64,000 nt of DNA from Candidatus Methanomethylicia archaeon (GTDB taxonomy: Archaea; Thermoproteota; Methanomethylicia; Culexarchaeales; Culexarchaeaceae), in assembly GCA_038727515.1 (NCBI GenBank), contig JAVYVS010000001.1, forward strand, positions 128,001 through 192,000. The letters run 5' to 3'. The notes under the pieces are model-generated. The model searched no databases. It was not told the origin of the DNA and saw only the letters and a list, made by a program, of their open reading frames with translations. Below are positions 1 through 64,000 of the stretch, in pieces (position 1 is the first letter of the stretch; every line of letters starts with the position of its first letter). The position numbers and the translations under genes were made by a program.

Positions 1-4
1 ATGT

Positions 5-580
5 ATGAAAATCTGTTATGAATTGGAAATGAAAGATAAATCTCTTTGGTGGGCTAATCAAATGTCTAATTTCAGTAATGTTTATGCCCATAGAGATGGA
101 ACTGGAATGGAAATAATAAATCAATTAAATGGAGATATCGATGTATTTGTGGCTTCAATTGGTAGTGGTGGAACATTACTAGGTGTAGCTGAAGCATTAA
201 ATAAATCTTCTATTGATGCTAGTATTATTGGTGTTGAACCAATTGATGCAAAAGTTCTAGAGGATTGGGCTAAAAGTGGATTTCTAAGAAGCTTCTTAGA
301 GAATTTAAATGTTAAATGTGAGAAATTCATTATTGAAGAAATAGTGGATAAGGCACTTCCAAATGAAGTTATACATGTAAATCATGAAGAAGCTAGAATT
401 ATGGCAAATCTACTATGTAGAGAAGAAGGGATATTCTGTGGATTATCCTCTGGTGCAAATGTTTATGCAGCATTAAAGATAGCTAAGAAACTTGGTAGAA
501 AGGTAAATATAGTTACTGTTTGTGTTGATAGAAGAGATAGATATCTACCTGAATATCCAAATGAAACCTACGTTATATAA
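5..580 (+). CDS. PLP-dependent cysteine synthase family protein (CysK/CysM-like), 5'-truncated by window edge
   Basis: NQMSNFSNVYAH, ASIGSGGT phosphate loop, EEGIFCGLSSGANV, VCVDRRDRY; frame is open to the window start. Confidence 0.85.
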   Translation: MKICYELEMKDKSLWWANQMSNFSNVYAHRDGTGMEIINQLNGDIDVFVASIGSGGTLLGVAEALNKSSIDASIIGVEPIDAKVLEDWAKSGFLRSFLENLNVKCEKFIIEEIVDKALPNEVIHVNHEEARIMANLLCREEGIFCGLSSGANVYAALKIAKKLGRKVNIVTVCVDRRDRYLPEYPNETYVI

Positions 581-829
581 CTATATGGAAATCCCATAAT
601 GCATCTTTATAAGTATCCATATCAAATAGATTATCCCAATAATTATCAGTATAGGTGATGTAGCAAATATAAAACCATTACTACGATAAACCCAAAGAAT
701 TATCCATGGAATCCTCTCTATAGATATCGATGGAATAAGTTTAATGAGTAATGGAACTAAAATAAATATTACACCAAGAACAATGAAGAATATACCTAAA
801 CCTATAAATGCTCTCTCAAAAAACTCCAT
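581..829 (-). CDS. Small membrane protein of unknown function
   Basis: Two hydrophobic segments; ATG at 829 is preceded by GGAGG. Confidence 0.6.
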   Translation of the reverse strand: MEFFERAFIGLGIFFIVLGVIFILVPLLIKLIPSISIERIPWIILWVYRSNGFIFATSPILIIIGIIYLIWILIKMHYGISI

Positions 830-913
830 ATAAATCCTCCAAAAACAAATCCACAAAATATTTCATAAATATAACGGTTAAATTAATTTAATCACCCTAA
901 ACATCCAACATAA

Positions 914-1690
914 TTAAAACATTGATTTTAGAAACTTTAATAATCCAATATCCTTTAAGTTATCATTAATCAATCTATACACATTCAACGTTCTATTCAT
1001 TAATTCACTAGGCCCCTCCTTAAGTGATAATGGATATATAGATGAAAACAGTATCGTATAAGTTAATTCTATTTTTGTAAGTTTCCTACCATAACCTTCA
1101 TGAAATGCTTTAATTGCAGTCATACATCTATCCCTTTCAAGCCCTAAAATACTCGTAACATAAGTTACTATATCACTTATCCTCCTAAATTCTGTAGCCT
1201 TCGTAAAGAATTCTAAATCCAACCTATATATCTCCCCACCCCTCAAAATGTAATTTTCAATCCTACAATCTACATATGCAAAACCATGATCATGCAATTC
1301 CCTCAATTTAAAACCAAGCTCCCTCGAAAACCTATATACATCATTTAAATCAGCCTCCCTATAAAAATCCAATAAACATATTCCATCTATAAACTCCATG
1401 ACTATCTTCTTATCATCATATTGAAATACCTCAGGAGTTTTAACATTAAATTCCCTCAAGATCCTTCTACCATTCAACTCATTCTCTATCCTCTCCTTTA
1501 TAGAAGGAAAATAATAATCTTCAAATCTAAATATAGACAAACGTAATAATGAATCTATAAAACATGCAATATTATACAATGTAAATATTAACGCAGGCTT
1601 CAAAACATCAAACTCTTTAACTAAAACCCTCCTACCACCCTCATCCAAAACCCTAATCCTATTAGTCCTCCACTCAAAACCTTCAAACAC
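914..1690 (-). CDS. Atypical protein kinase-fold protein (Bud32/RIO/Kdo-like)
   Basis: VLVKEF, KIVMEFIDG, LHDHGFAYVDCRIEN catalytic loop, DLE in place of DFG. Confidence 0.75.
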   Translation of the reverse strand: MFEGFEWRTNRIRVLDEGGRRVLVKEFDVLKPALIFTLYNIACFIDSLLRLSIFRFEDYYFPSIKERIENELNGRRILREFNVKTPEVFQYDDKKIVMEFIDGICLLDFYREADLNDVYRFSRELGFKLRELHDHGFAYVDCRIENYILRGGEIYRLDLEFFTKATEFRRISDIVTYVTSILGLERDRCMTAIKAFHEGYGRKLTKIELTYTILFSSIYPLSLKEGPSELMNRTLNVYRLINDNLKDIGLLKFLKSMF

Positions 1691-1767
1691 AATTTAATCT
1701 AAAATACACAACCCTAAAATATTTTCCATCAAAAACAACACTCCACCATGAATTAAAAAACAAATAT

Positions 1768-3580
1768 CATTCAATTCCCTTTATTGGGTTCGCATTTGAG
1801 TATTGGGGAAAACTATCTTAACACTAATAACTTTCAATTCCCTTTGTTGGGTTCTGTTGTGCTATCACCTCTTAAGCCAGCTAATATTATTGGTCTTTCA
1901 ATTCCCTTTGTTGGGTTCGGGAGTATGAGGATTTTGGAGTCTTGTAGTGTTGTTACTTTCAATTCCCTTTGTTGGGTTCCCAGAACCCTTATAGAGGTTA
2001 TGTATAACCACCTGTCTTTCAATTCCCTTTGTTGGGTTCGTTTTGAAATTATAGATGTTGATTGGAAAGATTACGTTATCTTTCAATTCCCTTTGTTGGG
2101 TTCAAACTTATGTCTGTTGATGCTAATGTTTCATCAAAACTTAACTTTCAATTCCCTTTGTTGGGTTCACATGAAATACAACTCTTTCACGGTCTAACGC
2201 TTTCTTAAACTTTCAATTCCCTTTGTTGGGTTCTCGAGGAACCTCTTCTCCCATTGAGCCTGCATCTCCTTTAGAATCTTTCAATTCCCTTTGTTGGGTT
2301 CATGCCTGTGAAGCCCGATATGACCCTGACATTTCCACCACTCCTTTCAATTCCCTTTGTTGGGTTCACAACTGAGCGTAAAGATTATAATTACTGTTTA
2401 AACGTATACTTTCAATTCCCTTTGTTGGGTTCTGGTTTAATACGTGGACTGTTGAAGCAGGTTGGCAAAACTTTCAATTCCCTTTGTTGGGTTCATCTTA
2501 ACATGGGTTGACCCGACGTTTGACTATGGATGGCTTTCAATTCCCTTTGTTGGGTTCATGCCGAGGACAAAGTACTTCGGTCGCTGGTGCGGGGATACTT
2601 TCAATTCCCTTTGTTGGGTTCGGATTACAAGCATAAGCCTATTAGGGTTATTCTCTAAGATTCTTTCAATTCCCTTTGTTGGGTTCGTTGAAATGAGGTT
2701 AACAAGCTACCTATTCATAGGTTCAGCTTTCAATTCCCTTTGTTGGGTTCAGCATTATGGCCTGAGATAATGCGTAAGATAAGTGTTTCCTTTCAATTCC
2801 CTTTGTTGGGTTCAGGGAGAACAACTGGATACATAAGACTGAGAGGACTGGCTTTCAATTCCCTTTGTTGGGTTCTTGCAATATGATGGTGATGAGCATG
2901 AGGAGAGCGGTTGCTTTCAATTCCCTTTGTTGGGTTCTTTAGAGTTATATCTTCAAATGCATAGTCATTATTTAATATCTTTCAATTCCCTTTGTTGGGT
3001 TCAACCGAAAAATTTAAATACTCTCAAAACATAAAATATATCTTTCAATTCCCTTTGTTGGGTTCTAACCATGCATCCCTAAATGCCTCCCAGTAATCAA
3101 TATAGCCTTTCAATTCCCTTTGTTGGGTTCGCATTCCCTATAGCTTGGGTATGGATGCTTCCTAACATACATCTTTCAATTCCCTTTGTTGGGTTCCACT
3201 TCATATCACCCCTAACCTTGCAACACGCATATGATACCTTTCAATTCCCTTTGTTGGGTTCAAGGAAAAGAACACGCAAAAGTATCTTTTGAAGTTTCTT
3301 CTTTCAATTCCCTTTGTTGGGTTCGAAGAAGGTTTTATGCCCGGTCTGCCTTGAGGAGTTTGACTTTCAATTCCCTTTGTTGGGTTCACAACTCAACGAA
3401 TGGAGGTGTAATTGAAACTTTAACTTCTTTCAATTCCCTTTGTTGGGTTCGGTATAACTTATTCGTTAAGTACGGTAGGTTAAGCAAGATCTTTCAATTC
3501 CCTTTGTTGGGTTCATACATCCCACAAATACTTGTTGCCTTTCACAAAATTGCTTACTTTCAATTCCCTTTGTTGGGTTC
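1768..3580 (-). CRISPR. CRISPR array: 29 repeats of 24 bp (GAACCCAACAAAGGGAATTGAAAG on the minus strand), 28 spacers of 36-44 bp
   Basis: CTTTCAATTCCCTTTGTTGGGTTC counted 28 times exactly on +, plus a degenerate copy (2 mismatches) at 1768-1791 marking the trailer end; AT-rich leader on the right; 3' ATTGAAAG is typical of archaeal type I-A/III repeats. Confidence 0.99.
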
Positions 3581-3800
3581 CGATATTATTATTTCTTTTT
3601 TTGGTTTAAAAAGGTTTTTCTGATGATTAATTGTAATACGATCATGACACAAACAAAACTTGCATTAAATTGATGATCAAATACACCAATCAATGATATA
3701 GTTCACTGTATAGTTATGCGTAAAATATTCGACAAAAGACGTAAAGTAATTCGACAATCCATAGTTTACCACAAGGTAAACTATATTTGTGTTTTTGTTG
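3581..3800 (-). promoter_or_regulatory. CRISPR leader with BRE-TATA (GAAAAACCTTTTTAAA, about 3605-3620) and a perfect inverted repeat at 3761-3784
   Basis: TATA-like element about 25 bp from the first repeat; ATAGTTTACC-ACAA-GGTAAACTAT palindrome. Confidence 0.75.
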
Positions 3801-3837
3801 ATTTCTTTCATTAGTTTTAAATTTTCTTTTTATAGAT

Positions 3838-5028
3838 TTGTTTTGGTGGTATAAGTTGTTGGCTATTAGGGATGCAACTATTTTAACTATAACAAAGGGT
3901 GTTATTAAGAGGGGTACTATATTGATTGAGAATGGTAAGATTGTGGATGTTGGTGTTGATTTAAAGATTCCTGAGTGTGCTGAGGTTATTGATGCTAGGG
4001 ATAAGGTTGTTATGCCAGGTTTAATTGATGCTCATTGCCATATTGGTATATCTGAGGAAACTGTTGGATGGTTTGGTGAAGATACCAATGAAATGACTGA
4101 TCCTGTTACACCTCATTTAAGAGCTATTGATGCTATTAAAGCTAATGCTGATGAGAAGGGTTTGAGTGCGGCTTTAGAAACTGGTATAACCACGGTTCAA
4201 ATTCTACCTGGGAGTGCTAATGTTATTGGTGGTATGGGTGTTATTATTAAGACTGCTCCTAAAGTGGTTGTGGATGAAATGATTTTGAAGGAGCCTTCTG
4301 GTATGAAGATTGCTTTTGGTGAGAATCCTAGGAGGGTTTATGGTGTTGAACTTAAACGTACTCCAGCTACACGTATGGGTATTGCTGGATTATTGAGGGA
4401 GTGGCTTCAGAAGACTAAGAATTATATGAGGAAGAAGGAGCTTGCAAAAGATGATCCATCTAAAATGCCTGAAATTGATTTAAAGCTTGAAGCTTTAGAA
4501 AAGGTTTTGAGGGGTGAAATACCATTTAGAGCTCATGCTCATAGAGCTGATGATATTGCTACAGCCATTAGAATTGCAGAAGAATTTGGAGTTAAAATTT
4601 CATGGGAGCATGCTACTGAAGGTCATAGGATTGCCAGTTGGATTGCTAAGAAAGGTATACCTGCAGTTTGGGGTCCAAGTTTATTGGCTAGGGGGAAGTG
4701 GGAGATGAGGGAATTAAACTTTGAAACACCAAGAATACTATATGAAGCTGGAGTTAAATTTGCTATTCAAACAGATGCCTTAGGACAAACAATATCATTT
4801 CTACCAATATGTGCTATGATGGCTGCTAAACATGGTTTACCATATGATGAAGCTTTGAAAGCTATAACTATAAATCCCGCTGAAATACTTGGTGTTGCTG
4901 ATAGAATTGGAAGTATTGAGAAGGGTAAAGATGCTGATTTAAGGATTCTCAATGGAGATCCTTTAAACATTATGACTAAGGTGGAAATGGTTATAATTGA
5001 TGGGAAAATCGTTTATACAGCTAAATAA
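3838..5028 (+). CDS. Metal-dependent amidohydrolase (imidazolonepropionase-like superfamily)
   Basis: MPGLIDAHCH, MKIAFGENP, HAHRADD, EHATEG, GSIEKGKDAD. Confidence 0.9.
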   Translation: MFWWYKLLAIRDATILTITKGVIKRGTILIENGKIVDVGVDLKIPECAEVIDARDKVVMPGLIDAHCHIGISEETVGWFGEDTNEMTDPVTPHLRAIDAIKANADEKGLSAALETGITTVQILPGSANVIGGMGVIIKTAPKVVVDEMILKEPSGMKIAFGENPRRVYGVELKRTPATRMGIAGLLREWLQKTKNYMRKKELAKDDPSKMPEIDLKLEALEKVLRGEIPFRAHAHRADDIATAIRIAEEFGVKISWEHATEGHRIASWIAKKGIPAVWGPSLLARGKWEMRELNFETPRILYEAGVKFAIQTDALGQTISFLPICAMMAAKHGLPYDEALKAITINPAEILGVADRIGSIEKGKDADLRILNGDPLNIMTKVEMVIIDGKIVYTAK

Positions 5029-5097
5029 TCAATTTTCATCTATAATTTTTTGTTGGGGGTAAAATTTAAATTATAAGTATTTGAATTTTTAATTGAA

Positions 5098-6864
5098 ATG
5101 CTCCATAAAATTGTCAAATATAGAATTATAATTTTTCTAGTGTTGTTTACCGTACTTGCTCCATTTATATTTCTGAATTCTTCATTTTCGCAAACTACAG
5201 CTAAGGTTTATGAGATTCCATCGATTATTGTGGTTATGGAAGCTTCTAATGATGGTTCAATTATTGTTAATGAAGTTATAACGATAAATTATGTTTCTGG
5301 AGCCTTCACCTATTTCCAGAGGTATATTCCATTGTATGGATTGGATTACATTGAGGTTTTATCTGTTTCTGCTGATGGAGCAAATATTGTTGGTGTTAAA
5401 GTTTCATATTCTTACTATATGGTTTATATAACTATTAATTATGATGTCATTTATGCTCCTCATAAAGTAGTGTTTAACATTGTCTATAAGGTTTATGGTG
5501 GAATTATTTCTCATGGTGCTTCTCAAAATTTAATTGATTGGAATGCTATTGGAAGTGATTGGGAAGTTTCAATAGGTTCTGTTAATGTTCTTGTTCGTCT
5601 TCCAGGGAATTTTGTTGGAAGTAGCTTATTGAGTGTAAGTCCAAATCCCATTAAAACATATTATTCTGATGGGTATACTAATATCGCCTTTACATATTCA
5701 AGTCTTCCACCATATACTGGTTATAGGATTGTTGTAGTATTTCCAAAGATTTATGAGCCAAATCCAGATTACCTATATGTCTTTAAGAATTATCATGGTG
5801 AAACCATTATTTCAATTATTGCTTTATCAACTATAGTAACACTTATTGTATGGTTTATTAGGGGTAGAATGCCTAGGGTTGATGTTGATGAAGGGTTAAT
5901 ATCCCTTGGAGTTTTACCATCAAATCTATCTCCACTTGAAGTATCATATTTATTGAATGGACGTTTAAGTTTTGAGCATGTTATAAGTGAAGTTGTGGAT
6001 TTAGCTAGGAGGGGGTTCTTGAATATTGAGTATGATGATAAGGGTAAAATCATTAATTTCAAACCTTCAGATAGGATTGATTATACTTCAAGGGATGTAA
6101 AGTATGGTTTAAAGAATTTTGAAATGGAAGTTTTACGTTTAGCTTTAAATTCTGAGAATATCTTTGATTTCTCAAGGAATTTTGAAATTCATAGATCTAA
6201 AATTGAAGAAGAAGTTTGTGATGAATTAATTAAAATGGGATACTTTAAGAGTAATATACCTCGTAGACGCTATAATTTGATTAAAATATTCACTGTTACC
6301 ATAGTAATTTTAATGATAGCTACATTATACATTTACAATTTCATTCCAAGCAATAGATTTCTATTCAATGTATATAGGGCTTTACTACCATTATTTGCTG
6401 GTTTTGGTATTAGCCTTATACCTGTGGGTGTAATAATGATAAGTTTATTTAAGAATTATACTTATGAAGGTGCAAAAGCTTATTGGCATTGGAAGAAGTA
6501 TCTTGATCGTTTAACATCAATTAGAGGGGAGGATTTAAAGGAGTATGTAGGTAAAGTTGAAACTCCAACTCTATTTGAAATTAGCTTCCCATACATACTA
6601 TTATATAGACCATTACTGCTTCGTTCATGGGTTATGCCTTGGATTCCACTTATGCCGAGATACTATTATCCAAGATGGTTCTATACCACTGGAGGTCCAA
6701 GTGTACAACTTGATTTCTCAGCATTTACCAATGCCATAATTTCATCCATTGAATATGCCCTTAGACCTCCACAAATAGGTAGAGCTATTCCTGGCGGAGG
6801 AATTTTTGGAGGAGGATTTGGTGGTAGAGGAGGATTTGGTGGTGGCGGTGGAAGAGTTGGTTAA
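5098..6864 (+). CDS. DUF2207-like membrane protein
   Basis: Signal/TM segment, extracellular beta domain (WNAIGSDW), DLARRGFL, two TM helices, Gly-rich GGGFGGGGG tail. Confidence 0.75.
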   Translation: MLHKIVKYRIIIFLVLFTVLAPFIFLNSSFSQTTAKVYEIPSIIVVMEASNDGSIIVNEVITINYVSGAFTYFQRYIPLYGLDYIEVLSVSADGANIVGVKVSYSYYMVYITINYDVIYAPHKVVFNIVYKVYGGIISHGASQNLIDWNAIGSDWEVSIGSVNVLVRLPGNFVGSSLLSVSPNPIKTYYSDGYTNIAFTYSSLPPYTGYRIVVVFPKIYEPNPDYLYVFKNYHGETIISIIALSTIVTLIVWFIRGRMPRVDVDEGLISLGVLPSNLSPLEVSYLLNGRLSFEHVISEVVDLARRGFLNIEYDDKGKIINFKPSDRIDYTSRDVKYGLKNFEMEVLRLALNSENIFDFSRNFEIHRSKIEEEVCDELIKMGYFKSNIPRRRYNLIKIFTVTIVILMIATLYIYNFIPSNRFLFNVYRALLPLFAGFGISLIPVGVIMISLFKNYTYEGAKAYWHWKKYLDRLTSIRGEDLKEYVGKVETPTLFEISFPYILLYRPLLLRSWVMPWIPLMPRYYYPRWFYTTGGPSVQLDFSAFTNAIISSIEYALRPPQIGRAIPGGGIFGGGFGGRGGFGGGGGRVG

Positions 6865-6867
6865 ACC

Positions 6868-7233
6868 CTAAAAATAATACCACCTTTTCTTTTTCCATAT
6901 GAATATTGGTAGGAATGGAAGGAATATTGGAAACCATAATAGTAATGGTGAAATCCAAAATCCATTTCCAAATCCTATGCTAAATGTAAATCCACATTTC
7001 TCACATCTTAAAGTTCGATAACCCACTGGTTTTAAATCTTTTGAACTACATTTTGGGCATATGAGTTCCTTAGAAATTTCATTAATGGTTTTAGGTGGAT
7101 AATATAATTTAACCTTCATTAACCCTTTAGTAAACATGTAGAATGTCAATATGAATAGTGATGCAAATATTATTGTGAAAGCTATAATTATTATTAGGAT
7201 AATGGTTTCTATCGGCCAATATATGATCGTCAT
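6868..7233 (-). CDS. Membrane-anchored zinc-ribbon protein
   Basis: TM helix, CPKC...CEKC, C-terminal hydrophobic segment. Confidence 0.65.
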   Translation of the reverse strand: MTIIYWPIETIILIIIIAFTIIFASLFILTFYMFTKGLMKVKLYYPPKTINEISKELICPKCSSKDLKPVGYRTLRCEKCGFTFSIGFGNGFWISPLLLWFPIFLPFLPIFIWKKKRWYYF

Positions 7234-7258
7234 ACCTAAATCATTAAAATTTGATTTT

Positions 7259-8695
7259 TTATATTAGGTTTTCTCTAGCATACTTTAATATTAATGGGTT
7301 TGATTTAATGTAATCTTCACATCCCATTTCCATAAGTTTTTCTGAAGCTTTTTGTGCTTCATCAATTATCTTTTCTTCATCCATTTTCACGTATCTACCC
7401 TTCTCCACAAGTATTTCTCCATCTACAATTACATATTCAACTTCACTTCCATTAGCACTATAAACTAAGTTGAAGGCTATATTTCTAATTGGTTTATATA
7501 TTATGGGTGTTAAATTCGGCTTCTTTAAATTTACAATGATTATATCAGCCCTCTTACCCTCTTCCAGTGATCCTACAATATCATCAAATCCTAAGCATCT
7601 AGCTCCTTCAATTGTTGCTAATCTAAGTATTTTCCAAGCTGGTAATACAGTTGGATCTCTATGTCTAACTTTATTTAGTATTGCAGCCATCTTCATTTCA
7701 ATAAACATATTAACCGAATTATTACCATTGGCTTGATCAGTACCTATACCTACACTTCTCCCACCTAATTCTAGATAGAGATTTAATGGAGATATTAAAC
7801 CATCAATTAATGCTATTGAAGTTGGACAACTAACCATTCTCACACCTCTATCAACCATAATCTTTAATTCTTCATTACTTGCACCATGACAATGAACACC
7901 AATAACCCTATCACATAAAAACCCTATATTATCAAGATATCTAACTGTGGTTGTATTGTATCTCAATTTTATCTGTATAGCTTCTCTACCACCTTGAGCC
8001 ATATGGAAATGCATTAACAAATCATATTTCTCAGCTAATTCTTTAACTCTTAATAGAGTTTCTGTAGTCAACATATCTGCTGCCACAGGACCTAAACAAC
8101 ATCTAATCCTACCATTACCCCAATTATGCCATTTCTTAACAAGTTCTAATGCTTCTCTAATCCTTTTCTCACAAAGTTCTTTATCCACCTCGTATGGTTC
8201 ATATGGATTTTGACCAATAAGAGGTTTAACTTCACTTATAGGGGTACAAGTGAATGCTCTAGAACCCATTTTAGAATGAACTTCACTATTAATTTCCATC
8301 ATATAGGGGCCATAATCAGCAAATAATGTAGTTCCAGTCTTCAAACCCTCTAAAACTGTGAGTTTAGCTGATTTAATAGCTAAATCAGAAGTTAAATGTT
8401 TTGTGAAGGGTGAAACAGTTTTAATCATCCACTCAATTTCAGGGACATCTTGACATTCACCTCTAGCTATAGTCATATAACTATGAACATGTGCATTAAC
8501 AAGTCCAGGCATAATCACCATACCATGAGCATCAACCCTCTCTTCAGCACCACCAATTTTAGATTCAACATCAAAAGTTTTACCTACAGCAATAATCTTA
8601 CCATCTTCAATAGCTACAGCACCATCCTCAATAAAACCAATACCATTACCCTTCATAGTTAATAGAAATCCATTACGGATAATTAAATCCACCAT
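7259..8695 (-). CDS. Amidohydrolase, TRZ/ATZ - MTA/SAH deaminase (MtaD/DadD)-like
   Basis: MPGLVNAHVH, HFHMAQ, IGVHC, GIGTDQ, GSLEEGKRAD; ATG at 8695 preferred over TTG at 8725. Confidence 0.85.
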   Translation of the reverse strand: MVDLIIRNGFLLTMKGNGIGFIEDGAVAIEDGKIIAVGKTFDVESKIGGAEERVDAHGMVIMPGLVNAHVHSYMTIARGECQDVPEIEWMIKTVSPFTKHLTSDLAIKSAKLTVLEGLKTGTTLFADYGPYMMEINSEVHSKMGSRAFTCTPISEVKPLIGQNPYEPYEVDKELCEKRIREALELVKKWHNWGNGRIRCCLGPVAADMLTTETLLRVKELAEKYDLLMHFHMAQGGREAIQIKLRYNTTTVRYLDNIGFLCDRVIGVHCHGASNEELKIMVDRGVRMVSCPTSIALIDGLISPLNLYLELGGRSVGIGTDQANGNNSVNMFIEMKMAAILNKVRHRDPTVLPAWKILRLATIEGARCLGFDDIVGSLEEGKRADIIIVNLKKPNLTPIIYKPIRNIAFNLVYSANGSEVEYVIVDGEILVEKGRYVKMDEEKIIDEAQKASEKLMEMGCEDYIKSNPLILKYARENLI

Positions 8696-8838
8696 AATAA
8701 TCCCCAAAATAATTATATTAGACAAAATTTAAAGAAGTGGGTTTAGCATTTCATTTGATTTTTATAGGGGTTTCCCTGCTGGAATTTGAAGATTTAAAAT
8801 GAAGATTTCTTTATATAGTTAGATTTTGAGATTTTAAT

Positions 8839-10722
8839 GTGCATTATTTAAATGTTTCTTTTGAACCTGAGGGTAAAAGGGTTAAGGTGAAGTATGGTTC
8901 AACTATTTTTAATGCTGCTATGGAGGCTGGTATTCGTATTAGGTCTGAGTGTGGTGGTATTGGTTTTTGTGGTAAATGTAAAGTTGTAGTTAAAGATGTA
9001 AATGCTGTTAGTGGGTTAAATGATATTGAAAGAAGGTTTTTATCTGAATTTGAAATTCATGAAGGTTATAGATTGGCTTGTCAAACTGAGGTTTTAAATG
9101 ATGTTACAGTATTTATTCCCCATGAGAGTTTTATAGGTTTTTTGAAGATGGAGATTTCAGGTATTGAGAGGAGTATTAATCTTAATCCATTAATTAAAAA
9201 GTTTTATTTGAGATTGTTAAAACCTTCATTAATTGATGCTAAACCAGATTTTGAAAGACTTCAAGAATCTTTAATTAATGTAATTGGGCGTAGAGTTATC
9301 TTCGATATTGATTATGAAGTTTTAAAAGTTTTACCTGAAGTTCTTAGGAGTGCTGATTGGAATGTTACTACTACTTTGTGGGGTGATAATAGGATTATTA
9401 GTGTTGAAGCTGGTGATACTTCAAGGGAAATTTATGGGTTTGCTGTGGATATTGGTACATCAAAGATTGTAGGTCATTTAGTTAATTTAGTTAATGGTGA
9501 AACTATTGCTATTGGTGGTATTGAGAATCCCCAGATGATTTATGGTGAAGATGTATTATCTAGGGTATCATATGCATCCATTAATATTGAGAATCTTAAG
9601 GATTTACAGAAGCTTGTTATTGATGGTATTAATAGGGTTTTATTTGAATTATGTGATAAAGTTAATGTTAATCCAAATAGGATTTATGAAGTTGTTATTG
9701 TTGGTAATACTGTTATGCATCATTTATTTCTGGGAGTAACCCCTAAGTATCTTGCTCTATCACCATATACACCAGTTTTTAAGAGATCAATTAATTTGGT
9801 TGCGAAAGATTTGAATTTAAATATTAATCCTACAGGTGTTATTACTGTTTTACCTATTATTGCTGGTTTTGTTGGTTCTGATGCTATTGCTGATGTTTTA
9901 GCTACTGGCATTCATAAGTTAGATGAGAATTCATTGTTAATTGATATTGGAACTAATACTGAGATTTTCATTGGTAATAGGAGTGATTTAATTTGTTGTT
10001 CATGTGCTTCTGGACCTGCTTTTGAAGGTATGCATATAAAGTATGGTATGAGGGCTGTTGAAGGAGCTATAGAGAAGGTTACTATTGATTCTAATTTAGA
10101 TGTTGAGTATAAAGTTATAGGTGATATTAAACCTAAGGGTATATGTGGTTCTGCAACTATAGATATTATTGCTGGATTATTTAAGAATGGTGTTATAGAT
10201 CGTTTTGGGAAATTTAATGTGGATATTAAATCTAGGAGGATTAAACGTAGTAGTGAAGGATTTGAATTTATAATTGCCTTTAGTGATGAAACTTCCATTG
10301 GAAGAGATATAGTATTTAGTCAGAGGGATATTAGGGAGATTCAACTTGCTAAAGCTGCCATATACTCTGGATGCTATATTTTAATGAAGAAGAAGAATTT
10401 AGGTTTAGATGATATTAATAGAGTGTTTATAGCTGGAGCTTTTGGAAATTATATTGATGTTGAAAATGCTAAAATTATTGGTTTAATACCTGATATTCCA
10501 AGTGATAAAGTTAGATTTGTTGGTAATACTGCTATTGTTGGAGCTAAAATGGCTTTATTATCAAGTGAAGTTAGAAGTGAAGCTGAATCTTTAGCTAATA
10601 TTATTCGTTACCATGAACTTGCCGCTGACCCTAATTTTCAAATGGAATTTCTCAATTCCATCCCTATACCTCATAAAGAATTGGATAGATTTCCAAATGT
10701 TAAAAAGCTTTTAAATCTTTAA
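8839..10722 (+). CDS. ATP-dependent reductive activator of corrinoid proteins (RamA/RACo; 2Fe-2S plus ASKHA domain)
   Basis: CGGIGFCGKC...RLACQ, AVDIGTS, GNTVMHHLF, IDIGTNTE, ASGPAFEG, QLAKAAI, AGAFGNY. Confidence 0.93.
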   Translation: MHYLNVSFEPEGKRVKVKYGSTIFNAAMEAGIRIRSECGGIGFCGKCKVVVKDVNAVSGLNDIERRFLSEFEIHEGYRLACQTEVLNDVTVFIPHESFIGFLKMEISGIERSINLNPLIKKFYLRLLKPSLIDAKPDFERLQESLINVIGRRVIFDIDYEVLKVLPEVLRSADWNVTTTLWGDNRIISVEAGDTSREIYGFAVDIGTSKIVGHLVNLVNGETIAIGGIENPQMIYGEDVLSRVSYASINIENLKDLQKLVIDGINRVLFELCDKVNVNPNRIYEVVIVGNTVMHHLFLGVTPKYLALSPYTPVFKRSINLVAKDLNLNINPTGVITVLPIIAGFVGSDAIADVLATGIHKLDENSLLIDIGTNTEIFIGNRSDLICCSCASGPAFEGMHIKYGMRAVEGAIEKVTIDSNLDVEYKVIGDIKPKGICGSATIDIIAGLFKNGVIDRFGKFNVDIKSRRIKRSSEGFEFIIAFSDETSIGRDIVFSQRDIREIQLAKAAIYSGCYILMKKKNLGLDDINRVFIAGAFGNYIDVENAKIIGLIPDIPSDKVRFVGNTAIVGAKMALLSSEVRSEAESLANIIRYHELAADPNFQMEFLNSIPIPHKELDRFPNVKKLLNL

Positions 10723-11591
10723 ATTTCCTTTTGTTCACCCATTCTTTTAAGGTATTTATATGATGTATTTATAGCATATGTTGCTGGATAAATGTATTTA
10801 CAGTTTTCTATTGGTCCATAAATTACAAAATCTGCTCCAAGAATTATTGGCATTATATTAACTGCAATATCACATGGTTTTACAGCTTCCACCCCCATAA
10901 ACTTCTTCAATCCAATCCAAGTTGTTATCGCGTTATGTGCTCCACATCCACATGGATAACCTAATTCCCCTTTTAAATCTATTATTGTTTTACAAGCTAT
11001 TGATAAACTTGGTATATCTATTACAAATGTATCTAATAGTGGTTTCGTTACCCCTGCCTCTTCAGCCTTCCTCAGTAATTCCTTTAATGCTTCCATCCTC
11101 ATCTTACTACTCATAACTCCACTTTTATATGCTAAGAGTATTGCACTTTTAATTCCATATTCCATTATAGCTTTAAATTCCACTTCCTTTGATTCTGGTA
11201 TTAATGAGTTGTATACAATCTTATCCTCAATTCCTATTTCTTTTGCATATTTTACTCCAGCAATTTTAACTTCAGCACTTGGTGAATCTATTAGTATTGG
11301 CATATTCGTAGTATTAACTGAAAATTCAATGAATTTACACATAGCTTCTTTCGTAGATGCTATAACATCAAGCATTCCTGGAATACCCGTTTTACCAATA
11401 AATTCCTCCTTTAATTTAATTAGTTTCTCAGCCTTCTCCCTATTGAATTCTCCAGTTTTCTCATTTAAAACGATCTTATGTCCATGATAGAATATACTTC
11501 CAATTAATACAGTTGGATTCTCACCTGGTTGTCCACCTACTTTAACTCCACCTATCTCAAAAACTTTTTGAGGTGTCTTAAACTTCAACAT
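10719..11591 (-). CDS. mtrH: MtrH/MtgA-like methylcorrinoid:tetrahydropterin methyltransferase
   Basis: GGQPGENPTVLIGSIFY, IDSPS, YNSL, GCGAHNA, GADFVIYGPIE. Confidence 0.9.
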   Translation of the reverse strand: MLKFKTPQKVFEIGGVKVGGQPGENPTVLIGSIFYHGHKIVLNEKTGEFNREKAEKLIKLKEEFIGKTGIPGMLDVIASTKEAMCKFIEFSVNTTNMPILIDSPSAEVKIAGVKYAKEIGIEDKIVYNSLIPESKEVEFKAIMEYGIKSAILLAYKSGVMSSKMRMEALKELLRKAEEAGVTKPLLDTFVIDIPSLSIACKTIIDLKGELGYPCGCGAHNAITTWIGLKKFMGVEAVKPCDIAVNIMPIILGADFVIYGPIENCKYIYPATYAINTSYKYLKRMGEQKEI

Positions 11592-11634
11592 TTCAATCTA
11601 AATTACTTGTTAAATTAAACATATATAATTCTCT

Positions 11635-13110
11635 ATGGGAAGTATAATTGTTGAAGGTTTTATGTTGAAATTAAATATATCTAGATTTGAATTACTTAGT
11701 AGAGATGATCTTTATAGGATTCATGATTCAACGTTAAAGATTTTGGAAGAAACTGGTGTTGTTTTTAGACATAAGAATGCTCTTAAAATTTTTGATGAGT
11801 TTGGTGCGAAAGTTGATTATAAAACAGGGAGAGTTTTTATTCCACATCATCTTATTGATGAAGCTTTAAAGAAAGTTCCAAAAAGGATTGTTTGGTATGC
11901 TAGAGTTGATGAAAAGAGTATGAAGATTGAAGATGGTATAGTGAATTTTGGTGGGATGCGTACTCCAGCATTTATTTATGATCTGGAAACTGGGTTTAGA
12001 AGGAGATCTACGAAAACTGATTTTGAGAATATTGTGAAGATCATGGATTACTTAGAGTTAATTGATGAAGGATATGGTTCTGTTCATATTGGAGATGTAC
12101 CTGAAAATCTTTCACATCTCTATGCAATTCTAATTCAAATTAAGAATACTGGAAAGCCTATTTGGGGTAGGGTTAGAGGTGGTAATGTAGCTAGAGATTG
12201 CCTCAATATGATTTCTATGGTTGCTGGTGGCAGAGAGGAGCTTAGGAAGAAGCCGATGATTGCTTGTTCCATTAATCCCACAAGTCCATTGCAATGGGAT
12301 GTTAAAATGATAGAGGGGATGATGGAATATGTTAAATTGAATCAAATAGTTATCCCTTCCTCAGAGGTGATGTCTGGTGCTACTGGTCCAGTGACTTTAG
12401 CTGGAACTATAGTTCAACAAAATGCTGAAATTCTTTCAATGATAGTTTTAATACAAATCATAAATCCTGGGAATCCAGTTTTATATGGAACTGTTTCCAC
12501 GGCAATGGATATGAAGACTGCAAATACTAGAACTGGAGGCCCAGAATTGGGTATTATGCATATTATTTCTGCACAATTGGCTAGAATGTATGGAATACCC
12601 TCTAGAGGAGCTGCTGGATGTACTGATTCTAAAATTCTAGATGTTCAAGCTGGTTATGAAGCAGCCTTTAATCTACTTTTAGCAGTATTATCTGGATTTA
12701 ATTTTATTACATATGCTCTAGGTGGTGTAGAATCTTCATTATCTGTATGTTATGAGAAGATTTTAACTGATTATGAATTTCTCAATATGATTAAGAGATT
12801 GGTGGATGGTGTTGAAGTTTCTGATGATACTCTAGCTATTGATTTAATTAATAAAGTTGGACCTGGAGGACACTTCTTAGCACAAAAACATACTAGAGAG
12901 TATCATAGGAGAGAACATTTTATACCAAAAATCTTTAATACTCAATCCTATGATAGATGGTTTAAATCTGAATTTAGAGATATTAGAGATAGAGCTAGAG
13001 AAGAGGTTAAGAGGATTCTTAAGGAACATGAGCCTCCTCCAATTGATAAAACTTTAGAGAAGGAATTAATGGATTATTTAAAGAAGATGGAAGAAGCTTA
13101 CTGTAAATAA
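11635..13110 (+). CDS. MttB-superfamily (non-pyrrolysine) methyltransferase 1
   Basis: SPLQW, MSGATGPVTLAG...NAE, TDSKILDVQAGYE, VGPGGHFL; Cys at the Pyl-equivalent site and no in-frame TAG; true start may be 11662. Confidence 0.93.
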   Translation: MGSIIVEGFMLKLNISRFELLSRDDLYRIHDSTLKILEETGVVFRHKNALKIFDEFGAKVDYKTGRVFIPHHLIDEALKKVPKRIVWYARVDEKSMKIEDGIVNFGGMRTPAFIYDLETGFRRRSTKTDFENIVKIMDYLELIDEGYGSVHIGDVPENLSHLYAILIQIKNTGKPIWGRVRGGNVARDCLNMISMVAGGREELRKKPMIACSINPTSPLQWDVKMIEGMMEYVKLNQIVIPSSEVMSGATGPVTLAGTIVQQNAEILSMIVLIQIINPGNPVLYGTVSTAMDMKTANTRTGGPELGIMHIISAQLARMYGIPSRGAAGCTDSKILDVQAGYEAAFNLLLAVLSGFNFITYALGGVESSLSVCYEKILTDYEFLNMIKRLVDGVEVSDDTLAIDLINKVGPGGHFLAQKHTREYHRREHFIPKIFNTQSYDRWFKSEFRDIRDRAREEVKRILKEHEPPPIDKTLEKELMDYLKKMEEAYCK

Positions 13111-13175
13111 TTGTGTATTCATTAAGTTTTAATAATTATGTATTTATAGGTTTAATTCAAGATGGAGGTTATGTT

Positions 13176-13826
13176 ATGAGGGAAATTATTTTGAATAAAT
13201 TGATGGAAGCTATTTTGAATTATGATATTGAAGGTGCTGTTAAAGCTGCTGAAGAAGCTCTTAAATATGGTTTAGATCCTATTGATGCTATTGAGAATGG
13301 CCTTGCTAAGGGTATTAAGATTGTTGGTGAAAAATTTGGTTCTGGCGAGATCTTTTTAACTGAACTTGCTATAGCTGCTGAAGCTATGAAGGAAGCTCTT
13401 AAAATTTTTGAGCCAGCTATATTGAAGAGTGGTAGAGAGAGGAAGGTTTTGGGGAGAATTGTTATTGGAACTGTTGAAGGAGATATACATGATATTGGTA
13501 AGAATATTGTGAGTACCCTCCTCATGGCTTCTGGATTTGAAGTTATCGATCTTGGAGTTGATGTTCCAGTGGAAGTCTTCGTGGAAAAGGTTAAAGAGCT
13601 TAAACCTGATATTCTCGCTCTATCCGCTTTAATGACGACAACTATGATTAAAATGGTGGATGTTATAAAGGCTCTTGAACGTGAAGGTTTAAGAGATAAG
13701 GTTAAGGTTATGATTGGTGGTGCTCCAACATCTAAGGATTGGGCTAGGGAGATTGGTGCTGATGGTCATGGTGTAGATGCTATAGAAGCTGTGGAAGTAG
13801 CTAAGAAGCTTATTGGAGTAGCTTAA
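13176..13826 (+). CDS. Cognate corrinoid (B12-binding) protein, MttC/MtgC-like
   Basis: GTVEGDIHDIGKN, DLGVDVP, SALMTTT, IGGAP; GGAGG precedes ATG at 13176. Confidence 0.95.
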   Translation: MREIILNKLMEAILNYDIEGAVKAAEEALKYGLDPIDAIENGLAKGIKIVGEKFGSGEIFLTELAIAAEAMKEALKIFEPAILKSGRERKVLGRIVIGTVEGDIHDIGKNIVSTLLMASGFEVIDLGVDVPVEVFVEKVKELKPDILALSALMTTTMIKMVDVIKALEREGLRDKVKVMIGGAPTSKDWAREIGADGHGVDAIEAVEVAKKLIGVA

Positions 13827-13843
13827 GTATGGTGATTTAATCT

Positions 13844-15280
13844 ATGAGCACCCCTAAAATTCAATTGTTATCTAAAGAAGAAATTGAGTGTATTCATTAT
13901 TCTTCAATTAAGATTTTGGAAGAAGTTGGTGTAAAGATATATAATGATAATGCTCTTAAACTACTCTATGATAATGGTTGTGAAGTGGATTTTAATAGGA
14001 AGATTGTCCGTATACCTCAACCTCTAGTTAAAGAAGCTTTAAGTAAAACTCCATCCACCATAAAACTTTATGGTAGAAGTAGAAGTTATGATCGTATAAT
14101 TGGAGGGGATATTGTTACATTTAATCCAGGTTCAGCTGCACTATACATTTTAGATTATGATAGGAATGAAATTAGAAAGCCTACTTCCAATGATTTAGCG
14201 AATTTAGTTAGATTGGCTGATGCACTTGAGAATATTCACGCTCAGAGTACAGCTTTAGTTGTTTCAGATGTTCCAGAATCTATTGTTGATCGTTACCGCC
14301 TCTATATTGTCCTTAAAAATTCTCCTAAACCAATAATTACCGGTGCATTTACAATTGATGGAATTTACGATATGAAGCGTATGCTTGAAATTGTAGTTGG
14401 TGGTGAAGAAGAATTAATTAAGAAGCCTATGGCTATATTTGATGTATGTCCTTCATCACCATTAAATTGGAGTGAGATTGTAACTCAAAATTTAATTGAT
14501 TGTGCTAAATTTAATTTACCCATTGAAATAATTCCAGCTCCTCAATTGGGTGCTACCGGCCCTGTCACCATAGCTGGCTCCGTGGCTCAGCATAATGCTG
14601 AATTTCTAAGTGGTTTAGTTATGGCTCAACTTGTTAATCCAAAGACTCCTGTAATCTATGGTGGTTCACCTACAGTTTTAGATCAAAGGTTTGCTACCCC
14701 CTCTCTTGGAGCTATAGAAGCTATTATGGTTGTTTGTTGTTATACTCAGATTGCTAAGAATTATGGAATTCCAACACATGCATATCTTGGAATTAGTGAT
14801 TCAAAGATTATTGATGCTCAATGTGGTTTTGAATCTAGTATTGGAATATTTCTAGGTGTTCTTGCAGGGGTAAATGTTATTTCTGGTCCTGGAATGCTTA
14901 TCTCTGAGAATTGTCAAAGTTTAGAGAAGCTTGTTATAGATAATGAAATATGTGGTATGGCTTTGAGATTGGCTAGAGGTGTAAAAGTTGATGAGGATAC
15001 TCTTGCTATTGATTTAATTAAGAAGGTGGGTCCGGGAGGTATGTATCTAGCTGAGAAACATACTCTTAAACATTTTAGGAGTGAATTGTTAATACCCTCT
15101 GAAATTATTGATAGGAGGGATTGGAAGGTTTGGATGGATTGTGGAAGTAAAGATACTGTTAAACGAGCACATGAAATTACTTCAAAAATTTTAAGTAAAC
15201 ATAAACCTGAACCTCTACCAATTGATGTTGAGAAAGAACTTGATAACTTCGTTAAAGAGATCTTAAAGAAGAAGTGTTGA
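13844..15280 (+). CDS. MttB-superfamily (non-pyrrolysine) methyltransferase 2
   Basis: SSPLNW, GATGPVTIAGS...NAE, YLGISDSKIIDAQCGFE, SGPGML, VGPGG; Ile at the Pyl-equivalent site. Confidence 0.93.
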   Translation: MSTPKIQLLSKEEIECIHYSSIKILEEVGVKIYNDNALKLLYDNGCEVDFNRKIVRIPQPLVKEALSKTPSTIKLYGRSRSYDRIIGGDIVTFNPGSAALYILDYDRNEIRKPTSNDLANLVRLADALENIHAQSTALVVSDVPESIVDRYRLYIVLKNSPKPIITGAFTIDGIYDMKRMLEIVVGGEEELIKKPMAIFDVCPSSPLNWSEIVTQNLIDCAKFNLPIEIIPAPQLGATGPVTIAGSVAQHNAEFLSGLVMAQLVNPKTPVIYGGSPTVLDQRFATPSLGAIEAIMVVCCYTQIAKNYGIPTHAYLGISDSKIIDAQCGFESSIGIFLGVLAGVNVISGPGMLISENCQSLEKLVIDNEICGMALRLARGVKVDEDTLAIDLIKKVGPGGMYLAEKHTLKHFRSELLIPSEIIDRRDWKVWMDCGSKDTVKRAHEITSKILSKHKPEPLPIDVEKELDNFVKEILKKKC

Positions 15281-15608
15281 ATCCTCAAAATTTTACAATA
15301 CATATTTATTTTGAAGAATATAATGATAGAATTAATTGAAAATCCATAACTTCATCAAAATCATTGTTTTTACATCCTTTTAATTCCCAATTCATTCCCA
15401 TGAACCTTTAATTAAATTGATAGTAACATGATAAAATTGTGTAAATGGTATTATTCTCTTTTTCAATACTTCACACCTTAACTTTTACCCTAACAAAGCC
15501 TACTACTCATATAAAGAAAAGGATGTTAACTCGAAGAAAACGCCGAACTATAATTATCCAAAGACTATAAATGATTTAAATATTATTTATAGAATTTTAT
15601 TTACGTGG

Positions 15609-16850
15609 TTGGTGTTTTCTTTGAGTTTTGCTTTGTCAATGGTTTGTGAGAAGTGTGGTAGAGAGTATCCTTTGGATAGTTATAGTTTTAGATGTTTTGA
15701 TTGTAATGAGCCTATAATGGTGCTATATGATTATGAAGCTTTGAAAGATTCTCTGAGTAGAGATTCTCTGAAATCTAGGGTTTTTAATGTTTGGCGTTAT
15801 AGAGAGCTTCTACCAATTAAGGGAGATAATGTAGTATCTTTATTTGAGGGTGGAACTCCATTGATAAAGAGTTTTAGGATTCATAGGCTTTTTGGTTTTA
15901 GGAATTTATATTTTAAGGATGAGAGTAGAAATCCCACTGGATCATTTAAGGATAGGGGTTCTAGTGTTGGTGTTTCAAAGGCTTTGGAAATTGGAGCTAA
16001 AGTTGTTGGTTGTGCATCTACTGGGAATATGGCTTCTTCTCTATCTGCATATGCTACTAAAGCTGGTTTAAAATGTATAATTTTAATTCCAAGGAATACC
16101 CCCATGGAGAAGATTATGCAAACTCTATATTATGATCCATTAACTTTCTCTGTGGATTTACCATACCCTGAACTCTATAAGCTTTCCTTTGAAGCTGCTT
16201 TAAATCATGGTTTATATTTAGTTCATTCCGATAGTCCTATGAGGATTGAAGGTCAAAAAACTATTGCATATGAAATTTGTGAACAATTGAATTGGATTGC
16301 TCCTGATGTTGTTATTGTTCCAACTAGTAGTGGAGGTAATTTTAGTGCTATTTGGAAGGGGTTTAAAGAGTTTTATGATTTAGGTTTTATAGGTAAACTT
16401 CCAAGGATGATTTGTGTTCAAAGTAGTGGATGTGCACCTATTGTTGAAGCTTTTAAATCTGGTGGAGATTTAAAGCCTTGGGTTAATCCTAAGACTATTG
16501 CACATTCCATATCTAATCCCAATCCATCTCTAGCTAGTGGTAATCGTGTTTTAAGAATTTTAAGGGAAAACAATGGTTATGCTGAAATGGTTTCTGATCG
16601 TGAAATTTCTGAATTTCAAAGGATACTTGCTATTTGTGAGGGTTTATTTATTGAACCTGCTTCTGCAGCTTCTGTAGCTGTTTTACATAGATTGTTGGAT
16701 GATGGTATTATAGATAGAGATGAAACTATTGTATGTATCCTAACTGGTTCTGGATTTAAAGATTTAAATGCAATAAGAAATTATATTAAAGTTCCAATTA
16801 TGGTAGGTTCTAAAGAGGAATTTATTGAGAATATTACCAGTATTAGTTGA
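15609..16850 (+). CDS. thrC: Threonine synthase family PLP enzyme
   Basis: N-terminal CxxC...CxxC, EGGTPL, NPTGSFKDRG, ASTGN, EGQKTIAYE, EPASA, LTGSGFKD. Confidence 0.85.
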   Translation: MVFSLSFALSMVCEKCGREYPLDSYSFRCFDCNEPIMVLYDYEALKDSLSRDSLKSRVFNVWRYRELLPIKGDNVVSLFEGGTPLIKSFRIHRLFGFRNLYFKDESRNPTGSFKDRGSSVGVSKALEIGAKVVGCASTGNMASSLSAYATKAGLKCIILIPRNTPMEKIMQTLYYDPLTFSVDLPYPELYKLSFEAALNHGLYLVHSDSPMRIEGQKTIAYEICEQLNWIAPDVVIVPTSSGGNFSAIWKGFKEFYDLGFIGKLPRMICVQSSGCAPIVEAFKSGGDLKPWVNPKTIAHSISNPNPSLASGNRVLRILRENNGYAEMVSDREISEFQRILAICEGLFIEPASAASVAVLHRLLDDGIIDRDETIVCILTGSGFKDLNAIRNYIKVPIMVGSKEEFIENITSIS

Positions 16851-16898
16851 TTAGTGTATTCTAGTAAACTTTAAATGTAAATTTTTATACTTTATTTT

Positions 16899-17663
16899 GT
16901 GTTTAACGATATATCTATTAAATTGATTCTTTCATTGGGGAAGTTGGGTGAATCTAGATTTAATGATTTAAAATCTTTCATTAAGAATTCTAGGAGTTTA
17001 TCTATTAATTTGAAGAAGCTTATGAATATGGGTTTAGTGGAGAATGTTAATGGATTATATAAGTTAACTGATAGAGGTGTTAAAGTTAATGAACTTTTGA
17101 GGGAGATTCATAATTTGATTTCATTATCTAGTTTTAAAATTGAGAATTTTGAGAGGATTCCACACTTATACTTTTCTCATTTAATTAAGAGGTATTGTGA
17201 ATTGCTTTTGGATTATTTTGGTGATAGATTGATTAGTATTATGCTTTTTGGCTCTATTGCTAGGGGTGATTGGAGTAGGGATAGTGATATTGATATTCTA
17301 ATTGTAGTTGATGGTTGGAATGATAAACCTATTTGGGTTAGAATTGGAGAGCTTAAGAATGTTAAGAAGATGCTTGAAGATACCTTTGAATTTAAAAAGG
17401 CTTTAAATGCTGGTTTTTGGCCTATAATTCAAAATTACCCTTTAAGTTTAGAGGAGGCTAAAAGGTTTAATAGGATTTATCTTGATGCTATTATCGATGG
17501 AATTATACTTTATGATAAGAATGATTTCTTGAAGAATGTTTTAGATAAGATTCGTAGGAGGATGGAGGCTTTAGGTTCTATGAGGATTACTCTGCTAAAT
17601 GGTAAATTTTACTGGGTTTTGAAGGGTGATATAATTGCTGGAGAGGTTATAGATTTTGAGTGA
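16899..17663 (+). CDS. wHTH-fused minimal nucleotidyltransferase (MNT antitoxin)
   Basis: N-terminal HxlR-like wHTH (YKLTDRG); LFGSIARGDWSRDSDIDIL. Confidence 0.85.
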   Translation: MFNDISIKLILSLGKLGESRFNDLKSFIKNSRSLSINLKKLMNMGLVENVNGLYKLTDRGVKVNELLREIHNLISLSSFKIENFERIPHLYFSHLIKRYCELLLDYFGDRLISIMLFGSIARGDWSRDSDIDILIVVDGWNDKPIWVRIGELKNVKKMLEDTFEFKKALNAGFWPIIQNYPLSLEEAKRFNRIYLDAIIDGIILYDKNDFLKNVLDKIRRRMEALGSMRITLLNGKFYWVLKGDIIAGEVIDFE

Positions 17664-18105
17664 AACTACAAATATTAAATTGGCTATTTCCGCATTGAAG
17701 AGGGCTGGTAGATGGCTTATGGGTGCATTTAGAGCTTTAGAAGATGGTAGATGGGATGATGTTGTTTATTCATCTCAAATGGTTGTTGAACAATCTTCAA
17801 AGGCTGTTTTAATAGCTCTTGGAATAGATTATCCAAAGGAACATGATGTTAGTATAGCATTTAAACATATTTTGAAATTGAAGAATATCCCAGAATGGTT
17901 TATAGTATTAATTGATGAACTCTCCGATAATATTTCTGAACTTGCAGAATTGAGGGGTTTAGCTGGATATGGATATGAAGAGGGTATAGATGTAGATTAC
18001 TTTAAAGATTATGCCCCCATAGCCTATGAAAAAGCTAAGAAACATTATGATGCATGTTCTAGATTACTTAGGGAATTATTCCATTTAAATGTGGATCATG
18101 TTTAG
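17656..18105 (+). CDS. HEPN domain protein (partner of MNT)
   Basis: SQMVVEQSSKA, YPKEHDV, R-x4-Y (RGLAGY); overlaps the MNT stop codon. Confidence 0.88.
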   Translation: MSETTNIKLAISALKRAGRWLMGAFRALEDGRWDDVVYSSQMVVEQSSKAVLIALGIDYPKEHDVSIAFKHILKLKNIPEWFIVLIDELSDNISELAELRGLAGYGYEEGIDVDYFKDYAPIAYEKAKKHYDACSRLLRELFHLNVDHV

Positions 18106-18112
18106 TAATGAT

Positions 18113-18697
18113 TTACATAGTCCACATATTGTATCTATGTAATTCTTTAAAATCTCTTTCAGCTCTATCGATTGAGAAATTTATGAATTCACTTAAACAA
18201 CCCTTCTTACCCATATAATTATTCCATGATTTTATAGTTTCCCTCCAAAGACTTAATTCTAAAATACGTATTTTTGCAAGTCTAATTAAGCTCTTTTCAA
18301 TATTCTTCGGTATATTTTTCGAGTCTACTTTTAATCCTGGACACTTCCCTATAGCTTCATCATTAACTCCTATTCTTATCCCTCCATTTCTCTTAATTAT
18401 GTATAGGAATGGATAAAATCTACATACTAATGGTTTAAATTTATGTACTAAACATTTGCCATCTTCTAGGAATATACACATTTTTTCTTCTCTATGTAGT
18501 GATATATAGTATTCACCATCTTCAATCATCACTATAAATTCATCTTTAATGGGCTTTTCATCTACATTCTTTAAATCTACAATTTTCTTTAATTGATATC
18601 CACCATACATCTTTAATCTAAGCATATCAAGATGTGTTATGGGTATCCAATACCATTCACAACATTTCCCACATAATATACAATTGAATTCCACCAT
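18113..18697 (-). CDS. YkgJ/CxxCxxCC family Fe-S or zinc cluster protein
   Basis: CILCGKCC, CIFL...CLVHKFKPLVCRFYPF, CPG. Confidence 0.88.
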   Translation of the reverse strand: MVEFNCILCGKCCEWYWIPITHLDMLRLKMYGGYQLKKIVDLKNVDEKPIKDEFIVMIEDGEYYISLHREEKMCIFLEDGKCLVHKFKPLVCRFYPFLYIIKRNGGIRIGVNDEAIGKCPGLKVDSKNIPKNIEKSLIRLAKIRILELSLWRETIKSWNNYMGKKGCLSEFINFSIDRAERDFKELHRYNMWTM

Positions 18698-18736
18698 TTC
18701 TAGACAACCTCGTTGTAGAGATCACCTAGAAATGGT

Positions 18737-20611
18737 CTATTTATTTAATACATCTCTAATATTTTTAAATCTAATTAATTCTGCATACTTTTCATCTGTT
18801 AATCCAATAATGTTTAGTAATCTTCCATTTATCCTATTTCTATCTAATGCTCTCTTCCAAAATGGTCTTGGATCAAGTCCTTGGAATAATGGTGTTAATT
18901 GTGATTTATGCATTTTTATAGCTTCAATCTTTTTATTCATGAGTTCTTCATCGAATGGTATTATCATATCTGCTTCATATATCATGTATTCTTCCCAGCT
19001 GCCTTTGTAAAGCCATATTTTAGATTCATGTTTTGTAAATGTTCTTTTTAATGCTTCAAGTATTATTTCAATACATTTGCCATGGGTTCCATGGGGATCA
19101 TCAACTTCACCTGGCATAACGATTATTTCAGGTTTGATTTCATTTAATAATTTCATGACAATTTCAATGTCAGCATTTGTTATTGGATTTTTAATTATTA
19201 CACCAGATTCATAGAATGGTAGTCTTAAAAAGTATAGTTTATCTCTCTTTATCCCTAGAATTTCAGCGGCTTTACAAGCTTCCCTTTCTCTTATCTTAGC
19301 TTTTAAATCCAAAAGCTTTTTTAACTCTATACTTCCACTTTTAATGTCGTTTATTATTTTGCTTAAGCTTTCCCCATTTTCAATTAGTTCATCTATTTCT
19401 TCAATAACGTCGCTATCTCTTACAGCTATATTACCTGAAACCATATACGCCACTCTAACATCATTACCTATGTCATTAAGCATTTTCATTGTAGCTCCTA
19501 TACATATTACATCATCATCTGGATGTGGAGAAAATATTAAGATTCTTTTATCCTTTGGAAGTTTATTTTCATCCACTATTTTTGATTCAAGTATACTAAT
19601 TACATTTTGTTTTAGAAAATCTAAATTGTAGGATGCTAATTCTTCAAGCTTCATATATTTTAAATCTTCTACGTTTAACTCAATTATCCTCTTCTTCAGT
19701 TCTATTGCTGTTAACGTTAATGCTTTTTCCAAAAGGTTTTCCTCTTTTCCCAAAGCTTTCTTCAATTCAAATGTCCAATCAACTTTTGAATATAGCCATG
19801 GCATGACAATCCTCCTCAATTTTGATGCTGCCCCTCTATCTAGTATGAATATTGTGTTTGGATGTTTTTGTAGTATTGATGCTGGAACTAAATTTGTTAT
19901 TTCACCTTCTAAAGCTTCTTTTACACTACTTGCTTTATGCTCCCCTGAAGCTAACAATATTATCTTTTTTGCCTCCATTATTGTCGCTATACCCATTGTT
20001 ATAGCATAGTATGGGACTTCTTCAATTCTCATGAAGAATCTTGAATTATCACTTCTAGTTTGTTCAGACAATTTTACAAGTCTTGTTCTACTATTAAATG
20101 ATGATCCAGGCTCATTGAAACCTATATGTCCACCAATATATTTGCCATCTTCATTATAATATCCACCGCCTATGCCTAGAATCTGTAGATCTATTCCACC
20201 ATGAGCTTTTATTTCATCTTCATACCATTCACAATACTCATTTATTTTTGATATTTCAACTTCGCCATTGGGTATATGAATATTTTCTTCTTTAATGTTT
20301 ACGTGATTGAAAAAGTAGTATTTCATGTAGAAATGATAACTGTAGGGGCTATTTCTTGGCATAGGCCAATATTCATCTAAATTGAACGTTACCACTTTGG
20401 AAAAATTGATTAAACCACGTTTAAACATTCTAATAAGTTCATCGTACATTCCAATGGGTGTACTTCCAGTAGCCAATCCTATAACGCTGTCAGGTTTATT
20501 TATAATTTGATTTGCAATTATTTCAGCAGCATTTCTACTCATTTCCCAATAATCACTTTGAATCACTACTTTAACCATGGGTGTGTCATGTAAATTTTGT
20601 CCTCCTCCCAA
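18737..20611 (-). CDS. nagB: Glucosamine-6-phosphate deaminase (NagB) fused to a PIG-L family deacetylase-like domain
   Basis: GLATGSTP, FNLDEY, GHIGFNEPG, AITMGIATI; C-terminal SPHPDDDVI and DPHGTH. Confidence 0.9.
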   Translation of the reverse strand: MGGGQNLHDTPMVKVVIQSDYWEMSRNAAEIIANQIINKPDSVIGLATGSTPIGMYDELIRMFKRGLINFSKVVTFNLDEYWPMPRNSPYSYHFYMKYYFFNHVNIKEENIHIPNGEVEISKINEYCEWYEDEIKAHGGIDLQILGIGGGYYNEDGKYIGGHIGFNEPGSSFNSRTRLVKLSEQTRSDNSRFFMRIEEVPYYAITMGIATIMEAKKIILLASGEHKASSVKEALEGEITNLVPASILQKHPNTIFILDRGAASKLRRIVMPWLYSKVDWTFELKKALGKEENLLEKALTLTAIELKKRIIELNVEDLKYMKLEELASYNLDFLKQNVISILESKIVDENKLPKDKRILIFSPHPDDDVICIGATMKMLNDIGNDVRVAYMVSGNIAVRDSDVIEEIDELIENGESLSKIINDIKSGSIELKKLLDLKAKIREREACKAAEILGIKRDKLYFLRLPFYESGVIIKNPITNADIEIVMKLLNEIKPEIIVMPGEVDDPHGTHGKCIEIILEALKRTFTKHESKIWLYKGSWEEYMIYEADMIIPFDEELMNKKIEAIKMHKSQLTPLFQGLDPRPFWKRALDRNRINGRLLNIIGLTDEKYAELIRFKNIRDVLNK

Positions 20612-20730
20612 ATTTAATTTTTTTCAACTATATTTAACTAAAATTTAATTTAAATAAATATGGATTACTGAAAACAAGCATTTCACAAATTTGGAGATAG
20701 CTTATATACCGTATTTACCTTATAATCTAT

Positions 20731-21015
20731 TTGGTGTTATGCATGTCTATGCCATTTCAAATAACTCCTGAAGATATAGTTGAAGGTGAAGATGTGGATT
20801 TCGAAGAGGTTGAAGAACATTGGAATGTTTATAAACTTAAGGATGGAACCACTTTGAAGGTAAAATTGGTTTTAATTGGTGTTAAGAGGTTGAAGAAATA
20901 TAATCCTGATGGTACACCAATATACATTATTAATGCACAAAATATTGTTAGAGCAGTAAATATACCTAAAGAGTTGAGGTTAAAGACTAAAGCGGATTCC
21001 TTTAAATCCATCTAA
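20731..21015 (+). CDS. Small hypothetical protein
   Basis: Well-formed ORF with beta-rich EHWNVYKLKDGT...DGTPIY sequence. Confidence 0.7.
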   Translation: MVLCMSMPFQITPEDIVEGEDVDFEEVEEHWNVYKLKDGTTLKVKLVLIGVKRLKKYNPDGTPIYIINAQNIVRAVNIPKELRLKTKADSFKSI

Positions 21016-21082
21016 ATCTTCTCATGATATTTAGACAAAAGTTTAAATTAGGTTTTGTTTTTAAATATTTTAAGGTGTCTTT

Positions 21083-21529
21083 TTGTTTTCAATTAAAAGT
21101 AAATTTGGAGCAACTCCAGTTATATCTACTGTTATACTTGTTGGTGCAGTCATTGTAGCATTTAGCTTCGTTCTTGTTTTCACAAATCAATGGATAAAGG
21201 TTAGTAGGTATTATGATGTTGAAGGAGTTTATGAGAGGATTATTATTGAAGATGTATGGTTTATGCCATTACAAAATAATCGTGTCATTAGATTAACTAT
21301 AACTAATGTTGGAAAAATAGATGTTAAGATAGTTATGATCTTAATTTTCAAGAAGGATGGCAATATCCTGGTTAAATCATATAATTCCGAATTAGATTTG
21401 TATGTTATCCATGAAGCTGTTTCCATTGATTTAGTTTTAGATACTCCTTGGACTCCTAAAACTGTTTATAGAATTGAAATAATAACTTTGAGGGGGAATA
21501 AATTTGAAGTTGTCTGTACATCACCGTGA
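21083..21529 (+). CDS. Archaeal type IV pilin/archaellin-like protein
   Basis: Class III signal-like KSKFG|ATPVISTVILV; ITNVGKIDV; ITLRGN. Confidence 0.75.
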   Translation: MFSIKSKFGATPVISTVILVGAVIVAFSFVLVFTNQWIKVSRYYDVEGVYERIIIEDVWFMPLQNNRVIRLTITNVGKIDVKIVMILIFKKDGNILVKSYNSELDLYVIHEAVSIDLVLDTPWTPKTVYRIEIITLRGNKFEVVCTSP

Positions 21530-22496
21530 TAAAGGGTTTGCAACAGTAATAGGAGCTATATTCTTTGTTTTAATGTCAATGTTAATAGTAACATTCATTT
21601 ATGATGGTTATCGAAAACAAATGGAAATGTATAATTTTGAAAAGGAGGTTTTAAGGGAACGTATAGATTTAACCGTAACTATTTCCAAAACTCTTGGTTT
21701 TACAATGTCAATAGATAATAATGGGCATGAAACTGCAGAGGTAATTAGGTTTTGGATTATTGATTTAACTGGAAATCTACACTATAACTATACTCTACCT
21801 GAAGGTAAACGAGTTATACCATCCCACACTAGTATTACCATTGAATCCTACGAAATCATGGGTTCCTCAACACTAATTAAAGGAAGATATTATATATTCC
21901 GATTGATTACAGCCCGTGGGAATATTATAGAAACAAATTCGATTAAAGCCCTCCCAGGGAATATAGCAAGTACATATCCTCAGGCTCTTCAAACTTTACC
22001 TCAATTACCATGGTTAAGCAATGAAACCGTAATAGTATCAACAAATGCTTCTGAGACTCCAGTATATAATATAAGTAGCGAGAGAGACAGGGTAGTGCCA
22101 TATGATGGAAGAGAAGCATATATTTCAATTAAAAATACTGGTGATGCAGCAATATTTTTAACATCAAATACTAGAATTATATTTAGAAGTTTAAATGAGA
22201 ATAAGTCTTATGCAGGAATACTTTCAGAGTGGTACCTATATTACTGGAATCCGGATAAAAATAGATGGGAACTTGAAGATAGTGGATCAATTAGTCCCTC
22301 TGTTGATTCAAAGGTCATATACCCTGGTATGGTTGTAGTTCTAGAGTTCTCGATACCAAGTGAAGTTCCAGGAAATATTGGTGCTAAATATAGGATTAAG
22401 AAGGGGACTTATGATGTTTATCTTTTACTTGAAGGTTATGATGCTTATGGAAGGAAATTTACTTCAACCATATATTATGGGACTGTAAGTTTCTAA
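21504..22496 (+). CDS. Pilin-like protein (larger, minor pilin-like)
   Basis: RDKG|FATVIGAIFF class III signal; IDNNG, ITARGN, IKNTGD beta-domain motifs. Confidence 0.7.
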   Translation: MKLSVHHRDKGFATVIGAIFFVLMSMLIVTFIYDGYRKQMEMYNFEKEVLRERIDLTVTISKTLGFTMSIDNNGHETAEVIRFWIIDLTGNLHYNYTLPEGKRVIPSHTSITIESYEIMGSSTLIKGRYYIFRLITARGNIIETNSIKALPGNIASTYPQALQTLPQLPWLSNETVIVSTNASETPVYNISSERDRVVPYDGREAYISIKNTGDAAIFLTSNTRIIFRSLNENKSYAGILSEWYLYYWNPDKNRWELEDSGSISPSVDSKVIYPGMVVVLEFSIPSEVPGNIGAKYRIKKGTYDVYLLLEGYDAYGRKFTSTIYYGTVSF

Positions 22497-22581
22497 ATTG
22501 TTGATTTTAAATTTTGTATTGTATTAATCCTTAAACTTTTTATTTTAATTGAATTATATTCATTTTGATACGTGATTATTT

Positions 22582-23004
22582 ATGTTGTCTAAAGTTTTGG
22601 AGCATGTTGTTAATAGTTTGGAAGGGTTGAAGGCGAATTTAATGTTTGCAAAGGAGAGGTTTGAAGCGTTGCCTTCATATATAAAGTATTATGCTATAAG
22701 TGACTTTAAATCGAGTACTGGTATGGATTTTGATGGATGGTTGAATGAAGTGGATAAGATGATGAGTATAGTGGGGATGATAAAGGCTAATCCTTCAAAA
22801 ACTTATCTTAGCAATATTGAAAGCTTCCATGCGAATCTATTGAAACTGATAGATTATTTAAGAGGATTGAAGGTGAAGATTGATTATCTGCCTCCAGGTT
22901 TAATACCAAATATTGATGAAATAATTAAGAAATTCTCGGATATGATTGAAGAATTAGAGGGTTTAAGGGGTGGATTAGAGCAGCTTAAAAACTTATTACA
23001 ATAA
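22582..23004 (+). CDS. Hypothetical alpha-helical protein
   Basis: 140-aa ORF with amphipathic helical pattern. Confidence 0.55.
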   Translation: MLSKVLEHVVNSLEGLKANLMFAKERFEALPSYIKYYAISDFKSSTGMDFDGWLNEVDKMMSIVGMIKANPSKTYLSNIESFHANLLKLIDYLRGLKVKIDYLPPGLIPNIDEIIKKFSDMIEELEGLRGGLEQLKNLLQ

Positions 23005-23038
23005 ACTATTTTTAATTTTTACTGTTAACCTTTACCTT

Positions 23039-23623
23039 CTACTTAGATCTTGATACGTATATATTCCCTTTTACATAGAATCTTAATGGTTTTGATAAAT
23101 CTCTTTTTACCCCTATCCTATTGCTTCTCCCTATTTCATAATTCTCCACTTTTCTCCCTTCTTCTATCCATATTCCTGATGTTTTTGTATATACTGGTTT
23201 TCTATGTAAGGCTTTGTCAATCGCCATGGCTTTACATAGTTTTCCTGGACCATTTGATAATTTAGTTATATCTCTTACTCCAGCATTTTTAATCATTTGT
23301 TCTATTCCTTCACATGGTTCTATCGCTCTTATCAATACCGCTCCTCCATCTCCCTCTAAATGTGATACTATGTTTAATAGCCATTTTCCATGTACTCCAT
23401 ATATTAATGTTAATCCTACTTCGCCATATAGTGTTTTTGCTAGATCTCCTTTCATGCTTTTATGGGCTCTTGAAGCTGGATCCCATGCTCCATAGTATGC
23501 TTCTGTTTCCACTATATATCCAGACATTCTAATACCATTTACTTCTCTAACAAGTAATTTCCCCAATAATTTTATGGAGACTTCTTCTGGGTCTTGTAAA
23601 TAGAATTCTCTTCCTATTATCAT
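23039..23623 (-). CDS. mpg: 3-methyladenine DNA glycosylase (MPG/AAG family)
   Basis: LLGKLLVR, IVETEAY, DPASRA, AVLIRAIEP, NGPGKLCKAM, RIGV, RFYVKGNIYVS. Confidence 0.93.
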   Translation of the reverse strand: MIIGREFYLQDPEEVSIKLLGKLLVREVNGIRMSGYIVETEAYYGAWDPASRAHKSMKGDLAKTLYGEVGLTLIYGVHGKWLLNIVSHLEGDGGAVLIRAIEPCEGIEQMIKNAGVRDITKLSNGPGKLCKAMAIDKALHRKPVYTKTSGIWIEEGRKVENYEIGRSNRIGVKRDLSKPLRFYVKGNIYVSRSK

Positions 23624-24015
23624 GTTGGCATTACATATCCTGGTTTTGGTTGATATAATATTCCTTCTTTCAACATTTTTTCTATTATTTCAATAGTCTT
23701 TATTCTTTGTGCTCCATATTCTCTTTCCAATTCTTCTATTATCAATTCTATTTTTACTGGTCCCCCCTCCATATTAACCTTTTCTTCAATGTATTCTCTT
23801 ATCAATCTCCCACTTATCATCTTTCTAGATAATGTTTGTCCTTCACTCATGCTTCTTACGTATTCTTCTATTGCTCTATTCACTATTTTATTGAGTATTT
23901 TTTCTGCATTTTCCTTTACTTTTACTTTCTCCATGAAGGCTTCATATAATTCTCTTTTAATGAGTATCTTCTTCTCCATGTAATCTCCATTTACACTTTT
24001 CCCATTAGGATTCAT
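23620..24015 (-). CDS. Putative ribbon-helix-helix plus winged-helix DNA-binding protein
   Basis: ILIKRELYEAF...IVNRAIEEYV (RHH-like); IEKMLKEGILYQPKPGYV (resembles the MCM C-terminal wHTH). Confidence 0.55.
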   Translation of the reverse strand: MNPNGKSVNGDYMEKKILIKRELYEAFMEKVKVKENAEKILNKIVNRAIEEYVRSMSEGQTLSRKMISGRLIREYIEEKVNMEGGPVKIELIIEELEREYGAQRIKTIEIIEKMLKEGILYQPKPGYVMPT

Positions 24016-24050
24016 ATTTCTACAATAATTTATCTCGTTTTATGATTTAT

Positions 24051-24515
24051 TTAATTTTTTATAATTACTCTTCTTATTGGATAGTTTCTTTTTATTATTG
24101 GTATTAATATTATGATTATGGGTATTGGGTATAGTAGTAATGCTATTAGTATTCCTCCAAATCCAAAGTTGTATAATTTTTGGAATAATTGCCATTGCCA
24201 GCTTAGAAATCCAGCCCAATGTAGGTATCCCCATATTAGTATTGTTGTTAATGTTATCCAGTTTTTTAATTTGTATGTTAATATTATTCCAATTGTTGAT
24301 TCTATTATGGCTGGTACTATTAAAACTTCTTTTCCATAATTCTTTATACCCCATTTAGCCATTGGGTTTGCTTCATTATCGCCAGTTGGATCTACCATTA
24401 CATATGTTATTGATATATCTAATATAGTTGATATTATCATGAAACCCAGTATTAGTTTATGTAACTCTATTTCTTTATTCCCATTATTTTTATGCGGTGA
24501 TTTTGGCCTCAGCAT
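24051..24515 (-). CDS. DUF5658-like membrane protein
   Basis: ILDISITY...EANPMA motif, four TM segments. Confidence 0.55.
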   Translation of the reverse strand: MLRPKSPHKNNGNKEIELHKLILGFMIISTILDISITYVMVDPTGDNEANPMAKWGIKNYGKEVLIVPAIIESTIGIILTYKLKNWITLTTILIWGYLHWAGFLSWQWQLFQKLYNFGFGGILIALLLYPIPIIIILIPIIKRNYPIRRVIIKN

Positions 24516-24583
24516 TTGTTTACCTCATCCCTCCCATCGGTACTCGGCAAATTCTTCATTGGCCAATAGATTTATTGATTTTC

Positions 24584-25906
24584 CTACATATATTCTTTTA
24601 AGTATTTTGATAAATCTATGGACTCATATTTATGCTTTTTAAATTCCTTTATATTTCTACCTAGGGGTATTGTAGCATCTATACCTGCTTTAGCAGTTAT
24701 TGGTTTTTCTCCAGGTATATGTTTTGCTGATGGATCTAGTGATGATCCTCTTTGATTAGTGTATATGTATATGTCTTCATCTGCTTGTACTCTTGTTGCT
24801 ATAGCCCATTCAACTTCATTTGGATCATATATGTTTATGTCTTCATCTACAATTATACAATGCTTCAATGATTTATGTGCTCTAAATGCTGCTTCTATAG
24901 CTTTTTTAGGTTCATCATCATTCTCCTTTCTTATTTGGATTATTGCATGAAGCCATGAGCATCCTCCAGGGGTCATTAAAACATTTATACATTTACAAAC
25001 TTTATTTACTTCATTATATATCATTGGTTCCATGGGCATACCCATTAATATTTTATGTTCACTTTTACCTGGTAGTAGTGCTTGATATATTGGGCTTCTT
25101 CTATGGGTTATCTTCTTTACTTCTATTACTGGTTGTTCCCGTTCAATATCGTAGGTTTCAGTTATATCTAGGAATGGACCTTCTGGCGCTCTTTCTTTAG
25201 TTACTCTCCCTTCTAATACTATTTCTGTTTCAGCTGGAACTTCTATATCTATTGTTTTACATTTCACTAGTGGAGTTGGATGTAGAGCATTAGCCATACT
25301 TAATTCGTCTACACCATGTGGTAGTGATGTTGCAGCAGCAATTAAAACTTGAATTGGGCTTCCAATACAAATAGCAATATCAGCTTCTCCACCACTCTTC
25401 TTTAGTATGGTATCTGTTCCTCTACCTTCTACAATTCTAGCTACAAACCTATTTTCATCAAGTAAGAGTAATCTATGAAATGAAGAATTTCTTATACCTG
25501 TTTCAGGATCTTTCAATATACAGACAGCACTAGTAATATATCTACCACGATCATTAGGCATATGTTTCAATATTGGAAGCATTCTTAAGTCAACTCTTTC
25601 TTCAATAACTTCTTGACATACTCCCACATCAACTATCTCTGGTTCCTTTAAATTGTTTATAGCCCATGAAAGTTTATGTATTATCTCTTCTCTCTTTATA
25701 TTTAATGCTTTAGCTACAAGTTCTCTAGATGATAATATATTTCCAATTATTGGTATATTTGATTCTTTTATTTTACTAAAATATACTGGTTTTCCATCTA
25801 ATGCTGCAAGTATATTAGCAACTTCATATTCTACTGATACTTCTCTATCTATTTTCACCAATATTCTTTCAGCTTCAAGTTTTGAAATAAAATTTCTCAA
25901 GTTCAT
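24584..25906 (-). CDS. UbiD family prFMN-dependent decarboxylase (possibly the anhydromevalonate phosphate decarboxylase of the archaeal mevalonate pathway)
   Basis: NSSFHRL, VPAETEIVLEG, EGPFLDITETY, VDEDINIYD..EVEWAIATR, GSSLDPS, KAGIDAT. Confidence 0.9.
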   Translation of the reverse strand: MNLRNFISKLEAERILVKIDREVSVEYEVANILAALDGKPVYFSKIKESNIPIIGNILSSRELVAKALNIKREEIIHKLSWAINNLKEPEIVDVGVCQEVIEERVDLRMLPILKHMPNDRGRYITSAVCILKDPETGIRNSSFHRLLLLDENRFVARIVEGRGTDTILKKSGGEADIAICIGSPIQVLIAAATSLPHGVDELSMANALHPTPLVKCKTIDIEVPAETEIVLEGRVTKERAPEGPFLDITETYDIEREQPVIEVKKITHRRSPIYQALLPGKSEHKILMGMPMEPMIYNEVNKVCKCINVLMTPGGCSWLHAIIQIRKENDDEPKKAIEAAFRAHKSLKHCIIVDEDINIYDPNEVEWAIATRVQADEDIYIYTNQRGSSLDPSAKHIPGEKPITAKAGIDATIPLGRNIKEFKKHKYESIDLSKYLKEYM

Positions 25907-26052
25907 AAGTCCCTAATTAAATATGCCAATCTATATTTAAAACTTAATTAAATCTATTTGCAATATATTGTGTTTTATTAACGTTATAAAATAGTTAAAT
26001 ATATTTACTTAATAATTATTAATGTTTTAAATCGTAGTAGGTAGAATGATCA

Positions 26053-27285
26053 ATGAAATTTAAATCTTCCAATAAATTTCCAATATACACCTTTATTGCT
26101 TTAGTACTTATTGGATTCTCTACACGTCTTAGTTATAGTTTAGCTAGAAATCCCATTTTACCCCTCTTTGCAGCGGCATTGGGAGCTTCACCATCAATTA
26201 TAGGTTTAGTTGTTGGGATATCTACAGTTACTGGGATATTATTTAAAGCTCCTGCTGGAGCTCTTTCAGATATTTATGGTAGGAGAACTATTCTATTTAT
26301 TTCAACATTGATTTTCGGTCTTGTACCCTTCACATATTTACTTGTCAATAATTATATTCTTTTAATTGTTATTCGCTTTATTCATGGTTTTGCTACAGCC
26401 ATTTACGGACCTGTTGCCATGGCTTCAATAATTGATATTGCTGGAGAAAGAAAGGGTCAATGGACTGCTACATTTTCATCGATTTCAACCATTGGAAGCA
26501 TTATTTCCGCCCCTTTAGGTGGAGGACTCCTATACATACTTGGAGGTTCAAATCCCAGTATAGAAGTCTTCCACTTCATTTATTTTATTGCTGGATGTAT
26601 TGGTAGTATATCTATAATTTTAGTATTTGCATCATGGAAATATCTTCCACATAAAGAATCTTCAACATCTCCAACCATGGGAGCTGTTATTGAGAAGTTT
26701 AGAAAAGATCTTTTAGCAGTTTTTAGAGATATTCAAGTTTTATTGATAAGCTCTATGGAAGCAGTTCAAAATTTAACTGTAGGTGCATTGGAAGCTTTCC
26801 TACCATACTATATAATTTCTATAGCTGGTCTCTCATCTTTTCATGCTGGAGTTTTATGGGGTCTCCAACTTACCCTACTCATATTATTTAGACCTTTAAT
26901 GGGGAGATTTTCAGATGTTTATGGTAGAAAACCATTTATCACATTTGGAATGATCTTTTGCGCTTCATCATTCATTTTATATCCTATAACCACTAATTTC
27001 CTAATTTTGTGTATTCTAACGATAATTTTTGGTTTAGGGGAAGCTATGGTTACTTCTTCCACAGCAGCTATGGTTGCAGAAAAGAGTAAAGCTCATGGTT
27101 ACGGAGTTTCCATGGGAGTTTTTGGAAGTCTTTGGGATATTGGACATGCTTCAGGACCTATAATTACTGGAATCTTATTGGAAAAGTTTAATTATATGTA
27201 TTCCTTTGGTATAATTTCTTTAATTTTGTTTATCTTCACTATATTATTTCAAATGCATGTTGAGGAAAGTGAAAAATCAACTTAG
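26053..27285 (+). CDS. MFS transporter
   Basis: About 12 TM segments; GALSDIYGRR and GRFSDVYGRK motif A. Confidence 0.92.
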   Translation: MKFKSSNKFPIYTFIALVLIGFSTRLSYSLARNPILPLFAAALGASPSIIGLVVGISTVTGILFKAPAGALSDIYGRRTILFISTLIFGLVPFTYLLVNNYILLIVIRFIHGFATAIYGPVAMASIIDIAGERKGQWTATFSSISTIGSIISAPLGGGLLYILGGSNPSIEVFHFIYFIAGCIGSISIILVFASWKYLPHKESSTSPTMGAVIEKFRKDLLAVFRDIQVLLISSMEAVQNLTVGALEAFLPYYIISIAGLSSFHAGVLWGLQLTLLILFRPLMGRFSDVYGRKPFITFGMIFCASSFILYPITTNFLILCILTIIFGLGEAMVTSSTAAMVAEKSKAHGYGVSMGVFGSLWDIGHASGPIITGILLEKFNYMYSFGIISLILFIFTILFQMHVEESEKST

Positions 27286-27323
27286 ATTTTAATTCGATAT
27301 GTATTGTTAAGGATTGCTAAATT

Positions 27324-28934
27324 TTATCCTTTAATGAATTTTACAAGGTTTTCTAAGAAGTTTTTATTATCGCCTATATCATGAAATGGATCTAATAGGA
27401 ATGTTAGATCTCCAATGGCTATAACATTACCATTTATAGCTATAGGTGTATATACATTTCTTACATCTAATAGTGATAGGTAAGTTGTATTGAAGGTGTA
27501 TGCTAACTTCTCTTTTCCACCATATACTTGTGCAGCTGTAAATAGTATGAGTTCAGTTATATTTGATGTTAATGGATGATTCGTAAAATTCTTTAACACT
27601 ATATTCCTATATATCCCATAATTATATTTTAAATCGTATAAGTAGCCATCGGAGAAGTGCATTCCATATTCTTGAGCTAACATATTTATGTATATTGATG
27701 AAACTATGGAAGGATCATAAATCATTAATAATTTCCCTCCATTACTAACATAATTCTTTATAATGTTTATTTCATGGGGAGTGAAGGGTGAACTTGGGCA
27801 GATGATTAATAGGGCTTTTGGTATTCCTATGGTCATCATGAAATTCTGTAATGATTGAATATCTGTGAATAATATTTTTATGTTGTTTTCAATTAATTTA
27901 CCCCAAAGTGCTCCTAGAATTTCATATATGAAGAGATTTCTATGTGAGATATCTACAAAAACAACTTCTTCACCAGTGGGATTGTAATTTGATATGATAT
28001 TCGTTGGTGTATTGGAAATAGTATTTTCTCCCATAAATCTATAAGCCTTGATATAATATGGCGATAGATAGTATATGCCCAATGGTTCTGGTTGAAGTTT
28101 AGATAGTAATTCAATAGATAAAAATTCACCTTTTGACCATAATTCCCCTCCTAAGGATTGTATATTCTTCTTAAACATTTCAGTTAAATCAATAATCCTA
28201 TATTCAACTATACCAGCAATTTTAGCTACTCTATCTACAACTTCAATAAATGAACTAAAACCATCTATTAAACCTAATTTAATAGCATCGTTGGCTATAT
28301 AGAGTTTACCTAAAGAAAGTTCTTCCATTGTAGTATTCAATTTTAAACCTCTACTAGATTTTATTGCATTTATGAAATTATCTAAAGCATTTTTAACAAT
28401 GAAAGGAACCTCCTTTAAAGAGAATCCAGTATATTTGTATGGTCCAGTTTCTATGATAGCTTCAGAAGGAATAACTAGGTATGGTTGACTCATAATAAGT
28501 CCAATATTTCCAATAAGGGAAGTTGGTGTAGAATATATCTCTCTAGAACCAAGACACACATAGTATCCTCCAGAAGCAGCAAGTCCCTCAATAATGGTTA
28601 CCACAGGTTTAATTGAATTAAGTTTCTTTAGAGCATTGTAAATATCTTCCACTATGGAAGCATAACCACCTGGAGAATCTACTCTTAACACAATACCAGT
28701 AATAGAATTATTTAGATAAGCATATAGTATTGAATTTATGTAGAGTTCCTTATCATAATCACTAATCATATATCCATAAATACTTATAACACCAATTAAT
28801 GGGATGGCTCGAATGGTAGGTTTAAAAATGAGTGGAAGGGTATAGTAAGTTATATAGTATCCTAAAGCTAAACCTGCAAAAAACATTACAATAAATAGTA
28901 TGAATATACTAATACGTAGAGGCAAATTTCTCAA
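27324..28934 (-). CDS. S49 (SppA-like) peptidase fused to a GldG/DUF4350-like domain
   Basis: TM anchor, RVDSPGG, AASGGYY, IGNIG, GPYK, LGLIDG; C-terminal FVDISH...YVSNGGKLL...HPLTSNITEL...IAIGD...DNKNFLENL. Confidence 0.8.
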   Translation of the reverse strand: MRNLPLRISIFILFIVMFFAGLALGYYITYYTLPLIFKPTIRAIPLIGVISIYGYMISDYDKELYINSILYAYLNNSITGIVLRVDSPGGYASIVEDIYNALKKLNSIKPVVTIIEGLAASGGYYVCLGSREIYSTPTSLIGNIGLIMSQPYLVIPSEAIIETGPYKYTGFSLKEVPFIVKNALDNFINAIKSSRGLKLNTTMEELSLGKLYIANDAIKLGLIDGFSSFIEVVDRVAKIAGIVEYRIIDLTEMFKKNIQSLGGELWSKGEFLSIELLSKLQPEPLGIYYLSPYYIKAYRFMGENTISNTPTNIISNYNPTGEEVVFVDISHRNLFIYEILGALWGKLIENNIKILFTDIQSLQNFMMTIGIPKALLIICPSSPFTPHEINIIKNYVSNGGKLLMIYDPSIVSSIYINMLAQEYGMHFSDGYLYDLKYNYGIYRNIVLKNFTNHPLTSNITELILFTAAQVYGGKEKLAYTFNTTYLSLLDVRNVYTPIAINGNVIAIGDLTFLLDPFHDIGDNKNFLENLVKFIKG

Positions 28935-29084
28935 AGAATTATATTGAGGTCTTATTACTTAAATTTTTAGTATAATATACTACATAAATGGGATTCAATA
29001 CTTGTAGATTCATATATTTATTTTAACTTTTATAATAGCTCATTTATCCTTGTAAGTGCTTAATTAATTTAAAATACTTGTTAA

Positions 29085-29861
29085 TTGCTATTTATTTTGT
29101 TTATGGGATTTCCAATTATTAGTGGTATTTTAGAGAGGATTCATAGTCTTATTGTTTCTAGAGTTCCTGAGAGGTCTAATGTTAAAAGTATTAAATCTAT
29201 ATTTAGAAACCCTCTCTTCGCTGCTCTTTCCTCTCTTATAATTTATTTTCTTCCTAGAATTTCTTATGGTATTATTGTAGATGTAGCTTGTGGTTATGGA
29301 TGGCTTTCAGGTTTTCTAAATCGTTTAGGTATGTATGTTTTAGGTATTGATATTTCTCGTGACGCTATTCTAAATGCTAAGAAGAATTTTCCAGGTCCAA
29401 GTTATATTATAGCTTCAGCACTTAAATTACCTTTAAAGAATTCTAGTGTATCCACTGTGATTAGCATAGAGACTATTGAGCATCTTAAAGATGGAGAATC
29501 TTTTTTGAGGGAGATTTATAGAATTTTGAAGGTTAAAGGTGTTTTACTACTTTCAACGATTAATGGTGATAGCTTATATCATAGAATTTATAGAGTTTTA
29601 ACTGGGAAGAATTGTGTAATATGTAGATTTCATATTCATGAATACAATCAACATGAACTTATACGTATACTTGAAGATATAGGTTTTAGTGTTAAAGAGA
29701 AGGGTTTATTGTCTTTTGTTTATCCAATATTTATACCACAAATAGCTTTACTATATTTACTCATCGCCTTTTTAACGTCAAAGAATTATTGGCTTTTTAA
29801 TGTAAAAGATAAATCATTAATGGGGATATTCCTATTGTTTAATATTATAAAAGAAGGTTAG
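29085..29861 (+). CDS. Class I SAM-dependent methyltransferase
   Basis: VDVACGYG, GIDIS, ETIEHL, RILKVKGVLLLST, HIHEY. Confidence 0.88.
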   Translation: MLFILFMGFPIISGILERIHSLIVSRVPERSNVKSIKSIFRNPLFAALSSLIIYFLPRISYGIIVDVACGYGWLSGFLNRLGMYVLGIDISRDAILNAKKNFPGPSYIIASALKLPLKNSSVSTVISIETIEHLKDGESFLREIYRILKVKGVLLLSTINGDSLYHRIYRVLTGKNCVICRFHIHEYNQHELIRILEDIGFSVKEKGLLSFVYPIFIPQIALLYLLIAFLTSKNYWLFNVKDKSLMGIFLLFNIIKEG

Positions 29862-29966
29862 TTAAATGTTAGTATGAGCTTAAGATAATGGTTCTATTAA
29901 TTGTTAATTTAAATTCCTAGACAAAATTTATATGTAATGTTTATTACATGGATTTTTTGAGTATGT

Positions 29967-30773
29967 ATGAATTTTATATTTGAGACATCTCAAATAATTC
30001 ATTCTGGTAGAGCCAGCGGCCTAGTCATATTATTAATAATAGCCTTTGCAGCCATTTACTTTATTAGAAGGGGTAAAGGGGGTAAAATTCCTAGTATCCG
30101 TAGAGTGGCTGGTTTAGATGCTATTGAAGAGGCTATTGGTAGAGCTACTGAAATGGGTAGACCTGTATTTTGTTCTCAAGGTCTTGCGGATATTCATGAT
30201 TCAACTTATGGACCTCAAACTATTGCTGGTTTATCTGTATTGGGTTATGTGGCTCAACTTTGTGCAAGATATGGTACAAGGGTTATAGTTCCTGTTGTAA
30301 GCTTAACCGTTTATCCTATCGCTAGAGAAATTGTGGAAAATGCTTATAGGATGGAGGGTAAGCTTGATCAATTTAGAGTGGAAGATATACCTTTCCTTTC
30401 AACATGGCAATTTAGTTATTCTCTTGGTTATATGAGTTTAATGAGAAGGGAGAAAGCTGGTGCAAACATTATGATTGGAGCTTATTGGGCTGAATCCCTT
30501 CAGCTTTCTGAAGTTGGATATAGAGTTGGTGCTATGCAGGTTAGTGGAACAGCAAACACACACCAAATACCATTCTTCGTAGTAGCAACAGACTACTGCC
30601 TAATAGGAGAAGAAATCTTTGCAGCAGGAGCATACCTAAGCAAAGACCCAGCAATGATAGGAAGCATAGTAGCACAAGACATAGGAAAAATTATTTCATT
30701 GATATTGATCGTTTTAGGGATTTTAATTGGTCTTAGTGGTTCTAAGATTATTGTGGATTTATTGAATATGTAG
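29967..30773 (+). CDS. DUF6754-like membrane-anchored protein
   Basis: IRRVAGLDAIEEAIGRATEMGRPV, QIPFFVVATDYCLIGEEIFAAGAYLS; N- and C-terminal TM helices. Confidence 0.75.
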   Translation: MNFIFETSQIIHSGRASGLVILLIIAFAAIYFIRRGKGGKIPSIRRVAGLDAIEEAIGRATEMGRPVFCSQGLADIHDSTYGPQTIAGLSVLGYVAQLCARYGTRVIVPVVSLTVYPIAREIVENAYRMEGKLDQFRVEDIPFLSTWQFSYSLGYMSLMRREKAGANIMIGAYWAESLQLSEVGYRVGAMQVSGTANTHQIPFFVVATDYCLIGEEIFAAGAYLSKDPAMIGSIVAQDIGKIISLILIVLGILIGLSGSKIIVDLLNM

Positions 30774-30786
30774 AGGTGATGGTATT

Positions 30787-31440
30787 ATGGCATGGTATAA
30801 ACGTATTGAAATTCCAATAGCAATAACAATTATATGCGCACTAATACAAATAATACCATACTTTATCGTTATGGGTCCAGCTGTTGAAGAATTTATGGAT
30901 AATGCTGTAAATTGGGAGATGTTGGTGGCTGCAGGTGCATTATTTGTAGGTGCTATATCGCTAGTACTTGTACATGCTCCTAGAATTGTTAAAAGGCAGA
31001 CTCATTGGCAGTATAGCTTGGAATTATTGGTTTTAATGGCTTTAACAATTATAGTTGGTTTACCAATTCGTGAAATTGGATTAGGAATGGATAACGCCAT
31101 CTTTACATTTATAGTGGATAATATTTTAACACCATTGGATAGTAGTTTGTATGCTATGTTGGCATTCTTCATAACTTCAGCTGCATATAGAGCTTTTAAA
31201 GCTAGATCTCTTGAAGCAGCATTGCTCTTAGTTGCTGGGTCAATATTGGTATTTAGAAATGCACCTTTAGGAACATTCCTAATTCCAGGGGCTGCTGATC
31301 TTGGAGATTGGTTGTTTAGAATTCCAAATATGGCTGTTCAAAGGGCAGTCATTATTGGTGGTGCTCTTGGCGCTATAGTTCTTGGGGTTAGAACTTTGTC
31401 TGGTTATGAAAGAGGTTATTTGAGGGGTGGAGGTGTATAA
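30787..31440 (+). CDS. Uncharacterised polytopic membrane protein (DUF6754 operon, gene 2)
   Basis: About 6 TM segments; AFFITSAAYRAFKARSLEA, GYERGYL; GAGGTGA ribosome-binding site. Confidence 0.75.
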   Translation: MAWYKRIEIPIAITIICALIQIIPYFIVMGPAVEEFMDNAVNWEMLVAAGALFVGAISLVLVHAPRIVKRQTHWQYSLELLVLMALTIIVGLPIREIGLGMDNAIFTFIVDNILTPLDSSLYAMLAFFITSAAYRAFKARSLEAALLLVAGSILVFRNAPLGTFLIPGAADLGDWLFRIPNMAVQRAVIIGGALGAIVLGVRTLSGYERGYLRGGGV

Positions 31441-31441
31441 T

Positions 31442-32272
31442 ATGAGTTTATGGGATAAACTTGAAAACATAGATTCAAGAATAATATATCTACTCATATG
31501 GATCGTTGTTTTAACACCACTTATTTCACCCATAGGATTACCTGTTAGTATAAGTGAAAACACTATTGCATATGCTAGAACTATTGATCAACTTCCTCCA
31601 GGTTCTATGGTTGTATTATCCTTTGATTTTGGTTTAGGATCTCTTGGTGAACTGTATCCAATAGCTGTTGCAACTATGCATCACTTATTTAGTAGACCTG
31701 TGAAATTCGCAATAATAGCTATATGGAATCAAGGCCCCTTAGTTGCAAAAATGATTATAGATGAATTAAATCCTGAGAAAACTTATGGTAAGAAGTATGG
31801 TGAAGATTGGATATTCCTAGGGTGGGCTCCTGGCGGCGAAGTTGCAATGCGTGCATTAGGTCAAGATTTCTGGAAGGTTTTCCCAACCGACTATCTATAT
31901 AAACGCTCTGTAAGTGAATACCCAATTATGCAAAAATTAAAGTCAGCTAATGATGTAGCTTTACTAATAAGTATAGAAACAGGTACTCCTGGTGTTGATG
32001 AATGGGCTAGACAGTGGGGACCATATAATGTTCCCATGCTTATTGCATGTATAGGTGTTTCAGCGCCCGGGGTTACCCCATACCTTCAATCTGGACAAGT
32101 TAAAGGTTTACTTCCAGGTTTGAGGGCTGGTGCTGAATATGAGCTTCTTATCGGTAGGAAGGGGCTTGCAGTAGCTTCGGCTGATGCTTTATCCACTACA
32201 CATATGCTCTTCTTGATATTCGTGGTTATAGGCAATATTAGTTATTTTGCTAAGAGGAGGGGGATTAAATGA
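31442..32272 (+). CDS. Uncharacterised membrane-anchored alpha/beta protein (DUF6754 operon, gene 3)
   Basis: TM-soluble-TM layout; YGEDWIFLGWAPGGE, PYLQSGQVKGLLPGLRAGAEYE. Confidence 0.75.
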   Translation: MSLWDKLENIDSRIIYLLIWIVVLTPLISPIGLPVSISENTIAYARTIDQLPPGSMVVLSFDFGLGSLGELYPIAVATMHHLFSRPVKFAIIAIWNQGPLVAKMIIDELNPEKTYGKKYGEDWIFLGWAPGGEVAMRALGQDFWKVFPTDYLYKRSVSEYPIMQKLKSANDVALLISIETGTPGVDEWARQWGPYNVPMLIACIGVSAPGVTPYLQSGQVKGLLPGLRAGAEYELLIGRKGLAVASADALSTTHMLFLIFVVIGNISYFAKRRGIK

Positions 32273-32991
32273 GTGAGTTAACTACATTTTTTGCAGCATT
32301 TTGCGGTGTATTCTTTACACTTGCAGTTTATACTTTTCTATATAAAGAGAATCCATGGTCTAGATTTGCAGAATACGCTTTCATAGGAACTGCTGCTGGT
32401 TATGATGTTGCATACTTCTTAGATTGGTTGCGTGGTCAATGGGAGGGGACGTGGTCTACTACAACTAGTGGTACTATTGCATTTATCTTTGCAATGTTGA
32501 TAAGTGTATTATGGTACTTTAGATTTTCAAAGAGATTCTTCTGGATTTATAGGATTCCATTGGCTGTGGTTGTAGGTACTGGTATTGGTTTAGCTTTGAG
32601 AACTGTGGTTTTTGCACAATTAATTGCTCAAGTTAGAGCTACGGCAGGTTTATCATTTATTGGTGTTGATGCTTGGACTGTATTTAATAATCTAGTTACA
32701 GCTGTAATTGTGGTATGTGTACTATTATACTTTATATTTACGATTAAGCAAGAAGCTATTTATTGGAAGCCAGTAAATAAGTTTGCTAGATACTCTATGA
32801 TGGTAGGCTTTGGATCAGCATATGGATATACTGTATTAACGAGAATGTCTATGTTTATAGGTCGTGCACAATTCCTATTAGGCATACCTCCATATGCCCC
32901 TGAAAATAAGATGTTCTTCCCATGGATTGCCTTACTCCTACTAGCTACACTCATAGGGTACGATTACTACCAAAGAATCAAAAAATCCTAA
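32269..32991 (+). CDS. Uncharacterised polytopic membrane protein (DUF6754 operon, gene 4)
   Basis: About 6-7 TM segments; YKENPWSRFAEYAFIG, MVGFGSAYGYTVLTRMS; overlaps the previous stop codon. Confidence 0.75.
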   Translation: MSELTTFFAAFCGVFFTLAVYTFLYKENPWSRFAEYAFIGTAAGYDVAYFLDWLRGQWEGTWSTTTSGTIAFIFAMLISVLWYFRFSKRFFWIYRIPLAVVVGTGIGLALRTVVFAQLIAQVRATAGLSFIGVDAWTVFNNLVTAVIVVCVLLYFIFTIKQEAIYWKPVNKFARYSMMVGFGSAYGYTVLTRMSMFIGRAQFLLGIPPYAPENKMFFPWIALLLLATLIGYDYYQRIKKS

Positions 32992-33023
32992 ATTTTTACT
33001 TTTTTTATCTTTTTATATGAATA

Positions 33024-33467
33024 TCATTGGAAGTTTTTAATAAATTCATCTTTGATCTTATCTACTATTTTCTGTAGAATTTCCAATTTAATTTCCATTT
33101 GTGGGTATGGATAATAGTGTTTACCCCAATTTTCATCTACGAATTTTATTCCTTCAAAAATTCTTTCAGTCTTATATCTTGGAATAATGTGGAGATGTAA
33201 ATGTCTAACAATATTTCCAAGCATAGCATAATTGAATAAGTCTGGTTGGAAAATTTTCTTTAAAACTTTAACAAATGTTTTAGTCAATGAAATTAATTCC
33301 ATCAATTCATCATCCGATAATTCCAATGGATCCTCTAAGTGTCTTTTAAGTATAATCATAGATCTACCAAGATAGTATTGATTGGGGTTTAGAGTAATCT
33401 TCCAATATCTTCCTTCATAAATTGTAATTTTATTGATTTCTTCATCACAAAAGGGGCACTTCATCAT
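33024..33467 (-). CDS. HIT family hydrolase
   Basis: CPFC; VRHLHLHIIPRY histidine triad. Confidence 0.92.
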   Translation of the reverse strand: MMKCPFCDEEINKITIYEGRYWKITLNPNQYYLGRSMIILKRHLEDPLELSDDELMELISLTKTFVKVLKKIFQPDLFNYAMLGNIVRHLHLHIIPRYKTERIFEGIKFVDENWGKHYYPYPQMEIKLEILQKIVDKIKDEFIKNFQ

Positions 33468-33542
33468 TTACAATTCCCATATATTTTTAAACCATTAGAT
33501 TTAATTTATTTTGAAAGTTACATTTTTATATTTTGATGAAGT

Positions 33543-33680
33543 ATGAATGAAGAAACTCATCTAAACTTAAATGAACTGTTTAATGTTATTTCATATTCTT
33601 TAAAGATAAAATACTGAGGATTACTTGTTGAAAAGCCTCTTAGTTTTAATGAACTTAATGTTGAGAGTATGAAAATGTAA
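33543..33680 (+). pseudogene. Degraded ArsR-type wHTH regulator fragment
   Basis: MNEETHLNLNELFNVISYSLKIKY*GLLVEKPLSFNELNVES, with an in-frame TGA and truncation. Confidence 0.5.
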
Positions 33681-33972
33681 ACTTCAAATGTCATACATAC
33701 GTTGAACGATATGAATGGCAAAACGATCTTTTCCATTAAGTTCATTAACTCATATTTTATTTATAAATCCTCTATTCTTGTTGGATACTTATCTGTAGAT
33801 GATGAGTATTATTAAATTAGGGATGATTAAACCTTTTTCCCTCGTAGATTTCCTCTTCATAAATCATGTTATTAATGAAAAGTCTTTGCAAATAAAGTAC
33901 GTGGAATTATGGATTCATTATGAATCTTTAGGAATAGTATTTATGGGTGATTCTAAAATTATTATTTAGATT

Positions 33973-34815
33973 ATGAAATATCAGCGTTTTCTAGTTAAAG
34001 GATTTAAACCTTTTAATCCTTTGGAATTAGCTAAACAAACTGAGGAGATAGTGATTAGGGAGGGTTCCGATGGTGTTGAGAGGAAATATACGGATTTCTA
34101 TTCAGTGCCAGTGTATAGGGGGATTGCTACTGGTTATGCTATTGGTTGTTGTTTAAGATGTTTTTATTGCTGGAGTAATTGGTCTAGAGATTTCCCTGAG
34201 ATTTTTGGGGAATTTTATTCACCGAAGATGGTTGCTCAAAAACTTTTAGAAGCAGCTAAGAGGGGTATTACTTATTCATCTTATTGGAGTAGGAAGATTC
34301 CAGTAATTAGGAAGTTTAGATTGTCTGGATGTGAACCTACATTGGGTAGAGAACATTTAATTTCAGTTTTAGAGCATGTTGAGAAAATGAATTTTCCATT
34401 TTATCTTGAAACTAATGGTATACTTTTAGGTGCTGATAGAAGTTATGTGAGGGATTTAGCTCAATTTTCAAAATTCATTTATGTGAGAGTTTCATTTAAA
34501 GCAGCAACCCCTGAAACCTTTACTCAGAGGACTGGTGCATTGGGTGAATACTATGAATTACCATTTAAAGCTTTAAAATACTTGTTGGATGAAGGTATTT
34601 TTGCAAGAGCTGCAGCTATGACTGATCCAAGAATTATGTCAAATGAAGAGAGGGAGTTATTAATTGAAAAATTGAGTGAAATTGATTCAAGATATTCAGA
34701 AGGTGAACTTGAAGAAGAAGTTATAGATCCTTACGATACAACAATTAAAAGGATTAAAGCATATTATGATGAAAATTTTGCAGAAAAATTGATGAAATCC
34801 TTTCAATTAAAGTAG
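33973..34815 (+). CDS. Radical SAM protein (archaeal COG5014-like)
   Basis: GIATGYAIGCCLRCFYCWS, RLSGCEPT, LETNGILLG. Confidence 0.88.
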   Translation: MKYQRFLVKGFKPFNPLELAKQTEEIVIREGSDGVERKYTDFYSVPVYRGIATGYAIGCCLRCFYCWSNWSRDFPEIFGEFYSPKMVAQKLLEAAKRGITYSSYWSRKIPVIRKFRLSGCEPTLGREHLISVLEHVEKMNFPFYLETNGILLGADRSYVRDLAQFSKFIYVRVSFKAATPETFTQRTGALGEYYELPFKALKYLLDEGIFARAAAMTDPRIMSNEERELLIEKLSEIDSRYSEGELEEEVIDPYDTTIKRIKAYYDENFAEKLMKSFQLK

Positions 34816-35176
34816 AGAGAGATTTGTATTAGCTTTAAAGAGAAGTCATATTTCTACTGGAGAAACATATATCCTATCTGAAGATAGAGCATATACCTAT
34901 AGGGAAGTTTATCAAATATTATCTGAGATATTGGGTAGAAGTCCACCTAAATATTCCATACCTCCAAGTATAGCTAAAATTTTATTGTCATTTACAGAGG
35001 TATATGATAAATTAAGGGGAGGAGACAACATCTTATTTAGAAGGATGATTGTTGATGCAGTTACTAAACATAGAGCATATAGTATTGAGAAGGCGAGGAG
35101 AGAATTGGGTTATACTCCTCAATATACTTTGAGGAATGGATTAAGAGAGACTATTGAATGGTATATTAATCAATGA
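34811..35176 (+). pseudogene. 3' remnant of an NAD-dependent epimerase/dehydratase
   Basis: GETYILSEDRAYTYREVY...YSIEKARRELGYTPQYTLRNGLRETIEWY; no N-terminal Rossmann domain; stop codon at 34808. Confidence 0.8.
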
Positions 35177-35290
35177 ATAATAAAGGTGTAAACTATTTTT
35201 GTTGGAATAAATCTTTGTTTTCATTATTGTAATTTATTTTATTGTTTAATCGTAAAGTTTTATACTTGTAATTTATCATCTAATTTATAA

Positions 35291-36061
35291 GTGTTTTTTA
35301 TGGTTGTTTGGAGGCTTCTACCCTTTATCAGGGTTAATGGTTATTTGCAGATGGCTATTGATGAATCTATTTTGATTCATAGATGTGAGGGTAAGGTTCC
35401 AAATACCGTTCGCTTTTATCAATTTTATCCTAGTGCTGTTACAATAGGGTATTTTCAATCTATTTTTGAAGAGGTTTATTTAGATTATTGTTCTAGTAAT
35501 GGTATTGATGTTGTTAGACGTATTACTGGTGGTGGAGCTGTTTTCCATGATGAAAATGGTGAAATAACTTATTCTGTTGTTGCTGGAATTAATGATGTTC
35601 CAAGGGATATCATCGAATCTTATGGTTATATTTGTAATGGACTTATATATGCTCTTGAATATTTTGGTTTGAAGGGTGAATTTAAACCTTTAAATGATGT
35701 TGTTGTTCTTGGTAAGAAGATTTCTGGTTCAGCTCAAACTAGACGTAGAGAAGCAATACTTCAACATGGAACTTTTATGTATTCCACTAATATCGGGAAA
35801 CTTGTTAATTCCCTTAAAATTGTTCCTGAGAAATTGAAGGATAAGGGTATTCAAGCATTAGAGGAGAGGGTTATAACTTTATCTAAAGCTCTTAATAGGA
35901 GTGTTTTAAGGGATGAAGTTTTAGAAGCTTTAATCAACGGTTTTAAGAAGGCTCTTAATGTTGAATTTATTGTTTCTGAACTTACTGAGAGTGAATGGAA
36001 TCTTGCTAAGGAACTTGCTGAAGAAAAGTATTCTCGTAGAGATTGGAATTATATGGTTTAG
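35291..36061 (+). CDS. Lipoate-protein ligase / octanoyltransferase (LplA/LipM catalytic domain)
   Basis: QMAIDE, VTIGYFQ, VRRITGGGAVFHD, NDVVVLGKKISGSAQ, LQHGT. Confidence 0.92.
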   Translation: MFFMVVWRLLPFIRVNGYLQMAIDESILIHRCEGKVPNTVRFYQFYPSAVTIGYFQSIFEEVYLDYCSSNGIDVVRRITGGGAVFHDENGEITYSVVAGINDVPRDIIESYGYICNGLIYALEYFGLKGEFKPLNDVVVLGKKISGSAQTRRREAILQHGTFMYSTNIGKLVNSLKIVPEKLKDKGIQALEERVITLSKALNRSVLRDEVLEALINGFKKALNVEFIVSELTESEWNLAKELAEEKYSRRDWNYMV

Positions 36062-36064
36062 GAC

Positions 36065-36934
36065 TTGGTGTCTGTTTTGGTTAAAGGTTATCGTCCACTA
36101 CCATTATTCCCCTCCATCTCTATTACTGGTGATAAATGTGGTTTAAAATGTAAGTTTTGTGAGGGTAGAGTTTTAGGTGAAATGCTTCATGCTTCTTCTC
36201 CCCATAATCTTTATGAGCTTGTTAAATATTTGAAGAATAAGTATGGTATTCTAGGTTTATTGATTAGTGGTGGATTTGATGTTAATGGTTTTCTACCGAT
36301 AAGACCATTTATACCAATTATACGTGATATTAAAAGGGATTTTGATTTAATTGTTAGTGTTCATTGTGGTTTTGTAGATATTGATTATGCTAGGATGTTG
36401 AGGGAGGCTGGTATTGATGTTGTGGATTTAAATATTTATGGGGCATTAACCATGAGGGATGTTATTGGATTAAATGTTGATTGGGATTTCATTGTGAATA
36501 ATCTTAATTGCATATATACCCATGGACCTGAATATATTGCTCCACACATACTTGCAGGAGCATATTTTGGTAAGTTGATGGAGGAAAATTCTATAATTGA
36601 TTTATTGAACGATTATGATCCATACATATTGATTTTCCTATCTATGATTCCAGTGAAGGGTACATGTTTTGAGAATACCCATTTAGTTGACATAAATGAT
36701 TTCTGTGAACTTTTTAGACTTGCTAGGAGGTTGCTATCTAAAACTGAATTGACTCTTGGATGTATGAGGGTTAGAGGTGAATACTCCATATCCATAGAGA
36801 GGATATTATTTAATGAAAATCTATTGGATAGAATTGTATTGCCAAATACTATTAAAGTTGATAAGATTTTACCATTTTGTTGTTCACTTCCAAGAGAGTT
36901 GGAAGATAAATTAATGTCTAAGATTGGCAATTAG
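36065..36934 (+). CDS. Radical SAM, archaeal lipoyl synthase component LipS1-like
   Basis: SITGDKCGLKCKFC, LISGG, LGCMR and C-terminal CC (FCCSL); adjacent to the lipoate ligase. Confidence 0.75.
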   Translation: MVSVLVKGYRPLPLFPSISITGDKCGLKCKFCEGRVLGEMLHASSPHNLYELVKYLKNKYGILGLLISGGFDVNGFLPIRPFIPIIRDIKRDFDLIVSVHCGFVDIDYARMLREAGIDVVDLNIYGALTMRDVIGLNVDWDFIVNNLNCIYTHGPEYIAPHILAGAYFGKLMEENSIIDLLNDYDPYILIFLSMIPVKGTCFENTHLVDINDFCELFRLARRLLSKTELTLGCMRVRGEYSISIERILFNENLLDRIVLPNTIKVDKILPFCCSLPRELEDKLMSKIGN

Positions 36935-36980
36935 TATATGAGTATTTAGCGTATCCTACTGTTAAGCTTACTATTTATAA

Positions 36981-38228
36981 GTGGTGTTTTCCATGGGTTT
37001 TATAGGGTATTTGAAAAAAGAATTTTCCTTTTTAAAGGGGAATTATTTAGTCCTTATTGTAAGTTGGATTTTAATGCATTTTGCAGATCCCATAGCTTAT
37101 ATTTATCATTCACTATTTGTCTTAGAGCTTGGCGCTACACCATATATCTTAGGATTAATAAATTCATTATCCACATTATCCTTTGCATTAGTGCAGTTTA
37201 TTGGAGGTTATATTGCTGATTACTATGGGAGACGTAAAATAATTGTTTTAATGACATTTGGACTTGCCTTTTCCAATTTATTCTTTGTTTTCGCTGAAAA
37301 TTGGCTTCACATCCTTTTTGGATCTATTTTTGGAAATATATTTTTAGTGTATAGTCCTGCTCTATCTGCAATTACAGCTGATTCTATTCCACCTGAGAAA
37401 CGTGGCTTAGGATTTTCTCTTTCACATATGATTGTTATAGTTTCAGTATTTTCTCCACTTATTGCAAGTTTCTTAGTAGTCAATTATGGCATTGTATATG
37501 GTGTTAAATTAGCCTACTTAATAGTTTTCATATTCTACATTATTTCAGCAATTATTAGAACAAGATTAAAGGAAACTCTTCCTACTGTACGTGGGAGTAT
37601 AGGTTCATATAATATTTTTAAGGTTTATGTTAATGCTGTTTATGAAAGTTTTTCTGCTTTAAAATTTGCTTCACGTGATGTCATAAAGTTTTTACTTATT
37701 ACTGTTGTTCTGGATTTTTCTATGCGTCTTTCCATGCCCTTCTTTGTAGTTTATGCTAAGAATGTTATAGGTTTAAGTGAAGGTCAATGGGCTATTTTAA
37801 TGACTCTATACTATTTATCTTCTTCTGTTTCTGGAATATTTATAGGTAAAATTATAGATGTTTTCGGTCGTAAAAATCCATTAATTTTAGCATGTTTTCT
37901 ACAAATTATTACCCTTATAATATTCATACATGGTAGTTATACTACTCTAATTCCACTATTTATTTTATGGGCATTATTTGATTTGTTGATGATGACTTCC
38001 CGTGATGCTATGAATGCTGATCTTATTCCAAGGAATTTGAGGGGTAGACTTTCTAGTGTTAGATTATTTTTTGAATATGTTGCAATGTCCCTAGGTTATT
38101 TAATTGGTGGTTACCTATATGAACATATTTCACCGCAATACCCATTTATTTTAAATATAGTATTTGCATTTGTTTGTGCAATAGCATTACTCATTTTAAT
38201 CGCTGAACCTATTAAGAGAGAATTATAA
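36981..38228 (+). CDS. MFS transporter
   Basis: About 12 TM segments; GGYIADYYGRRK, GKIIDVFGRK. Confidence 0.92.
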   Translation: MVFSMGFIGYLKKEFSFLKGNYLVLIVSWILMHFADPIAYIYHSLFVLELGATPYILGLINSLSTLSFALVQFIGGYIADYYGRRKIIVLMTFGLAFSNLFFVFAENWLHILFGSIFGNIFLVYSPALSAITADSIPPEKRGLGFSLSHMIVIVSVFSPLIASFLVVNYGIVYGVKLAYLIVFIFYIISAIIRTRLKETLPTVRGSIGSYNIFKVYVNAVYESFSALKFASRDVIKFLLITVVLDFSMRLSMPFFVVYAKNVIGLSEGQWAILMTLYYLSSSVSGIFIGKIIDVFGRKNPLILACFLQIITLIIFIHGSYTTLIPLFILWALFDLLMMTSRDAMNADLIPRNLRGRLSSVRLFFEYVAMSLGYLIGGYLYEHISPQYPFILNIVFAFVCAIALLILIAEPIKREL

Positions 38229-38256
38229 ATTGAATTTCAATTTACTTTGGATATCG

Positions 38257-38565
38257 TTATTTTCCATATAAATGGCATGCTATCAACCTATTATCTATGT
38301 TTAATAATTCTGGCTCTATTTTGCTGCATTTTTACATGGCGTATGGGCATCTTGGATGGAATCTACATCCACTTGGTGGATTTAATGCACTTGGTATTTC
38401 TCCTTTTATTGGTATTTTACTCCTTCTATATTCTGGGTCTGGTATTGGTACTGCTGATACCAATGCTTGTGTATATGGGTGTTTTGGATCTTCTAATACT
38501 CTATCTATATCCCCCATTTCCACTATTTTTCCAAGGTACATTATTGTTATTCTTTCACATATAAT
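38257..38565 (-). pseudogene. 3' remnant of an OppF/DppF ABC ATPase (oligo_HPY domain) with a premature stop
   Basis: ...CPYAM*KCSKIEPELLNIDNRLIACHLYGK*; no Walker motifs upstream. Confidence 0.85.
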
Positions 38566-38979
38566 GTAAGTTTTTATGGAAAATTTATTGGAAATATACT
38601 TTAATTTCTCTTGTGGAATTGTAAATTTAATGATCTCCGTAATTACAGTAGATTTTATAATGATTTCCCGTGAATAATAGCTTTCTATGTTATTCCATAT
38701 ATATGTGTTATCTGAGTATATTATGCTTTGTATACTTAATATCTTTATACTTATATCAATTGGATTTATAATTGTGTAATTTATTATGATTTTAGCTTCT
38801 AACTCATCAACTTTTAAATTAATACTTGCCACTTTTACTTTAAACATTTTGCCGATGAAATATGTTTTACCTATTAAATCTATTGAAATTATTATTGTAT
38901 ATGTAGCATATAATGTTAGAATTAATAGTAATAGTGATGGAAGTATTTCAATTAGATTACTTTTTAGTATTCTCTTCAT
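38332..38979 (-). CDS. Chimeric ORF: membrane-anchored hypothetical protein fused to the C-terminus of an oligopeptide ABC ATPase
   Basis: TM plus beta domain, then ICERITIMYLGKIVE...HPYTQAL...PPSGCRFHPRCPYAM; ATG at 38979 follows AGGAG. Confidence 0.6.
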   Translation of the reverse strand: MKRILKSNLIEILPSLLLLILTLYATYTIIISIDLIGKTYFIGKMFKVKVASINLKVDELEAKIIINYTIINPIDISIKILSIQSIIYSDNTYIWNNIESYYSREIIIKSTVITEIIKFTIPQEKLKYISNKFSIKTYIICERITIMYLGKIVEMGDIDRVLEDPKHPYTQALVSAVPIPDPEYRRSKIPIKGEIPSALNPPSGCRFHPRCPYAM

Positions 38980-39037
38980 TCTCCTACACACACCAAAATA
39001 ATAAAACTTTAATTTTATCTTTACGGTATATGTTTTA

Positions 39038-39403
39038 ATGAAACATAGTATTTTACTTTTATTTTTGACTTTAACCATAATATTCACTGGTTCAAATACC
39101 TTATTCATTTATTGGAATGAGGAAATTCAATGGTATGTTATTATCTTATTTTCATCGATTATAATGGCTTTTATAAATACTTCAATTAATCTTAAGATGA
39201 AAATAGGAATTCTCTTTTTAGCATGGATTGCAAGTATTGTATTTACAAGTTTCGTAATTTGTTATCCACTTATTTTATGGGGAGGAAGTCTAACCGCTAA
39301 TGAGGTAATCATATCTACAGTTGCACGTACATTAATTATTGTTTTCATAGGATTAACAATATCATTAGTTTCATTATTGTTCTTCTCATTCTTCAAGAGA
39401 TAG
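39038..39403 (+). CDS. Small four-TM membrane protein
   Basis: Highly hydrophobic 121-aa ORF. Confidence 0.6.
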   Translation: MKHSILLLFLTLTIIFTGSNTLFIYWNEEIQWYVIILFSSIIMAFINTSINLKMKIGILFLAWIASIVFTSFVICYPLILWGGSLTANEVIISTVARTLIIVFIGLTISLVSLLFFSFFKR

Positions 39404-39460
39404 TTCCATACGTTTACAATAAACATTTTAATTCTACTATGATTAAATGTATTTGAGATT

Positions 39461-40267
39461 ATGTGTGGAATTCTTGGGTATATAGGTTTTACGCCAATAA
39501 GCATTGATTCATGTTTAGATATTCTTAAGGCTCTTGAAGTTGAGCAACTCCCCATAGAGTCTAGTCCTGTTGGTGGTCATGGTGCTGGTTTAATGGTTTA
39601 TGATGATGGAGAATTATTTATTGAGAAGGTTGGTGGTAATGGTCTTTCTCCTGTTGATAAATTGAGGAACATTATTTATAGTAATTGGAGGATTAATTTT
39701 TCAAAGATTGTTTTAGGTCATGTTAGAAGGGCTTCACAAGTATTTGAGCGTACTATACCCTTTAAGGAATGTACACAACCATATGTTGTTAATTGTCTTG
39801 GAAGGTTTACTATTGTTTCTGTGCATAATGGGTTTCTAAAGAATTATTTGGATATTAAAGCCAACTTTAAAGTTGAGCATAAATTTGAATCTGAAAGTAT
39901 AACTTTAATTGATTCAGAGATTTTCCCACATTTCCTTGAAGAGTTAATATCGATTTATGGTGATGGAATTGAAACTGCTAAGATTCTCTTTGATCATATT
40001 GAAGGTGGTAATACTGTTGCTATGATGGTTTTCTTTGATGATTACATATCCCTTTATATTATTCATAAGGGTTTAACTAGGGGTTTAGCTCTTTGGCGCA
40101 ATGATAAAGGTCACCTATTATTTTCATCTAGAAGTTATATTATCGATAAATTTGCTAGAGGATTTATACGTGAAAATATGTTTGAAATTGAAGTTATCAT
40201 TAAACCTAGGGTTGAAGGTAGCTTCGTAAAGTATTATAGATTTGATAAAGATAGTTTATTGAAATAA
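39461..40267 (+). CDS. Stand-alone class II glutamine amidotransferase (Ntn hydrolase) domain protein
   Basis: MCGILG, GGHGAG, LGHVRRAS, TQPY, VHNG, IDSE. Confidence 0.85.
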   Translation: MCGILGYIGFTPISIDSCLDILKALEVEQLPIESSPVGGHGAGLMVYDDGELFIEKVGGNGLSPVDKLRNIIYSNWRINFSKIVLGHVRRASQVFERTIPFKECTQPYVVNCLGRFTIVSVHNGFLKNYLDIKANFKVEHKFESESITLIDSEIFPHFLEELISIYGDGIETAKILFDHIEGGNTVAMMVFFDDYISLYIIHKGLTRGLALWRNDKGHLLFSSRSYIIDKFARGFIRENMFEIEVIIKPRVEGSFVKYYRFDKDSLLK

Positions 40268-40297
40268 TTTTTCAATATCATCTATCTTATTGTTAAT

Positions 40298-41302
40298 GTG
40301 AATGTTATGTGTATTGTGGGCCCTGAAGATTTAATTTGGCTTATAACTGCTAGATGCAATTTAAATTGTCTTCATTGTTATGCTAGTTTATATCATGGTG
40401 AATTAGAGCTTAATTTAGATAGTATAATTAGAATTATTGATAGTGCTGTAGAAGCTGGAGTTGAACATATCAATTTTACTGGTGGAGACCCACTCCTTAG
40501 AAGTGACATCTTTAATATTTTAGAGTATTGTATTAATGTTGGTATTGAACCTTCAATTTTTACTAATTTGACTTTAATTAATGATGAAATTGCTTCAAGA
40601 CTTTCAAAAATGGAAATATATGTTTTAACTAGTATTGATGGTTTTTCAAAGGAAACTTATGAGAAGATTAGAGGGTTTAATAATTGGGAGAGATTTCTTA
40701 ATGGTGTTAAAAAGATTATTTCTTATGGCATTGAAGCTCATGCAAATATTTCAGTAAATGTTTTGAATTATAGTTATGTTGATAAAATTATAGAGGAAGT
40801 TTTGAAACTTGGATTTCAACATTTATCCATGATACCTACAATACCCTCTGGTAGAGCCTTTAAATGGAATTTATATGTTGATTCAAGAATGTTTATGGAA
40901 GCTGTTAAACTTGCTGCTAATAAAATGGAGGAAATTGGTTATTCTCTAGGTGTTTGGTGTGCACCATTTACTGGTGTTATTGTAGATTCCAGTAGATTGT
41001 ATTTTGGATGTTGTAGGAAGTGGAGGGTTATGGATATAACTCCATCTGGTAGAGTTGTATTATGTGATGTTCTAAACATAGAAGTTAGTAATGTCAATGA
41101 TTTTAGTGTTAAAGATGCTTGGATGAAATTACTGAATAATCCAATTGTTAAAAGTGTTAGAAATCCAAAGCTTATACACCCATGTGATAAATGTAGATTT
41201 TGGAGTAATTGTATGGGTGGATGCTATGCAAGAGCATATGTATTAACTGGAAATTTTGGGAATCCAGATCCATTATGTCCAAAGGTTAGTGGAATACTAT
41301 GA
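40298..41302 (+). CDS. Radical SAM/SPASM domain protein
   Basis: CNLNCLHCY, FTGGDPLLR, SIDG; SPASM cysteines GCC...ITPSGRVVLC...CDKC...CMGGCYAR...DPLC. Confidence 0.92.
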   Translation: MNVMCIVGPEDLIWLITARCNLNCLHCYASLYHGELELNLDSIIRIIDSAVEAGVEHINFTGGDPLLRSDIFNILEYCINVGIEPSIFTNLTLINDEIASRLSKMEIYVLTSIDGFSKETYEKIRGFNNWERFLNGVKKIISYGIEAHANISVNVLNYSYVDKIIEEVLKLGFQHLSMIPTIPSGRAFKWNLYVDSRMFMEAVKLAANKMEEIGYSLGVWCAPFTGVIVDSSRLYFGCCRKWRVMDITPSGRVVLCDVLNIEVSNVNDFSVKDAWMKLLNNPIVKSVRNPKLIHPCDKCRFWSNCMGGCYARAYVLTGNFGNPDPLCPKVSGIL

Positions 41303-41343
41303 TTTTCACTTGTACTTTATATTATTGTTGAATTATCTAGATA

Positions 41344-42180
41344 ATGGATTTATATAGAATTGTGGATATAGGATTGGAAGATATGAAATTCCATTACGAT
41401 TTATTGATTATTGATCTTGATGGTGTTGTTTGGAGAGGTTCTAAAATAATATATGATAATGTGGTTGCATTGAAGCTATTAAATGATTTAAATGTTAAAC
41501 TTATTTTTGCATCTAATAATTCTACCATTTGTAGAAGGGATTATGCATTGAAGTTAAGTGAAATTCTCGGATTTAAAATCCCCATTACCCATGTTTTTAA
41601 TAGTGGTTTTCTAGTTTCTAAATGGCTTTTAGATAAATATGGTGTAAAAAGGGTTTATCCTATTGGTGAACATGGTCTTTTCGAAGAATTATCTTCTAAT
41701 GGACATATTATTGTTGATGGTAATATTCCAAGTGAAATTGAAGTTGTTGTAGTTGGTTTAGATAGGAATTTAACTTATAAGAAGCTTGAAATTGCTCATA
41801 AAGCTATTACAAGGTATAATGCTATTTTCGTTGCATGTAATGAAGATCATATACTTCCATTTGATGATTGGAGTATTCCAGGTGCTGGGGCAATAGTTGC
41901 ATCATTAATTAAAAGCACTGGTGTACATCCAATAGTTATTGGTAAACCTAATCCATACCTTGCTGAGATTATACTTGAATCCTTCAATACACCTAGAGAT
42001 AAGATTCTAGTTGTTGGTGATAGATGTGATATGGATATTGCATTTGCTAGAAATGCTGGTTTAGATTGTTTACTTGTTTTAACTGGTGTTTCAAGGATTG
42101 AAGATGTTGAAAAATGTAAACCTACATATTTCGCAGAAGACCTCCTTCAATTCGTTAAGAATATGATTAATGGATTATAG
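41344..42180 (+). CDS. HAD-IIA hydrolase (NagD-like phosphatase)
   Basis: DLDGVVW, SNNS, VVVGLD, PGAG, GKPN, VGDRCDMDI, VLTGVS. Confidence 0.92.
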   Translation: MDLYRIVDIGLEDMKFHYDLLIIDLDGVVWRGSKIIYDNVVALKLLNDLNVKLIFASNNSTICRRDYALKLSEILGFKIPITHVFNSGFLVSKWLLDKYGVKRVYPIGEHGLFEELSSNGHIIVDGNIPSEIEVVVVGLDRNLTYKKLEIAHKAITRYNAIFVACNEDHILPFDDWSIPGAGAIVASLIKSTGVHPIVIGKPNPYLAEIILESFNTPRDKILVVGDRCDMDIAFARNAGLDCLLVLTGVSRIEDVEKCKPTYFAEDLLQFVKNMINGL

Positions 42181-42185
42181 CTATT

Positions 42186-42398
42186 TAACTTTCACCTATA
42201 TATCTCTTAAATACCTCTTTAAAATCTTCACTGTTAATAATTGGTTTACCATTTCTATGTATTTCTTGTAGTGATGGTGGCTTCATTTGATATCATGGTA
42301 ATCTATTAATGATTCTTTCTTCAAATGATGGTTTTAATGTATCTTGATAAAAGATTCCAATTGGACTTTCTTGATTTCCATAGCTTTCTTCATAGCAT
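42186..42398 (-). pseudogene. 3' remnant of a 2-oxoacid:ferredoxin oxidoreductase beta subunit
   Basis: AMKKAMEIKK / PIGIFYQDTLKPSFEERIINRLP*YQMKPPSLQEIHRNGKP, with a frameshift and an in-frame TGA; resembles the crenarchaeal OFOR-beta C-terminus. Confidence 0.7.
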
Positions 42399-43577
42399 TT
42401 AGTATTTTTCTTGAATTAATTGTTTTTGAACTTCTTTGACGCTTTCTCCAATGATTGTTTTATAACCTAATGTATTCAAGCTTCTTTCTATGGCTGATAC
42501 TGTTGCCACAATATCATTGGCATTTACAGATCCCATATGTCCAACTCTAAAGTAGTTTATGTTTGGGTATAATCCTCCTGCAACTATCACATTCCTTTTA
42601 TTCATTTCATTTAGGAATTGTTGTATGTTTATGTTTTGCGGTAGGTAGATTGCTGTTATTGTTGAAGCAGCATAATCTTCAGATTTAGCCATGATCTTTA
42701 GGTTCATAGCTTCTATACCCTTTCTAAAAGCTTTTGATAATATTTTATGTCTTTTAAATCTAGTTTCCATACCTTCATCTAGTATTAATTTTAAACTTTT
42801 GTTTAATGCTACTATGAGGTTTACCGCTGGTGTTGCAAAGTATGATGCTTTCAATTCTTCATATGAGTTCATAATGTTTATCCATCTTGTTAATTCCATG
42901 TAGTATGGAGAGTATTTCGATTTTGTCTCCTTTAGTCTATCTAATGCTTTTGGTGATAACCATATTATTGCTAATCCTGGTGGTACACCTATAGCTTTTT
43001 GACTTCCAGTGAATAGTACATCTATACCCCAATTTTTCATGTATATTTCTTCTCCAGCTACACTACATACTCCATCAACAACCAATAATGTTTCATTATG
43101 TTTACTTATTTCTTCTCCAAGTTTCTTTAATTCCTGTCTAACTCCAGTACTTGTATCTACATGTGTTACTATCACTAAACTATATTTTTCTTCTTCAATT
43201 TTCCTAAGGATTTCATTGGTGTCAACCATTTCACCAATTTCTTTAGCTTTTAATACATCTATTTTCACTGGGTATTTTGATAATAATTCTATCATTCTAT
43301 CCCCGAAGTATCCATTGGAAACTATAAGCACTTTATCGTTTTCCCTTATGAAATTTGTTGTACTTGCTTCCATAGCTAATGTTCCACTTCCAGCTATTAC
43401 TATAGGTTTATACTCTTCATTTACAAACACTATTTTCCTAAGGTTTTTCAATACATCATGGAATATCTGTATGAATTCTTTTGATGTATGGCTTAATGTT
43501 GTTGTACTTAATTCCCTTAGTACTGAAGGTTCGAATATTATTGGTCCTGGAATCATCAGTAATGATCTTTCACTCAT
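42399..43577 (-). CDS. Class V aminotransferase (serine/alanine-glyoxylate type)
   Basis: LMIPGP, GSGTLAME, THVDTSTG, VDGVCS, TGSQKAIGVPPG, FRVGHMG. Confidence 0.93.
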   Translation of the reverse strand: MSERSLLMIPGPIIFEPSVLRELSTTTLSHTSKEFIQIFHDVLKNLRKIVFVNEEYKPIVIAGSGTLAMEASTTNFIRENDKVLIVSNGYFGDRMIELLSKYPVKIDVLKAKEIGEMVDTNEILRKIEEEKYSLVIVTHVDTSTGVRQELKKLGEEISKHNETLLVVDGVCSVAGEEIYMKNWGIDVLFTGSQKAIGVPPGLAIIWLSPKALDRLKETKSKYSPYYMELTRWINIMNSYEELKASYFATPAVNLIVALNKSLKLILDEGMETRFKRHKILSKAFRKGIEAMNLKIMAKSEDYAASTITAIYLPQNINIQQFLNEMNKRNVIVAGGLYPNINYFRVGHMGSVNANDIVATVSAIERSLNTLGYKTIIGESVKEVQKQLIQEKY

Positions 43578-43668
43578 TTAAACCACAAATCAAATTATAT
43601 TTCAATTTATATTAAAGGTTTGGGGCAACCCATATATATTCATTGAATATATAACTCTATGTGATTTT

Positions 43669-44247
43669 ATGACTACCCTCATTAGAATCTCTAGAATTTG
43701 CGGTTTTATTACGCCGATTGTAGCCTATGGATTCATCTTTCTTGCAATATCTAATGCTCCATGGTTTTCTTGGTATAAGAATGCTTTAAGTGATCTTGGT
43801 GCTAGAAGTCCTTCTGATATCTACTTTAATTCTGGTTTAATATTATCGGGGATTCTTGAAATAATCTTCTCCCTTGGATTTTATAAGGTTATTAATGGAA
43901 TTATGGGTAAGCTTTCTGCAATAATCCTATTCATTGATTCTATTGCTTTAATTGGTATAGGATTATTCCCTGAAACTGCTGGTAGAATACATTTCTACTT
44001 TTCAGTTATCTTCTTCCTCCTCTACCCCATATCTTCACTATTATTCGGTTTAAGTTTAATAGCGTCTAAGAGTAATGTTGTTTTTGGTTTTCTAAGTATA
44101 ATTATGACATTCATATGCTTCGCTATATGGTTTATAATTCCATGGAGATCTATGGGTGTAACTGGAGTTGCTATACCCGAATTCCTCTCTTCAATTTTCG
44201 GATGCATATGGATGGTTTACATCGCCTATAGGTACTTGAAAACCTAA
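43669..44247 (+). CDS. DUF998 family membrane protein
   Basis: PWFSWYKNALSDLG, FNSGLI, IGLFPE...H, AIPE. Confidence 0.8.
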   Translation: MTTLIRISRICGFITPIVAYGFIFLAISNAPWFSWYKNALSDLGARSPSDIYFNSGLILSGILEIIFSLGFYKVINGIMGKLSAIILFIDSIALIGIGLFPETAGRIHFYFSVIFFLLYPISSLLFGLSLIASKSNVVFGFLSIIMTFICFAIWFIIPWRSMGVTGVAIPEFLSSIFGCIWMVYIAYRYLKT

Positions 44248-44300
44248 ATTTAATAAAACCCTTTATATGCTTTCTCTATATATATGACTTTGGTGAATAT

Positions 44301-45338
44301 ATGCGTATTGTAGATTTACGTAGTGATACCGTTACTATTCCACCAAAGGAAGCTTTAGCCACCATCCTTGAAGCCCCGTTAGGTGATGATGTCTACCGTG
44401 AAGACCCCACTGTTAATAAACTTGAAGCTATGGCTGCTGAAATATTTGAGAAAGAAGCTGCACTATTAGTTACTAGTGGTACTCAAGCAAATTTGATTTC
44501 AGTTATGGCTCATACTAAACGTGGTGATGAAGTTATTGTAGAATATGATTCCCATATATACAATTATGAAGTTGGAGGAATATCTTGGATTGCTGGTGTT
44601 CATCCAAGACCCATCAAGGGATTTAGAGGTTTTATGGATCCTGCAGCTATAGAATCTGCTATTAGACCTAAAGATATTCATTGCGGAGAAACCACTCTAC
44701 TATGTGTTGAAAATACTCATAATAGGGCTGGTGGAACTGTTATAACTCCTAAACAAATGGAAGCTATGGCTGAAGTAGCTAGGAGACATGGTTTAAAGGT
44801 TTATGTTGATGGTGCAAGAATATTTAATGCAGCCGTCGCTTTAAATATTAAACCTTCAAAACTCGTGGAGAATGCTGATTCTCTAAGCTTCTGCCTCTCT
44901 AAAGGTTTAGCTGGTCCAATTGGCTCTCTTATGGTTGGACCTAAAGAATTTATTGAACGTGCAAGGAAGATTCGAAAAGTTTTAGGTGGTGGTATGAGAA
45001 AGGCTGGCGTTATTGCTGCACCTGGAATTTGGGTTTTGGAACATATGGTGGATCGTTTAAAGGAAGATCATGAAAATGCACGTAAACTTGCTTTAGGTTT
45101 ATCGAAGATTCCAGAAATTTCTATTGATCTAGAATGTGTTCAAACGAATATTGTAATATTTGAATTGAAGAGCATTAGTGCTAGAGCCTTTGTTGAAGCA
45201 TTATCTAGAAGAGGAGTTAAATGTGGCGCTATTGGTCCTAGGAGAATTCGTATGGTAACTCATTATGGAATAACATCTGAAGATATAGATTATACTTTGA
45301 AAATAGTGAAAATGGTTTTAGAAGATTTATTAGAGTAG
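44301..45338 (+). CDS. ltaE: Low-specificity L-threonine aldolase
   Basis: DLRSDTVT, GDDVYREDPT, SGTQAN, ENTHN, DGARIFNA, CLSKGL, GGGMR. Confidence 0.95.
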   Translation: MRIVDLRSDTVTIPPKEALATILEAPLGDDVYREDPTVNKLEAMAAEIFEKEAALLVTSGTQANLISVMAHTKRGDEVIVEYDSHIYNYEVGGISWIAGVHPRPIKGFRGFMDPAAIESAIRPKDIHCGETTLLCVENTHNRAGGTVITPKQMEAMAEVARRHGLKVYVDGARIFNAAVALNIKPSKLVENADSLSFCLSKGLAGPIGSLMVGPKEFIERARKIRKVLGGGMRKAGVIAAPGIWVLEHMVDRLKEDHENARKLALGLSKIPEISIDLECVQTNIVIFELKSISARAFVEALSRRGVKCGAIGPRRIRMVTHYGITSEDIDYTLKIVKMVLEDLLE

Positions 45339-45560
45339 ATTCATTAAACTAATTTATTCAACCAATTATTTTTGTTTAATTTTTATTTAAATCCATTTTA
45401 TAATGGTATTTTAATCATTTTCATGTATACATTTTTGTAAATGTTATAATGTTTTGCTGCATTTTCTTGTAGATGATATATTTAATTTTCAATTTAAAAT
45501 GGTAACATTTAATTTATCCTTTACTACTTATGTTATGGTTGGTTGTTTGAGGTTAATTAT

Positions 45561-46928
45561 ATGTGGAGTATGCTTTATTTCCTTAGGAATAACCCTGAGA
45601 GAATTAGGATTTCTCAACGTGCTAGAGGTTTAGATGAATCTATTGTTGATAAAGCTTTAGAATTGGATTTAAAGTGGAGGAAGGTTTTAACTTATATTAA
45701 TGAGTTGAGGCGTGAGCATAATAGGATTTCACGTGAAATTGCTGGTTTAATTGGGGTGGAGAGGGAGAAGAAGCTTGAAGAAGCTCGTAAATTGGCTGAA
45801 AAGATCGAAATTGAAGAAAAAATTTTGAATGATTTGGAGGCTGAACGTACACGTATATTGCTTAGTATACCAAATATTGTCCATGAATCTGTTCCTATTG
45901 GTAGAAGTGAGGAAGATAATGTTCCAATAAGATTTTATGGTAAACCAAAAGTTTACTACGAGTTTGAAAATGAATTTTTAAAGCAAATTAAGGGGTTTAA
46001 AGTTGATTATGAAATTATTGATTGGAAGCCTATGGGTCATGCTGATATGCTTGATTTCCTGGGGTTGGGTGATACTGTTAAAGCTGGTGAAGTTGCTACT
46101 TCAAGGTTTTATTATCTATTTGATGATCTTGTATGGCTTGATTTATCACTTCTCCTCTATGCTTTAGATTTCCTATCTAGTCAGGGGTTTAAAGTTGTTT
46201 TAACTCCTTACATGCTTAGAAGAGCTGCATATGAGGGTGTTACAACACTTAGTGATTTTGAAGAAGCTTTATATAAGATTGAAGGTGAAGATCTATATTT
46301 AATTGCTACAAGTGAGCATCCCATTGCTGCTTATCAAATGAATAATTTAATTGATGGAAAAGACTTGCCAATTCTATATGCTGGTATTAGTGCATGCTTT
46401 AGGAAGGAGGCTGGAGCTCATGGTAAGGATACTAAGGGTATATTTAGAGTTCATCAATTCAATAAAATTGAACAATTTGTTTTCTGTTTACCAGAGGATT
46501 CTTGGATTTGGATTGAAAGATTAATTGAAAATGCTGAGAAGCTTTGGTCTGGTTTAGATATACCATATAGAGTTGTTAATATATGTTCTGGTGAATTAAG
46601 TGCTGTAGTTTCTAAAAGGTATGATTTAGAGGCGTGGATGCCTGCTCAAGGTAAGTATAGGGAGATGGTTTCATGTAGTAATTGTCTTGATTGGCAGAGT
46701 TATAGGCTTAATATTAGATTTCAGAGGAAAGGTGAAAAGGGTTTAGAGAGAGGTTACGTACATACGTTAAATTCAACTGCTATAGCTTCAACAAGAGCTA
46801 TAACTGCTATACTTGAGAATTATCAAGAAGCTGATGGTACAGTTATTATACCAAAGGTTTTAAGACCATACCTTGAAATGTTTAAGAAGGCTCCTAAAGA
46901 AGCTATATATCCAATTAAGAAAAGATAA
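45561..46928 (+). CDS. serS: Seryl-tRNA synthetase
   Basis: N-terminal coiled coil, LIATSEHP, FRKEAGAHGKDTKGIFRVHQF, SCSNC, HTLNSTAIA. Confidence 0.97.
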   Translation: MWSMLYFLRNNPERIRISQRARGLDESIVDKALELDLKWRKVLTYINELRREHNRISREIAGLIGVEREKKLEEARKLAEKIEIEEKILNDLEAERTRILLSIPNIVHESVPIGRSEEDNVPIRFYGKPKVYYEFENEFLKQIKGFKVDYEIIDWKPMGHADMLDFLGLGDTVKAGEVATSRFYYLFDDLVWLDLSLLLYALDFLSSQGFKVVLTPYMLRRAAYEGVTTLSDFEEALYKIEGEDLYLIATSEHPIAAYQMNNLIDGKDLPILYAGISACFRKEAGAHGKDTKGIFRVHQFNKIEQFVFCLPEDSWIWIERLIENAEKLWSGLDIPYRVVNICSGELSAVVSKRYDLEAWMPAQGKYREMVSCSNCLDWQSYRLNIRFQRKGEKGLERGYVHTLNSTAIASTRAITAILENYQEADGTVIIPKVLRPYLEMFKKAPKEAIYPIKKR

Positions 46929-46932
46929 TTGT

Positions 46933-48225
46933 TTAGTTTATTTTTATCTTTAATTTTATTGAATGTACTGAACATGAAATGCATGGATCATAGTTTCTTA
47001 TTATTTGTTCCACTATTAATTGAGCTTCTTCTATTGGTTTACTTATGATTAATGGTATTTGATTTATGATATCTTGTTCTATATGTGCTAAGTTTTGTGT
47101 TGTAGGAGCTATTATCCTAGCTTTTTCAACAAATCCTTCATCATTCAATTTATACGAATGATATAATACTCCTCTTGGAGCTTCCGTTGCTCCACATCCC
47201 CAACCTCCCTTCACTTTATATTCTACGTATGGTTTTTCCGGTTCTCTATATTCATCAATTAATCTCTCTATCTCCAAGGTTGCATGGAATATTTCTGCAA
47301 GTCTCGCTATTATACTTTGATATGTGTTTGTTAATGGTGCTTTATAACCATTGTCCTCTATTATATCTCTTACTTCCCCCCTTAAAGTATTGTAGTTATT
47401 GTTGTATCTAGCTATGGGTCCAGTTATATAGAATCCTCTTCTCCTTATTTTGCATCTTAGCGATGTAGAGTATGGTACTTGTATTTCTTCTATTTCCTTT
47501 TCAAAATCTTCTTCTACAATGTTTAAACCTTTATTGGATATTATTCTTCCACCTATTGTTGGATATTCATTATCTTGATCTTTTAGGGAGAGGTATTCAT
47601 AATCACATTTTACCTCTGGTATCTTAAGTTTAAATGTCCATTTCAATAGTTCTTTTGCTATTTCTTGGTATTCTCTGCATTTATCCTTTATATCTTTTAG
47701 TTCTGTTTTCCTTATTACTCTATAGAATCCGCCTATTCTACATGAGATTGGATGTACAGGTCTTCCACCTAATTTTTCAATTATGTAGTTTCCGAAGGCT
47801 TTTAATCTCATTGCTTTTCTAATTGTTTCAGGTTCTATTTTAGCTAATTCTATAGCATCATTTAATCTTAGGAAGTCTGGAGCGTGAAGTAGAAATGCAT
47901 GTAGAGTATGACTGCTTATCCATTCTCCAAATAGCATGATCTTCCTCAACTCTCTTATTTCTTTAGGTATTTCAATTTCAAAGATTTTCTCTATTGCTCT
48001 GCTGCTACTATAGATGTATGGTATTGGGCATATACCGCATATTCTTGCAACTAAATCTGGAACTTCACTGTATTTTCTACCTATCAAGAATGCTTCGAAG
48101 AATCTTGGAGCTTCAAATATATTTAACTCTAATTTCTCTATTTTTCCATTTGTTATTATTAATTCTACTCCTCCTTCTCCTTCAACTCTCGTTAATGGTT
48201 TAATTTTTAAATCTATTTTACTCAT
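46933..48225 (-). CDS. hydA: Group 3b [NiFe] hydrogenase (sulfhydrogenase) large/alpha subunit
   Basis: TRVEGEG, L1 RICGICP, EAPRG, L2 DPCISCSVH plus a short cleavable tail. Confidence 0.95.
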   Translation of the reverse strand: MSKIDLKIKPLTRVEGEGGVELIITNGKIEKLELNIFEAPRFFEAFLIGRKYSEVPDLVARICGICPIPYIYSSSRAIEKIFEIEIPKEIRELRKIMLFGEWISSHTLHAFLLHAPDFLRLNDAIELAKIEPETIRKAMRLKAFGNYIIEKLGGRPVHPISCRIGGFYRVIRKTELKDIKDKCREYQEIAKELLKWTFKLKIPEVKCDYEYLSLKDQDNEYPTIGGRIISNKGLNIVEEDFEKEIEEIQVPYSTSLRCKIRRRGFYITGPIARYNNNYNTLRGEVRDIIEDNGYKAPLTNTYQSIIARLAEIFHATLEIERLIDEYREPEKPYVEYKVKGGWGCGATEAPRGVLYHSYKLNDEGFVEKARIIAPTTQNLAHIEQDIINQIPLIISKPIEEAQLIVEQIIRNYDPCISCSVHSIKLKIKIN

Positions 48226-48977
48226 TTATTTATCACCTCTCTGAACTTTTGATTCCAATTTTCGAATTTCTTTAATAGTAATGATATGTCCATTTTACTT
48301 AACCCCTTATTTCTAAAGTGTTCCATTAATCTCTCTACTTCTGGTTTATCTGAGGGTCCATAGCATGCGTAGCATGGTCTTTGGAAGCTTGGGCATAGAG
48401 CTCCACATCCAACCATAACTATTGGTCCTAAGCATGGTTCACCTTTAGTTACAAGTACACATGTATACCCCTTTATTTTACATTGTATACATAAACTATG
48501 TGTGGGTAGGAATGGTTCTCTACCAAGCATTATTTGGCTTAATACCCATAATAATTGGCGTCTATTTATTGGGCATCCATTTATTTCAAAATCTACTTTT
48601 ACATGTTCAGATATAGGTGTTGATTTCTCTAACGTTTTAATCCACTCTGGATTTGGATAAACGATCTTTTTATAATCATTGATTTGATTACTCCAATTTC
48701 TTAATGCTTGTATTCCACCTGATGTAGCACATGAACCTATTGCTATTACATATTTTGATTCATTCCTTACCCTTTTAATTTCTTCTTCTTGTTCTGGTGT
48801 TGATATACTTCCCTCAATTAATGCTATATCATAGGGTCCTTCACTAATTTTCTTTGAAGCTTCTATGAAGTATGCTACTTCAACTTTTTCCGCTATTTTT
48901 AAGAGTTCTTCCTCAAGATTTAATAGCTCTAATTGGCATCCACTACAACTTGCAAATTTGAATATTGCCAACTTCAT
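48222..48977 (-). CDS. hydD: Group 3b hydrogenase small/delta subunit
   Basis: SCSGCQ, GSCATSGG, GCP, CIQC...C...CLGP...CGALCP...CYACYG. Confidence 0.93.
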   Translation of the reverse strand: MKLAIFKFASCSGCQLELLNLEEELLKIAEKVEVAYFIEASKKISEGPYDIALIEGSISTPEQEEEIKRVRNESKYVIAIGSCATSGGIQALRNWSNQINDYKKIVYPNPEWIKTLEKSTPISEHVKVDFEINGCPINRRQLLWVLSQIMLGREPFLPTHSLCIQCKIKGYTCVLVTKGEPCLGPIVMVGCGALCPSFQRPCYACYGPSDKPEVERLMEHFRNKGLSKMDISLLLKKFENWNQKFREVINK

Positions 48978-49792
48978 ATTTGCTCCACCTCAAAATAACC
49001 TTTTATTTTTGAAAATTGGAATACTGGTCCATCCTTACATACGAAGTATGGTCCCACTTGACAATGTCCGCATTGCCCTATTCCGCATCGCATCCTCCTC
49101 TCCATTGAAATATATATCCTCTCTTCCGGAATCTTCTTTTTAATTAAGTCTTTTACCGTGAATTTCATCATTATCTCTGGTCCACAAACCATTGCTATTG
49201 TATTTTTAGGGTCTACGTCTACTTTTGGTATTAATGTTGTAACAACACCTACAGCTCCAGCCCATTCCTCTTCCCCTCTATCAACGGTTACATGAAATTC
49301 AGTATTCCTTATCCTCTTATACCTTTCAAATTCTCTTCTATAAACTAAATCTCTTGGGGTTCTTGCACCATAAAGTATTATCATTCTACCATATCTATCC
49401 CTATTTCTCTCTACTTCCATTATTACTGGTCTTAGGGGTGCTATTCCTATTCCACCTGATACTATTAGTATATCAAATCCTTCAGCTTCCTTCACTGGCC
49501 ATGTATTTCCATAAGGTCCTCTAAAACCAATGATATCATTCTCCTTAATCTTACTGATCATTCTTGTTACTGCACCTACAATTTTTATTGTATGCATTAT
49601 CTTTCCATCTTCTAATCCACTTATTGAAATTGGTATTTCCCCTCCACCATATACGTATAATATATTGAATTGTCCTGGTGAACCCTTTACTTCACCTTCC
49701 ATTGGCGTTACATAATACGTGTATACGTCTTGTGTTTCTTGAATAATTTTATTTATCAAACCCTTTTTGAATATGTATTCTTTATAGATCAT
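48974..49792 (-). CDS. hydG: Group 3b hydrogenase gamma subunit (FAD/NAD(P)-binding, 2Fe-2S)
   Basis: GEIPISIS, RGPYG, GGIGIAPLR, CGPEIMM, CGIGQCGHC...CKDGP. Confidence 0.93.
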   Translation of the reverse strand: MIYKEYIFKKGLINKIIQETQDVYTYYVTPMEGEVKGSPGQFNILYVYGGGEIPISISGLEDGKIMHTIKIVGAVTRMISKIKENDIIGFRGPYGNTWPVKEAEGFDILIVSGGIGIAPLRPVIMEVERNRDRYGRMIILYGARTPRDLVYRREFERYKRIRNTEFHVTVDRGEEEWAGAVGVVTTLIPKVDVDPKNTIAMVCGPEIMMKFTVKDLIKKKIPEERIYISMERRMRCGIGQCGHCQVGPYFVCKDGPVFQFSKIKGYFEVEQI

Positions 49793-50871
49793 TTTTCTCC
49801 ACCGCCTAATACCCTTATTATACTTTCTCTAATGTCTATTCCCATGGGACACCACGTTATACATCTACCACATCCCACACAACCTAATGTATCAAACTGC
49901 TTCTCCCAATATGAGAATTTATGTAGTAGCCATTGCCTATATCTAGCCCATAAATCAGGTCTAAAGTTTCCACCAGCTACTTCTGCATATCTATAGGTGA
50001 AGCAGCTATCCCAATATCTAATTCTATCAACATATTCATCTAAATGTGATTCATCATATATGTCGAAGCAGAAGCAGGTGGGACATACCATTGTACAATT
50101 TCCACATCCAACACATTTTTCAGAGACTTTTCTCCATAAATCTTTATTCATAATTTTCTCTTCCAATTCCTTTGGTAAGTTTTCTATGTTAAATGGAGCT
50201 TTCGCCTTCTTTTCAGCTTCCTCCATGGTTTTTATTAAACTAGTGATGTCATCTACTGATGCCTCCCTTAGTTCATTTAAAGATTTCAGTATTTTCCCAC
50301 CTTTTTCACTTCCAACTTCAAATAATACTTTACCATTTATTTTCGTGTATGCTATATCAAAATTTTCTTTAACTCTAGGTCCAGTACCCATTGTGGCACA
50401 AAAGCATGTTTTACCGGGATCTATACAATTTTCCACTATTATTGTGAGTTTTTCTCTTATGGTTTTATAGTATACATCTTCATTCCATGAAAAAGTTTTA
50501 TCCATGATTTTTATCGCAGCAGAATCACATGGTTTTATTGCAAAAAATGTTATTTCCATATTCTGGTAATCGTATGGTTCTATCCTTAATCCTTTGTATA
50601 CTCTGATAATTTTAAGTGTTGGTGGAAACAAGTATTTCTTTGGTGAATCAAATCCATGTCTAAAGAATTTCCCCTTAAATAATCTATAGTTTCCTGGTTC
50701 TTGCAAATCTTCAACATCCCTTGCTAATTCTTCATAATCATTTAATTCTTCATACACTATTGAATTTCCATCTGCTGATATCCTTGGTCCTATCACCTTT
50801 GTCTTTTCCCTTAATATTTTAAAGAGTTTTTCCAGATCGCGCTCTAATCCACTTTTAATTTCTACTATCAT
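49789..50871 (-). CDS. hydB: Group 3b hydrogenase beta subunit (AsrA-like Fe-S protein)
   Basis: PCD, CFC, CVGCGNCTMVCPTCFC, WDSC, CVGCGRCITWCP. Confidence 0.93.
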   Translation of the reverse strand: MIVEIKSGLERDLEKLFKILREKTKVIGPRISADGNSIVYEELNDYEELARDVEDLQEPGNYRLFKGKFFRHGFDSPKKYLFPPTLKIIRVYKGLRIEPYDYQNMEITFFAIKPCDSAAIKIMDKTFSWNEDVYYKTIREKLTIIVENCIDPGKTCFCATMGTGPRVKENFDIAYTKINGKVLFEVGSEKGGKILKSLNELREASVDDITSLIKTMEEAEKKAKAPFNIENLPKELEEKIMNKDLWRKVSEKCVGCGNCTMVCPTCFCFDIYDESHLDEYVDRIRYWDSCFTYRYAEVAGGNFRPDLWARYRQWLLHKFSYWEKQFDTLGCVGCGRCITWCPMGIDIRESIIRVLGGGEK

Positions 50872-51008
50872 AACATCACCGATAAGTCTCCCTCAACTCC
50901 TATTGGTATAACTTGCTTTTAAAGTAGTAATTAATTAAATTATTTATTTCTTTTCATCCGGACTTTTTATGATAAATGTTAAATTTAAATGTATGTAATA
51001 TATGATTT

Positions 51009-51503
51009 ATGATGAATAGTATTGAGTCATTTAAAGAGCAGAGGATACTCTTATTTGATTTTCGTAAATGTTCTGGTTGTTTTATTTGTATGTTGGTATG
51101 TTCATATACCCATTATGGTGGTTTTGATTTCAATAAATCTCATATACGTGTTTATGAGAATCCTAAAGCTCCTTTATCATTTATTAGTATGTATTGTACC
51201 CATTGTGATCATCCAATTTGTGAAGCTGCATGTCCAGCTAATCCTAAAGCTATAGTGAAATCTTCTGATACCGGTTTTGTTAAGATTGATAGGATGAAAT
51301 GTATAGGATGTAGATCATGTATATGTGCATGTCCAATATCTATTCCTCATTTTGATGAGGAATATGGTGTATGTTCTAAATGTGATGCTTGTGATGGAAA
51401 ATTTTTATGTGCAGAATTTTGTAGCACTGGGGCTTTAATGGTTGTTCCGAGAAGTAAAGCTAAGTATTATCTTGAAAATATCATGGGTGTAAAATATGAG
51501 TAG
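51009..51503 (+). CDS. 4x[4Fe-4S] DmsB/HydN/CooF-type electron-transfer protein
   Basis: CSGCFICMLVC, CTHCDHPICEAACP, CIGCRSCICACP, KCDAC...CAEFC. Confidence 0.9.
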   Translation: MMNSIESFKEQRILLFDFRKCSGCFICMLVCSYTHYGGFDFNKSHIRVYENPKAPLSFISMYCTHCDHPICEAACPANPKAIVKSSDTGFVKIDRMKCIGCRSCICACPISIPHFDEEYGVCSKCDACDGKFLCAEFCSTGALMVVPRSKAKYYLENIMGVKYE

Positions 51504-51753
51504 TGATGAAAATTTATATCCATGGAGGAAGAGGGAGAATCCTTTAGCTTCATCAATTAGTAGCCCAATCCTTAGGCTTATTAGAATTGGACATATTCAT
51601 AGACTTCTACCCATCATGGAGAAGGAGAGGGAAAAGATGGGGTTGCAGAAACTTCCTCCATCCGCTTTTTCATCAAAGGATGCTGTATCTGAAGTTAATA
51701 TTTTACTTCAATACAACTTGAGTGATAAAATTAAAAGGAGGATTAAATTGTAA
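51496..51753 (+). CDS. Small protein resembling the C-terminal helical part of HdrC (no Fe-S motifs)
   Basis: IRIGH...EREKMGLQKLPPSAFSSKDAVSEVNILL resembles the HdrC tail; translationally coupled on both sides; no Cys. Confidence 0.55.
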   Translation: MSSDENLYPWRKRENPLASSISSPILRLIRIGHIHRLLPIMEKEREKMGLQKLPPSAFSSKDAVSEVNILLQYNLSDKIKRRIKL

Positions 51754-52601
51754 TGTTAAAATATTCTCTCTTTCTTGGCTGTTTTATACCTGCTATGCAA
51801 CCCTTTGCTGAAGCAGCTTTTAGAAAGATTTCTTCTATTCTCGGTATTGAATTAATTGATATTAAGGGGGCTTCTTGCTGTCCAGTATCTGATGTTTTTG
51901 GAATTGTTAGTTATGATGCTTGGGTTAATATTGCTGCTAGAAATATGTCTTTGGCTGAAGAAATTAATGGAGATATCGTTGTTTTATGTAATGGTTGTTG
52001 GGATACATTTTCCAGTGTATTGAAGAAGTTAGTTGAAGATGATAATCTTCTAAATAAAGTAAATAATAATTTATCTCTTTTAGGTAGGAAGTTTACTGGT
52101 AAATTAAAGGTTAAACATTATTTTGAAGTCTTAGTTGAAGATATTGGTTTAGAGAAGGTTCAGGAGAATGTGAAAATTCCATTAAATTTGAATATTGCTA
52201 TGCAGTATGGTTGTAAATTGTATAGGGATAATAGATTGTTAAAGTATTTTGATGAATTAATAGAGGTTATTGGTGCTAAAAAGGTTTTTTATGATGCTGA
52301 AAGATTATGTTGTGGTTATCCACTATCCCTATATTCACAAGATCTAGCTTTCTCTGAGAGAACTAAGAGGAAGATTGATTCAATAATTAAAGCTGAAGTT
52401 GATTGTATTGCTGTTACATGCCCAGCATGTTTCTACTATTTAGAGGAGGGTGAATTGAATTTGATTAAGAGTGGATATAAATGTAATATTCCAATTCTAC
52501 ATTTATCTGAACTCATAGCTTTATCCTTTGGATTTAAACCTAGTGAAATTGGAGGATCCCTACATAAAATTGGATATATGAATATTCTTGGTGGTAGATG
52601 A
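51753..52601 (+). CDS. hdrB: Heterodisulfide reductase subunit B-like protein (two CCG domains)
   Basis: FLGC...SCCP...AARN...CNGC; YGC...LCCG...TCPAC; PILHLSELIAL. Confidence 0.92.
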   Translation: MLKYSLFLGCFIPAMQPFAEAAFRKISSILGIELIDIKGASCCPVSDVFGIVSYDAWVNIAARNMSLAEEINGDIVVLCNGCWDTFSSVLKKLVEDDNLLNKVNNNLSLLGRKFTGKLKVKHYFEVLVEDIGLEKVQENVKIPLNLNIAMQYGCKLYRDNRLLKYFDELIEVIGAKKVFYDAERLCCGYPLSLYSQDLAFSERTKRKIDSIIKAEVDCIAVTCPACFYYLEEGELNLIKSGYKCNIPILHLSELIALSFGFKPSEIGGSLHKIGYMNILGGR

Positions 52602-52602
52602 T

Positions 52603-53022
52603 ATGATTGAGGTATTAAATTCTCTAAGGGATTTATTAGGAAGTGATCTATTTGATTTTTATCGTGATCGTTATGGTAGATATTATCTTTTAACTAAAGC
52701 TGAGAGGATATTGGATGTAGTTGGTTTAATTGTTAAATTTGATGGGAGATTTATAGCTTTATCCGCCAATGATCTTGGAAGTTTAGGTTTTGAATTAATT
52801 TATCATTTTGATTTTAGTGGTTTTGGAGAACCTTATGTAGTGTCAATTAAGGTTAGAGTATCTAGAGAGAATCCTGTTATAAAATCTATTGTTAATATTG
52901 TGGAAGCTGCTAATTGGGCTGAGAGGGAAATTATGGAATTGATGGGTGTTAAATTTGAGGGGCATCCTGATCCTAGAAGATTATTCTTACCATATGCATG
53001 GCCTAAGGAGGAAGTGGCATAA
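52603..53022 (+). CDS. Group 4 hydrogenase NuoC-like subunit
   Basis: FELIYHF, AANWAEREIMELMGVKFEGHPDPRRLFLP. Confidence 0.9.
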   Translation: MIEVLNSLRDLLGSDLFDFYRDRYGRYYLLTKAERILDVVGLIVKFDGRFIALSANDLGSLGFELIYHFDFSGFGEPYVVSIKVRVSRENPVIKSIVNIVEAANWAEREIMELMGVKFEGHPDPRRLFLPYAWPKEEVA

Positions 53023-54239
53023 TGGGTGAGAATAATTCTAAAGAAACTTCACTTAAAATTGGAGGGTTAAATTCATCTCAATTCATAGTTCCAATAGGAC
53101 CTTTTCATCCAGCTCTTCTTGAAGGTGAATTCTTTAAGTTAAAGGTTGATGGTGAGAAGATAATTAGTGCAGATATTAAGCTTGGCTATAATTATAGGGG
53201 GATTATGAAACTCGCTGAGGAAAGAGATTATTGGAAGAATATTTACTTATTTGAAAGGATTTGTGGTATATGCAATTTTACACATACATTAGCATATGTT
53301 ATGACGGTTGAAATGATCGGTGGAATAGATATACCTGATAGAGCTAGGTATATAAGAACTTTCTTAGCGGAATTGGAGAGAATTCATAGTCATATGTTAT
53401 GGGCTGGCATAGCTGTAGAACTTCTTGGATTCAAGACCTTATTCATGTATATTTGGAGGGAGAGGGAGCATGCACTTGACATCTTTGAGATGATTACTGG
53501 TAATAGAAGGCATTCAGCTATGAATACTATTGGTGGTGTTAGGAGAGATATAAGTATTGACTTAATTAATAGGATTGAAGGTAAAATTAAGGTTTTGGGG
53601 AAGAAGGTTAAAGAAATTGAGAAAATGATATTGGAAGATCCTATACTAAAATCTCGTACTAAAGGTATTGGTGTTCTCGGTAAAGATAATGCTAAGAAGT
53701 TGGGTGTTGTTGGACCTGTGGCTAGAGCCAATGGATTGAAAGTTGATATTAGAAAGATGGATCCATATGCTGCCTATAAGGATGTTCCTTTTGATATTAT
53801 TACCCGTGATGATGGTGATGTATATTCTTTAATTGAAGTTCGAATAGGTGAACTCTATGAATCTATAGGTATATGCTTGTATTGTTTAGATGTACTTAAG
53901 AGGATTGGAGGCCCTATAAAGGTTGATGTGAGTGAACTTCCACCTGGTGAAGCTATTGGAAGAACTGAAGCTCCTAGAGGTGAACTTTTCTATTATATTC
54001 TTTCTAATGGTACAAATATTCCTGAGAGAGTTAGAATTAGAACTCCATCATATATGAATGATTATGCAATTTTACATATGCTACCAGGTTATACTTTAGC
54101 TGATGCTCCAATAATAATAGCTAGTGTTGATCCATGTATGACTTGTACTGATCGTTGTATATATGTTGAAGACGTTAGGATTGGCATGGTGAAAAAGACT
54201 ACTCTAATGGATTTATCTAGAGAAGTTTGTGGTGGATAA
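53022..54239 (+). CDS. Group 4 [NiFe] energy-converting hydrogenase large subunit
   Basis: PIGPFHP, L1 ERICGICNFTH, EAPRGE, L2 DPCMTCTDR plus a C-terminal extension. Confidence 0.93.
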   Translation: MGENNSKETSLKIGGLNSSQFIVPIGPFHPALLEGEFFKLKVDGEKIISADIKLGYNYRGIMKLAEERDYWKNIYLFERICGICNFTHTLAYVMTVEMIGGIDIPDRARYIRTFLAELERIHSHMLWAGIAVELLGFKTLFMYIWREREHALDIFEMITGNRRHSAMNTIGGVRRDISIDLINRIEGKIKVLGKKVKEIEKMILEDPILKSRTKGIGVLGKDNAKKLGVVGPVARANGLKVDIRKMDPYAAYKDVPFDIITRDDGDVYSLIEVRIGELYESIGICLYCLDVLKRIGGPIKVDVSELPPGEAIGRTEAPRGELFYYILSNGTNIPERVRIRTPSYMNDYAILHMLPGYTLADAPIIIASVDPCMTCTDRCIYVEDVRIGMVKKTTLMDLSREVCGG

Positions 54240-56110
54240 ATATGATTGATCCAAGTATAATGATCTTCTTGATATTTTCGTCAGCAGTATTTTCATTGAT
54301 TCATAGAATTCCAAGAATTATTAGGGATTTCATGTTTGTTTCATCAACTCTTCTCACTCTGATAATCGTTATTATCAACTTATGTAATCCATATACTGGA
54401 TTTATATTTCTAAATATGTTTAATTTGTCAATTAGAGTTAATGGTTTTACATTATTCCTCTCTTTAATTGTTTCATTTATTAGTTTTATGGTGTCAATAT
54501 ATTCAATTGAGTATATAGAGGATGAAGATAGGGGTATCTATAGTTTTTTAGTGTTAATTATTGTTGGATGTTTAATTGTAATGGCTTTTTCATGGAATCT
54601 CATGGTCTTATTCATATTTTCTGAAATATGTATTTTTGCATCATCACTTCTTGTAACCCATTATAAAACTTCTATTTCATATGAAGCTGCTTTAAAATAC
54701 CTTGCGGTACAATTTATTTCTTCAATTTTAATATTGAGTGGAATTGGAATTTTATATGATGAAATTTTGAAGAAGGGGTTTTATGGGTTTCCAGTTTTTG
54801 ATCTTGATTTCTTATCTCAATATTTAGAGGGTAATGTTGCTATTAAGATTGGTATAATTTTCATTTTAATTGGTTTTATGGCTAAATTACCATTATTTCC
54901 AATGCATATTTGGCTTCCAGATGCTTCAACTGTGTGTCCAGCTCCTATTAGTGTTCTATTGCATACTATGATGATAAAGGTTGCGGGTATTCCCAGCTTC
55001 CTTACATTATTTAAGCTTTCAAATATTTTCCATAATCCCATTATTCTCTGGTTTCTTCTATGTTGGTTGGGGATTATAACTATGTTTGTTAATACTGTAA
55101 TGGCTTTTGCTCAAGATGATGTTAAAAGGCTTCTAGCTTTTGATAGTGTTGGTCAAATGGGTTATGTTGTGCTTGGGCTTGGTATTGGAGGTCTTGGATT
55201 TATGAAGTTTAATATTTATGGTGATGTTACTTGGCTTGAAGTTGCTATTATAGGTTTATCTTCTGGTTTATTTCACATGTTTAATCATACATTATTTAAA
55301 TCAGTTTTATTCTTTTGTTCTGGTAATATAGAGCATGAAACTGGAATTAGGGATATCAATAGACTGGGAGGTTTATTTAATCATATGCCCTTTACAAGTA
55401 TTTCAATGCTTATAGGTTCCTTAGCTATTTCTGGAATTCCATTTCTCAATGGTTTTGTTAGTAAGTGGATGATTTATAATGCATGTATTGGTGGAGGAGA
55501 ATTCATTATGGCCTTTATCTCCATTTTTACTTGTGCTTTAACTTTTGCATTATTTATGAAGGTTATTGGATCTATGTGTCTGGGCTTATCCAGCTTTAAT
55601 AAAGATGTTAAGGAGGCATCAAATATTATGATTTTCCCACCAATCCTATTATCCGTATTCTGTATAATTTTTGGAATATTTCCACATATAGTTTTGAGAT
55701 ATTTATTGTATCCCGCTATTTACTCATTGACATCAATAGTTAGTTTTCCAGTAATTGATCCTTTTGAATCATTAATTAAATTATTATATGGATTTTTTGA
55801 TGTATATTGGCTTTTTTCTCTGTTTATGTTGATATCTTTACTTATATACCTAATTATTCATAGATTTTCTCAAAAGAAGATTCCTACGGTTTCTAGGGAT
55901 AAATATCTTCCATTTACTGGTGGAGTTTTTCAAGAACCCTACATGGTGATTAATGAGATTAAAGTTTCATCAACTCCATTTACATGGTTTATACTTAGAT
56001 TTTTCAATTTATTTAGGATGTATCATGGTGGATTTATAAATTGGTATGTATTGGTGATTTTAACATTTATTGTCGTCATTTTTACGCTTACTATTTTTGG
56101 AGGTGTTTAA
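54227..56110 (+). CDS. Antiporter-like (MrpD/NuoL/HyfB) ion-translocating subunit
   Basis: EAALKY, KLPLFPMHIWLPDA, QDDVKRLLAF, HMFNHTLFKSVLF, GIPFLNGFVSKW. Confidence 0.92.
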   Translation: MWWINMIDPSIMIFLIFSSAVFSLIHRIPRIIRDFMFVSSTLLTLIIVIINLCNPYTGFIFLNMFNLSIRVNGFTLFLSLIVSFISFMVSIYSIEYIEDEDRGIYSFLVLIIVGCLIVMAFSWNLMVLFIFSEICIFASSLLVTHYKTSISYEAALKYLAVQFISSILILSGIGILYDEILKKGFYGFPVFDLDFLSQYLEGNVAIKIGIIFILIGFMAKLPLFPMHIWLPDASTVCPAPISVLLHTMMIKVAGIPSFLTLFKLSNIFHNPIILWFLLCWLGIITMFVNTVMAFAQDDVKRLLAFDSVGQMGYVVLGLGIGGLGFMKFNIYGDVTWLEVAIIGLSSGLFHMFNHTLFKSVLFFCSGNIEHETGIRDINRLGGLFNHMPFTSISMLIGSLAISGIPFLNGFVSKWMIYNACIGGGEFIMAFISIFTCALTFALFMKVIGSMCLGLSSFNKDVKEASNIMIFPPILLSVFCIIFGIFPHIVLRYLLYPAIYSLTSIVSFPVIDPFESLIKLLYGFFDVYWLFSLFMLISLLIYLIIHRFSQKKIPTVSRDKYLPFTGGVFQEPYMVINEIKVSSTPFTWFILRFFNLFRMYHGGFINWYVLVILTFIVVIFTLTIFGGV

Positions 56111-57082
56111 ATGTTTTGGGATAAATTGTTAACATTCTTTGCATCTATATTTTTATCTTTTATTATTGGATGGTTTAATTTCTGGATTTTTAGGAAGTTG
56201 AGAGCTAAATTTCAATCTAGGGTTGGTCCTCCATGGTATCAGCCCTTTGCAGATATAATTAAACTTTTTGGAAAGGAATTCTTTATACCATCTCTTTCTC
56301 AAAGGTCAATTTATGTATTTTCTCCGATTTTATCTTTATCTTCAATTTTAATTTTAAGTTTCTTAATACCTCCGGGGATCCCCCATTGGATTGGGTCTTT
56401 CACTGGAGATTTAATAGTTATAATATATTTCTCAGTTATGTTTTCCTTATCGTTTATTTTAGCTGGTGTTTCTAGTGGGAATGTTTTTAGTTTTGTTGGA
56501 TCTAGTAGGGAGACTATAATGGTTTTAATTGTAGAATTGCCTTTGGCTATATCATTAATTATTCCTTCAATAATTTTAAATCGTCTCTATGGATTTCCTT
56601 CACTTTCTCTCTCTATGATATTAGAATTTCAGTTTTCCACGTGGTTTTCAATATTTCCTAATTGGTTTATATTTCATGCACCATTTTCAGCTTTAGCTTT
56701 ATTCATTTGTGTTCTTACTAAGTGTTCTTTAAAGCCCTTTGGAGATATACCTGAAGCTGAACAGGAAATAATTGCTGGTCCATTAACTGAATATGGTGGT
56801 CCTCTTCTAGGGCTTTTTGAAATTTCTAGATTACTTAGATTCTATGTCTTTCCAGCTTTATTTGTCAATTTATATTTGGGTGGTGGTGATACCTTCATAT
56901 ATCCATATAATATCATAATATTTTTAATAAAGATCTTCATAGTTGATGTAATTTTGGTAATTGTGGATTGTATATATCCAAGATTTAGGATTGATCAAGC
57001 TTTTAAATGGTATATGACCTTCTGTCTTGTTTTAACGTTAATTGATTTATTTAGATTTTCCTTGGGGGTTTTGGTATGGTGA
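56111..57082 (+). CDS. NuoH/HycD/EchB-like membrane subunit
   Basis: RKLRAKFQSRVGPPWYQPFADIIKL, DIPEAEQEIIAGPLTEYGG, PRFRIDQ. Confidence 0.92.
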   Translation: MFWDKLLTFFASIFLSFIIGWFNFWIFRKLRAKFQSRVGPPWYQPFADIIKLFGKEFFIPSLSQRSIYVFSPILSLSSILILSFLIPPGIPHWIGSFTGDLIVIIYFSVMFSLSFILAGVSSGNVFSFVGSSRETIMVLIVELPLAISLIIPSIILNRLYGFPSLSLSMILEFQFSTWFSIFPNWFIFHAPFSALALFICVLTKCSLKPFGDIPEAEQEIIAGPLTEYGGPLLGLFEISRLLRFYVFPALFVNLYLGGGDTFIYPYNIIIFLIKIFIVDVILVIVDCIYPRFRIDQAFKWYMTFCLVLTLIDLFRFSLGVLVW

Positions 57083-57639
57083 AATTAAATATTTTGAGGG
57101 AATTATTGAAATCTTTTATGAGACCTTCTACAATAAAGTTTCCTAAAGGGTCTATAACTGAAGTTCCAGAGGGTTTTAGAGGTCTTCCACAATTTGATGA
57201 GAAGAAATGTATTGGTTGTAAAGCTTGTTTAAATGTTTGTTCATCTAAAGCCATTTTTGCATATGAGGATGGAGGTCTTATGAAATTAAATATTTTCTAT
57301 GCTAGATGTATATTTTGTGGTAGATGCGAAGAAGTTTGTCCTGAGGGTGCTATTAAACTTTCACGGAAATTTGATTTAACCAGTTATAGTAGGGATGATT
57401 GTATACTTGGTATTCAATTGAGTTTAACTGTTTGTAGGAATTGTGGTAGAATCTTTGCATGTACGAATCAATTGAATAGAGTTAAAGATCGTATTTTAGA
57501 GAATATTGATCCCTCAATTAAAAGTATAGTTTTGAAAGATTTAGAGTATTATATTTATCTATGTCCTGATTGTAGGAGGATTTTAAGTTATGAATTTAAT
57601 TTTCATCCAGTTAAATTCTATGTTGTTTCAGGTGTATAG
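57076..57639 (+). CDS. NuoI/HycF-like 2x[4Fe-4S] subunit
   Basis: FRGLP, CIGCKACLNVC, CIFCGRCEEVCP, extra CRNC...CPDCRR. Confidence 0.9.
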   Translation: MVKLNILRELLKSFMRPSTIKFPKGSITEVPEGFRGLPQFDEKKCIGCKACLNVCSSKAIFAYEDGGLMKLNIFYARCIFCGRCEEVCPEGAIKLSRKFDLTSYSRDDCILGIQLSLTVCRNCGRIFACTNQLNRVKDRILENIDPSIKSIVLKDLEYYIYLCPDCRRILSYEFNFHPVKFYVVSGV

Positions 57640-57641
57640 GT

Positions 57642-58220
57642 ATGATTGAAATCATAATTAACATTATAATGGTTATTTTAGCTATGATTATGATAGAAGT
57701 AAGGAAATTACTTTTACTTCCAATTCTACTTGCTGCACAAGGACTTCTATTTACATGCTCTATTCTTCTTGAAGGATTTAGTGAACATGTCTTTCCAATT
57801 ATTTTCTTTTCAATATTCTTTTCACCATTCATGGTTAATTATATTATTAGGAGGATTCATTTATCTGAATCAAATCCATTGCTTCCCCACATAATTTCGA
57901 TTGCTTTACTCTTACTCTTAGTCTTTCTATGTATTTCAATTCAGTTCCTTATCTTTGGTATTGTAGATTTGAATTTAATAATCATTATTATTGGTGTTTA
58001 TGGTATTATTGTGAAAACTGATTTAAGGAAGATTATTGCTTGTCTATCTATGATTTTTATGATATCACATGTATTCCTAGAATATCTCCCACTGGAATTA
58101 TCTATTATCTTAACATTTCTCTCTATCCTCTTCTTATCCTTCTTCATATTCTTCACTTTAAAGTTTTATTTAGTTAGTGGAAAGATAAGTACAAGAGATT
58201 TAAAGGAGTTGAGATTTTAA
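57642..58220 (+). CDS. Hydrophobic membrane subunit of the group 4 hydrogenase (HyfE-like position)
   Basis: About 6-7 TM segments, within the operon, C-terminal LKELRF. Confidence 0.65.
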   Translation: MIEIIINIIMVILAMIMIEVRKLLLLPILLAAQGLLFTCSILLEGFSEHVFPIIFFSIFFSPFMVNYIIRRIHLSESNPLLPHIISIALLLLLVFLCISIQFLIFGIVDLNLIIIIIGVYGIIVKTDLRKIIACLSMIFMISHVFLEYLPLELSIILTFLSILFLSFFIFFTLKFYLVSGKISTRDLKELRF

Positions 58221-58666
58221 TGAAGATTTTAAAGTGGGCTAGGGAGAGATCTCCTTGGATTGCTTTATTTCATGCTGGTGGATGTAATAATTGTGATATT
58301 GAAGTCGTGGATTCTCTTACACCTAGGTTTGATATTGAACGTCTTGGAATACTATTAAAACAGAATCCGAGGCATGCGGATATACTTGTTGTAACTGGTT
58401 GTGTAACTAAGCATTCTAAGGTTTTCTTAAAGAGGATATATGATCAAATGCTATATCCAAATGTTGTTGTTGCCGTTGGAACTTGTGCTTGTACTGGAGG
58501 TGTCTTTGTGGATGGAGTAGGGGTTGAATTGAAGGAAACTCATGCAGTTATTGGTGGTGTTGATAAAGTTGTTCCAGTTGATGTTTATGTACCTGGATGT
58601 CCACCTAAACCTGAAGCAATTATACAAGGAGTAATTAAAGCTATTGGTAAACTTAAAGAGAAATAG
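58220..58666 (+). CDS. Group 4 hydrogenase small subunit (NuoB/HycG/EchC-like)
   Basis: GGCNNCDIE, NPRHADIL, GTCACTGG, VPGCPPKPE. Confidence 0.93.
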   Translation: MKILKWARERSPWIALFHAGGCNNCDIEVVDSLTPRFDIERLGILLKQNPRHADILVVTGCVTKHSKVFLKRIYDQMLYPNVVVAVGTCACTGGVFVDGVGVELKETHAVIGGVDKVVPVDVYVPGCPPKPEAIIQGVIKAIGKLKEK

Positions 58667-58718
58667 GTTTACATGTAGGTATATTTATTATATTGATTTC
58701 CCCATATATTTTTGGGCA

Positions 58719-59861
58719 ATGTTCCTTCGCGGTAAATATGGTGGTATATGTAAAATTTGTGGAATTGAAAGTAAGATAGTTTCAAGTGTTATTGGTGTTT
58801 GTGTAGATTGTTTAAGGAATAATTGGAGTGAAGCTAAGAAGATTATTTTAAATGTTCATGATAGATCTAGAGCACGTTATGGTTTACCTCAATTTCCACC
58901 TAAAAGTATTGGTGGATTAAGATGTGGTATTTGTGATTTAGATTGTATATTAAGTGTTGGTGATAAGGGGTTTTGTGGTTTAGTTGAAAATGTTAATGGT
59001 AAACTCGTTAGATATGCTGGTACTCCTATGGCTGGACTTGTTGAATGGTATTATGATCCTATACCAACGAATTGTGTTGGTGCTTGGTTTTGCCCTGCAT
59101 CAACTGGATTAGGTTATCCAAAATATGCTTTAACAATGAATGGGGAACATGGATATTATAATTTAGCTGTATTTTATGGTGGATGTAATTCTGATTGTCT
59201 TTTTTGTCAGAATTGGCAGCATAAGCAACTTGTTGTTAAAGGTAAACCTTTAATGTCTGCTGAAGATTTAGCTTCAAAAGTTAATTTTCGTACAACTTGC
59301 ATATGCTTTTTCGGTGGAGATCCATCTCCTCATGTTGTTCATGCTCTTGCAGTTTCTGAATATGCTTTAAAGAAAGCTTCATCTGAAGGTCGCATTCTAC
59401 GGATATGTTGGGAGACCAATGGTCATTTTAGTGAAGCTTTTATGAATAGAATTGTTGATGTTTCTCTTAAGAGTGGTGGAATTATTAAATTTGATTTAAA
59501 AGCTTGGTCTCCTGAAGTTTATTATACTTTAACTGGTATTGATATTGGACGTGTATATGAAAATGTTAAGCTTATCCTTAAACATTGGAATGAGAGACCT
59601 GAAGTTCCACTTTTCATGGCTAGTACACTTCTCGTTCCAGGGTATGTAGATGTATATGAAGTGGAGGGGATCTCAAGATTTCTAGCTTCTTTTGATCGTA
59701 ACATACCATATTCATTACTTGCTTTTCACCCAGATTATCTATTAATTGATCTTCCACCAACAAGTAAATCGCATGCTAAAATAGCTTTAGAAACTGCTAG
59801 AAATGCTGGTTTAAGGAATGTTAATTTAGGAAATATTTTCCTATTAGGAAACTATTATTGA
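58719..59861 (+). CDS. Radical SAM, PflA / AmmeMemoRadiSam-like family
   Basis: CKIC...CVDC, CGICDLDC, YYDPIPTNC, GCNSDCLFCQNW, FGGDP, WETNG, AFHP. Confidence 0.88.
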   Translation: MFLRGKYGGICKICGIESKIVSSVIGVCVDCLRNNWSEAKKIILNVHDRSRARYGLPQFPPKSIGGLRCGICDLDCILSVGDKGFCGLVENVNGKLVRYAGTPMAGLVEWYYDPIPTNCVGAWFCPASTGLGYPKYALTMNGEHGYYNLAVFYGGCNSDCLFCQNWQHKQLVVKGKPLMSAEDLASKVNFRTTCICFFGGDPSPHVVHALAVSEYALKKASSEGRILRICWETNGHFSEAFMNRIVDVSLKSGGIIKFDLKAWSPEVYYTLTGIDIGRVYENVKLILKHWNERPEVPLFMASTLLVPGYVDVYEVEGISRFLASFDRNIPYSLLAFHPDYLLIDLPPTSKSHAKIALETARNAGLRNVNLGNIFLLGNYY

Positions 59862-59932
59862 ATCCTAATAATCTTTATTTGTTTTAACATCGTAATAATT
59901 AACAACTCTTATATTCCTCATGGTGATGTTTA

Positions 59933-61174
59933 TTGATAGCTGGTGCTGAAATTCTACTATTATTTGTTTTCACAGTTTTTCTAGGTTATTTAAGTGAATT
60001 ATTTTATGATAAGACTAGAGTTCCAGATATTATTTGGCTAATTTTTTTCGGCATATTTCTAGGTCCAGTTCTACATTTATATGATCCTTCCCCATTTATT
60101 AGGGCTTCTCCAATTATGAGTATTATTGCATTGTGTATAATAGTTTTTGATGCTGGTATACATATGGATTTTAATGTTTTTCTAAAATCTTTTCCACGTA
60201 GCCTACCTTTAACCTTCCTATACTATTTTCTAACAATAATTATTGTGGGTATTACATCCTACATGTTTATGCATAACTACCTCAGTCTATTGGAATGTAT
60301 TTTGCTTGGAGCTATGTTTAGTAATAGTGCAGTAACTGTTTCTGCAGTTTTACGTAATCTAGAATCTTCTTCAAATGTTGATTTAAATAACATTAGGAAT
60401 ATTTTGTTATTGGAGTCAATATTATCTGATTCTATAGCTTTTATAACTGTAATAACTATTATTCGATTAATTATAACTCCATATATGTCTATTATTGAAG
60501 GTTTTGAGAATGTATTTCTATCTTTCATTTTCTCTCTTAGTTTTGGCTCTCTTAGTGGGATTCTTTGGAGTTTTATTTTAAATAAACTTAGTCATCGAAA
60601 ATTTAATTATATTCTTACGATGGCTATGGTATTTTTTGTTTATGTTTTTTCAGAGGAACTTGTGGAAGGGTCGGGTGTTTTATCCCTTTTATTTTATGCT
60701 TTGCTAATTGTTAATAGTGATACTCTTTTTGAGAAATTTGGTTTAAAGGATCATTTCATAGTGGATTCTAAACATTTACGTGAATTTCATGAAGAAATGA
60801 CCTTTCTTTTGAAATCATTTTTCTTTGTTTTTGTTGGTTTAATAATGCAATTTTCCTTTGAGCATGTTTTCTTTGGTCTTATAGTTTCGTTGGTAATGTT
60901 TGGTTCTAGAGTTTTATGCACCATCATTTATGATTTTATGTTTAAGCTTAATCATATTGAGAAATTTGCGATTATGTATACTTTTACAAATGGTTTATCT
61001 ACTCTTGTAATGTCTCGTCTCCCCTCGGTATATGATCCAAATAAATTGTTCTTTAAAAATTCTGAAATTTACACTAATATCTGTTTTATCACTGTTTTTG
61101 TAACTGTTCTATTAGGGATTTTTATAGCTCCATATATGATCTCAAGAAATATAAAATCTATAAATAAATGTTAA
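59933..61174 (+). CDS. CPA1/NhaP-type cation:proton antiporter
   Basis: RVPDIIWLIFFGIFLGP, FDAG, LESILSD, FHEEMTFLLKSFFFVFVG. Confidence 0.88.
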   Translation: MIAGAEILLLFVFTVFLGYLSELFYDKTRVPDIIWLIFFGIFLGPVLHLYDPSPFIRASPIMSIIALCIIVFDAGIHMDFNVFLKSFPRSLPLTFLYYFLTIIIVGITSYMFMHNYLSLLECILLGAMFSNSAVTVSAVLRNLESSSNVDLNNIRNILLLESILSDSIAFITVITIIRLIITPYMSIIEGFENVFLSFIFSLSFGSLSGILWSFILNKLSHRKFNYILTMAMVFFVYVFSEELVEGSGVLSLLFYALLIVNSDTLFEKFGLKDHFIVDSKHLREFHEEMTFLLKSFFFVFVGLIMQFSFEHVFFGLIVSLVMFGSRVLCTIIYDFMFKLNHIEKFAIMYTFTNGLSTLVMSRLPSVYDPNKLFFKNSEIYTNICFITVFVTVLLGIFIAPYMISRNIKSINKC

Positions 61175-61182
61175 TTTTCATT

Positions 61183-61947
61183 TTACATATCTTCCATGGC
61201 TTCATTCATCATTTGATTCACTATTTTTGTAATGTTTATTAGTTTTGATTTTACTGTTTTGAGATTTATGGCTAATTCAACATCATATACCTTTATAAGT
61301 TCTCTCAAAGTTTTTATTTCAGTTTTTATTTCTCTAAGATGTCTTATCATCTTATTTTTATCATCTTTATTAAGGTCTTGTAGCATCATGCTTATTTTTT
61401 CAGTTCTCTTCATTAATGATCGTTTTAAATCTTCTATAAACACTTTACCACTTCTTGGATATATCAATTTTAATCTAGATGCACTTATAACTTTACCTCC
61501 ATACATTATTATCTTTTTTATCAATATATTTGGTGAAATAATTCTACTTCCAATATATTCATCGTAGTTTATATAGGGGAATAAATATATCAAGCTTGAA
61601 GCTTTAAAACATGGTGCCCTATTAATCAGTCTATATATGGTTCTATTTCCACTTATATCCTTTAAAGGTTCATATGCCACTAGAATTAAGCTTCCAAGAT
61701 TATATATTCCATTTTCATAATCTATCTTTGCTTTTTCAACATTTCTACTAGTCTTTAATACTATTAAAGGTTCATTTTCACCCAGATTCTCATAGAACTC
61801 CTTATTTATCCTATTTGATATAAATAAATTCTTTTTCAATTTAAGCGGCATGGTTTTGGATTCTTCTACTATCCTATTCAAAATTGAATCATCATGTAGA
61901 ATTATATAGAACGGCATTATTTTCAAAATGAACCTATTATATACCAA
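61183..61947 (-). CDS. Hypothetical protein with a possible ChrB-N/PaaX-like ferredoxin-fold segment and helical C-terminus
   Basis: LVAYEP...IYRLINRAPCFKASSLIYLFP; C-terminal coiled-coil pattern. Confidence 0.45.
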   Translation of the reverse strand: MVYNRFILKIMPFYIILHDDSILNRIVEESKTMPLKLKKNLFISNRINKEFYENLGENEPLIVLKTSRNVEKAKIDYENGIYNLGSLILVAYEPLKDISGNRTIYRLINRAPCFKASSLIYLFPYINYDEYIGSRIISPNILIKKIIMYGGKVISASRLKLIYPRSGKVFIEDLKRSLMKRTEKISMMLQDLNKDDKNKMIRHLREIKTEIKTLRELIKVYDVELAINLKTVKSKLINITKIVNQMMNEAMEDM

Positions 61948-62025
61948 AATAAAAGTTTAATGTTAATCATATATGAAAATAATTATAAAAAAATGAGGGA
62001 GTATTAAGATTTATTTAAAGGTAAT

Positions 62026-62073
62026 TTACTTCTTCTTCTTTGGTTTCTTCTCCTCAGGTTTCTTCTCGGCCAT
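62026..62073 (-). CDS. Putative 15-aa Lys-rich micropeptide MAEKKPEEKKPKKKK
   Basis: AAGGAGGTGA Shine-Dalgarno sequence 5 nt before the ATG; below the ORF track length cutoff. Confidence 0.55.
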   Translation of the reverse strand: MAEKKPEEKKPKKKK

Positions 62074-62092
62074 ATTTTTCACCTCCTTCTAC

Positions 62093-62121
62093 AAAAAAGA
62101 AAACCCCATATAGGGGTTTTC
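62093..62121 (-). terminator. Stem-loop plus U-tract
   Basis: GAAAACCCC-TATAT-GGGGTTTTC followed by TTTTTT, overlapping the TGA of the 62120-62404 gene. Confidence 0.65.
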
Positions 62122-62404
62122 ACCATTCTTCTTCCTCTTCCTCCTCTTCCTCTTCCTCCCACTCTTCCTCTTCCCATTCTTCCTCTTCTTCCCACTCTTC
62201 TTCCTCTAACTCTTCCCATTCTTCCTCTTCTTCTTCTTCCTCTTCCTCAACAACTTTTAAATTCCATCTACGACCCTTTTGCTCTATGGATAGTGAGACT
62301 CCACAGGATGGGCACTCGATTACATCTCCTACATGTGGCTTTTCCCCTAAGTCAATGGTTTCATCACATATTGGACATCTAGCTTTAGGCATTTCTATAA
62401 CCAT
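62120..62404 (-). CDS. LysW-like zinc-ribbon protein with a 42-aa Glu/Trp tail
   Basis: CPIC...VGDVIECPSCGVSL; tail of 36 E, 5 W and 1 L; lacks the terminal EDWGE. Confidence 0.75.
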   Translation of the reverse strand: MVIEMPKARCPICDETIDLGEKPHVGDVIECPSCGVSLSIEQKGRRWNLKVVEEEEEEEEEEWEELEEEEWEEEEEWEEEEWEEEEEEEEEEEW

Positions 62405-62419
62405 TTTCTATTTGAACTT

Positions 62420-62440
62420 ATTATACTAAAAAGGTTTTTC
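62420..62440 (-). promoter_or_regulatory. BRE-TATA promoter of the LysW-like gene
   Basis: GAAAAACCTTTTTA about 23 nt upstream of the start; same 14-mer as in the CRISPR leader. Confidence 0.6.
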
Positions 62441-62669
62441 ACACATATACCTCTTCCTTATTTTTCCACATTTAACATTTTCATATATATTTTTACTTTA
62501 TTTTCCATAATTCGTCCTAATAGTATCTTTTTATTTGTTTTTTGAATTTTATTTTATTTATTTCGCGATTTTTATCCTTATTAGTTTAAAATGTTTCTGT
62601 CAATTTTTTATATTCTCATTTATATTTTTAATGTATTCTTAAAAAAAGTATTTAAATTTATTAATTGGT

Positions 62670-64000
62670 TTATGTTGTAATTCTTACTTTTTCGAATTTT
62701 ATTGATGGTGCAATTAATGAACCTCTTTGTTTTATGTCATCTCCTTGTTCGGTGTACTTCTCTAATAATTCTTTGAATGTTCCAGCGATCATGCATCCCT
62801 TCACCTGCCCTATTATTTCTCCCTTCTTTATTATGTAGGAGGGATTTGCAGTTATTGAGAAGGCTCCTGTCGCTATGTTTGTACTATGTGCACCCATTAC
62901 CCCCTGAATTATTATACCTTCATTTACTTCTCTTATTAATTCTTCTAGCTTTACTTCTTCACCCTTTATTATTTGGTTCCTGGGTGCAATAGTTATTGGT
63001 GTTCTAAATTGTCTAAAGGCGTTACCTGTACTCTCCCTATTTTCTTTATGTGCTGTGTAACTATCATATATGTAGCTTTTCAATATTCCATTTTCTATTA
63101 TTATGGTTTTTTGTGATGGTACTCCTTCCACATCTGTGGGTGTTGTTCTTAATCCACCTTTTAATGTTCCATCATCTATTATTGTTAATTTTTCTGAAGC
63201 TACTAATTCACCTATTTTCCCCGTTAGGTATGATTTTCCCTCTTGAACATTATATGCATCTATAGCTCTTATGAAGGCGAATTCCATTAGGGATTCAAGA
63301 GCTTCTGGACTAAATATAACAGTTTTTTCTCCAGATTCAATTCTATCTACTTTGAAACCTATTTTCACTTTTTCTATTGCTTCCTCCATGTATTTTCTCA
63401 AATTTATCTTATTTAATTCTCTACTAGCTTCCCCCTCCCATCCTAGACTTCTAATACCATTCTTTTCTCCAAGTATTGATACTCCTGCATTTACAATTGT
63501 TTCTCTAAAACTTACTTCTACTCCTAAATTATTATGTATGGCTCTTTCAGTTGATGTAAAGCTGATATTTGAACTTATGGTGTTGAAGTTTGGATCTGCA
63601 TCTAATCCTTCACTTAATATCTTTCTTAATTCTTCAAAGGTTTCTTCTATTGGTGGTGTTAATATCTTTGGATCAAATATCCCCTCAACCTGTGTAGGCG
63701 TTTTTGGTGATGGTAGTGTTTTGAATTCTGGATCTGGATCTTTTATCTTTGCTAATTTTATTGCTGTTTTAACGGTTTCCTCAATGCTTTCTTCATCTAG
63801 TATCGTTGTGTAAGAATATGCTAAACTCTTTCCAACAATTACTCTTATACTTAATCCCTTTATTTCTTCACTTGATCCACTCCTACTCTTAATACCACTT
63901 TTCCTATCGTTAGAGGTTAATATGCTTATTCTATTGGATATTGTAGCATAGGCTTCTGCTTGTGTTGCATTATTCTTTAAAGCTTTTTCTACAGCTATTC
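62670..64000 (-). CDS. TldE/PmbA family protein, 5'-truncated by window edge
   Basis: Frame is open from the window end (AEAY...GLSIRVIVG...); IDDGTLKGG...DVEGVP, STGNA, GAFS, APSI. Confidence 0.9.
   Translation of the reverse strand, partial: IAVEKALKNNATQAEAYATISNRISILTSNDRKSGIKSRSGSSEEIKGLSIRVIVGKSLAYSYTTILDEESIEETVKTAIKLAKIKDPDPEFKTLPSPKTPTQVEGIFDPKILTPPIEETFEELRKILSEGLDADPNFNTISSNISFTSTERAIHNNLGVEVSFRETIVNAGVSILGEKNGIRSLGWEGEASRELNKINLRKYMEEAIEKVKIGFKVDRIESGEKTVIFSPEALESLMEFAFIRAIDAYNVQEGKSYLTGKIGELVASEKLTIIDDGTLKGGLRTTPTDVEGVPSQKTIIIENGILKSYIYDSYTAHKENRESTGNAFRQFRTPITIAPRNQIIKGEEVKLEELIREVNEGIIIQGVMGAHSTNIATGAFSITANPSYIIKKGEIIGQVKGCMIAGTFKELLEKYTEQGDDIKQRGSLIAPSIKFEKVRITT

Follow-up and report, generated by a model that had tools for sequence, protein, structure and literature searches.

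The locus and its four products

Four co-directional open reading frames lie on the plus strand at positions 29967-32991 of the window (the whole stretch of 64,000 nucleotides that was analysed): G1 (29967-30773, 268 aa), encoding a protein of the DUF6754 family; G2 (30787-31440, 217 aa), encoding a polytopic membrane subunit; G3 (31427-32272, 281 aa when read from the GTG at 31427); and G4 (32269-32991, 240 aa), encoding a further membrane subunit. The genes are tightly packed, with a gap of 13 nt between G1 and G2 and an overlap of 4 nt at the G3-G4 junction, where the G4 start lies over the G3 stop. G3 overlaps G2 by 14 nt when it starts at the GTG, and is separated from it by 1 nt when it starts at the ATG at 31442 (276 aa); the latter start is the more likely one because it is preceded by GGAGGTG. 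Shine-Dalgarno-like sites were found before G2 (GGTGA), G3 (the GGAGGTG already mentioned) and G4 (GGAGGGGG), so that the adjacent or overlapping genes with ribosome-binding sites of the preliminary description are indeed present.

Upstream of G1 we recognised a putative archaeal promoter region (29924-29949, plus strand), consisting of a TATA-like run, AAATTTATAT, at 29924-29933 (~38 nt upstream of G1) and a 7-bp perfect inverted repeat, ATGTAAT-n4-ATTACAT, at 29932-29949 (18 nt before the G1 start), whose role as a promoter we infer from the nucleotide sequence. A comparison of the regions upstream of all eight cassettes in the genome (see below) yielded no shared promoter or operator motif beyond AT-rich TATA-like runs. 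The G4 stop is followed on the same strand by an oligo-T tract (32992-33020), which likely represents an archaeal transcription stop and thereby the end of the operon. The next gene encodes a HIT family protein on the opposite strand (33024-33467), and the immediate neighbours of the cassette further include genes for a methyltransferase, an S49 peptidase fusion and lipoylation.

G1 is a full-length member of the uncharacterised family DUF6754 (PF20539): it aligned to profile positions 3-253 of 257 with an E-value of 3.7e-82 and a score of 275.7 bits, the gathering score being 27 bits. The family entry covers G1 alone and gives no function. The AlphaFold2 models of G1 (pLDDT 90.3) and G3 (pLDDT 95.8) both display a transmembrane segment, a soluble alpha/beta domain and a second transmembrane segment, as had been described. 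In G1 these are found at ~15-37 (TM1), ~45-226 (a Rossmann-like domain) and ~228-256 (TM2), and in G3 at ~17-33, ~40-245 (again Rossmann-like) and ~247-275, followed by a basic tail.

The charge bias and the domain fusions support opposite orientations for the two proteins. A cluster of lysines and arginines (4.2 K/R residues) follows TM1 in 98% of 99 G1 sequences, and the long G1 forms carry only PKD, He_PIG, FN3 and Cu-amine-oxidase-N domains, all Ig-like domains of an extracytoplasmic type and all located N-terminally, where they reach up to ~700 residues; the N-terminal extensions of the Cloacimonadota forms of 920-990 aa contained no informative domain. Together, the charge bias and these fusions place the N-terminus of G1 outside and its Rossmann-like domain in the cytoplasm. 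In G3 the K/R cluster (3.6 K/R) follows the last transmembrane segment, in 95% of 97 sequences, and the charge bias in 97-99 sequences accordingly supports an N-terminus and basic tail inside and a Rossmann-like domain outside. The counts of N-glycosylation sequons and cysteines, taken as a check on the outside domain, were too low to be informative.

For the two remaining proteins about six transmembrane helices had been proposed. This holds for G2, where hydropathy and the K/R profile of ~99 sequences revealed six family-wide hydrophobic segments, with both termini probably inside and with the conserved motifs SAAYRAFRAR and PN..A..RA. The layout of G4 is less clear, as its hydropathy shows three strongly hydrophobic segments and several amphipathic, arginine-bearing ones.

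Searches of the four proteins against reference databases returned little. No family of ATPases, Fe-S proteins or heme proteins was found for G1-G4 in Pfam and NCBIfam, in agreement with the earlier reading of the sequence, and G2, G3 and G4 matched no Pfam or NCBIfam family at all. Sequence-profile searches of G1-G4 against the PDB gave nothing meaningful; in the ESM Atlas the matches of G2 were all to unnamed clusters and no named one was obtained for G4, and the Atlas contains no models of either protein. Thus, no subunit mapped onto a characterised transporter family by Pfam, NCBIfam, PDB profiles or the ESM Atlas, and at the level of sequence the same searches connected G2 and G4 to none of the secondary transporter families (MFS, TRAP, TTT, APC and others). 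Foldseek comparison of the G1 and G3 models with the PDB retrieved nothing at E ≤ 1e-3, and a wider structure search retrieved only flat lists of Rossmann-like proteins. These lists include MTH777/MT0777 (PDB 1kjn), a structural-genomics protein of unknown function, at a Z-score similar to that of the others and with 8-9% identity and no transmembrane helices, so that only the fold is in common. Models for anti-phage defence (PADLOC) gave no match at E ≤ 0.01 for G1-G4 or for the three proteins of the ATPase module introduced below.

The preliminary description had seen parallel sequence patterns in G1 and G3, and a pseudo-symmetric arrangement of two plus two related proteins. The patterns lack statistical support (BLASTP E 0.58, hhalign probability ≤ 2%), although hhalign does pair the two stretches on which the claim was based, each being the second strand-helix unit of its domain. 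More generally, neither G1 and G3 nor G2 and G4 were significantly similar by BLASTP or hhalign (probability ≤ 2.5%) with profiles built from 7-8, 40-53 or ~99 sequences, and hhalign detected no similarity between any other pair among G1-G4 and two families of small proteins. G1 and G3 do have overlapping top neighbours in the PDB (1kjn, 3u31, 6lrf, 4j16_C, 6i8v and 3l4b). What they have in common is a general architecture and a generic Rossmann-like fold, in opposite orientations and without detectable sequence homology; G2 and G4 show no detectable kinship, and the symmetry is not supported.

Copies, distribution and gene neighbourhoods

The 1.59-Mb archaeal genome contains eight PF20539 matches, and each of these belongs to a four-gene cassette with the order G1-G2-G3-G4. 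Cassettes were recognised as a DUF6754 gene followed on the same strand by genes for membrane proteins of ~210 aa, 280 aa and 210-240 aa, using HMMs built from the paralogues. The same order was recovered in ~73 of the 80 loci examined, which represent more than ten bacterial phyla (Bacillota, Cloacimonadota, Zixibacteria, Fermentibacteria, WOR-3, Eisenbacteria, Poribacteria, Planctomycetota and others), with 1 to 8 or more copies per genome. The genes are hence conserved together elsewhere, which supports the earlier view of a unit of an undescribed kind. For seven of the paralogue lineages a sister genus contains a one-to-one orthologue at 69-92% identity, which argues that selection has kept each of them. 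A search of the literature available to us recovered no paper on DUF6754/PF20539 or PF13941 (the family of the ATPase described below) and nothing relevant in the work on GlmL, ASKHA and membrane proteins; no family description that we found mentions the G2-G4 partners, the inverted orientation of G3 or a connection with an ATPase. The eight copies are diverged versions of a widespread, never-studied four-protein membrane unit.

The gene neighbourhoods point to the import of nitrogenous nutrients. In diderm loci the genes gcvT-gcvH-gcvPA-gcvPB, two genes for small proteins, the genes for the ATPase and its partner, and G1-G4 follow one another on one strand, continued, in some cases after a gene for LplA, by genes encoding a TonB-dependent receptor and then ExbB-ExbD-ExbD-TonB. 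Near other copies we found genes encoding peptidases of the families M20, S58, M55, S49 and M28, an asparaginase and amidohydrolases. The clues are mixed and none of them is specific to the copy studied here. A link of this copy to glycine cleavage was considered and rejected, as neither of the two GcvH genes of the genome adjoins a cassette: one lies with gcvT on another contig, and the other in an HdrA/HdrC/HdrB-like cluster ~8 kb from a sister cassette.

The unit could alternatively be an export or cell-envelope machine. The ATPase-coupled module would then carry, for example, lipid-linked intermediates, surface polymers or proteins outward, or else it would organise the assembly of the envelope, the G3 domain and the N-terminal Ig-like extensions of G1 being active on the outside. 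The PKD, Ig and FN3 extensions of up to ~700 residues would suit surface or periplasmic scaffolding, and the actin-fold proteins FtsA, MreB and PilM, known organisers of membrane machines, provide precedents. However, eight diverged and individually conserved copies in the 1.59-Mb genome of an archaeon that lacks an outer membrane are easier to reconcile with many substrates than with a single envelope task; the links to TonB-dependent receptors with ExbBD/TonB, to glycine cleavage and to peptidases point inward; and we saw no genes for glycosyltransferases or polymerases among the neighbours that recur. We regard an export or envelope role as unlikely.

A GlmL-like ATPase module encoded once

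The genome encodes a single PF13941 (MutL/GlmL) protein of 619 aa, which matches the whole model (E 1e-121). Its gene is found ~392 kb from the studied cassette (G000:C1:552755-556301), preceded by a gene for a 148-aa protein with a single transmembrane segment and followed by one for a 384-aa partner; cassettes and ATPase modules thus occur in a ratio of 8 to 1. The protein belongs to a long class of PF13941 proteins (~600-650 aa, accompanied by a partner of roughly 375 aa), so that this genome carries both the cassette and the long GlmL-like ATPase with its partner. GlmL/MutL proper is an accessory protein of the coenzyme-B12-dependent glutamate mutase and is related to the ASKHA reactivases DdrA and EutA. 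In our ATPase the phosphate-1 (DVGSTTTK) and adenosine (GTGG) motifs are retained, but the long class differs from GlmL in several respects: it is ~150 residues longer (600-650 against ~460 aa), it is always found with the ~375-aa partner and DUF6754 cassettes, and it forms a separate group (E < 1e-130 and 43-70% identity within the class, as compared to 1e-30 to 1e-42 and 28-41% with classical GlmL). Comparison of the ATPase and the partner with the PDB by sequence profile gave nothing meaningful, no conserved lipoyl- or biotinyl-lysine was seen in the barrel-sandwich region of the partner, and the archaeal 148-aa protein was not significantly similar to the bacterial small-protein families c10 and c15 (hhalign 7% and 0.2%, respectively).

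The distribution of the ATPase follows that of the cassette. Within a sample of 301 genomes from a single bacterial phylum, 24 had both DUF6754 and the long-class ATPase and 274 had neither, while DUF6754 alone was found in two (one of them a degenerate fragment) and a partial ATPase alone in one; the corresponding sample of 201 genomes from the phylum of the archaeon itself contained three with both, one with only a fragment at a contig end and 197 with neither. As both samples contain related genomes, these counts overstate the number of independent observations. In 27 of the 80 loci the genes for the ATPase and its partner stand directly beside the cassette.

These data bear on the transporter class that was originally proposed, a pseudo-symmetric secondary transporter or channel in which two ligand-binding domains are anchored, read here as a self-contained system that needs no ATPase. 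It is true that the cassette itself contains no ATPase gene, that the ASKHA module is far away on the chromosome here, and that about two thirds of the 80 loci lack the ATPase within 10 kb. The nearly one-to-one co-occurrence at the level of the genome, often with adjoining genes, nevertheless disfavours such a system, as do the missing kinship within the G1/G3 and G2/G4 pairs and the position of the G1 domain, which cannot well be an external ligand-binding domain as it is placed in the cytoplasm and its predicted docking on the ATPase involves invariant residues. We consider a self-contained transporter very improbable.

The predicted docking concerns residues 36-236 of G1. Complex prediction with the ATPase gave an ipSAE of 0.70 (0.72, 0.70 and 0.61 in the separate runs), a score that expresses the model's own confidence and was obtained from custom unpaired alignments, while the best score among three controls was 0.00. 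The runs had at least 83% of their contacts in common, with a partner pLDDT of at least 81. Of 80 solved complexes 58 reached the pass mark for such scores, as did 2 of 110 mismatched pairs; these counts apply only roughly to predictions from custom alignments. The predicted interface on G1 includes seven of the eleven family-invariant residues (E55, G58, R59, E62, G188, D209 and Y210; Fisher p 3.5e-5 for the enrichment), all of which are kept in the seven intact paralogues. On the ATPase, the predicted contact surface carries features that set the long class apart from classical GlmL: all 27 long-class sequences have R232, where classical GlmL has Y, L or M, and there are long-class insertions at 144-145 and 412-415. 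The cytoplasmic domain of G1 is thus predicted to dock on the shared ATPase through its invariant residues. Among the paralogues G1 is the best conserved subunit (35-48% identity, compared to 26-37% for G2-G4), in keeping with a docking function common to them.

The same predicted contact could be read in another way, namely that the membrane unit is no transporter but an anchored enzyme or sensor, with the G1 domain as a client or regulatory domain and with the ASKHA protein, acting as a chaperone, resetting or reading out the state of the unit. ASKHA proteins of the GlmL family assist or reactivate enzymes with Rossmann-like cofactor-binding subunits, and the strength of the PF13941 match agrees with such a function. 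The predicted contact between an ASKHA protein and a Rossmann-like domain would parallel that of the alpha subunit of diol dehydratase reactivase, which binds the Rossmann-like beta subunit. GlmL proper, however, occurs with GlmE/MutE (PF06368), the E subunit of glutamate mutase, for which there is no match in the genome (93.6% complete), and the invariant residues of G1 include neither the B12 motif (DxHxxG) nor a dinucleotide-binding glycine motif. Two polytopic subunits, an external domain, one to eight or more copies per genome and operon links to outer-membrane import sets are not readily explained in this manner, and we find a chaperone or sensor function quite unlikely.

A property of the archaeal ATPases has a bearing on both coupling and sensing. 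Their phosphate-2 motif reads GVGLGGATTN in 3 of 3 archaeal carriers, compared to GVDIGGATTD in 26 of 26 bacterial homologues, which means that both aspartates have been replaced. By analogy with Hsp70 and actin, this should weaken hydrolysis, so that the archaeal module may gate rather than power its membrane partners; the replacement would also suit nucleotide sensing or scaffolding, as in the chaperone or sensor scheme.

A candidate system for nucleotide-coupled uptake

The reading that we prefer is that the four genes encode a four-subunit membrane module that docks on a shared ATPase and serves in the modular uptake of solutes derived from amino acids or peptides, a proposal that we judge to be about evenly balanced between right and wrong. 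It is the best reading because of the peptidase, glycine-cleavage and TonB import context; the assembly of the four proteins into one complex, its activity in transport, the direction and the class of substrate are all inferred. In this scheme G2 and G4 would form the polytopic core. G1 would span the membrane twice and expose its highly conserved Rossmann-like domain to the cytoplasm, and G3 would have the same layout, inverted, with a more variable Rossmann-like domain exposed outside. By its invariant face, the G1 domain would dock on the long GlmL-like actin-fold (ASKHA) nucleotide-binding protein, which, together with the 384-aa partner and the small membrane protein, would be common to all eight paralogous modules. 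The modules would differ in their substrates, which G3 would capture on the outside, and it is through G1 that each of them would be energised or gated by the cytoplasmic module they share.

The proposed organisation resembles that of the group II ECF transporters, in which several scattered S components share the energising module EcfAA'T: here too a module encoded once would serve many diverged and scattered membrane specificity modules. The parts are different, as neither G1-G4 nor the ATPase module matched an ABC ATPase, EcfT or S component in Pfam and NCBIfam, and the specificity unit would comprise four proteins with ~15 transmembrane helices and two Rossmann-like domains instead of a single S component with six helices. 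Likewise, the logic of the cassette would be similar to that of ABC importers with unrelated parts: G1-G4 had no match to ABC_tran or to ABC membrane families in Pfam and NCBIfam at E ≤ 1, the nucleotide-binding protein has an actin fold (ASKHA), coupling would run via the two-TM protein G1 and not via coupling helices of the core, and G3 has a single lobe, unlike the two-lobed, membrane-anchored binding proteins of archaeal and Gram-positive ABC importers.

A broader claim is that the cassette and its shared partner represent a new class of primary nucleotide-coupled transporter, in which an ASKHA protein with an actin fold, in place of an ABC, P-type or rotary ATPase, would drive or gate interchangeable four-subunit modules that each dock by the invariant cytoplasmic face of G1 and offer the outward Rossmann-like domain for capturing the substrate. 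The archaeal lineage would have taken this system from bacteria, expanded it to eight modules and changed its phosphate-2 motif. We hold this claim to be possible, though somewhat less likely than not. To our knowledge, all known primary solute transporters run on a handful of ATPase types, and an actin-fold protein that energises or gates a membrane module would, if confirmed, extend that set. The distribution of the system is wide, covering Bacillota, Cloacimonadota, Fermentibacteria, Zixibacteria, WOR-3, Poribacteria, Planctomycetota and a few archaea, often with many copies per genome, and four of its seven or eight protein families carry no annotation whatsoever. It probably explains a good share of the 'missing' nutrient uptake in genome-based models of uncultured fermenters of amino acids and peptides. 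The predicted docking surface with its seven invariant residues and the opposite topology of G1 and G3 offer handles for experiments, and a cultured carrier of the system is available in Symbiobacterium thermophilum.

The four-gene cassette and its copies

The four adjacent genes that the preliminary description had pointed out were recovered exactly where it had placed them, tightly packed and all on the + strand: G1 (window 29967-30773; 268 aa), G2 (30787-31440; 217 aa), G3 (31427-32272; 281 aa) and G4 (32269-32991; 240 aa). G1 strongly matched DUF6754 (PF20539, E 3.7e-82); no family match was found for G2, G3 or G4 in Pfam or NCBIfam. The upstream sites read GGTGA before G2, GGAGGTG before G3 and GGAGGGGG before G4, and because GGAGGTG precedes the ATG at 31442, that codon is the likelier start of G3. 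A TATA-like element lies ~38 nt 5' of G1 and an oligo-T tract 3' of G4. A perfect 7-bp inverted repeat (ATGTAAT-n4-ATTACAT, 29932-29949) overlaps the TATA-like element; it may be an operator and is absent from the other seven cassettes of the genome. The AlphaFold2 models of G1 and G3, computed from alignments of 40 and 53 relatives, are confident (pLDDT 90.3 and 95.8) and alike in layout: in each, an alpha/beta domain lies between an N-terminal TM helix and a long C-terminal one, as had been read from the sequence. The roughly six TM segments proposed for both G2 and G4 hold for G2, in which six hydrophobic segments recur across the family, but the pattern is less clear in G4. The preliminary description of the genes thus stands.

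The archaeal genome (1.59 Mb, 93.6% complete) contains eight such cassettes with identical gene order. Identity among these paralogues is 26-48%, with one exception: the cassette at contig 2:285946-288938 is the sister of the window copy in the tree and is 80/69/71/72% identical to it (G1/G2/G3/G4). Seven cassettes are present in a sister genus, and every one of them has a one-to-one orthologue in the window genome at 69-92% identity (86/78/91/85% for the window copy), and therefore the paralogues are old, individually maintained and presumably non-redundant. In the cassette at G000:C1:631817-634760 (L013:5991-8979) an in-frame TAA cuts G1 into fragments of 149 and 101 aa, so that either this copy is a pseudogene or the assembly is wrong here; G2-G4 are intact there and an orthologue is present in the sister genus.

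A scan of species-representative genomes yielded 547 confirmed relatives, and in the best 80 loci of these the order G1-G2-G3-G4 is nearly universal, over more than 10 bacterial phyla and often in tandem arrays. Together with the eight copies of the archaeon itself, this establishes the four genes as a conserved unit. The unit is also undescribed: no comparable system was found in the searched literature, in Pfam beyond the DUF entry, or in the PDB. The DUF6754 family is rare in the archaeon's own phylum (4 positives among 201 sampled genomes), and the position of the archaeal copies among Bacillota short forms in the G1 tree, a quick tree with long branches, suggests that the cassettes were acquired from bacteria; that tree is also compatible with the archaeal copies having arisen once.

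Symmetry and membrane orientation

The "2+2" kinship that had been proposed, of G1 with G3 and of G2 with G4, receives no support from sequence: BLASTP returned nothing and the profile-profile probability never exceeded 2.5%, with 7-8, 40-53 or ~99 sequences per family. Neither method linked G2 to G4, and G1 and G3 share an architecture and a fold class, with nothing at sequence level in favour of homology. The distribution of positive charges bears on the orientation of G1 and G3. Over 99 G1 sequences the stretch of 12 residues that follows TM1 contains on average 4.2 Lys/Arg versus 0.75 before it (the bias holds in 98%), and over 97 G3 sequences the tail past the last TM contains 3.6 versus 1.3 ahead of the TM (95%). 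Read by the positive-inside rule, this bias would put the G1 domain in the cytoplasm and both the N-terminus of G1 and the G3 domain outside, that is, the two subunits in opposite orientations. A second line agrees with this topology for G1: in the 108 longer DUF6754 proteins that were found (470-1065 aa) the only other domains are PKD, He_PIG, FN3 and copper-amine-oxidase-N, all of extracytoplasmic types, and the extension is N-terminal to DUF6754 in those checked. Of the two anchored ligand-binding domains that had been envisaged, that of G1 would thus lie inside, by charge bias and fusions alike.

In the G1 tree the long forms make up one well-supported clade of diderm phyla; Bacillota and archaea carry the short form. 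A Cloacimonadota genome encodes G1 proteins of 986 and 923 aa (L107:1995-4955 and L107:7515-10286), whose ~660-730 N-terminal residues matched nothing in Pfam beyond weak FN3 and LRV, and, within the same cassette, a G3 of 400 aa versus the usual ~280 aa.

A putative shared actin-fold ATPase

Exactly one PF13941 (MutL/GlmL) protein is encoded in the archaeal genome, an actin-fold ATPase of 619 aa (G000:C1:553923-555782, L010:5924-7783, - strand; E 1e-121), ~392 kb from the window cassette. Its gene is preceded by one for a 148-aa single-TM protein and followed by those for a 384-aa partner (weak RnfC_N/KOW signals), an M55 D-aminopeptidase and an Orn/DAP decarboxylase. The long class to which it belongs was called at E <1e-100, with the classical GlmL of ~460 aa clearly apart (1e-30 to 1e-42), and since no glutamate mutase E subunit was found in the 93.6%-complete genome, the protein is not a classical GlmL. 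The ATPase is highly conserved: identity is 94% across the two archaeal genera and 48-60% to bacterial homologues, and over 150 alignment columns are invariant.

ATPase and partner directly adjoin the cassette in 27 of the best 80 loci (out of 547 relatives), the full bacterial operon order being c15 and c10 (small-protein families), ATPase, partner, G1-G4. The co-occurrence pattern is clear, although the genomes within each sample are related and are not independent trials: among 301 genomes of one bacterial phylum DUF6754 was found in 26 and the long ATPase in 25 (both, 24; DUF6754 alone, 2, one a degenerate fragment; partial ATPase alone, 1; neither, 274), and among 201 genomes of the archaeal phylum both were found in 3, a contig-end DUF6754 fragment alone in 1 and neither in 197. 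This association (24 bacterial genomes with both against 3 with one only) argues against a stand-alone secondary carrier, as the preliminary description had it; of its interpretation the conserved, undescribed unit remains, and the symmetric arrangement, the two external binding domains and the independent carrier do not. The reading that we put forward, to which we assign about an even chance, is a modular, nucleotide-coupled uptake system, in which G1 would be the docking subunit for an actin-fold protein common to all modules, G2 and G4 would form the core and G3 would provide the external domain. Less likely alternatives are a machine for export or envelope functions, a complex for sensing or of the client/chaperone kind, and the stand-alone carrier of the preliminary description, which the co-occurrence disfavours.

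G1 was chosen for docking prediction because it is the most conserved subunit among the paralogues and its domain is predicted to be cytoplasmic. The ATPase with G1 residues 36-236 gave an ipSAE of 0.70 (runs 0.72, 0.70 and 0.61; best of three controls 0.00), with at least 83% of the contacts common between runs and a partner pLDDT of at least 81; of 80 solved complexes 58 reached the pass mark, as did 2 of 110 mismatched pairs, counts that are a rough guide as custom alignments were used. Sequence searches found no similar solved complex. The predicted interface comprises G1 residues 55-65, 101-103, 185-190 and 201-211, and holds seven of the 11 family-invariant G1 residues (E55, G58, R59, E62, G188, D209 and Y210; Fisher p 3.5e-5), all kept in every intact paralogue. 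On the ATPase it comprises 118-123, 144-145, 169-178, 232, 235 and 401-415, including insertions absent from classical GlmL, and R232, a residue found throughout the long class where classical GlmL has Y, L or M. The score, which expresses the confidence of a model, supports binding of the ATPase by G1, and such binding would explain both the strong conservation of G1 and the way in which a single cytoplasmic protein could serve eight modules.

The phosphate-2 motif, GVDIGGATTD in 26/26 bacterial long-class ATPases, reads GVGLGGATTN in all three archaeal carriers (the other two, at L114 and L115, are 94% and 68% identical to the protein of the window genome); both aspartates are replaced, a change conserved within the archaeal lineage, and the phosphate-1 and adenosine motifs are retained. 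The corresponding aspartates of Hsp70 and actin contribute to holding the Mg-nucleotide. By analogy, hydrolysis may be weakened in the archaeal ATPases, and the protein may gate or scaffold the modules instead of powering them.

Genomic neighbourhood and possible substrates

In Fermentibacteria, Eisenbacteria and relatives a single strand carries gcvT-gcvH-gcvPA-gcvPB, c15, c10, ATPase, partner, G1-G4, sometimes LplA, a TonB-dependent receptor with a CarboxypepD_reg domain, and ExbB-ExbD-ExbD-TonB. The long strings of this kind are at L042, L039, L049 and L058 (about 1300-18800), with similar ones at L056 and L093, in Fermentibacteria, Aegiribacteria and Eisenbacteria-type MAGs. The system is flanked in them by an outer-membrane import set on one side and an amino-acid catabolic pathway on the other. 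Neighbours of other copies include M20, S58, M55, S49 and M28 peptidases, asparaginase, amidohydrolases, DUF4438 and Opp-type ATPases. The peptidase, gcv and TonB-set neighbours favour uptake of amino-acid- or peptide-derived compounds.

The window copy itself neighbours a methyltransferase, an S49-peptidase fusion, a HIT protein and lipoylation genes, and the neighbourhood clues bear on the system and do not identify the substrate of this copy. The lipoylation-type group just 3' of the cassette consists of a radical SAM gene (window 33973-34815), a lipoate-protein ligase LplA/B (35291-36061) and a second radical SAM gene (36065-36934), which may together represent an archaeal two-protein lipoyl synthase and its ligase. 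In six bacterial loci, too, LplA comes after the cassette, there alongside glycine-cleavage genes. Directly upstream of the cassette region lies an unusual 536-aa fusion protein (27324-28934, -), in which an S49 (SppA-type) peptidase domain is combined with an ABC_transp_aux/GIFT-like domain at the C-terminus. An ORF at 38332-39108 (-) has oligo_HPY, the domain at the C-terminus of Opp/Dpp-type ABC ATPases, so the organism also has conventional peptide ABC transport near the window cassette. Elsewhere in the genome, a string at G000:C2:290669-297645 (L105:1670-8646) encodes an HdrA/MvhD-like fusion (796 aa), an HdrC-like ferredoxin, an HdrB-like CCG protein, a 2Fe-2S/4Fe-4S protein, a fumarate-reductase-type flavoprotein, a GcvH-like protein and a ferredoxin, and has the appearance of a heterodisulfide-reductase-like system that includes a protein of the lipoate-carrier type.

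Follow-up and report, generated by a model that had tools for sequence, protein, structure and literature searches.

What does a group 4 [NiFe]-hydrogenase do when its operon opens with a polyferredoxin, only a part of HdrC and an altered HdrB? This question is raised by positions 51009-58666 of the window, the whole 64,000-nucleotide stretch analysed here, which comes from a hot-spring archaeon.

Gene content and setting of the operon

An ORF check placed ten plus-strand genes in this interval, with the same boundaries as in a preliminary description of this DNA. The tight coupling proposed there is borne out by the junctions, which are overlaps of 1-14 nt or gaps of 0-2 nt. The earlier count of nine genes with six hydrogenase subunits has to be corrected: three genes lie on the Hdr side and seven belong to the group 4 [NiFe]-hydrogenase module, either the NuoC-like gene or the gene for a 192-aa membrane protein having been overlooked.

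The hydrogenase module begins with a NuoC/MbhK-like subunit (52588..53022; PF00329 at 1e-23), followed by the group 4 large subunit (53022..54239). The latter carries the motifs L1 (RICGICNFTH) and L2 (DPCMTCTDR), so that its Ni-binding motifs had rightly been called intact, and extends for 29 residues beyond L2 at its C-terminus; its nearest solved relatives are MbhL (6cfw_L, 1e-82) and HycE (7z0s_E, 1e-78). Next come a single antiporter-like membrane subunit of the NuoL/MrpD/HyfB type (54227..56110; PF00361 at 4e-50, PF00662), a NuoH/MbhM-like membrane subunit (56111..57082; PF00146 at 2e-63) and a NuoI/HycF-like subunit with two [4Fe-4S] clusters (57076..57639). This last protein matches Fer4 families and NF009053 (5.6e-36), the model for the formate hydrogenlyase Fe-S subunit. 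The hydrophobic 192-aa membrane protein (57642..58220) belongs to no named family, and Pfam and NCBIfam searches found no match even at E 10. It may be HyfE/NuoK-like: a match to PF00420 ('Hydrogenase 4 membrane subunit') in an Atlas feature search, at 0.86, serves as a lead only, and a protein with 29-37% identity occupies the same position in Asgard loci. The small subunit (NuoB/MbhJ-like, 58220..58666; PF01058 at 3e-31) closes the module and contains the Cys residues expected for the proximal cluster.

A second hydrogenase operon of group 3b type, hydB-hydG-hydD-hydA (46933..50871, minus strand; Pfam Fer4_22, NAD_binding_1 with DHODB Fe-S, Oxidored_q6 and NiFeSe_Hases), diverges from the ten genes and is context, not part of the HdrB-hydrogenase complex. 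The AT-rich 137 nt between the two operons (50872..51008) are, on reading the sequence, likely to hold a promoter region common to both. On the other side, a radical SAM gene (58644..59861, plus strand; PF04055) shares an 8.9-kb block with the operon. Its true start is likely the ATG at 58719. It has only weak AmmeMemoRadiSam and activase matches, a family search found no LipS-family match, and its adjacency to related operons is not conserved. The 8.9-kb block is absent from the sister genus, where only 228 nt separate hydB from nhaP.

A HycB/CooF-type polyferredoxin and the C-terminal arm of HdrC

The first gene (51009..51503) encodes a polyferredoxin with PF13247 (Fer4_11) at 6e-14 and 16 Cys in four [4Fe-4S] cluster motifs, all invariant in 18 homologues. 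It had been described as DmsB-type, and DmsB is indeed among its top NCBIfam matches, together with HybA and PadI. Among solved structures, its nearest relatives are 8c0z_C (2e-32), 6x6u_B, HycB3 (7qv7_A) and HycB (7z0s_B, 5e-22), and HdrC is not among the matches. On these comparisons the protein is a member of the HycB/CooF/AOR-FeS family and stands apart from the HdrC ferredoxins, in line with the earlier proposal that an unrelated polyferredoxin has replaced the HdrC ferredoxin domain while the HdrC tail was kept.

That tail would be the product of the second gene (51496..51753), a Cys-free protein of 85 aa, hereafter mini-HdrC, which databases already annotate as 'hdrC-like'. No Pfam match was found in a Pfam search, and its sole NCBIfam match is HdrC TIGR03290 (positions 92-137 of 144, E 0.0085). 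Its family profile (A2) matches five solved HdrC chains at E values from 7e-13 to 8e-8 (8rvu_c, 7e-13; 8rvv_C; 7bkb_C; 5odc_C, 2.4e-8; 9sfi_E), aligning to residues ~110-185 of 8rvu_c. The corresponding HMM finds both ~90-aa proteins and full-length HdrCs directly 5' of hdrB in 80+ loci, and the top seven PDB matches of the predicted structure in Foldseek are all HdrC chains, if weak ones (E 0.19-0.8). We conclude from these alignments that mini-HdrC is truly homologous to HdrC, but only to the C-terminal part that embraces HdrB, as its likeness to the HdrC C-terminal helices had suggested.

Modelling supports the related claim that this part was kept for docking to HdrB. Mini-HdrC was placed on HdrB with an ipSAE of 0.82 (best of three controls, 0.00), passing a mark that 58 of 80 solved complexes reach, as do 2 of 110 mismatched pairs. 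Between runs, no fewer than 64% of the contacts agree, and the partner pLDDT is at least 61. Since solved HdrBC complexes exist, the pass may reflect likeness to them. Only two polyferredoxin residues contact mini-HdrC in the model. A natural NuoC::mini-HdrC fusion occurs in one related locus (L122), and in one family (f7) such fused frames of 218-241 aa are found in all four genomes.

An HdrB with all ten cluster Cys and an altered pocket

The third gene (51753..52601) encodes the HdrB-like catalytic subunit, in which PF02754 matches twice, once for each CCG domain. It matches TIGR03288 at 238 bits, below the cut-off of 345 bits, and its NCBIfam matches include SdhE, LdhH, TfrB and GlcF relatives. 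Aligned to 5odc_B (E 3.6e-64), it matches all ten Cys, which agrees with the two CCG cysteine sets noted before, and the proposed ligands of the non-cubane clusters are complete.

The surroundings of these clusters differ from those of canonical HdrB. The alignment upholds the reported motifs, QYGCK and CCGYPL in place of HYGCH and CCGAGGG. A shortened loop had been reported as well; the shortening holds, but its position does not, because the spacing from GC to CCG is 32 residues here and 40-41 in canonical HdrB, so that the shorter loop sits between those two motifs, not after CCG. Of the two residues named as a proton relay, His154 and Glu87 (PMC13518236), the first is replaced by Lys155 and the second by Ser88. 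Glu87 is retained in Asgard and Ehe orthologues, and its loss is therefore particular to this copy. HdrC residues 79-98, which line the CoM site, are missing from the operon. More broadly, 46 of 50 HdrBs with a full HdrC have the CCG-AGGG loop and 43 of 44 with a mini-HdrC have other loops, counts drawn from related and hence not independent sequences.

We searched the genome (a 93.6%-complete MAG) for mcr and CoM genes and found no McrA, McrB or ComA; ComE gave a match below cut-off only, and a ComB-family gene adjoins another hdrCB cluster. Culexarchaeia reportedly have neither mcr nor complete CoM/CoB synthesis (PMC9723716). With McrA, McrB and ComA not found and the HdrB pocket altered, the substrate is probably not CoM-S-S-CoB, as had been suggested earlier.

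Relationship to described complexes

The preliminary description had itself named an already described Ehd form of this architecture as grounds against its reading, and this largely applies: the polyferredoxin/mini-HdrC/HdrB triad is already the core of published Ehd and Ehe, and it probably recurs in Drh. The complex is of an already described, 'Ehd-like' kind known from genomes, and a well-preserved member of it.

In the Ehd of Methanomethylicia, the triad appears as EhdC, EhdD ('hdrC') and EhdE. EhdD (~91 aa) covers the whole mini-HdrC profile, and NuoL-, NuoH-, NuoI- and NuoB-like subunits are shared as well. Its genes are arranged differently (TM - NuoL - triad - fused NuoCD - H - I - B), with NuoC and NuoD encoded separately here, the membrane protein has ~100-120 aa in Ehd against 192 aa here, and Ehd HdrB has His at 154 and CCGLLLY where this HdrB has Lys and CCGYPL. 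The large subunits are only ~44% identical, and Ehd hosts are mcr-bearing methanogens (Borrel et al. 2019, as cited in PMC9723716).

The Ehe of Culexarchaeia also carries the triad, with the small protein labelled 'EheH / HdrC?' (PMC9723716), and our genome contains an Ehe-type paralogue (G000:C2, about 296.7-304.2 kb). Its mini-HdrC is 35-37% and its HdrB 49% identical to those of the operon, and its HdrB likewise has Lys at 154 and the CCGYPL loop. Unlike the operon, it starts with gcvH and has hdrA2C2B2 and sdhBA in front of it; the hydrogenase genes run NuoB - TM100 - NuoL - NuoCD - H - I, and its large subunit falls in a separate clade.

A second, 'Ehd-like' complex has been reported from one Culexarchaeia MAG, JZ-Bin-30 (Kohtz et al. 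2022, PMC9723716). There, as here, a second cluster of HdrB and membrane [NiFe]-hydrogenase exists beside Ehe, has no SdhA, CdhA or GcvH neighbours, and belongs to a genome with four HdrB genes (in our case three share a contig and one lies apart). PMC9723716 does not give the subunit anatomy of that cluster and groups it with Bathyarchaeia and Methanomethylicia, whereas in our smaller tree the NuoD (large-subunit) sequence forms a clade with Hermod- and Heimdallarchaeota (support 97/98).

Asgard loci show an identical ten-gene order and identities of 61-63% (NuoD), 72-75% (NuoB) and 50-54% (HdrB), and the operon belongs to an Ehd-like clade whose typical members come from Hermod- and Heimdallarchaeia; its own host is a Thermoproteota (Culexarchaeia-type) genome. 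In Hermod- and Promethearchaeota MAGs hydBGDA adjoins the ten genes, directly upstream and co-directional, while it is divergent and only 29-42% identical here; a Heimdallarchaeota contig shows the ten genes only. The Asgard loci have a CoADR-like gene downstream, which the operon lacks. A preprint describes group 4 [NiFe]-hydrogenases that carry a 'peripheral heterodisulfide reductase domain' in deep Asgard lineages, Hermodarchaeia and Baldrarchaeia among them; its text mentions neither HdrB, HdrC nor a polyferredoxin (Appler et al. 2024, 10.1101/2024.07.04.601786).

The Drh gene list of Methanocellales, as far as it is cited in PMC6046458 and PMC9723716 (Lyu & Lu 2015), sets hdrB beside a small, separately predicted drhH, and the Drh host Methanocella, a methanogen, has a 90-aa 'hdrC-like protein' of the mini-HdrC family (E about 2e-20). 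Drh reportedly has no counterpart of the antiporter-like subunit that is present here (PMC9723716). Canonical HdrABC-MvhAGD (5ODC and related) shares the HdrB fold, the ten cluster Cys and the C-terminal arm of HdrC, but here the HdrC ferredoxin domain is missing, His154, Glu87 and the CCGAGGG loop are altered, and a HycB-type four-cluster protein would bring electrons from a membrane hydrogenase. With neither HdrA nor flavin, the operon has no bifurcation module.

Proposed function and alternatives

We think it probable, with some reserve, that the ten gene products form a single membrane complex of the HdrB-linked group 4 kind, most likely acting as an H2:disulfide oxidoreductase with ion translocation. 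Electrons would leave the [NiFe] site in the NuoD-like subunit by way of the NuoB-like subunit and its proximal cluster, continue over the two clusters of the NuoI-like subunit and the four of the polyferredoxin, which is proposed to connect that subunit electrically with HdrB, and finally reach the two non-cubane clusters in HdrB. Mini-HdrC, itself cluster-free, is by homology and by the model the surviving HdrC clamp around the N-terminal CCG domain of HdrB, and probably fastens HdrB to the hydrogenase arm on its NuoC side. The NuoH-like subunit, the one antiporter-like NuoL-type subunit and the 192-aa protein would form the membrane part. With H2 at -414 mV and common disulfides at about -140 to -290 mV, electron transfer would release enough energy for ion translocation; with H2 uptake, the energy-releasing step would have to sit at the NiFe/proximal-cluster site for coupling. 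The reaction should be reversible in principle, and its direction and ion coupling are presumed.

Operation in reverse is less likely, though the foremost of the alternatives. A dithiol, such as dihydrolipoyl-GcvH from glycine cleavage or 2-oxoacid metabolism, would be oxidised and its electrons released as H2, pulled by low H2 pressure at high temperature or driven by the gradient, and the complex would be a fermentative electron sink in place of an E3-type dihydrolipoamide dehydrogenase. The nearest characterised large subunits, MbhL and HycE, come from H2-evolving enzymes, and to our knowledge the well-characterised close relatives (MBH, FHL) all evolve H2, which argues against uptake. The gcvH at the head of the Ehe-type paralogue, the lplB and lipS2 that follow the Ehe-type operon in related genomes and a second GcvH on another contig fit the same picture, and Kohtz et al. 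also considered H2 production for Ehe (PMC9723716). However, neither gcvH nor a lipoylation gene adjoins 51009-58666, the radical SAM neighbour lacks a LipS-family match, and transfer from dithiol to H2 is endergonic at standard conditions and would cost ion gradient.

Less probable still, by analogy with DsrK and sHdr, the substrate of the HdrB-like subunit might be not an organic disulfide but sulfane sulfur, polysulfide, or a trisulfide or persulfide on a carrier protein, and the complex would be a hydrogen-driven sulfur reductase with a role analogous to that of MBS in Thermococcales. The diverse substrates of CCG-domain proteins, exemplified by the NCBIfam matches above, and the group 3b ('sulfhydrogenase'-type) neighbour point this way. 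So does the CoADR/Nox-type pyridine-nucleotide disulfide oxidoreductase gene that converges on the operon in Asgard loci, a pairing that we take to resemble the MBS/NSR and MBH/SHI sets of Thermococcales. Against it, the sulfur-carrier genes DsrC, TusA, DsrE and LbpA are not in the operon, and the CoADR-like gene is found on a different contig of the genome. An Ehd of methanogen type, using H2 to reduce CoM-S-S-CoB as has been suggested for Methanomethylicia, is very improbable: identity of HdrB to solved CoM-S-S-CoB reductases in the 40% range, the complete cluster ligands, the triad shared with the Ehd of mcr-bearing sister families and the ComB-family gene speak for it, but the mcr and CoM gene results and the change of His154 to Lys, at a position where the Ehd HdrBs (family f6) retain His, speak against it.

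The reading that we prefer is H2 uptake by the HdrB-linked hydrogenase, in which oxidation of H2 would be coupled to ion translocation and to the reduction of a disulfide that is either of low molecular weight or bound to a protein.

Results

The interval 51009-58666 on the forward strand is filled by ten co-directional open reading frames whose junctions are 1-14 nt overlaps or 0-2 nt gaps. A preliminary description, made by a model from the sequence alone, had counted nine genes here; its other observations, including the QYGCK and CCGYPL motifs of HdrB, were correct. The first gene encodes a 164-aa polyferredoxin (PF13247) with four Cys motifs, whose 16 cysteines are invariant across 18 homologues. 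It is followed by an 85-aa protein with zero cysteines, here called mini-HdrC (51496-51753), and by HdrB (51753-52601), in which two matches to PF02754 mark the two CCG domains. The remaining genes encode, in order, a NuoC-like subunit (PF00329), a NuoD-like large subunit (53022-54239), NuoL-like (PF00361) and NuoH-like (PF00146) subunits, a NuoI-like subunit (Fer4), a 192-aa membrane protein of no named family (57642-58220) and a NuoB-like small subunit (PF01058; 58220-58666). The large subunit carries both Ni-binding motifs of group 4 [NiFe]-hydrogenases, L1 (RxCGxCxxxH) reading RICGICNFTH and L2 (DPCxxCxx[H/R]) reading DPCMTCTDR, and its nearest solved relatives are MbhL and HycE. High NuoD/FpoD scores prompted a reading as a NiFe-less complex-I-like (Fpo/Nuo) assembly, which the two intact motifs rule out. 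By Pfam, the group 4 partner set is complete, comprising a short NuoB-like small subunit and NuoC-, NuoI-, NuoH- and NuoL-like proteins; all metal-binding motifs of the complex are intact. As its group 4 operon contains hdrB together with an hdrC-like gene, the locus belongs to the HdrB-linked group 4 hydrogenases. The 192-aa membrane protein matched no Pfam family at E values up to 10 and no NCBIfam family; it keeps its position in the Asgard loci described below, and an Atlas feature search points weakly to the HyfE/NuoK-like 'Hydrogenase 4 membrane subunit'.

Mini-HdrC had been described as resembling only the C-terminal helices of HdrC, and searches with progressively richer queries bear this out. 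Alone, the sequence reaches TIGR03290 (HdrC) at E 0.0085 and PDB HdrC chains at a marginal E 0.2-0.35, with no Pfam match at E up to 10, and a word search with the single sequence returned only two close relatives. A profile search run exhaustively over 1.8 billion representatives recovered a family of essentially Cys-free proteins of 64-100 aa that share the motifs YP(L/W)RK, GH and RE..GL...PPTAY; a single C-terminal Cys in one member is the only cysteine in the alignment, and a 571-aa low-complexity repeat protein (P0136) was excluded. Against the PDB, the family profile aligned to residues ~110-185 of five solved HdrC chains (E 7e-13 to 8e-8). Across more than 80 fetched loci, the corresponding HMM picks both ~90-aa proteins and ordinary HdrCs of 170-210 aa, directly upstream of hdrB. 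The AlphaFold2 model is helical (mean pLDDT 71), and its best seven Foldseek matches among 350,542 PDB chains were all HdrC at E 0.19-0.8, below significance, so that they count here only as being consistent with the sequence searches. Judged by these profile matches, mini-HdrC corresponds to the C-terminal tail of HdrC: with zero Cys in 85 aa, it is missing the HdrC ferredoxin domain with its two [4Fe-4S] motifs, and by the profile matches and the complex model it retains the C-terminal arm that binds HdrB.

That arm is also predicted to contact HdrB, as the preliminary description proposed should be checked. HdrB, the polyferredoxin and mini-HdrC, the last being the scored partner, were folded together, each with its own alignment. 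The model scored 0.82 versus 0.00 for the best of three controls, on a mark that is reached in 58 of 80 solved complexes and in 2 of 110 mismatched pairs, with contact agreement between runs of at least 64% and a partner pLDDT of at least 61. In the model, mini-HdrC residues 17-79 rest on HdrB residues 8-63, 106-112, 192-194 and 265-270, and only two polyferredoxin residues touch mini-HdrC. Since HdrBC complexes have already been solved, this result measures likeness to them and is not independent proof of binding. The Hdr head possesses the parts required for sitting together.

The polyferredoxin belongs to a different family of iron-sulfur proteins. Its profile matches the Fe-S subunit of AOR (8c0z_C, 2e-32) and WOR5, followed by HycB3 of HDCR and HycB of formate hydrogenlyase (7z0s_B, 5e-22), and no HdrC was among the PDB matches at E 1e-8 or better. 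The idea that it is a diverged HdrC ferredoxin domain was rejected at the family level, as the protein falls in PF13247 and not in PF13183/PF13534. The earlier suggestion that an unrelated polyferredoxin has replaced the HdrC ferredoxin domain is in keeping with these matches.

HdrB is itself divergent. All of its cysteines align to those of 5odc_B, as expected of TIGR03288, and its score falls below the equivalog cut-off (238 versus 345 bits); the GC-to-CCG spacing is 32 residues versus 40-41 in canonical HdrB. In the super-assembly of M. maripaludis, the proton path and CoM site are lined by HdrB His154 and Glu87 and by HdrC Thr79, Tyr81, Tyr84, Glu94 and Lys98 (PMC13518236). The operon's HdrB has Lys at the His154 position, Ser at the Glu87 position and CCGYPL in place of CCGAGGG, and the HdrC stretch 79-98 falls in the portion missing from mini-HdrC. 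Position 154 is His in the Ehd HdrBs of the Methanomethylicia-type families f5 and f6, Lys in this copy and in the Asgard-type and Ehe copies, and Arg in the Baldrarchaeota form. Among 94 distinct HdrBs with an adjoining HdrC-like gene, a full HdrC accompanies the CCG-AGGG loop in 46 of 50 and mini-HdrC accompanies another loop in 43 of 44, a pattern among related sequences that does not amount to a statistical test. The search for Mcr and CoM/CoB genes that had been called for did not find McrA, McrB or ComA in this 93.6%-complete genome; for ComE, the score stayed under the cut-off. A ComB-family gene (2-phosphosulfolactate phosphatase, PF04029) is present just upstream of a canonical hdrC-hdrB pair on contig 2 (273227-275800; L144, L129).

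The genome encodes three group 4 hydrogenases: the operon described here, an Ehe-type paralogue on contig 2 (hdrA2C2B2 - sdhBA - gcvH - polyferredoxin - mini-HdrC - hdrB - ...), and one without Hdr genes. The last lies at ~106-115 kb of contig 2 (L002:6430-14658) and is followed by small Mrp-like membrane ORFs; in a tree of 22 sequences its large subunit falls together with one from Thorarchaeota. Of the 62 genomes from the class, this one alone has two strong mini-HdrC genes. In relatives with Culexarchaeia-type genomes, lplB (lipoate-protein ligase small subunit) and a LipS2-family lipoyl synthase gene come after the Ehe operon (L005:16224-17488, L006:15231-16447).

The nearest full matches to the operon in species-representative genomes are in Hermodarchaeota, Heimdallarchaeota and Promethearchaeota MAGs, where the ten-gene order is identical and NuoD, NuoB and HdrB are 61-63%, 72-75% and 50-54% identical, respectively. 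A closer copy with the same order, on a hot-spring metagenome contig, has an HdrB 83% identical. In the maximum-likelihood tree of 22 large subunits, the operon's protein is sister to the Asgard sequences (97/98 support) and does not join Ehe, Ehd or the Baldrarchaeota form. Two genomes of the sister genus (L142, L143) read serS - hydADGB - 228 nt - nhaP; with only 228 nt between hydB and nhaP, the segment 51009-59861, comprising the operon and a downstream radical SAM gene (58644-59861), is an 8.9-kb block absent there. This absence, together with the tree, favours acquisition of the block by transfer as the probable history. Loss of the block in the sister genus is the less likely explanation; GC content is 0.30-0.33 both within and beyond the block and gives no sign of foreign origin or otherwise. 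A reading of the radical SAM gene as lipoyl synthase was rejected, as it gave no LipS-family match and only weak AmmeMemoRadiSam and activase matches.

A group 3b-type hydBGDA cluster (46933-50871, reverse strand) adjoins the operon divergently. In the Hermod- and Promethearchaeota loci (L009, L011, L012, L014, L017), hydBGDA lies directly upstream and co-directional; the Heimdallarchaeota contig begins at the polyferredoxin gene. Since the 3b genes are only 29-42% identical, the pairing of 3b and group 4 hydrogenases seems to have arisen or persisted independently.

Elsewhere in the window, an MttB-family ORF is followed by genes for a B12-binding corrinoid protein and for another MttB-family member (11635-15280). 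The Rfam element PYLIS_3 (mttB pyrrolysine insertion element) scores 44.3 bits at 12619-12725, within the unbroken 491-aa MttB-family ORF. Because this frame contains no in-frame TAG, it seems to be an MttB paralogue of the non-Pyl type, with a coding sequence similar to PYLIS_3.

Discussion

From its profile matches, the polyferredoxin reads as a HycB/CooF-type connector, as in the FHL and Coo hydrogenases, whose catalytic partner here reads as HdrB, held by a remnant of HdrC. Since the 'HdrC' of these complexes is an HdrB clamp without a cluster, all electrons must pass via the four-cluster HycB/CooF-type protein, and the path would run from the NiFe site through NuoB, NuoI and the polyferredoxin to HdrB. 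Mini-HdrC would tether HdrB to the hydrogenase arm. A natural fusion in a related genome of family f7 (L122:8766-9422, reverse strand) joins NuoC (residues 30-138) and mini-HdrC (132-218) in one protein of 218 aa, followed by hdrB and with a gcvH-like gene nearby, and frames of 218-241 aa are present in all four genomes of the family. The fusion suggests that the conserved N-terminal YPxRK stretch of mini-HdrC sits at the C-terminus of NuoC.

The failure to find McrA, McrB and ComA, the changed HdrB and HdrC residues and the loop pattern together make a disulfide other than CoM-S-S-CoB the likely substrate. Lipoyl-GcvH is one candidate, a CoA-type disulfide or persulfide the other. The first is suggested by gcvH, which heads the Ehe paralogue, and by lplB and lipS2 beside Ehe in relatives, an arrangement that fits a lipoyl-GcvH link for Ehe. 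The second draws on the Asgard loci, where the operon and a gene of CoADR/Nox type converge; the homologue in this genome lies on another contig and is 34% identical. Reduction of a disulfide by H2 releases energy and could power the one antiporter-like subunit of the complex. H2 formation from a thiol, the opposite reaction, would be possible at low H2; we consider H2 uptake the more likely, but unproven, direction.

Kohtz et al. 2022 described Ehd in Methanomethylicia, Ehe in Culexarchaeia, Drh in Methanocellales and Ehg in Nezhaarchaeia, and reported a second, 'Ehd-like' complex in MAG JZ-Bin-30; the entries 'EhdD / hdrC', 'EheH / HdrC?' and, beside hdrB, a small 'drhH' stand in their gene table (PMC9723716). 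The Ehd-type loci that we fetched from sister families have the order TM - NuoL - polyferredoxin - mini-HdrC - HdrB - NuoCD - NuoH - NuoI - NuoB, which fits nine Ehd genes, and their 'hdrC' matches the whole mini-HdrC profile over ~91 residues. The anatomical inference of the preliminary description was right. The architecture is already described: the same polyferredoxin, mini-HdrC and HdrB triad is present in the published Ehd and Ehe loci. The genome has four HdrBs, three of them on one contig, which is the count and layout of the JZ-Bin-30 table, so the operon may be identical with that published 'Ehd-like' cluster. The complex is in any case of a kind already described from genomes. Existing names point the same way: a 90-aa Methanocella protein is called 'hdrC-like protein' at NCBI, and many mini-HdrC family members carry the JGI name 'heterodisulfide reductase subunit C'. 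For Hermodarchaeia, Baldrarchaeia and others, Appler et al. (2024 preprint) reported MBH-like group 4 complexes 'with a peripheral heterodisulfide reductase domain' and did not mention HdrB, HdrC or polyferredoxin. Among the papers turned up by term search, we found none stating that the HdrC of these complexes lacks clusters or that its wiring role has passed to a HycB-type protein. A cluster-free HdrC with HycB-type wiring is a refinement, not a new system.

A broader reading concerns hosts in which Mcr was not found, namely this Culexarchaeon, or which are not known methanogens, namely the Hermod- and Heimdallarchaeia. It is conceivable, if on balance doubtful, that the Lys154 mini-HdrC/HdrB module has become adapted in them to another disulfide than CoM-S-S-CoB (protein-bound lipoyl, or a CoA-type disulfide or persulfide). 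The complex would then carry out a form of energy-conserving H2:disulfide respiration not yet described; its recurrent pairing with a group 3b hydrogenase would serve internal H2 cycling, and it would have travelled between Asgard archaea and Thermoproteota as an 8-9 kb cassette.

HdrB-linked membrane hydrogenases are invoked in energy models of Methanomethylicia, Culexarchaeia, Nezhaarchaeia, Methanocellales and deep Asgard lineages. Their function in the literature is described by genomic models only and, to our knowledge, none has been purified. Our analysis adds testable detail to these models in the form of five refinements: a cluster-free HdrC clamp as a universal feature of the complexes, the HycB-type connector, the NuoC fusion, the residue-154 pattern and the cassette-like placement beside a 3b hydrogenase. 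The fusion indicates the likely docking place of the Hdr head on the hydrogenase arm, residue 154 of HdrB provides a sequence-level marker of a possible switch in substrate, and the position of the block beside a 3b hydrogenase in two phyla suggests a unit for H2 cycling.
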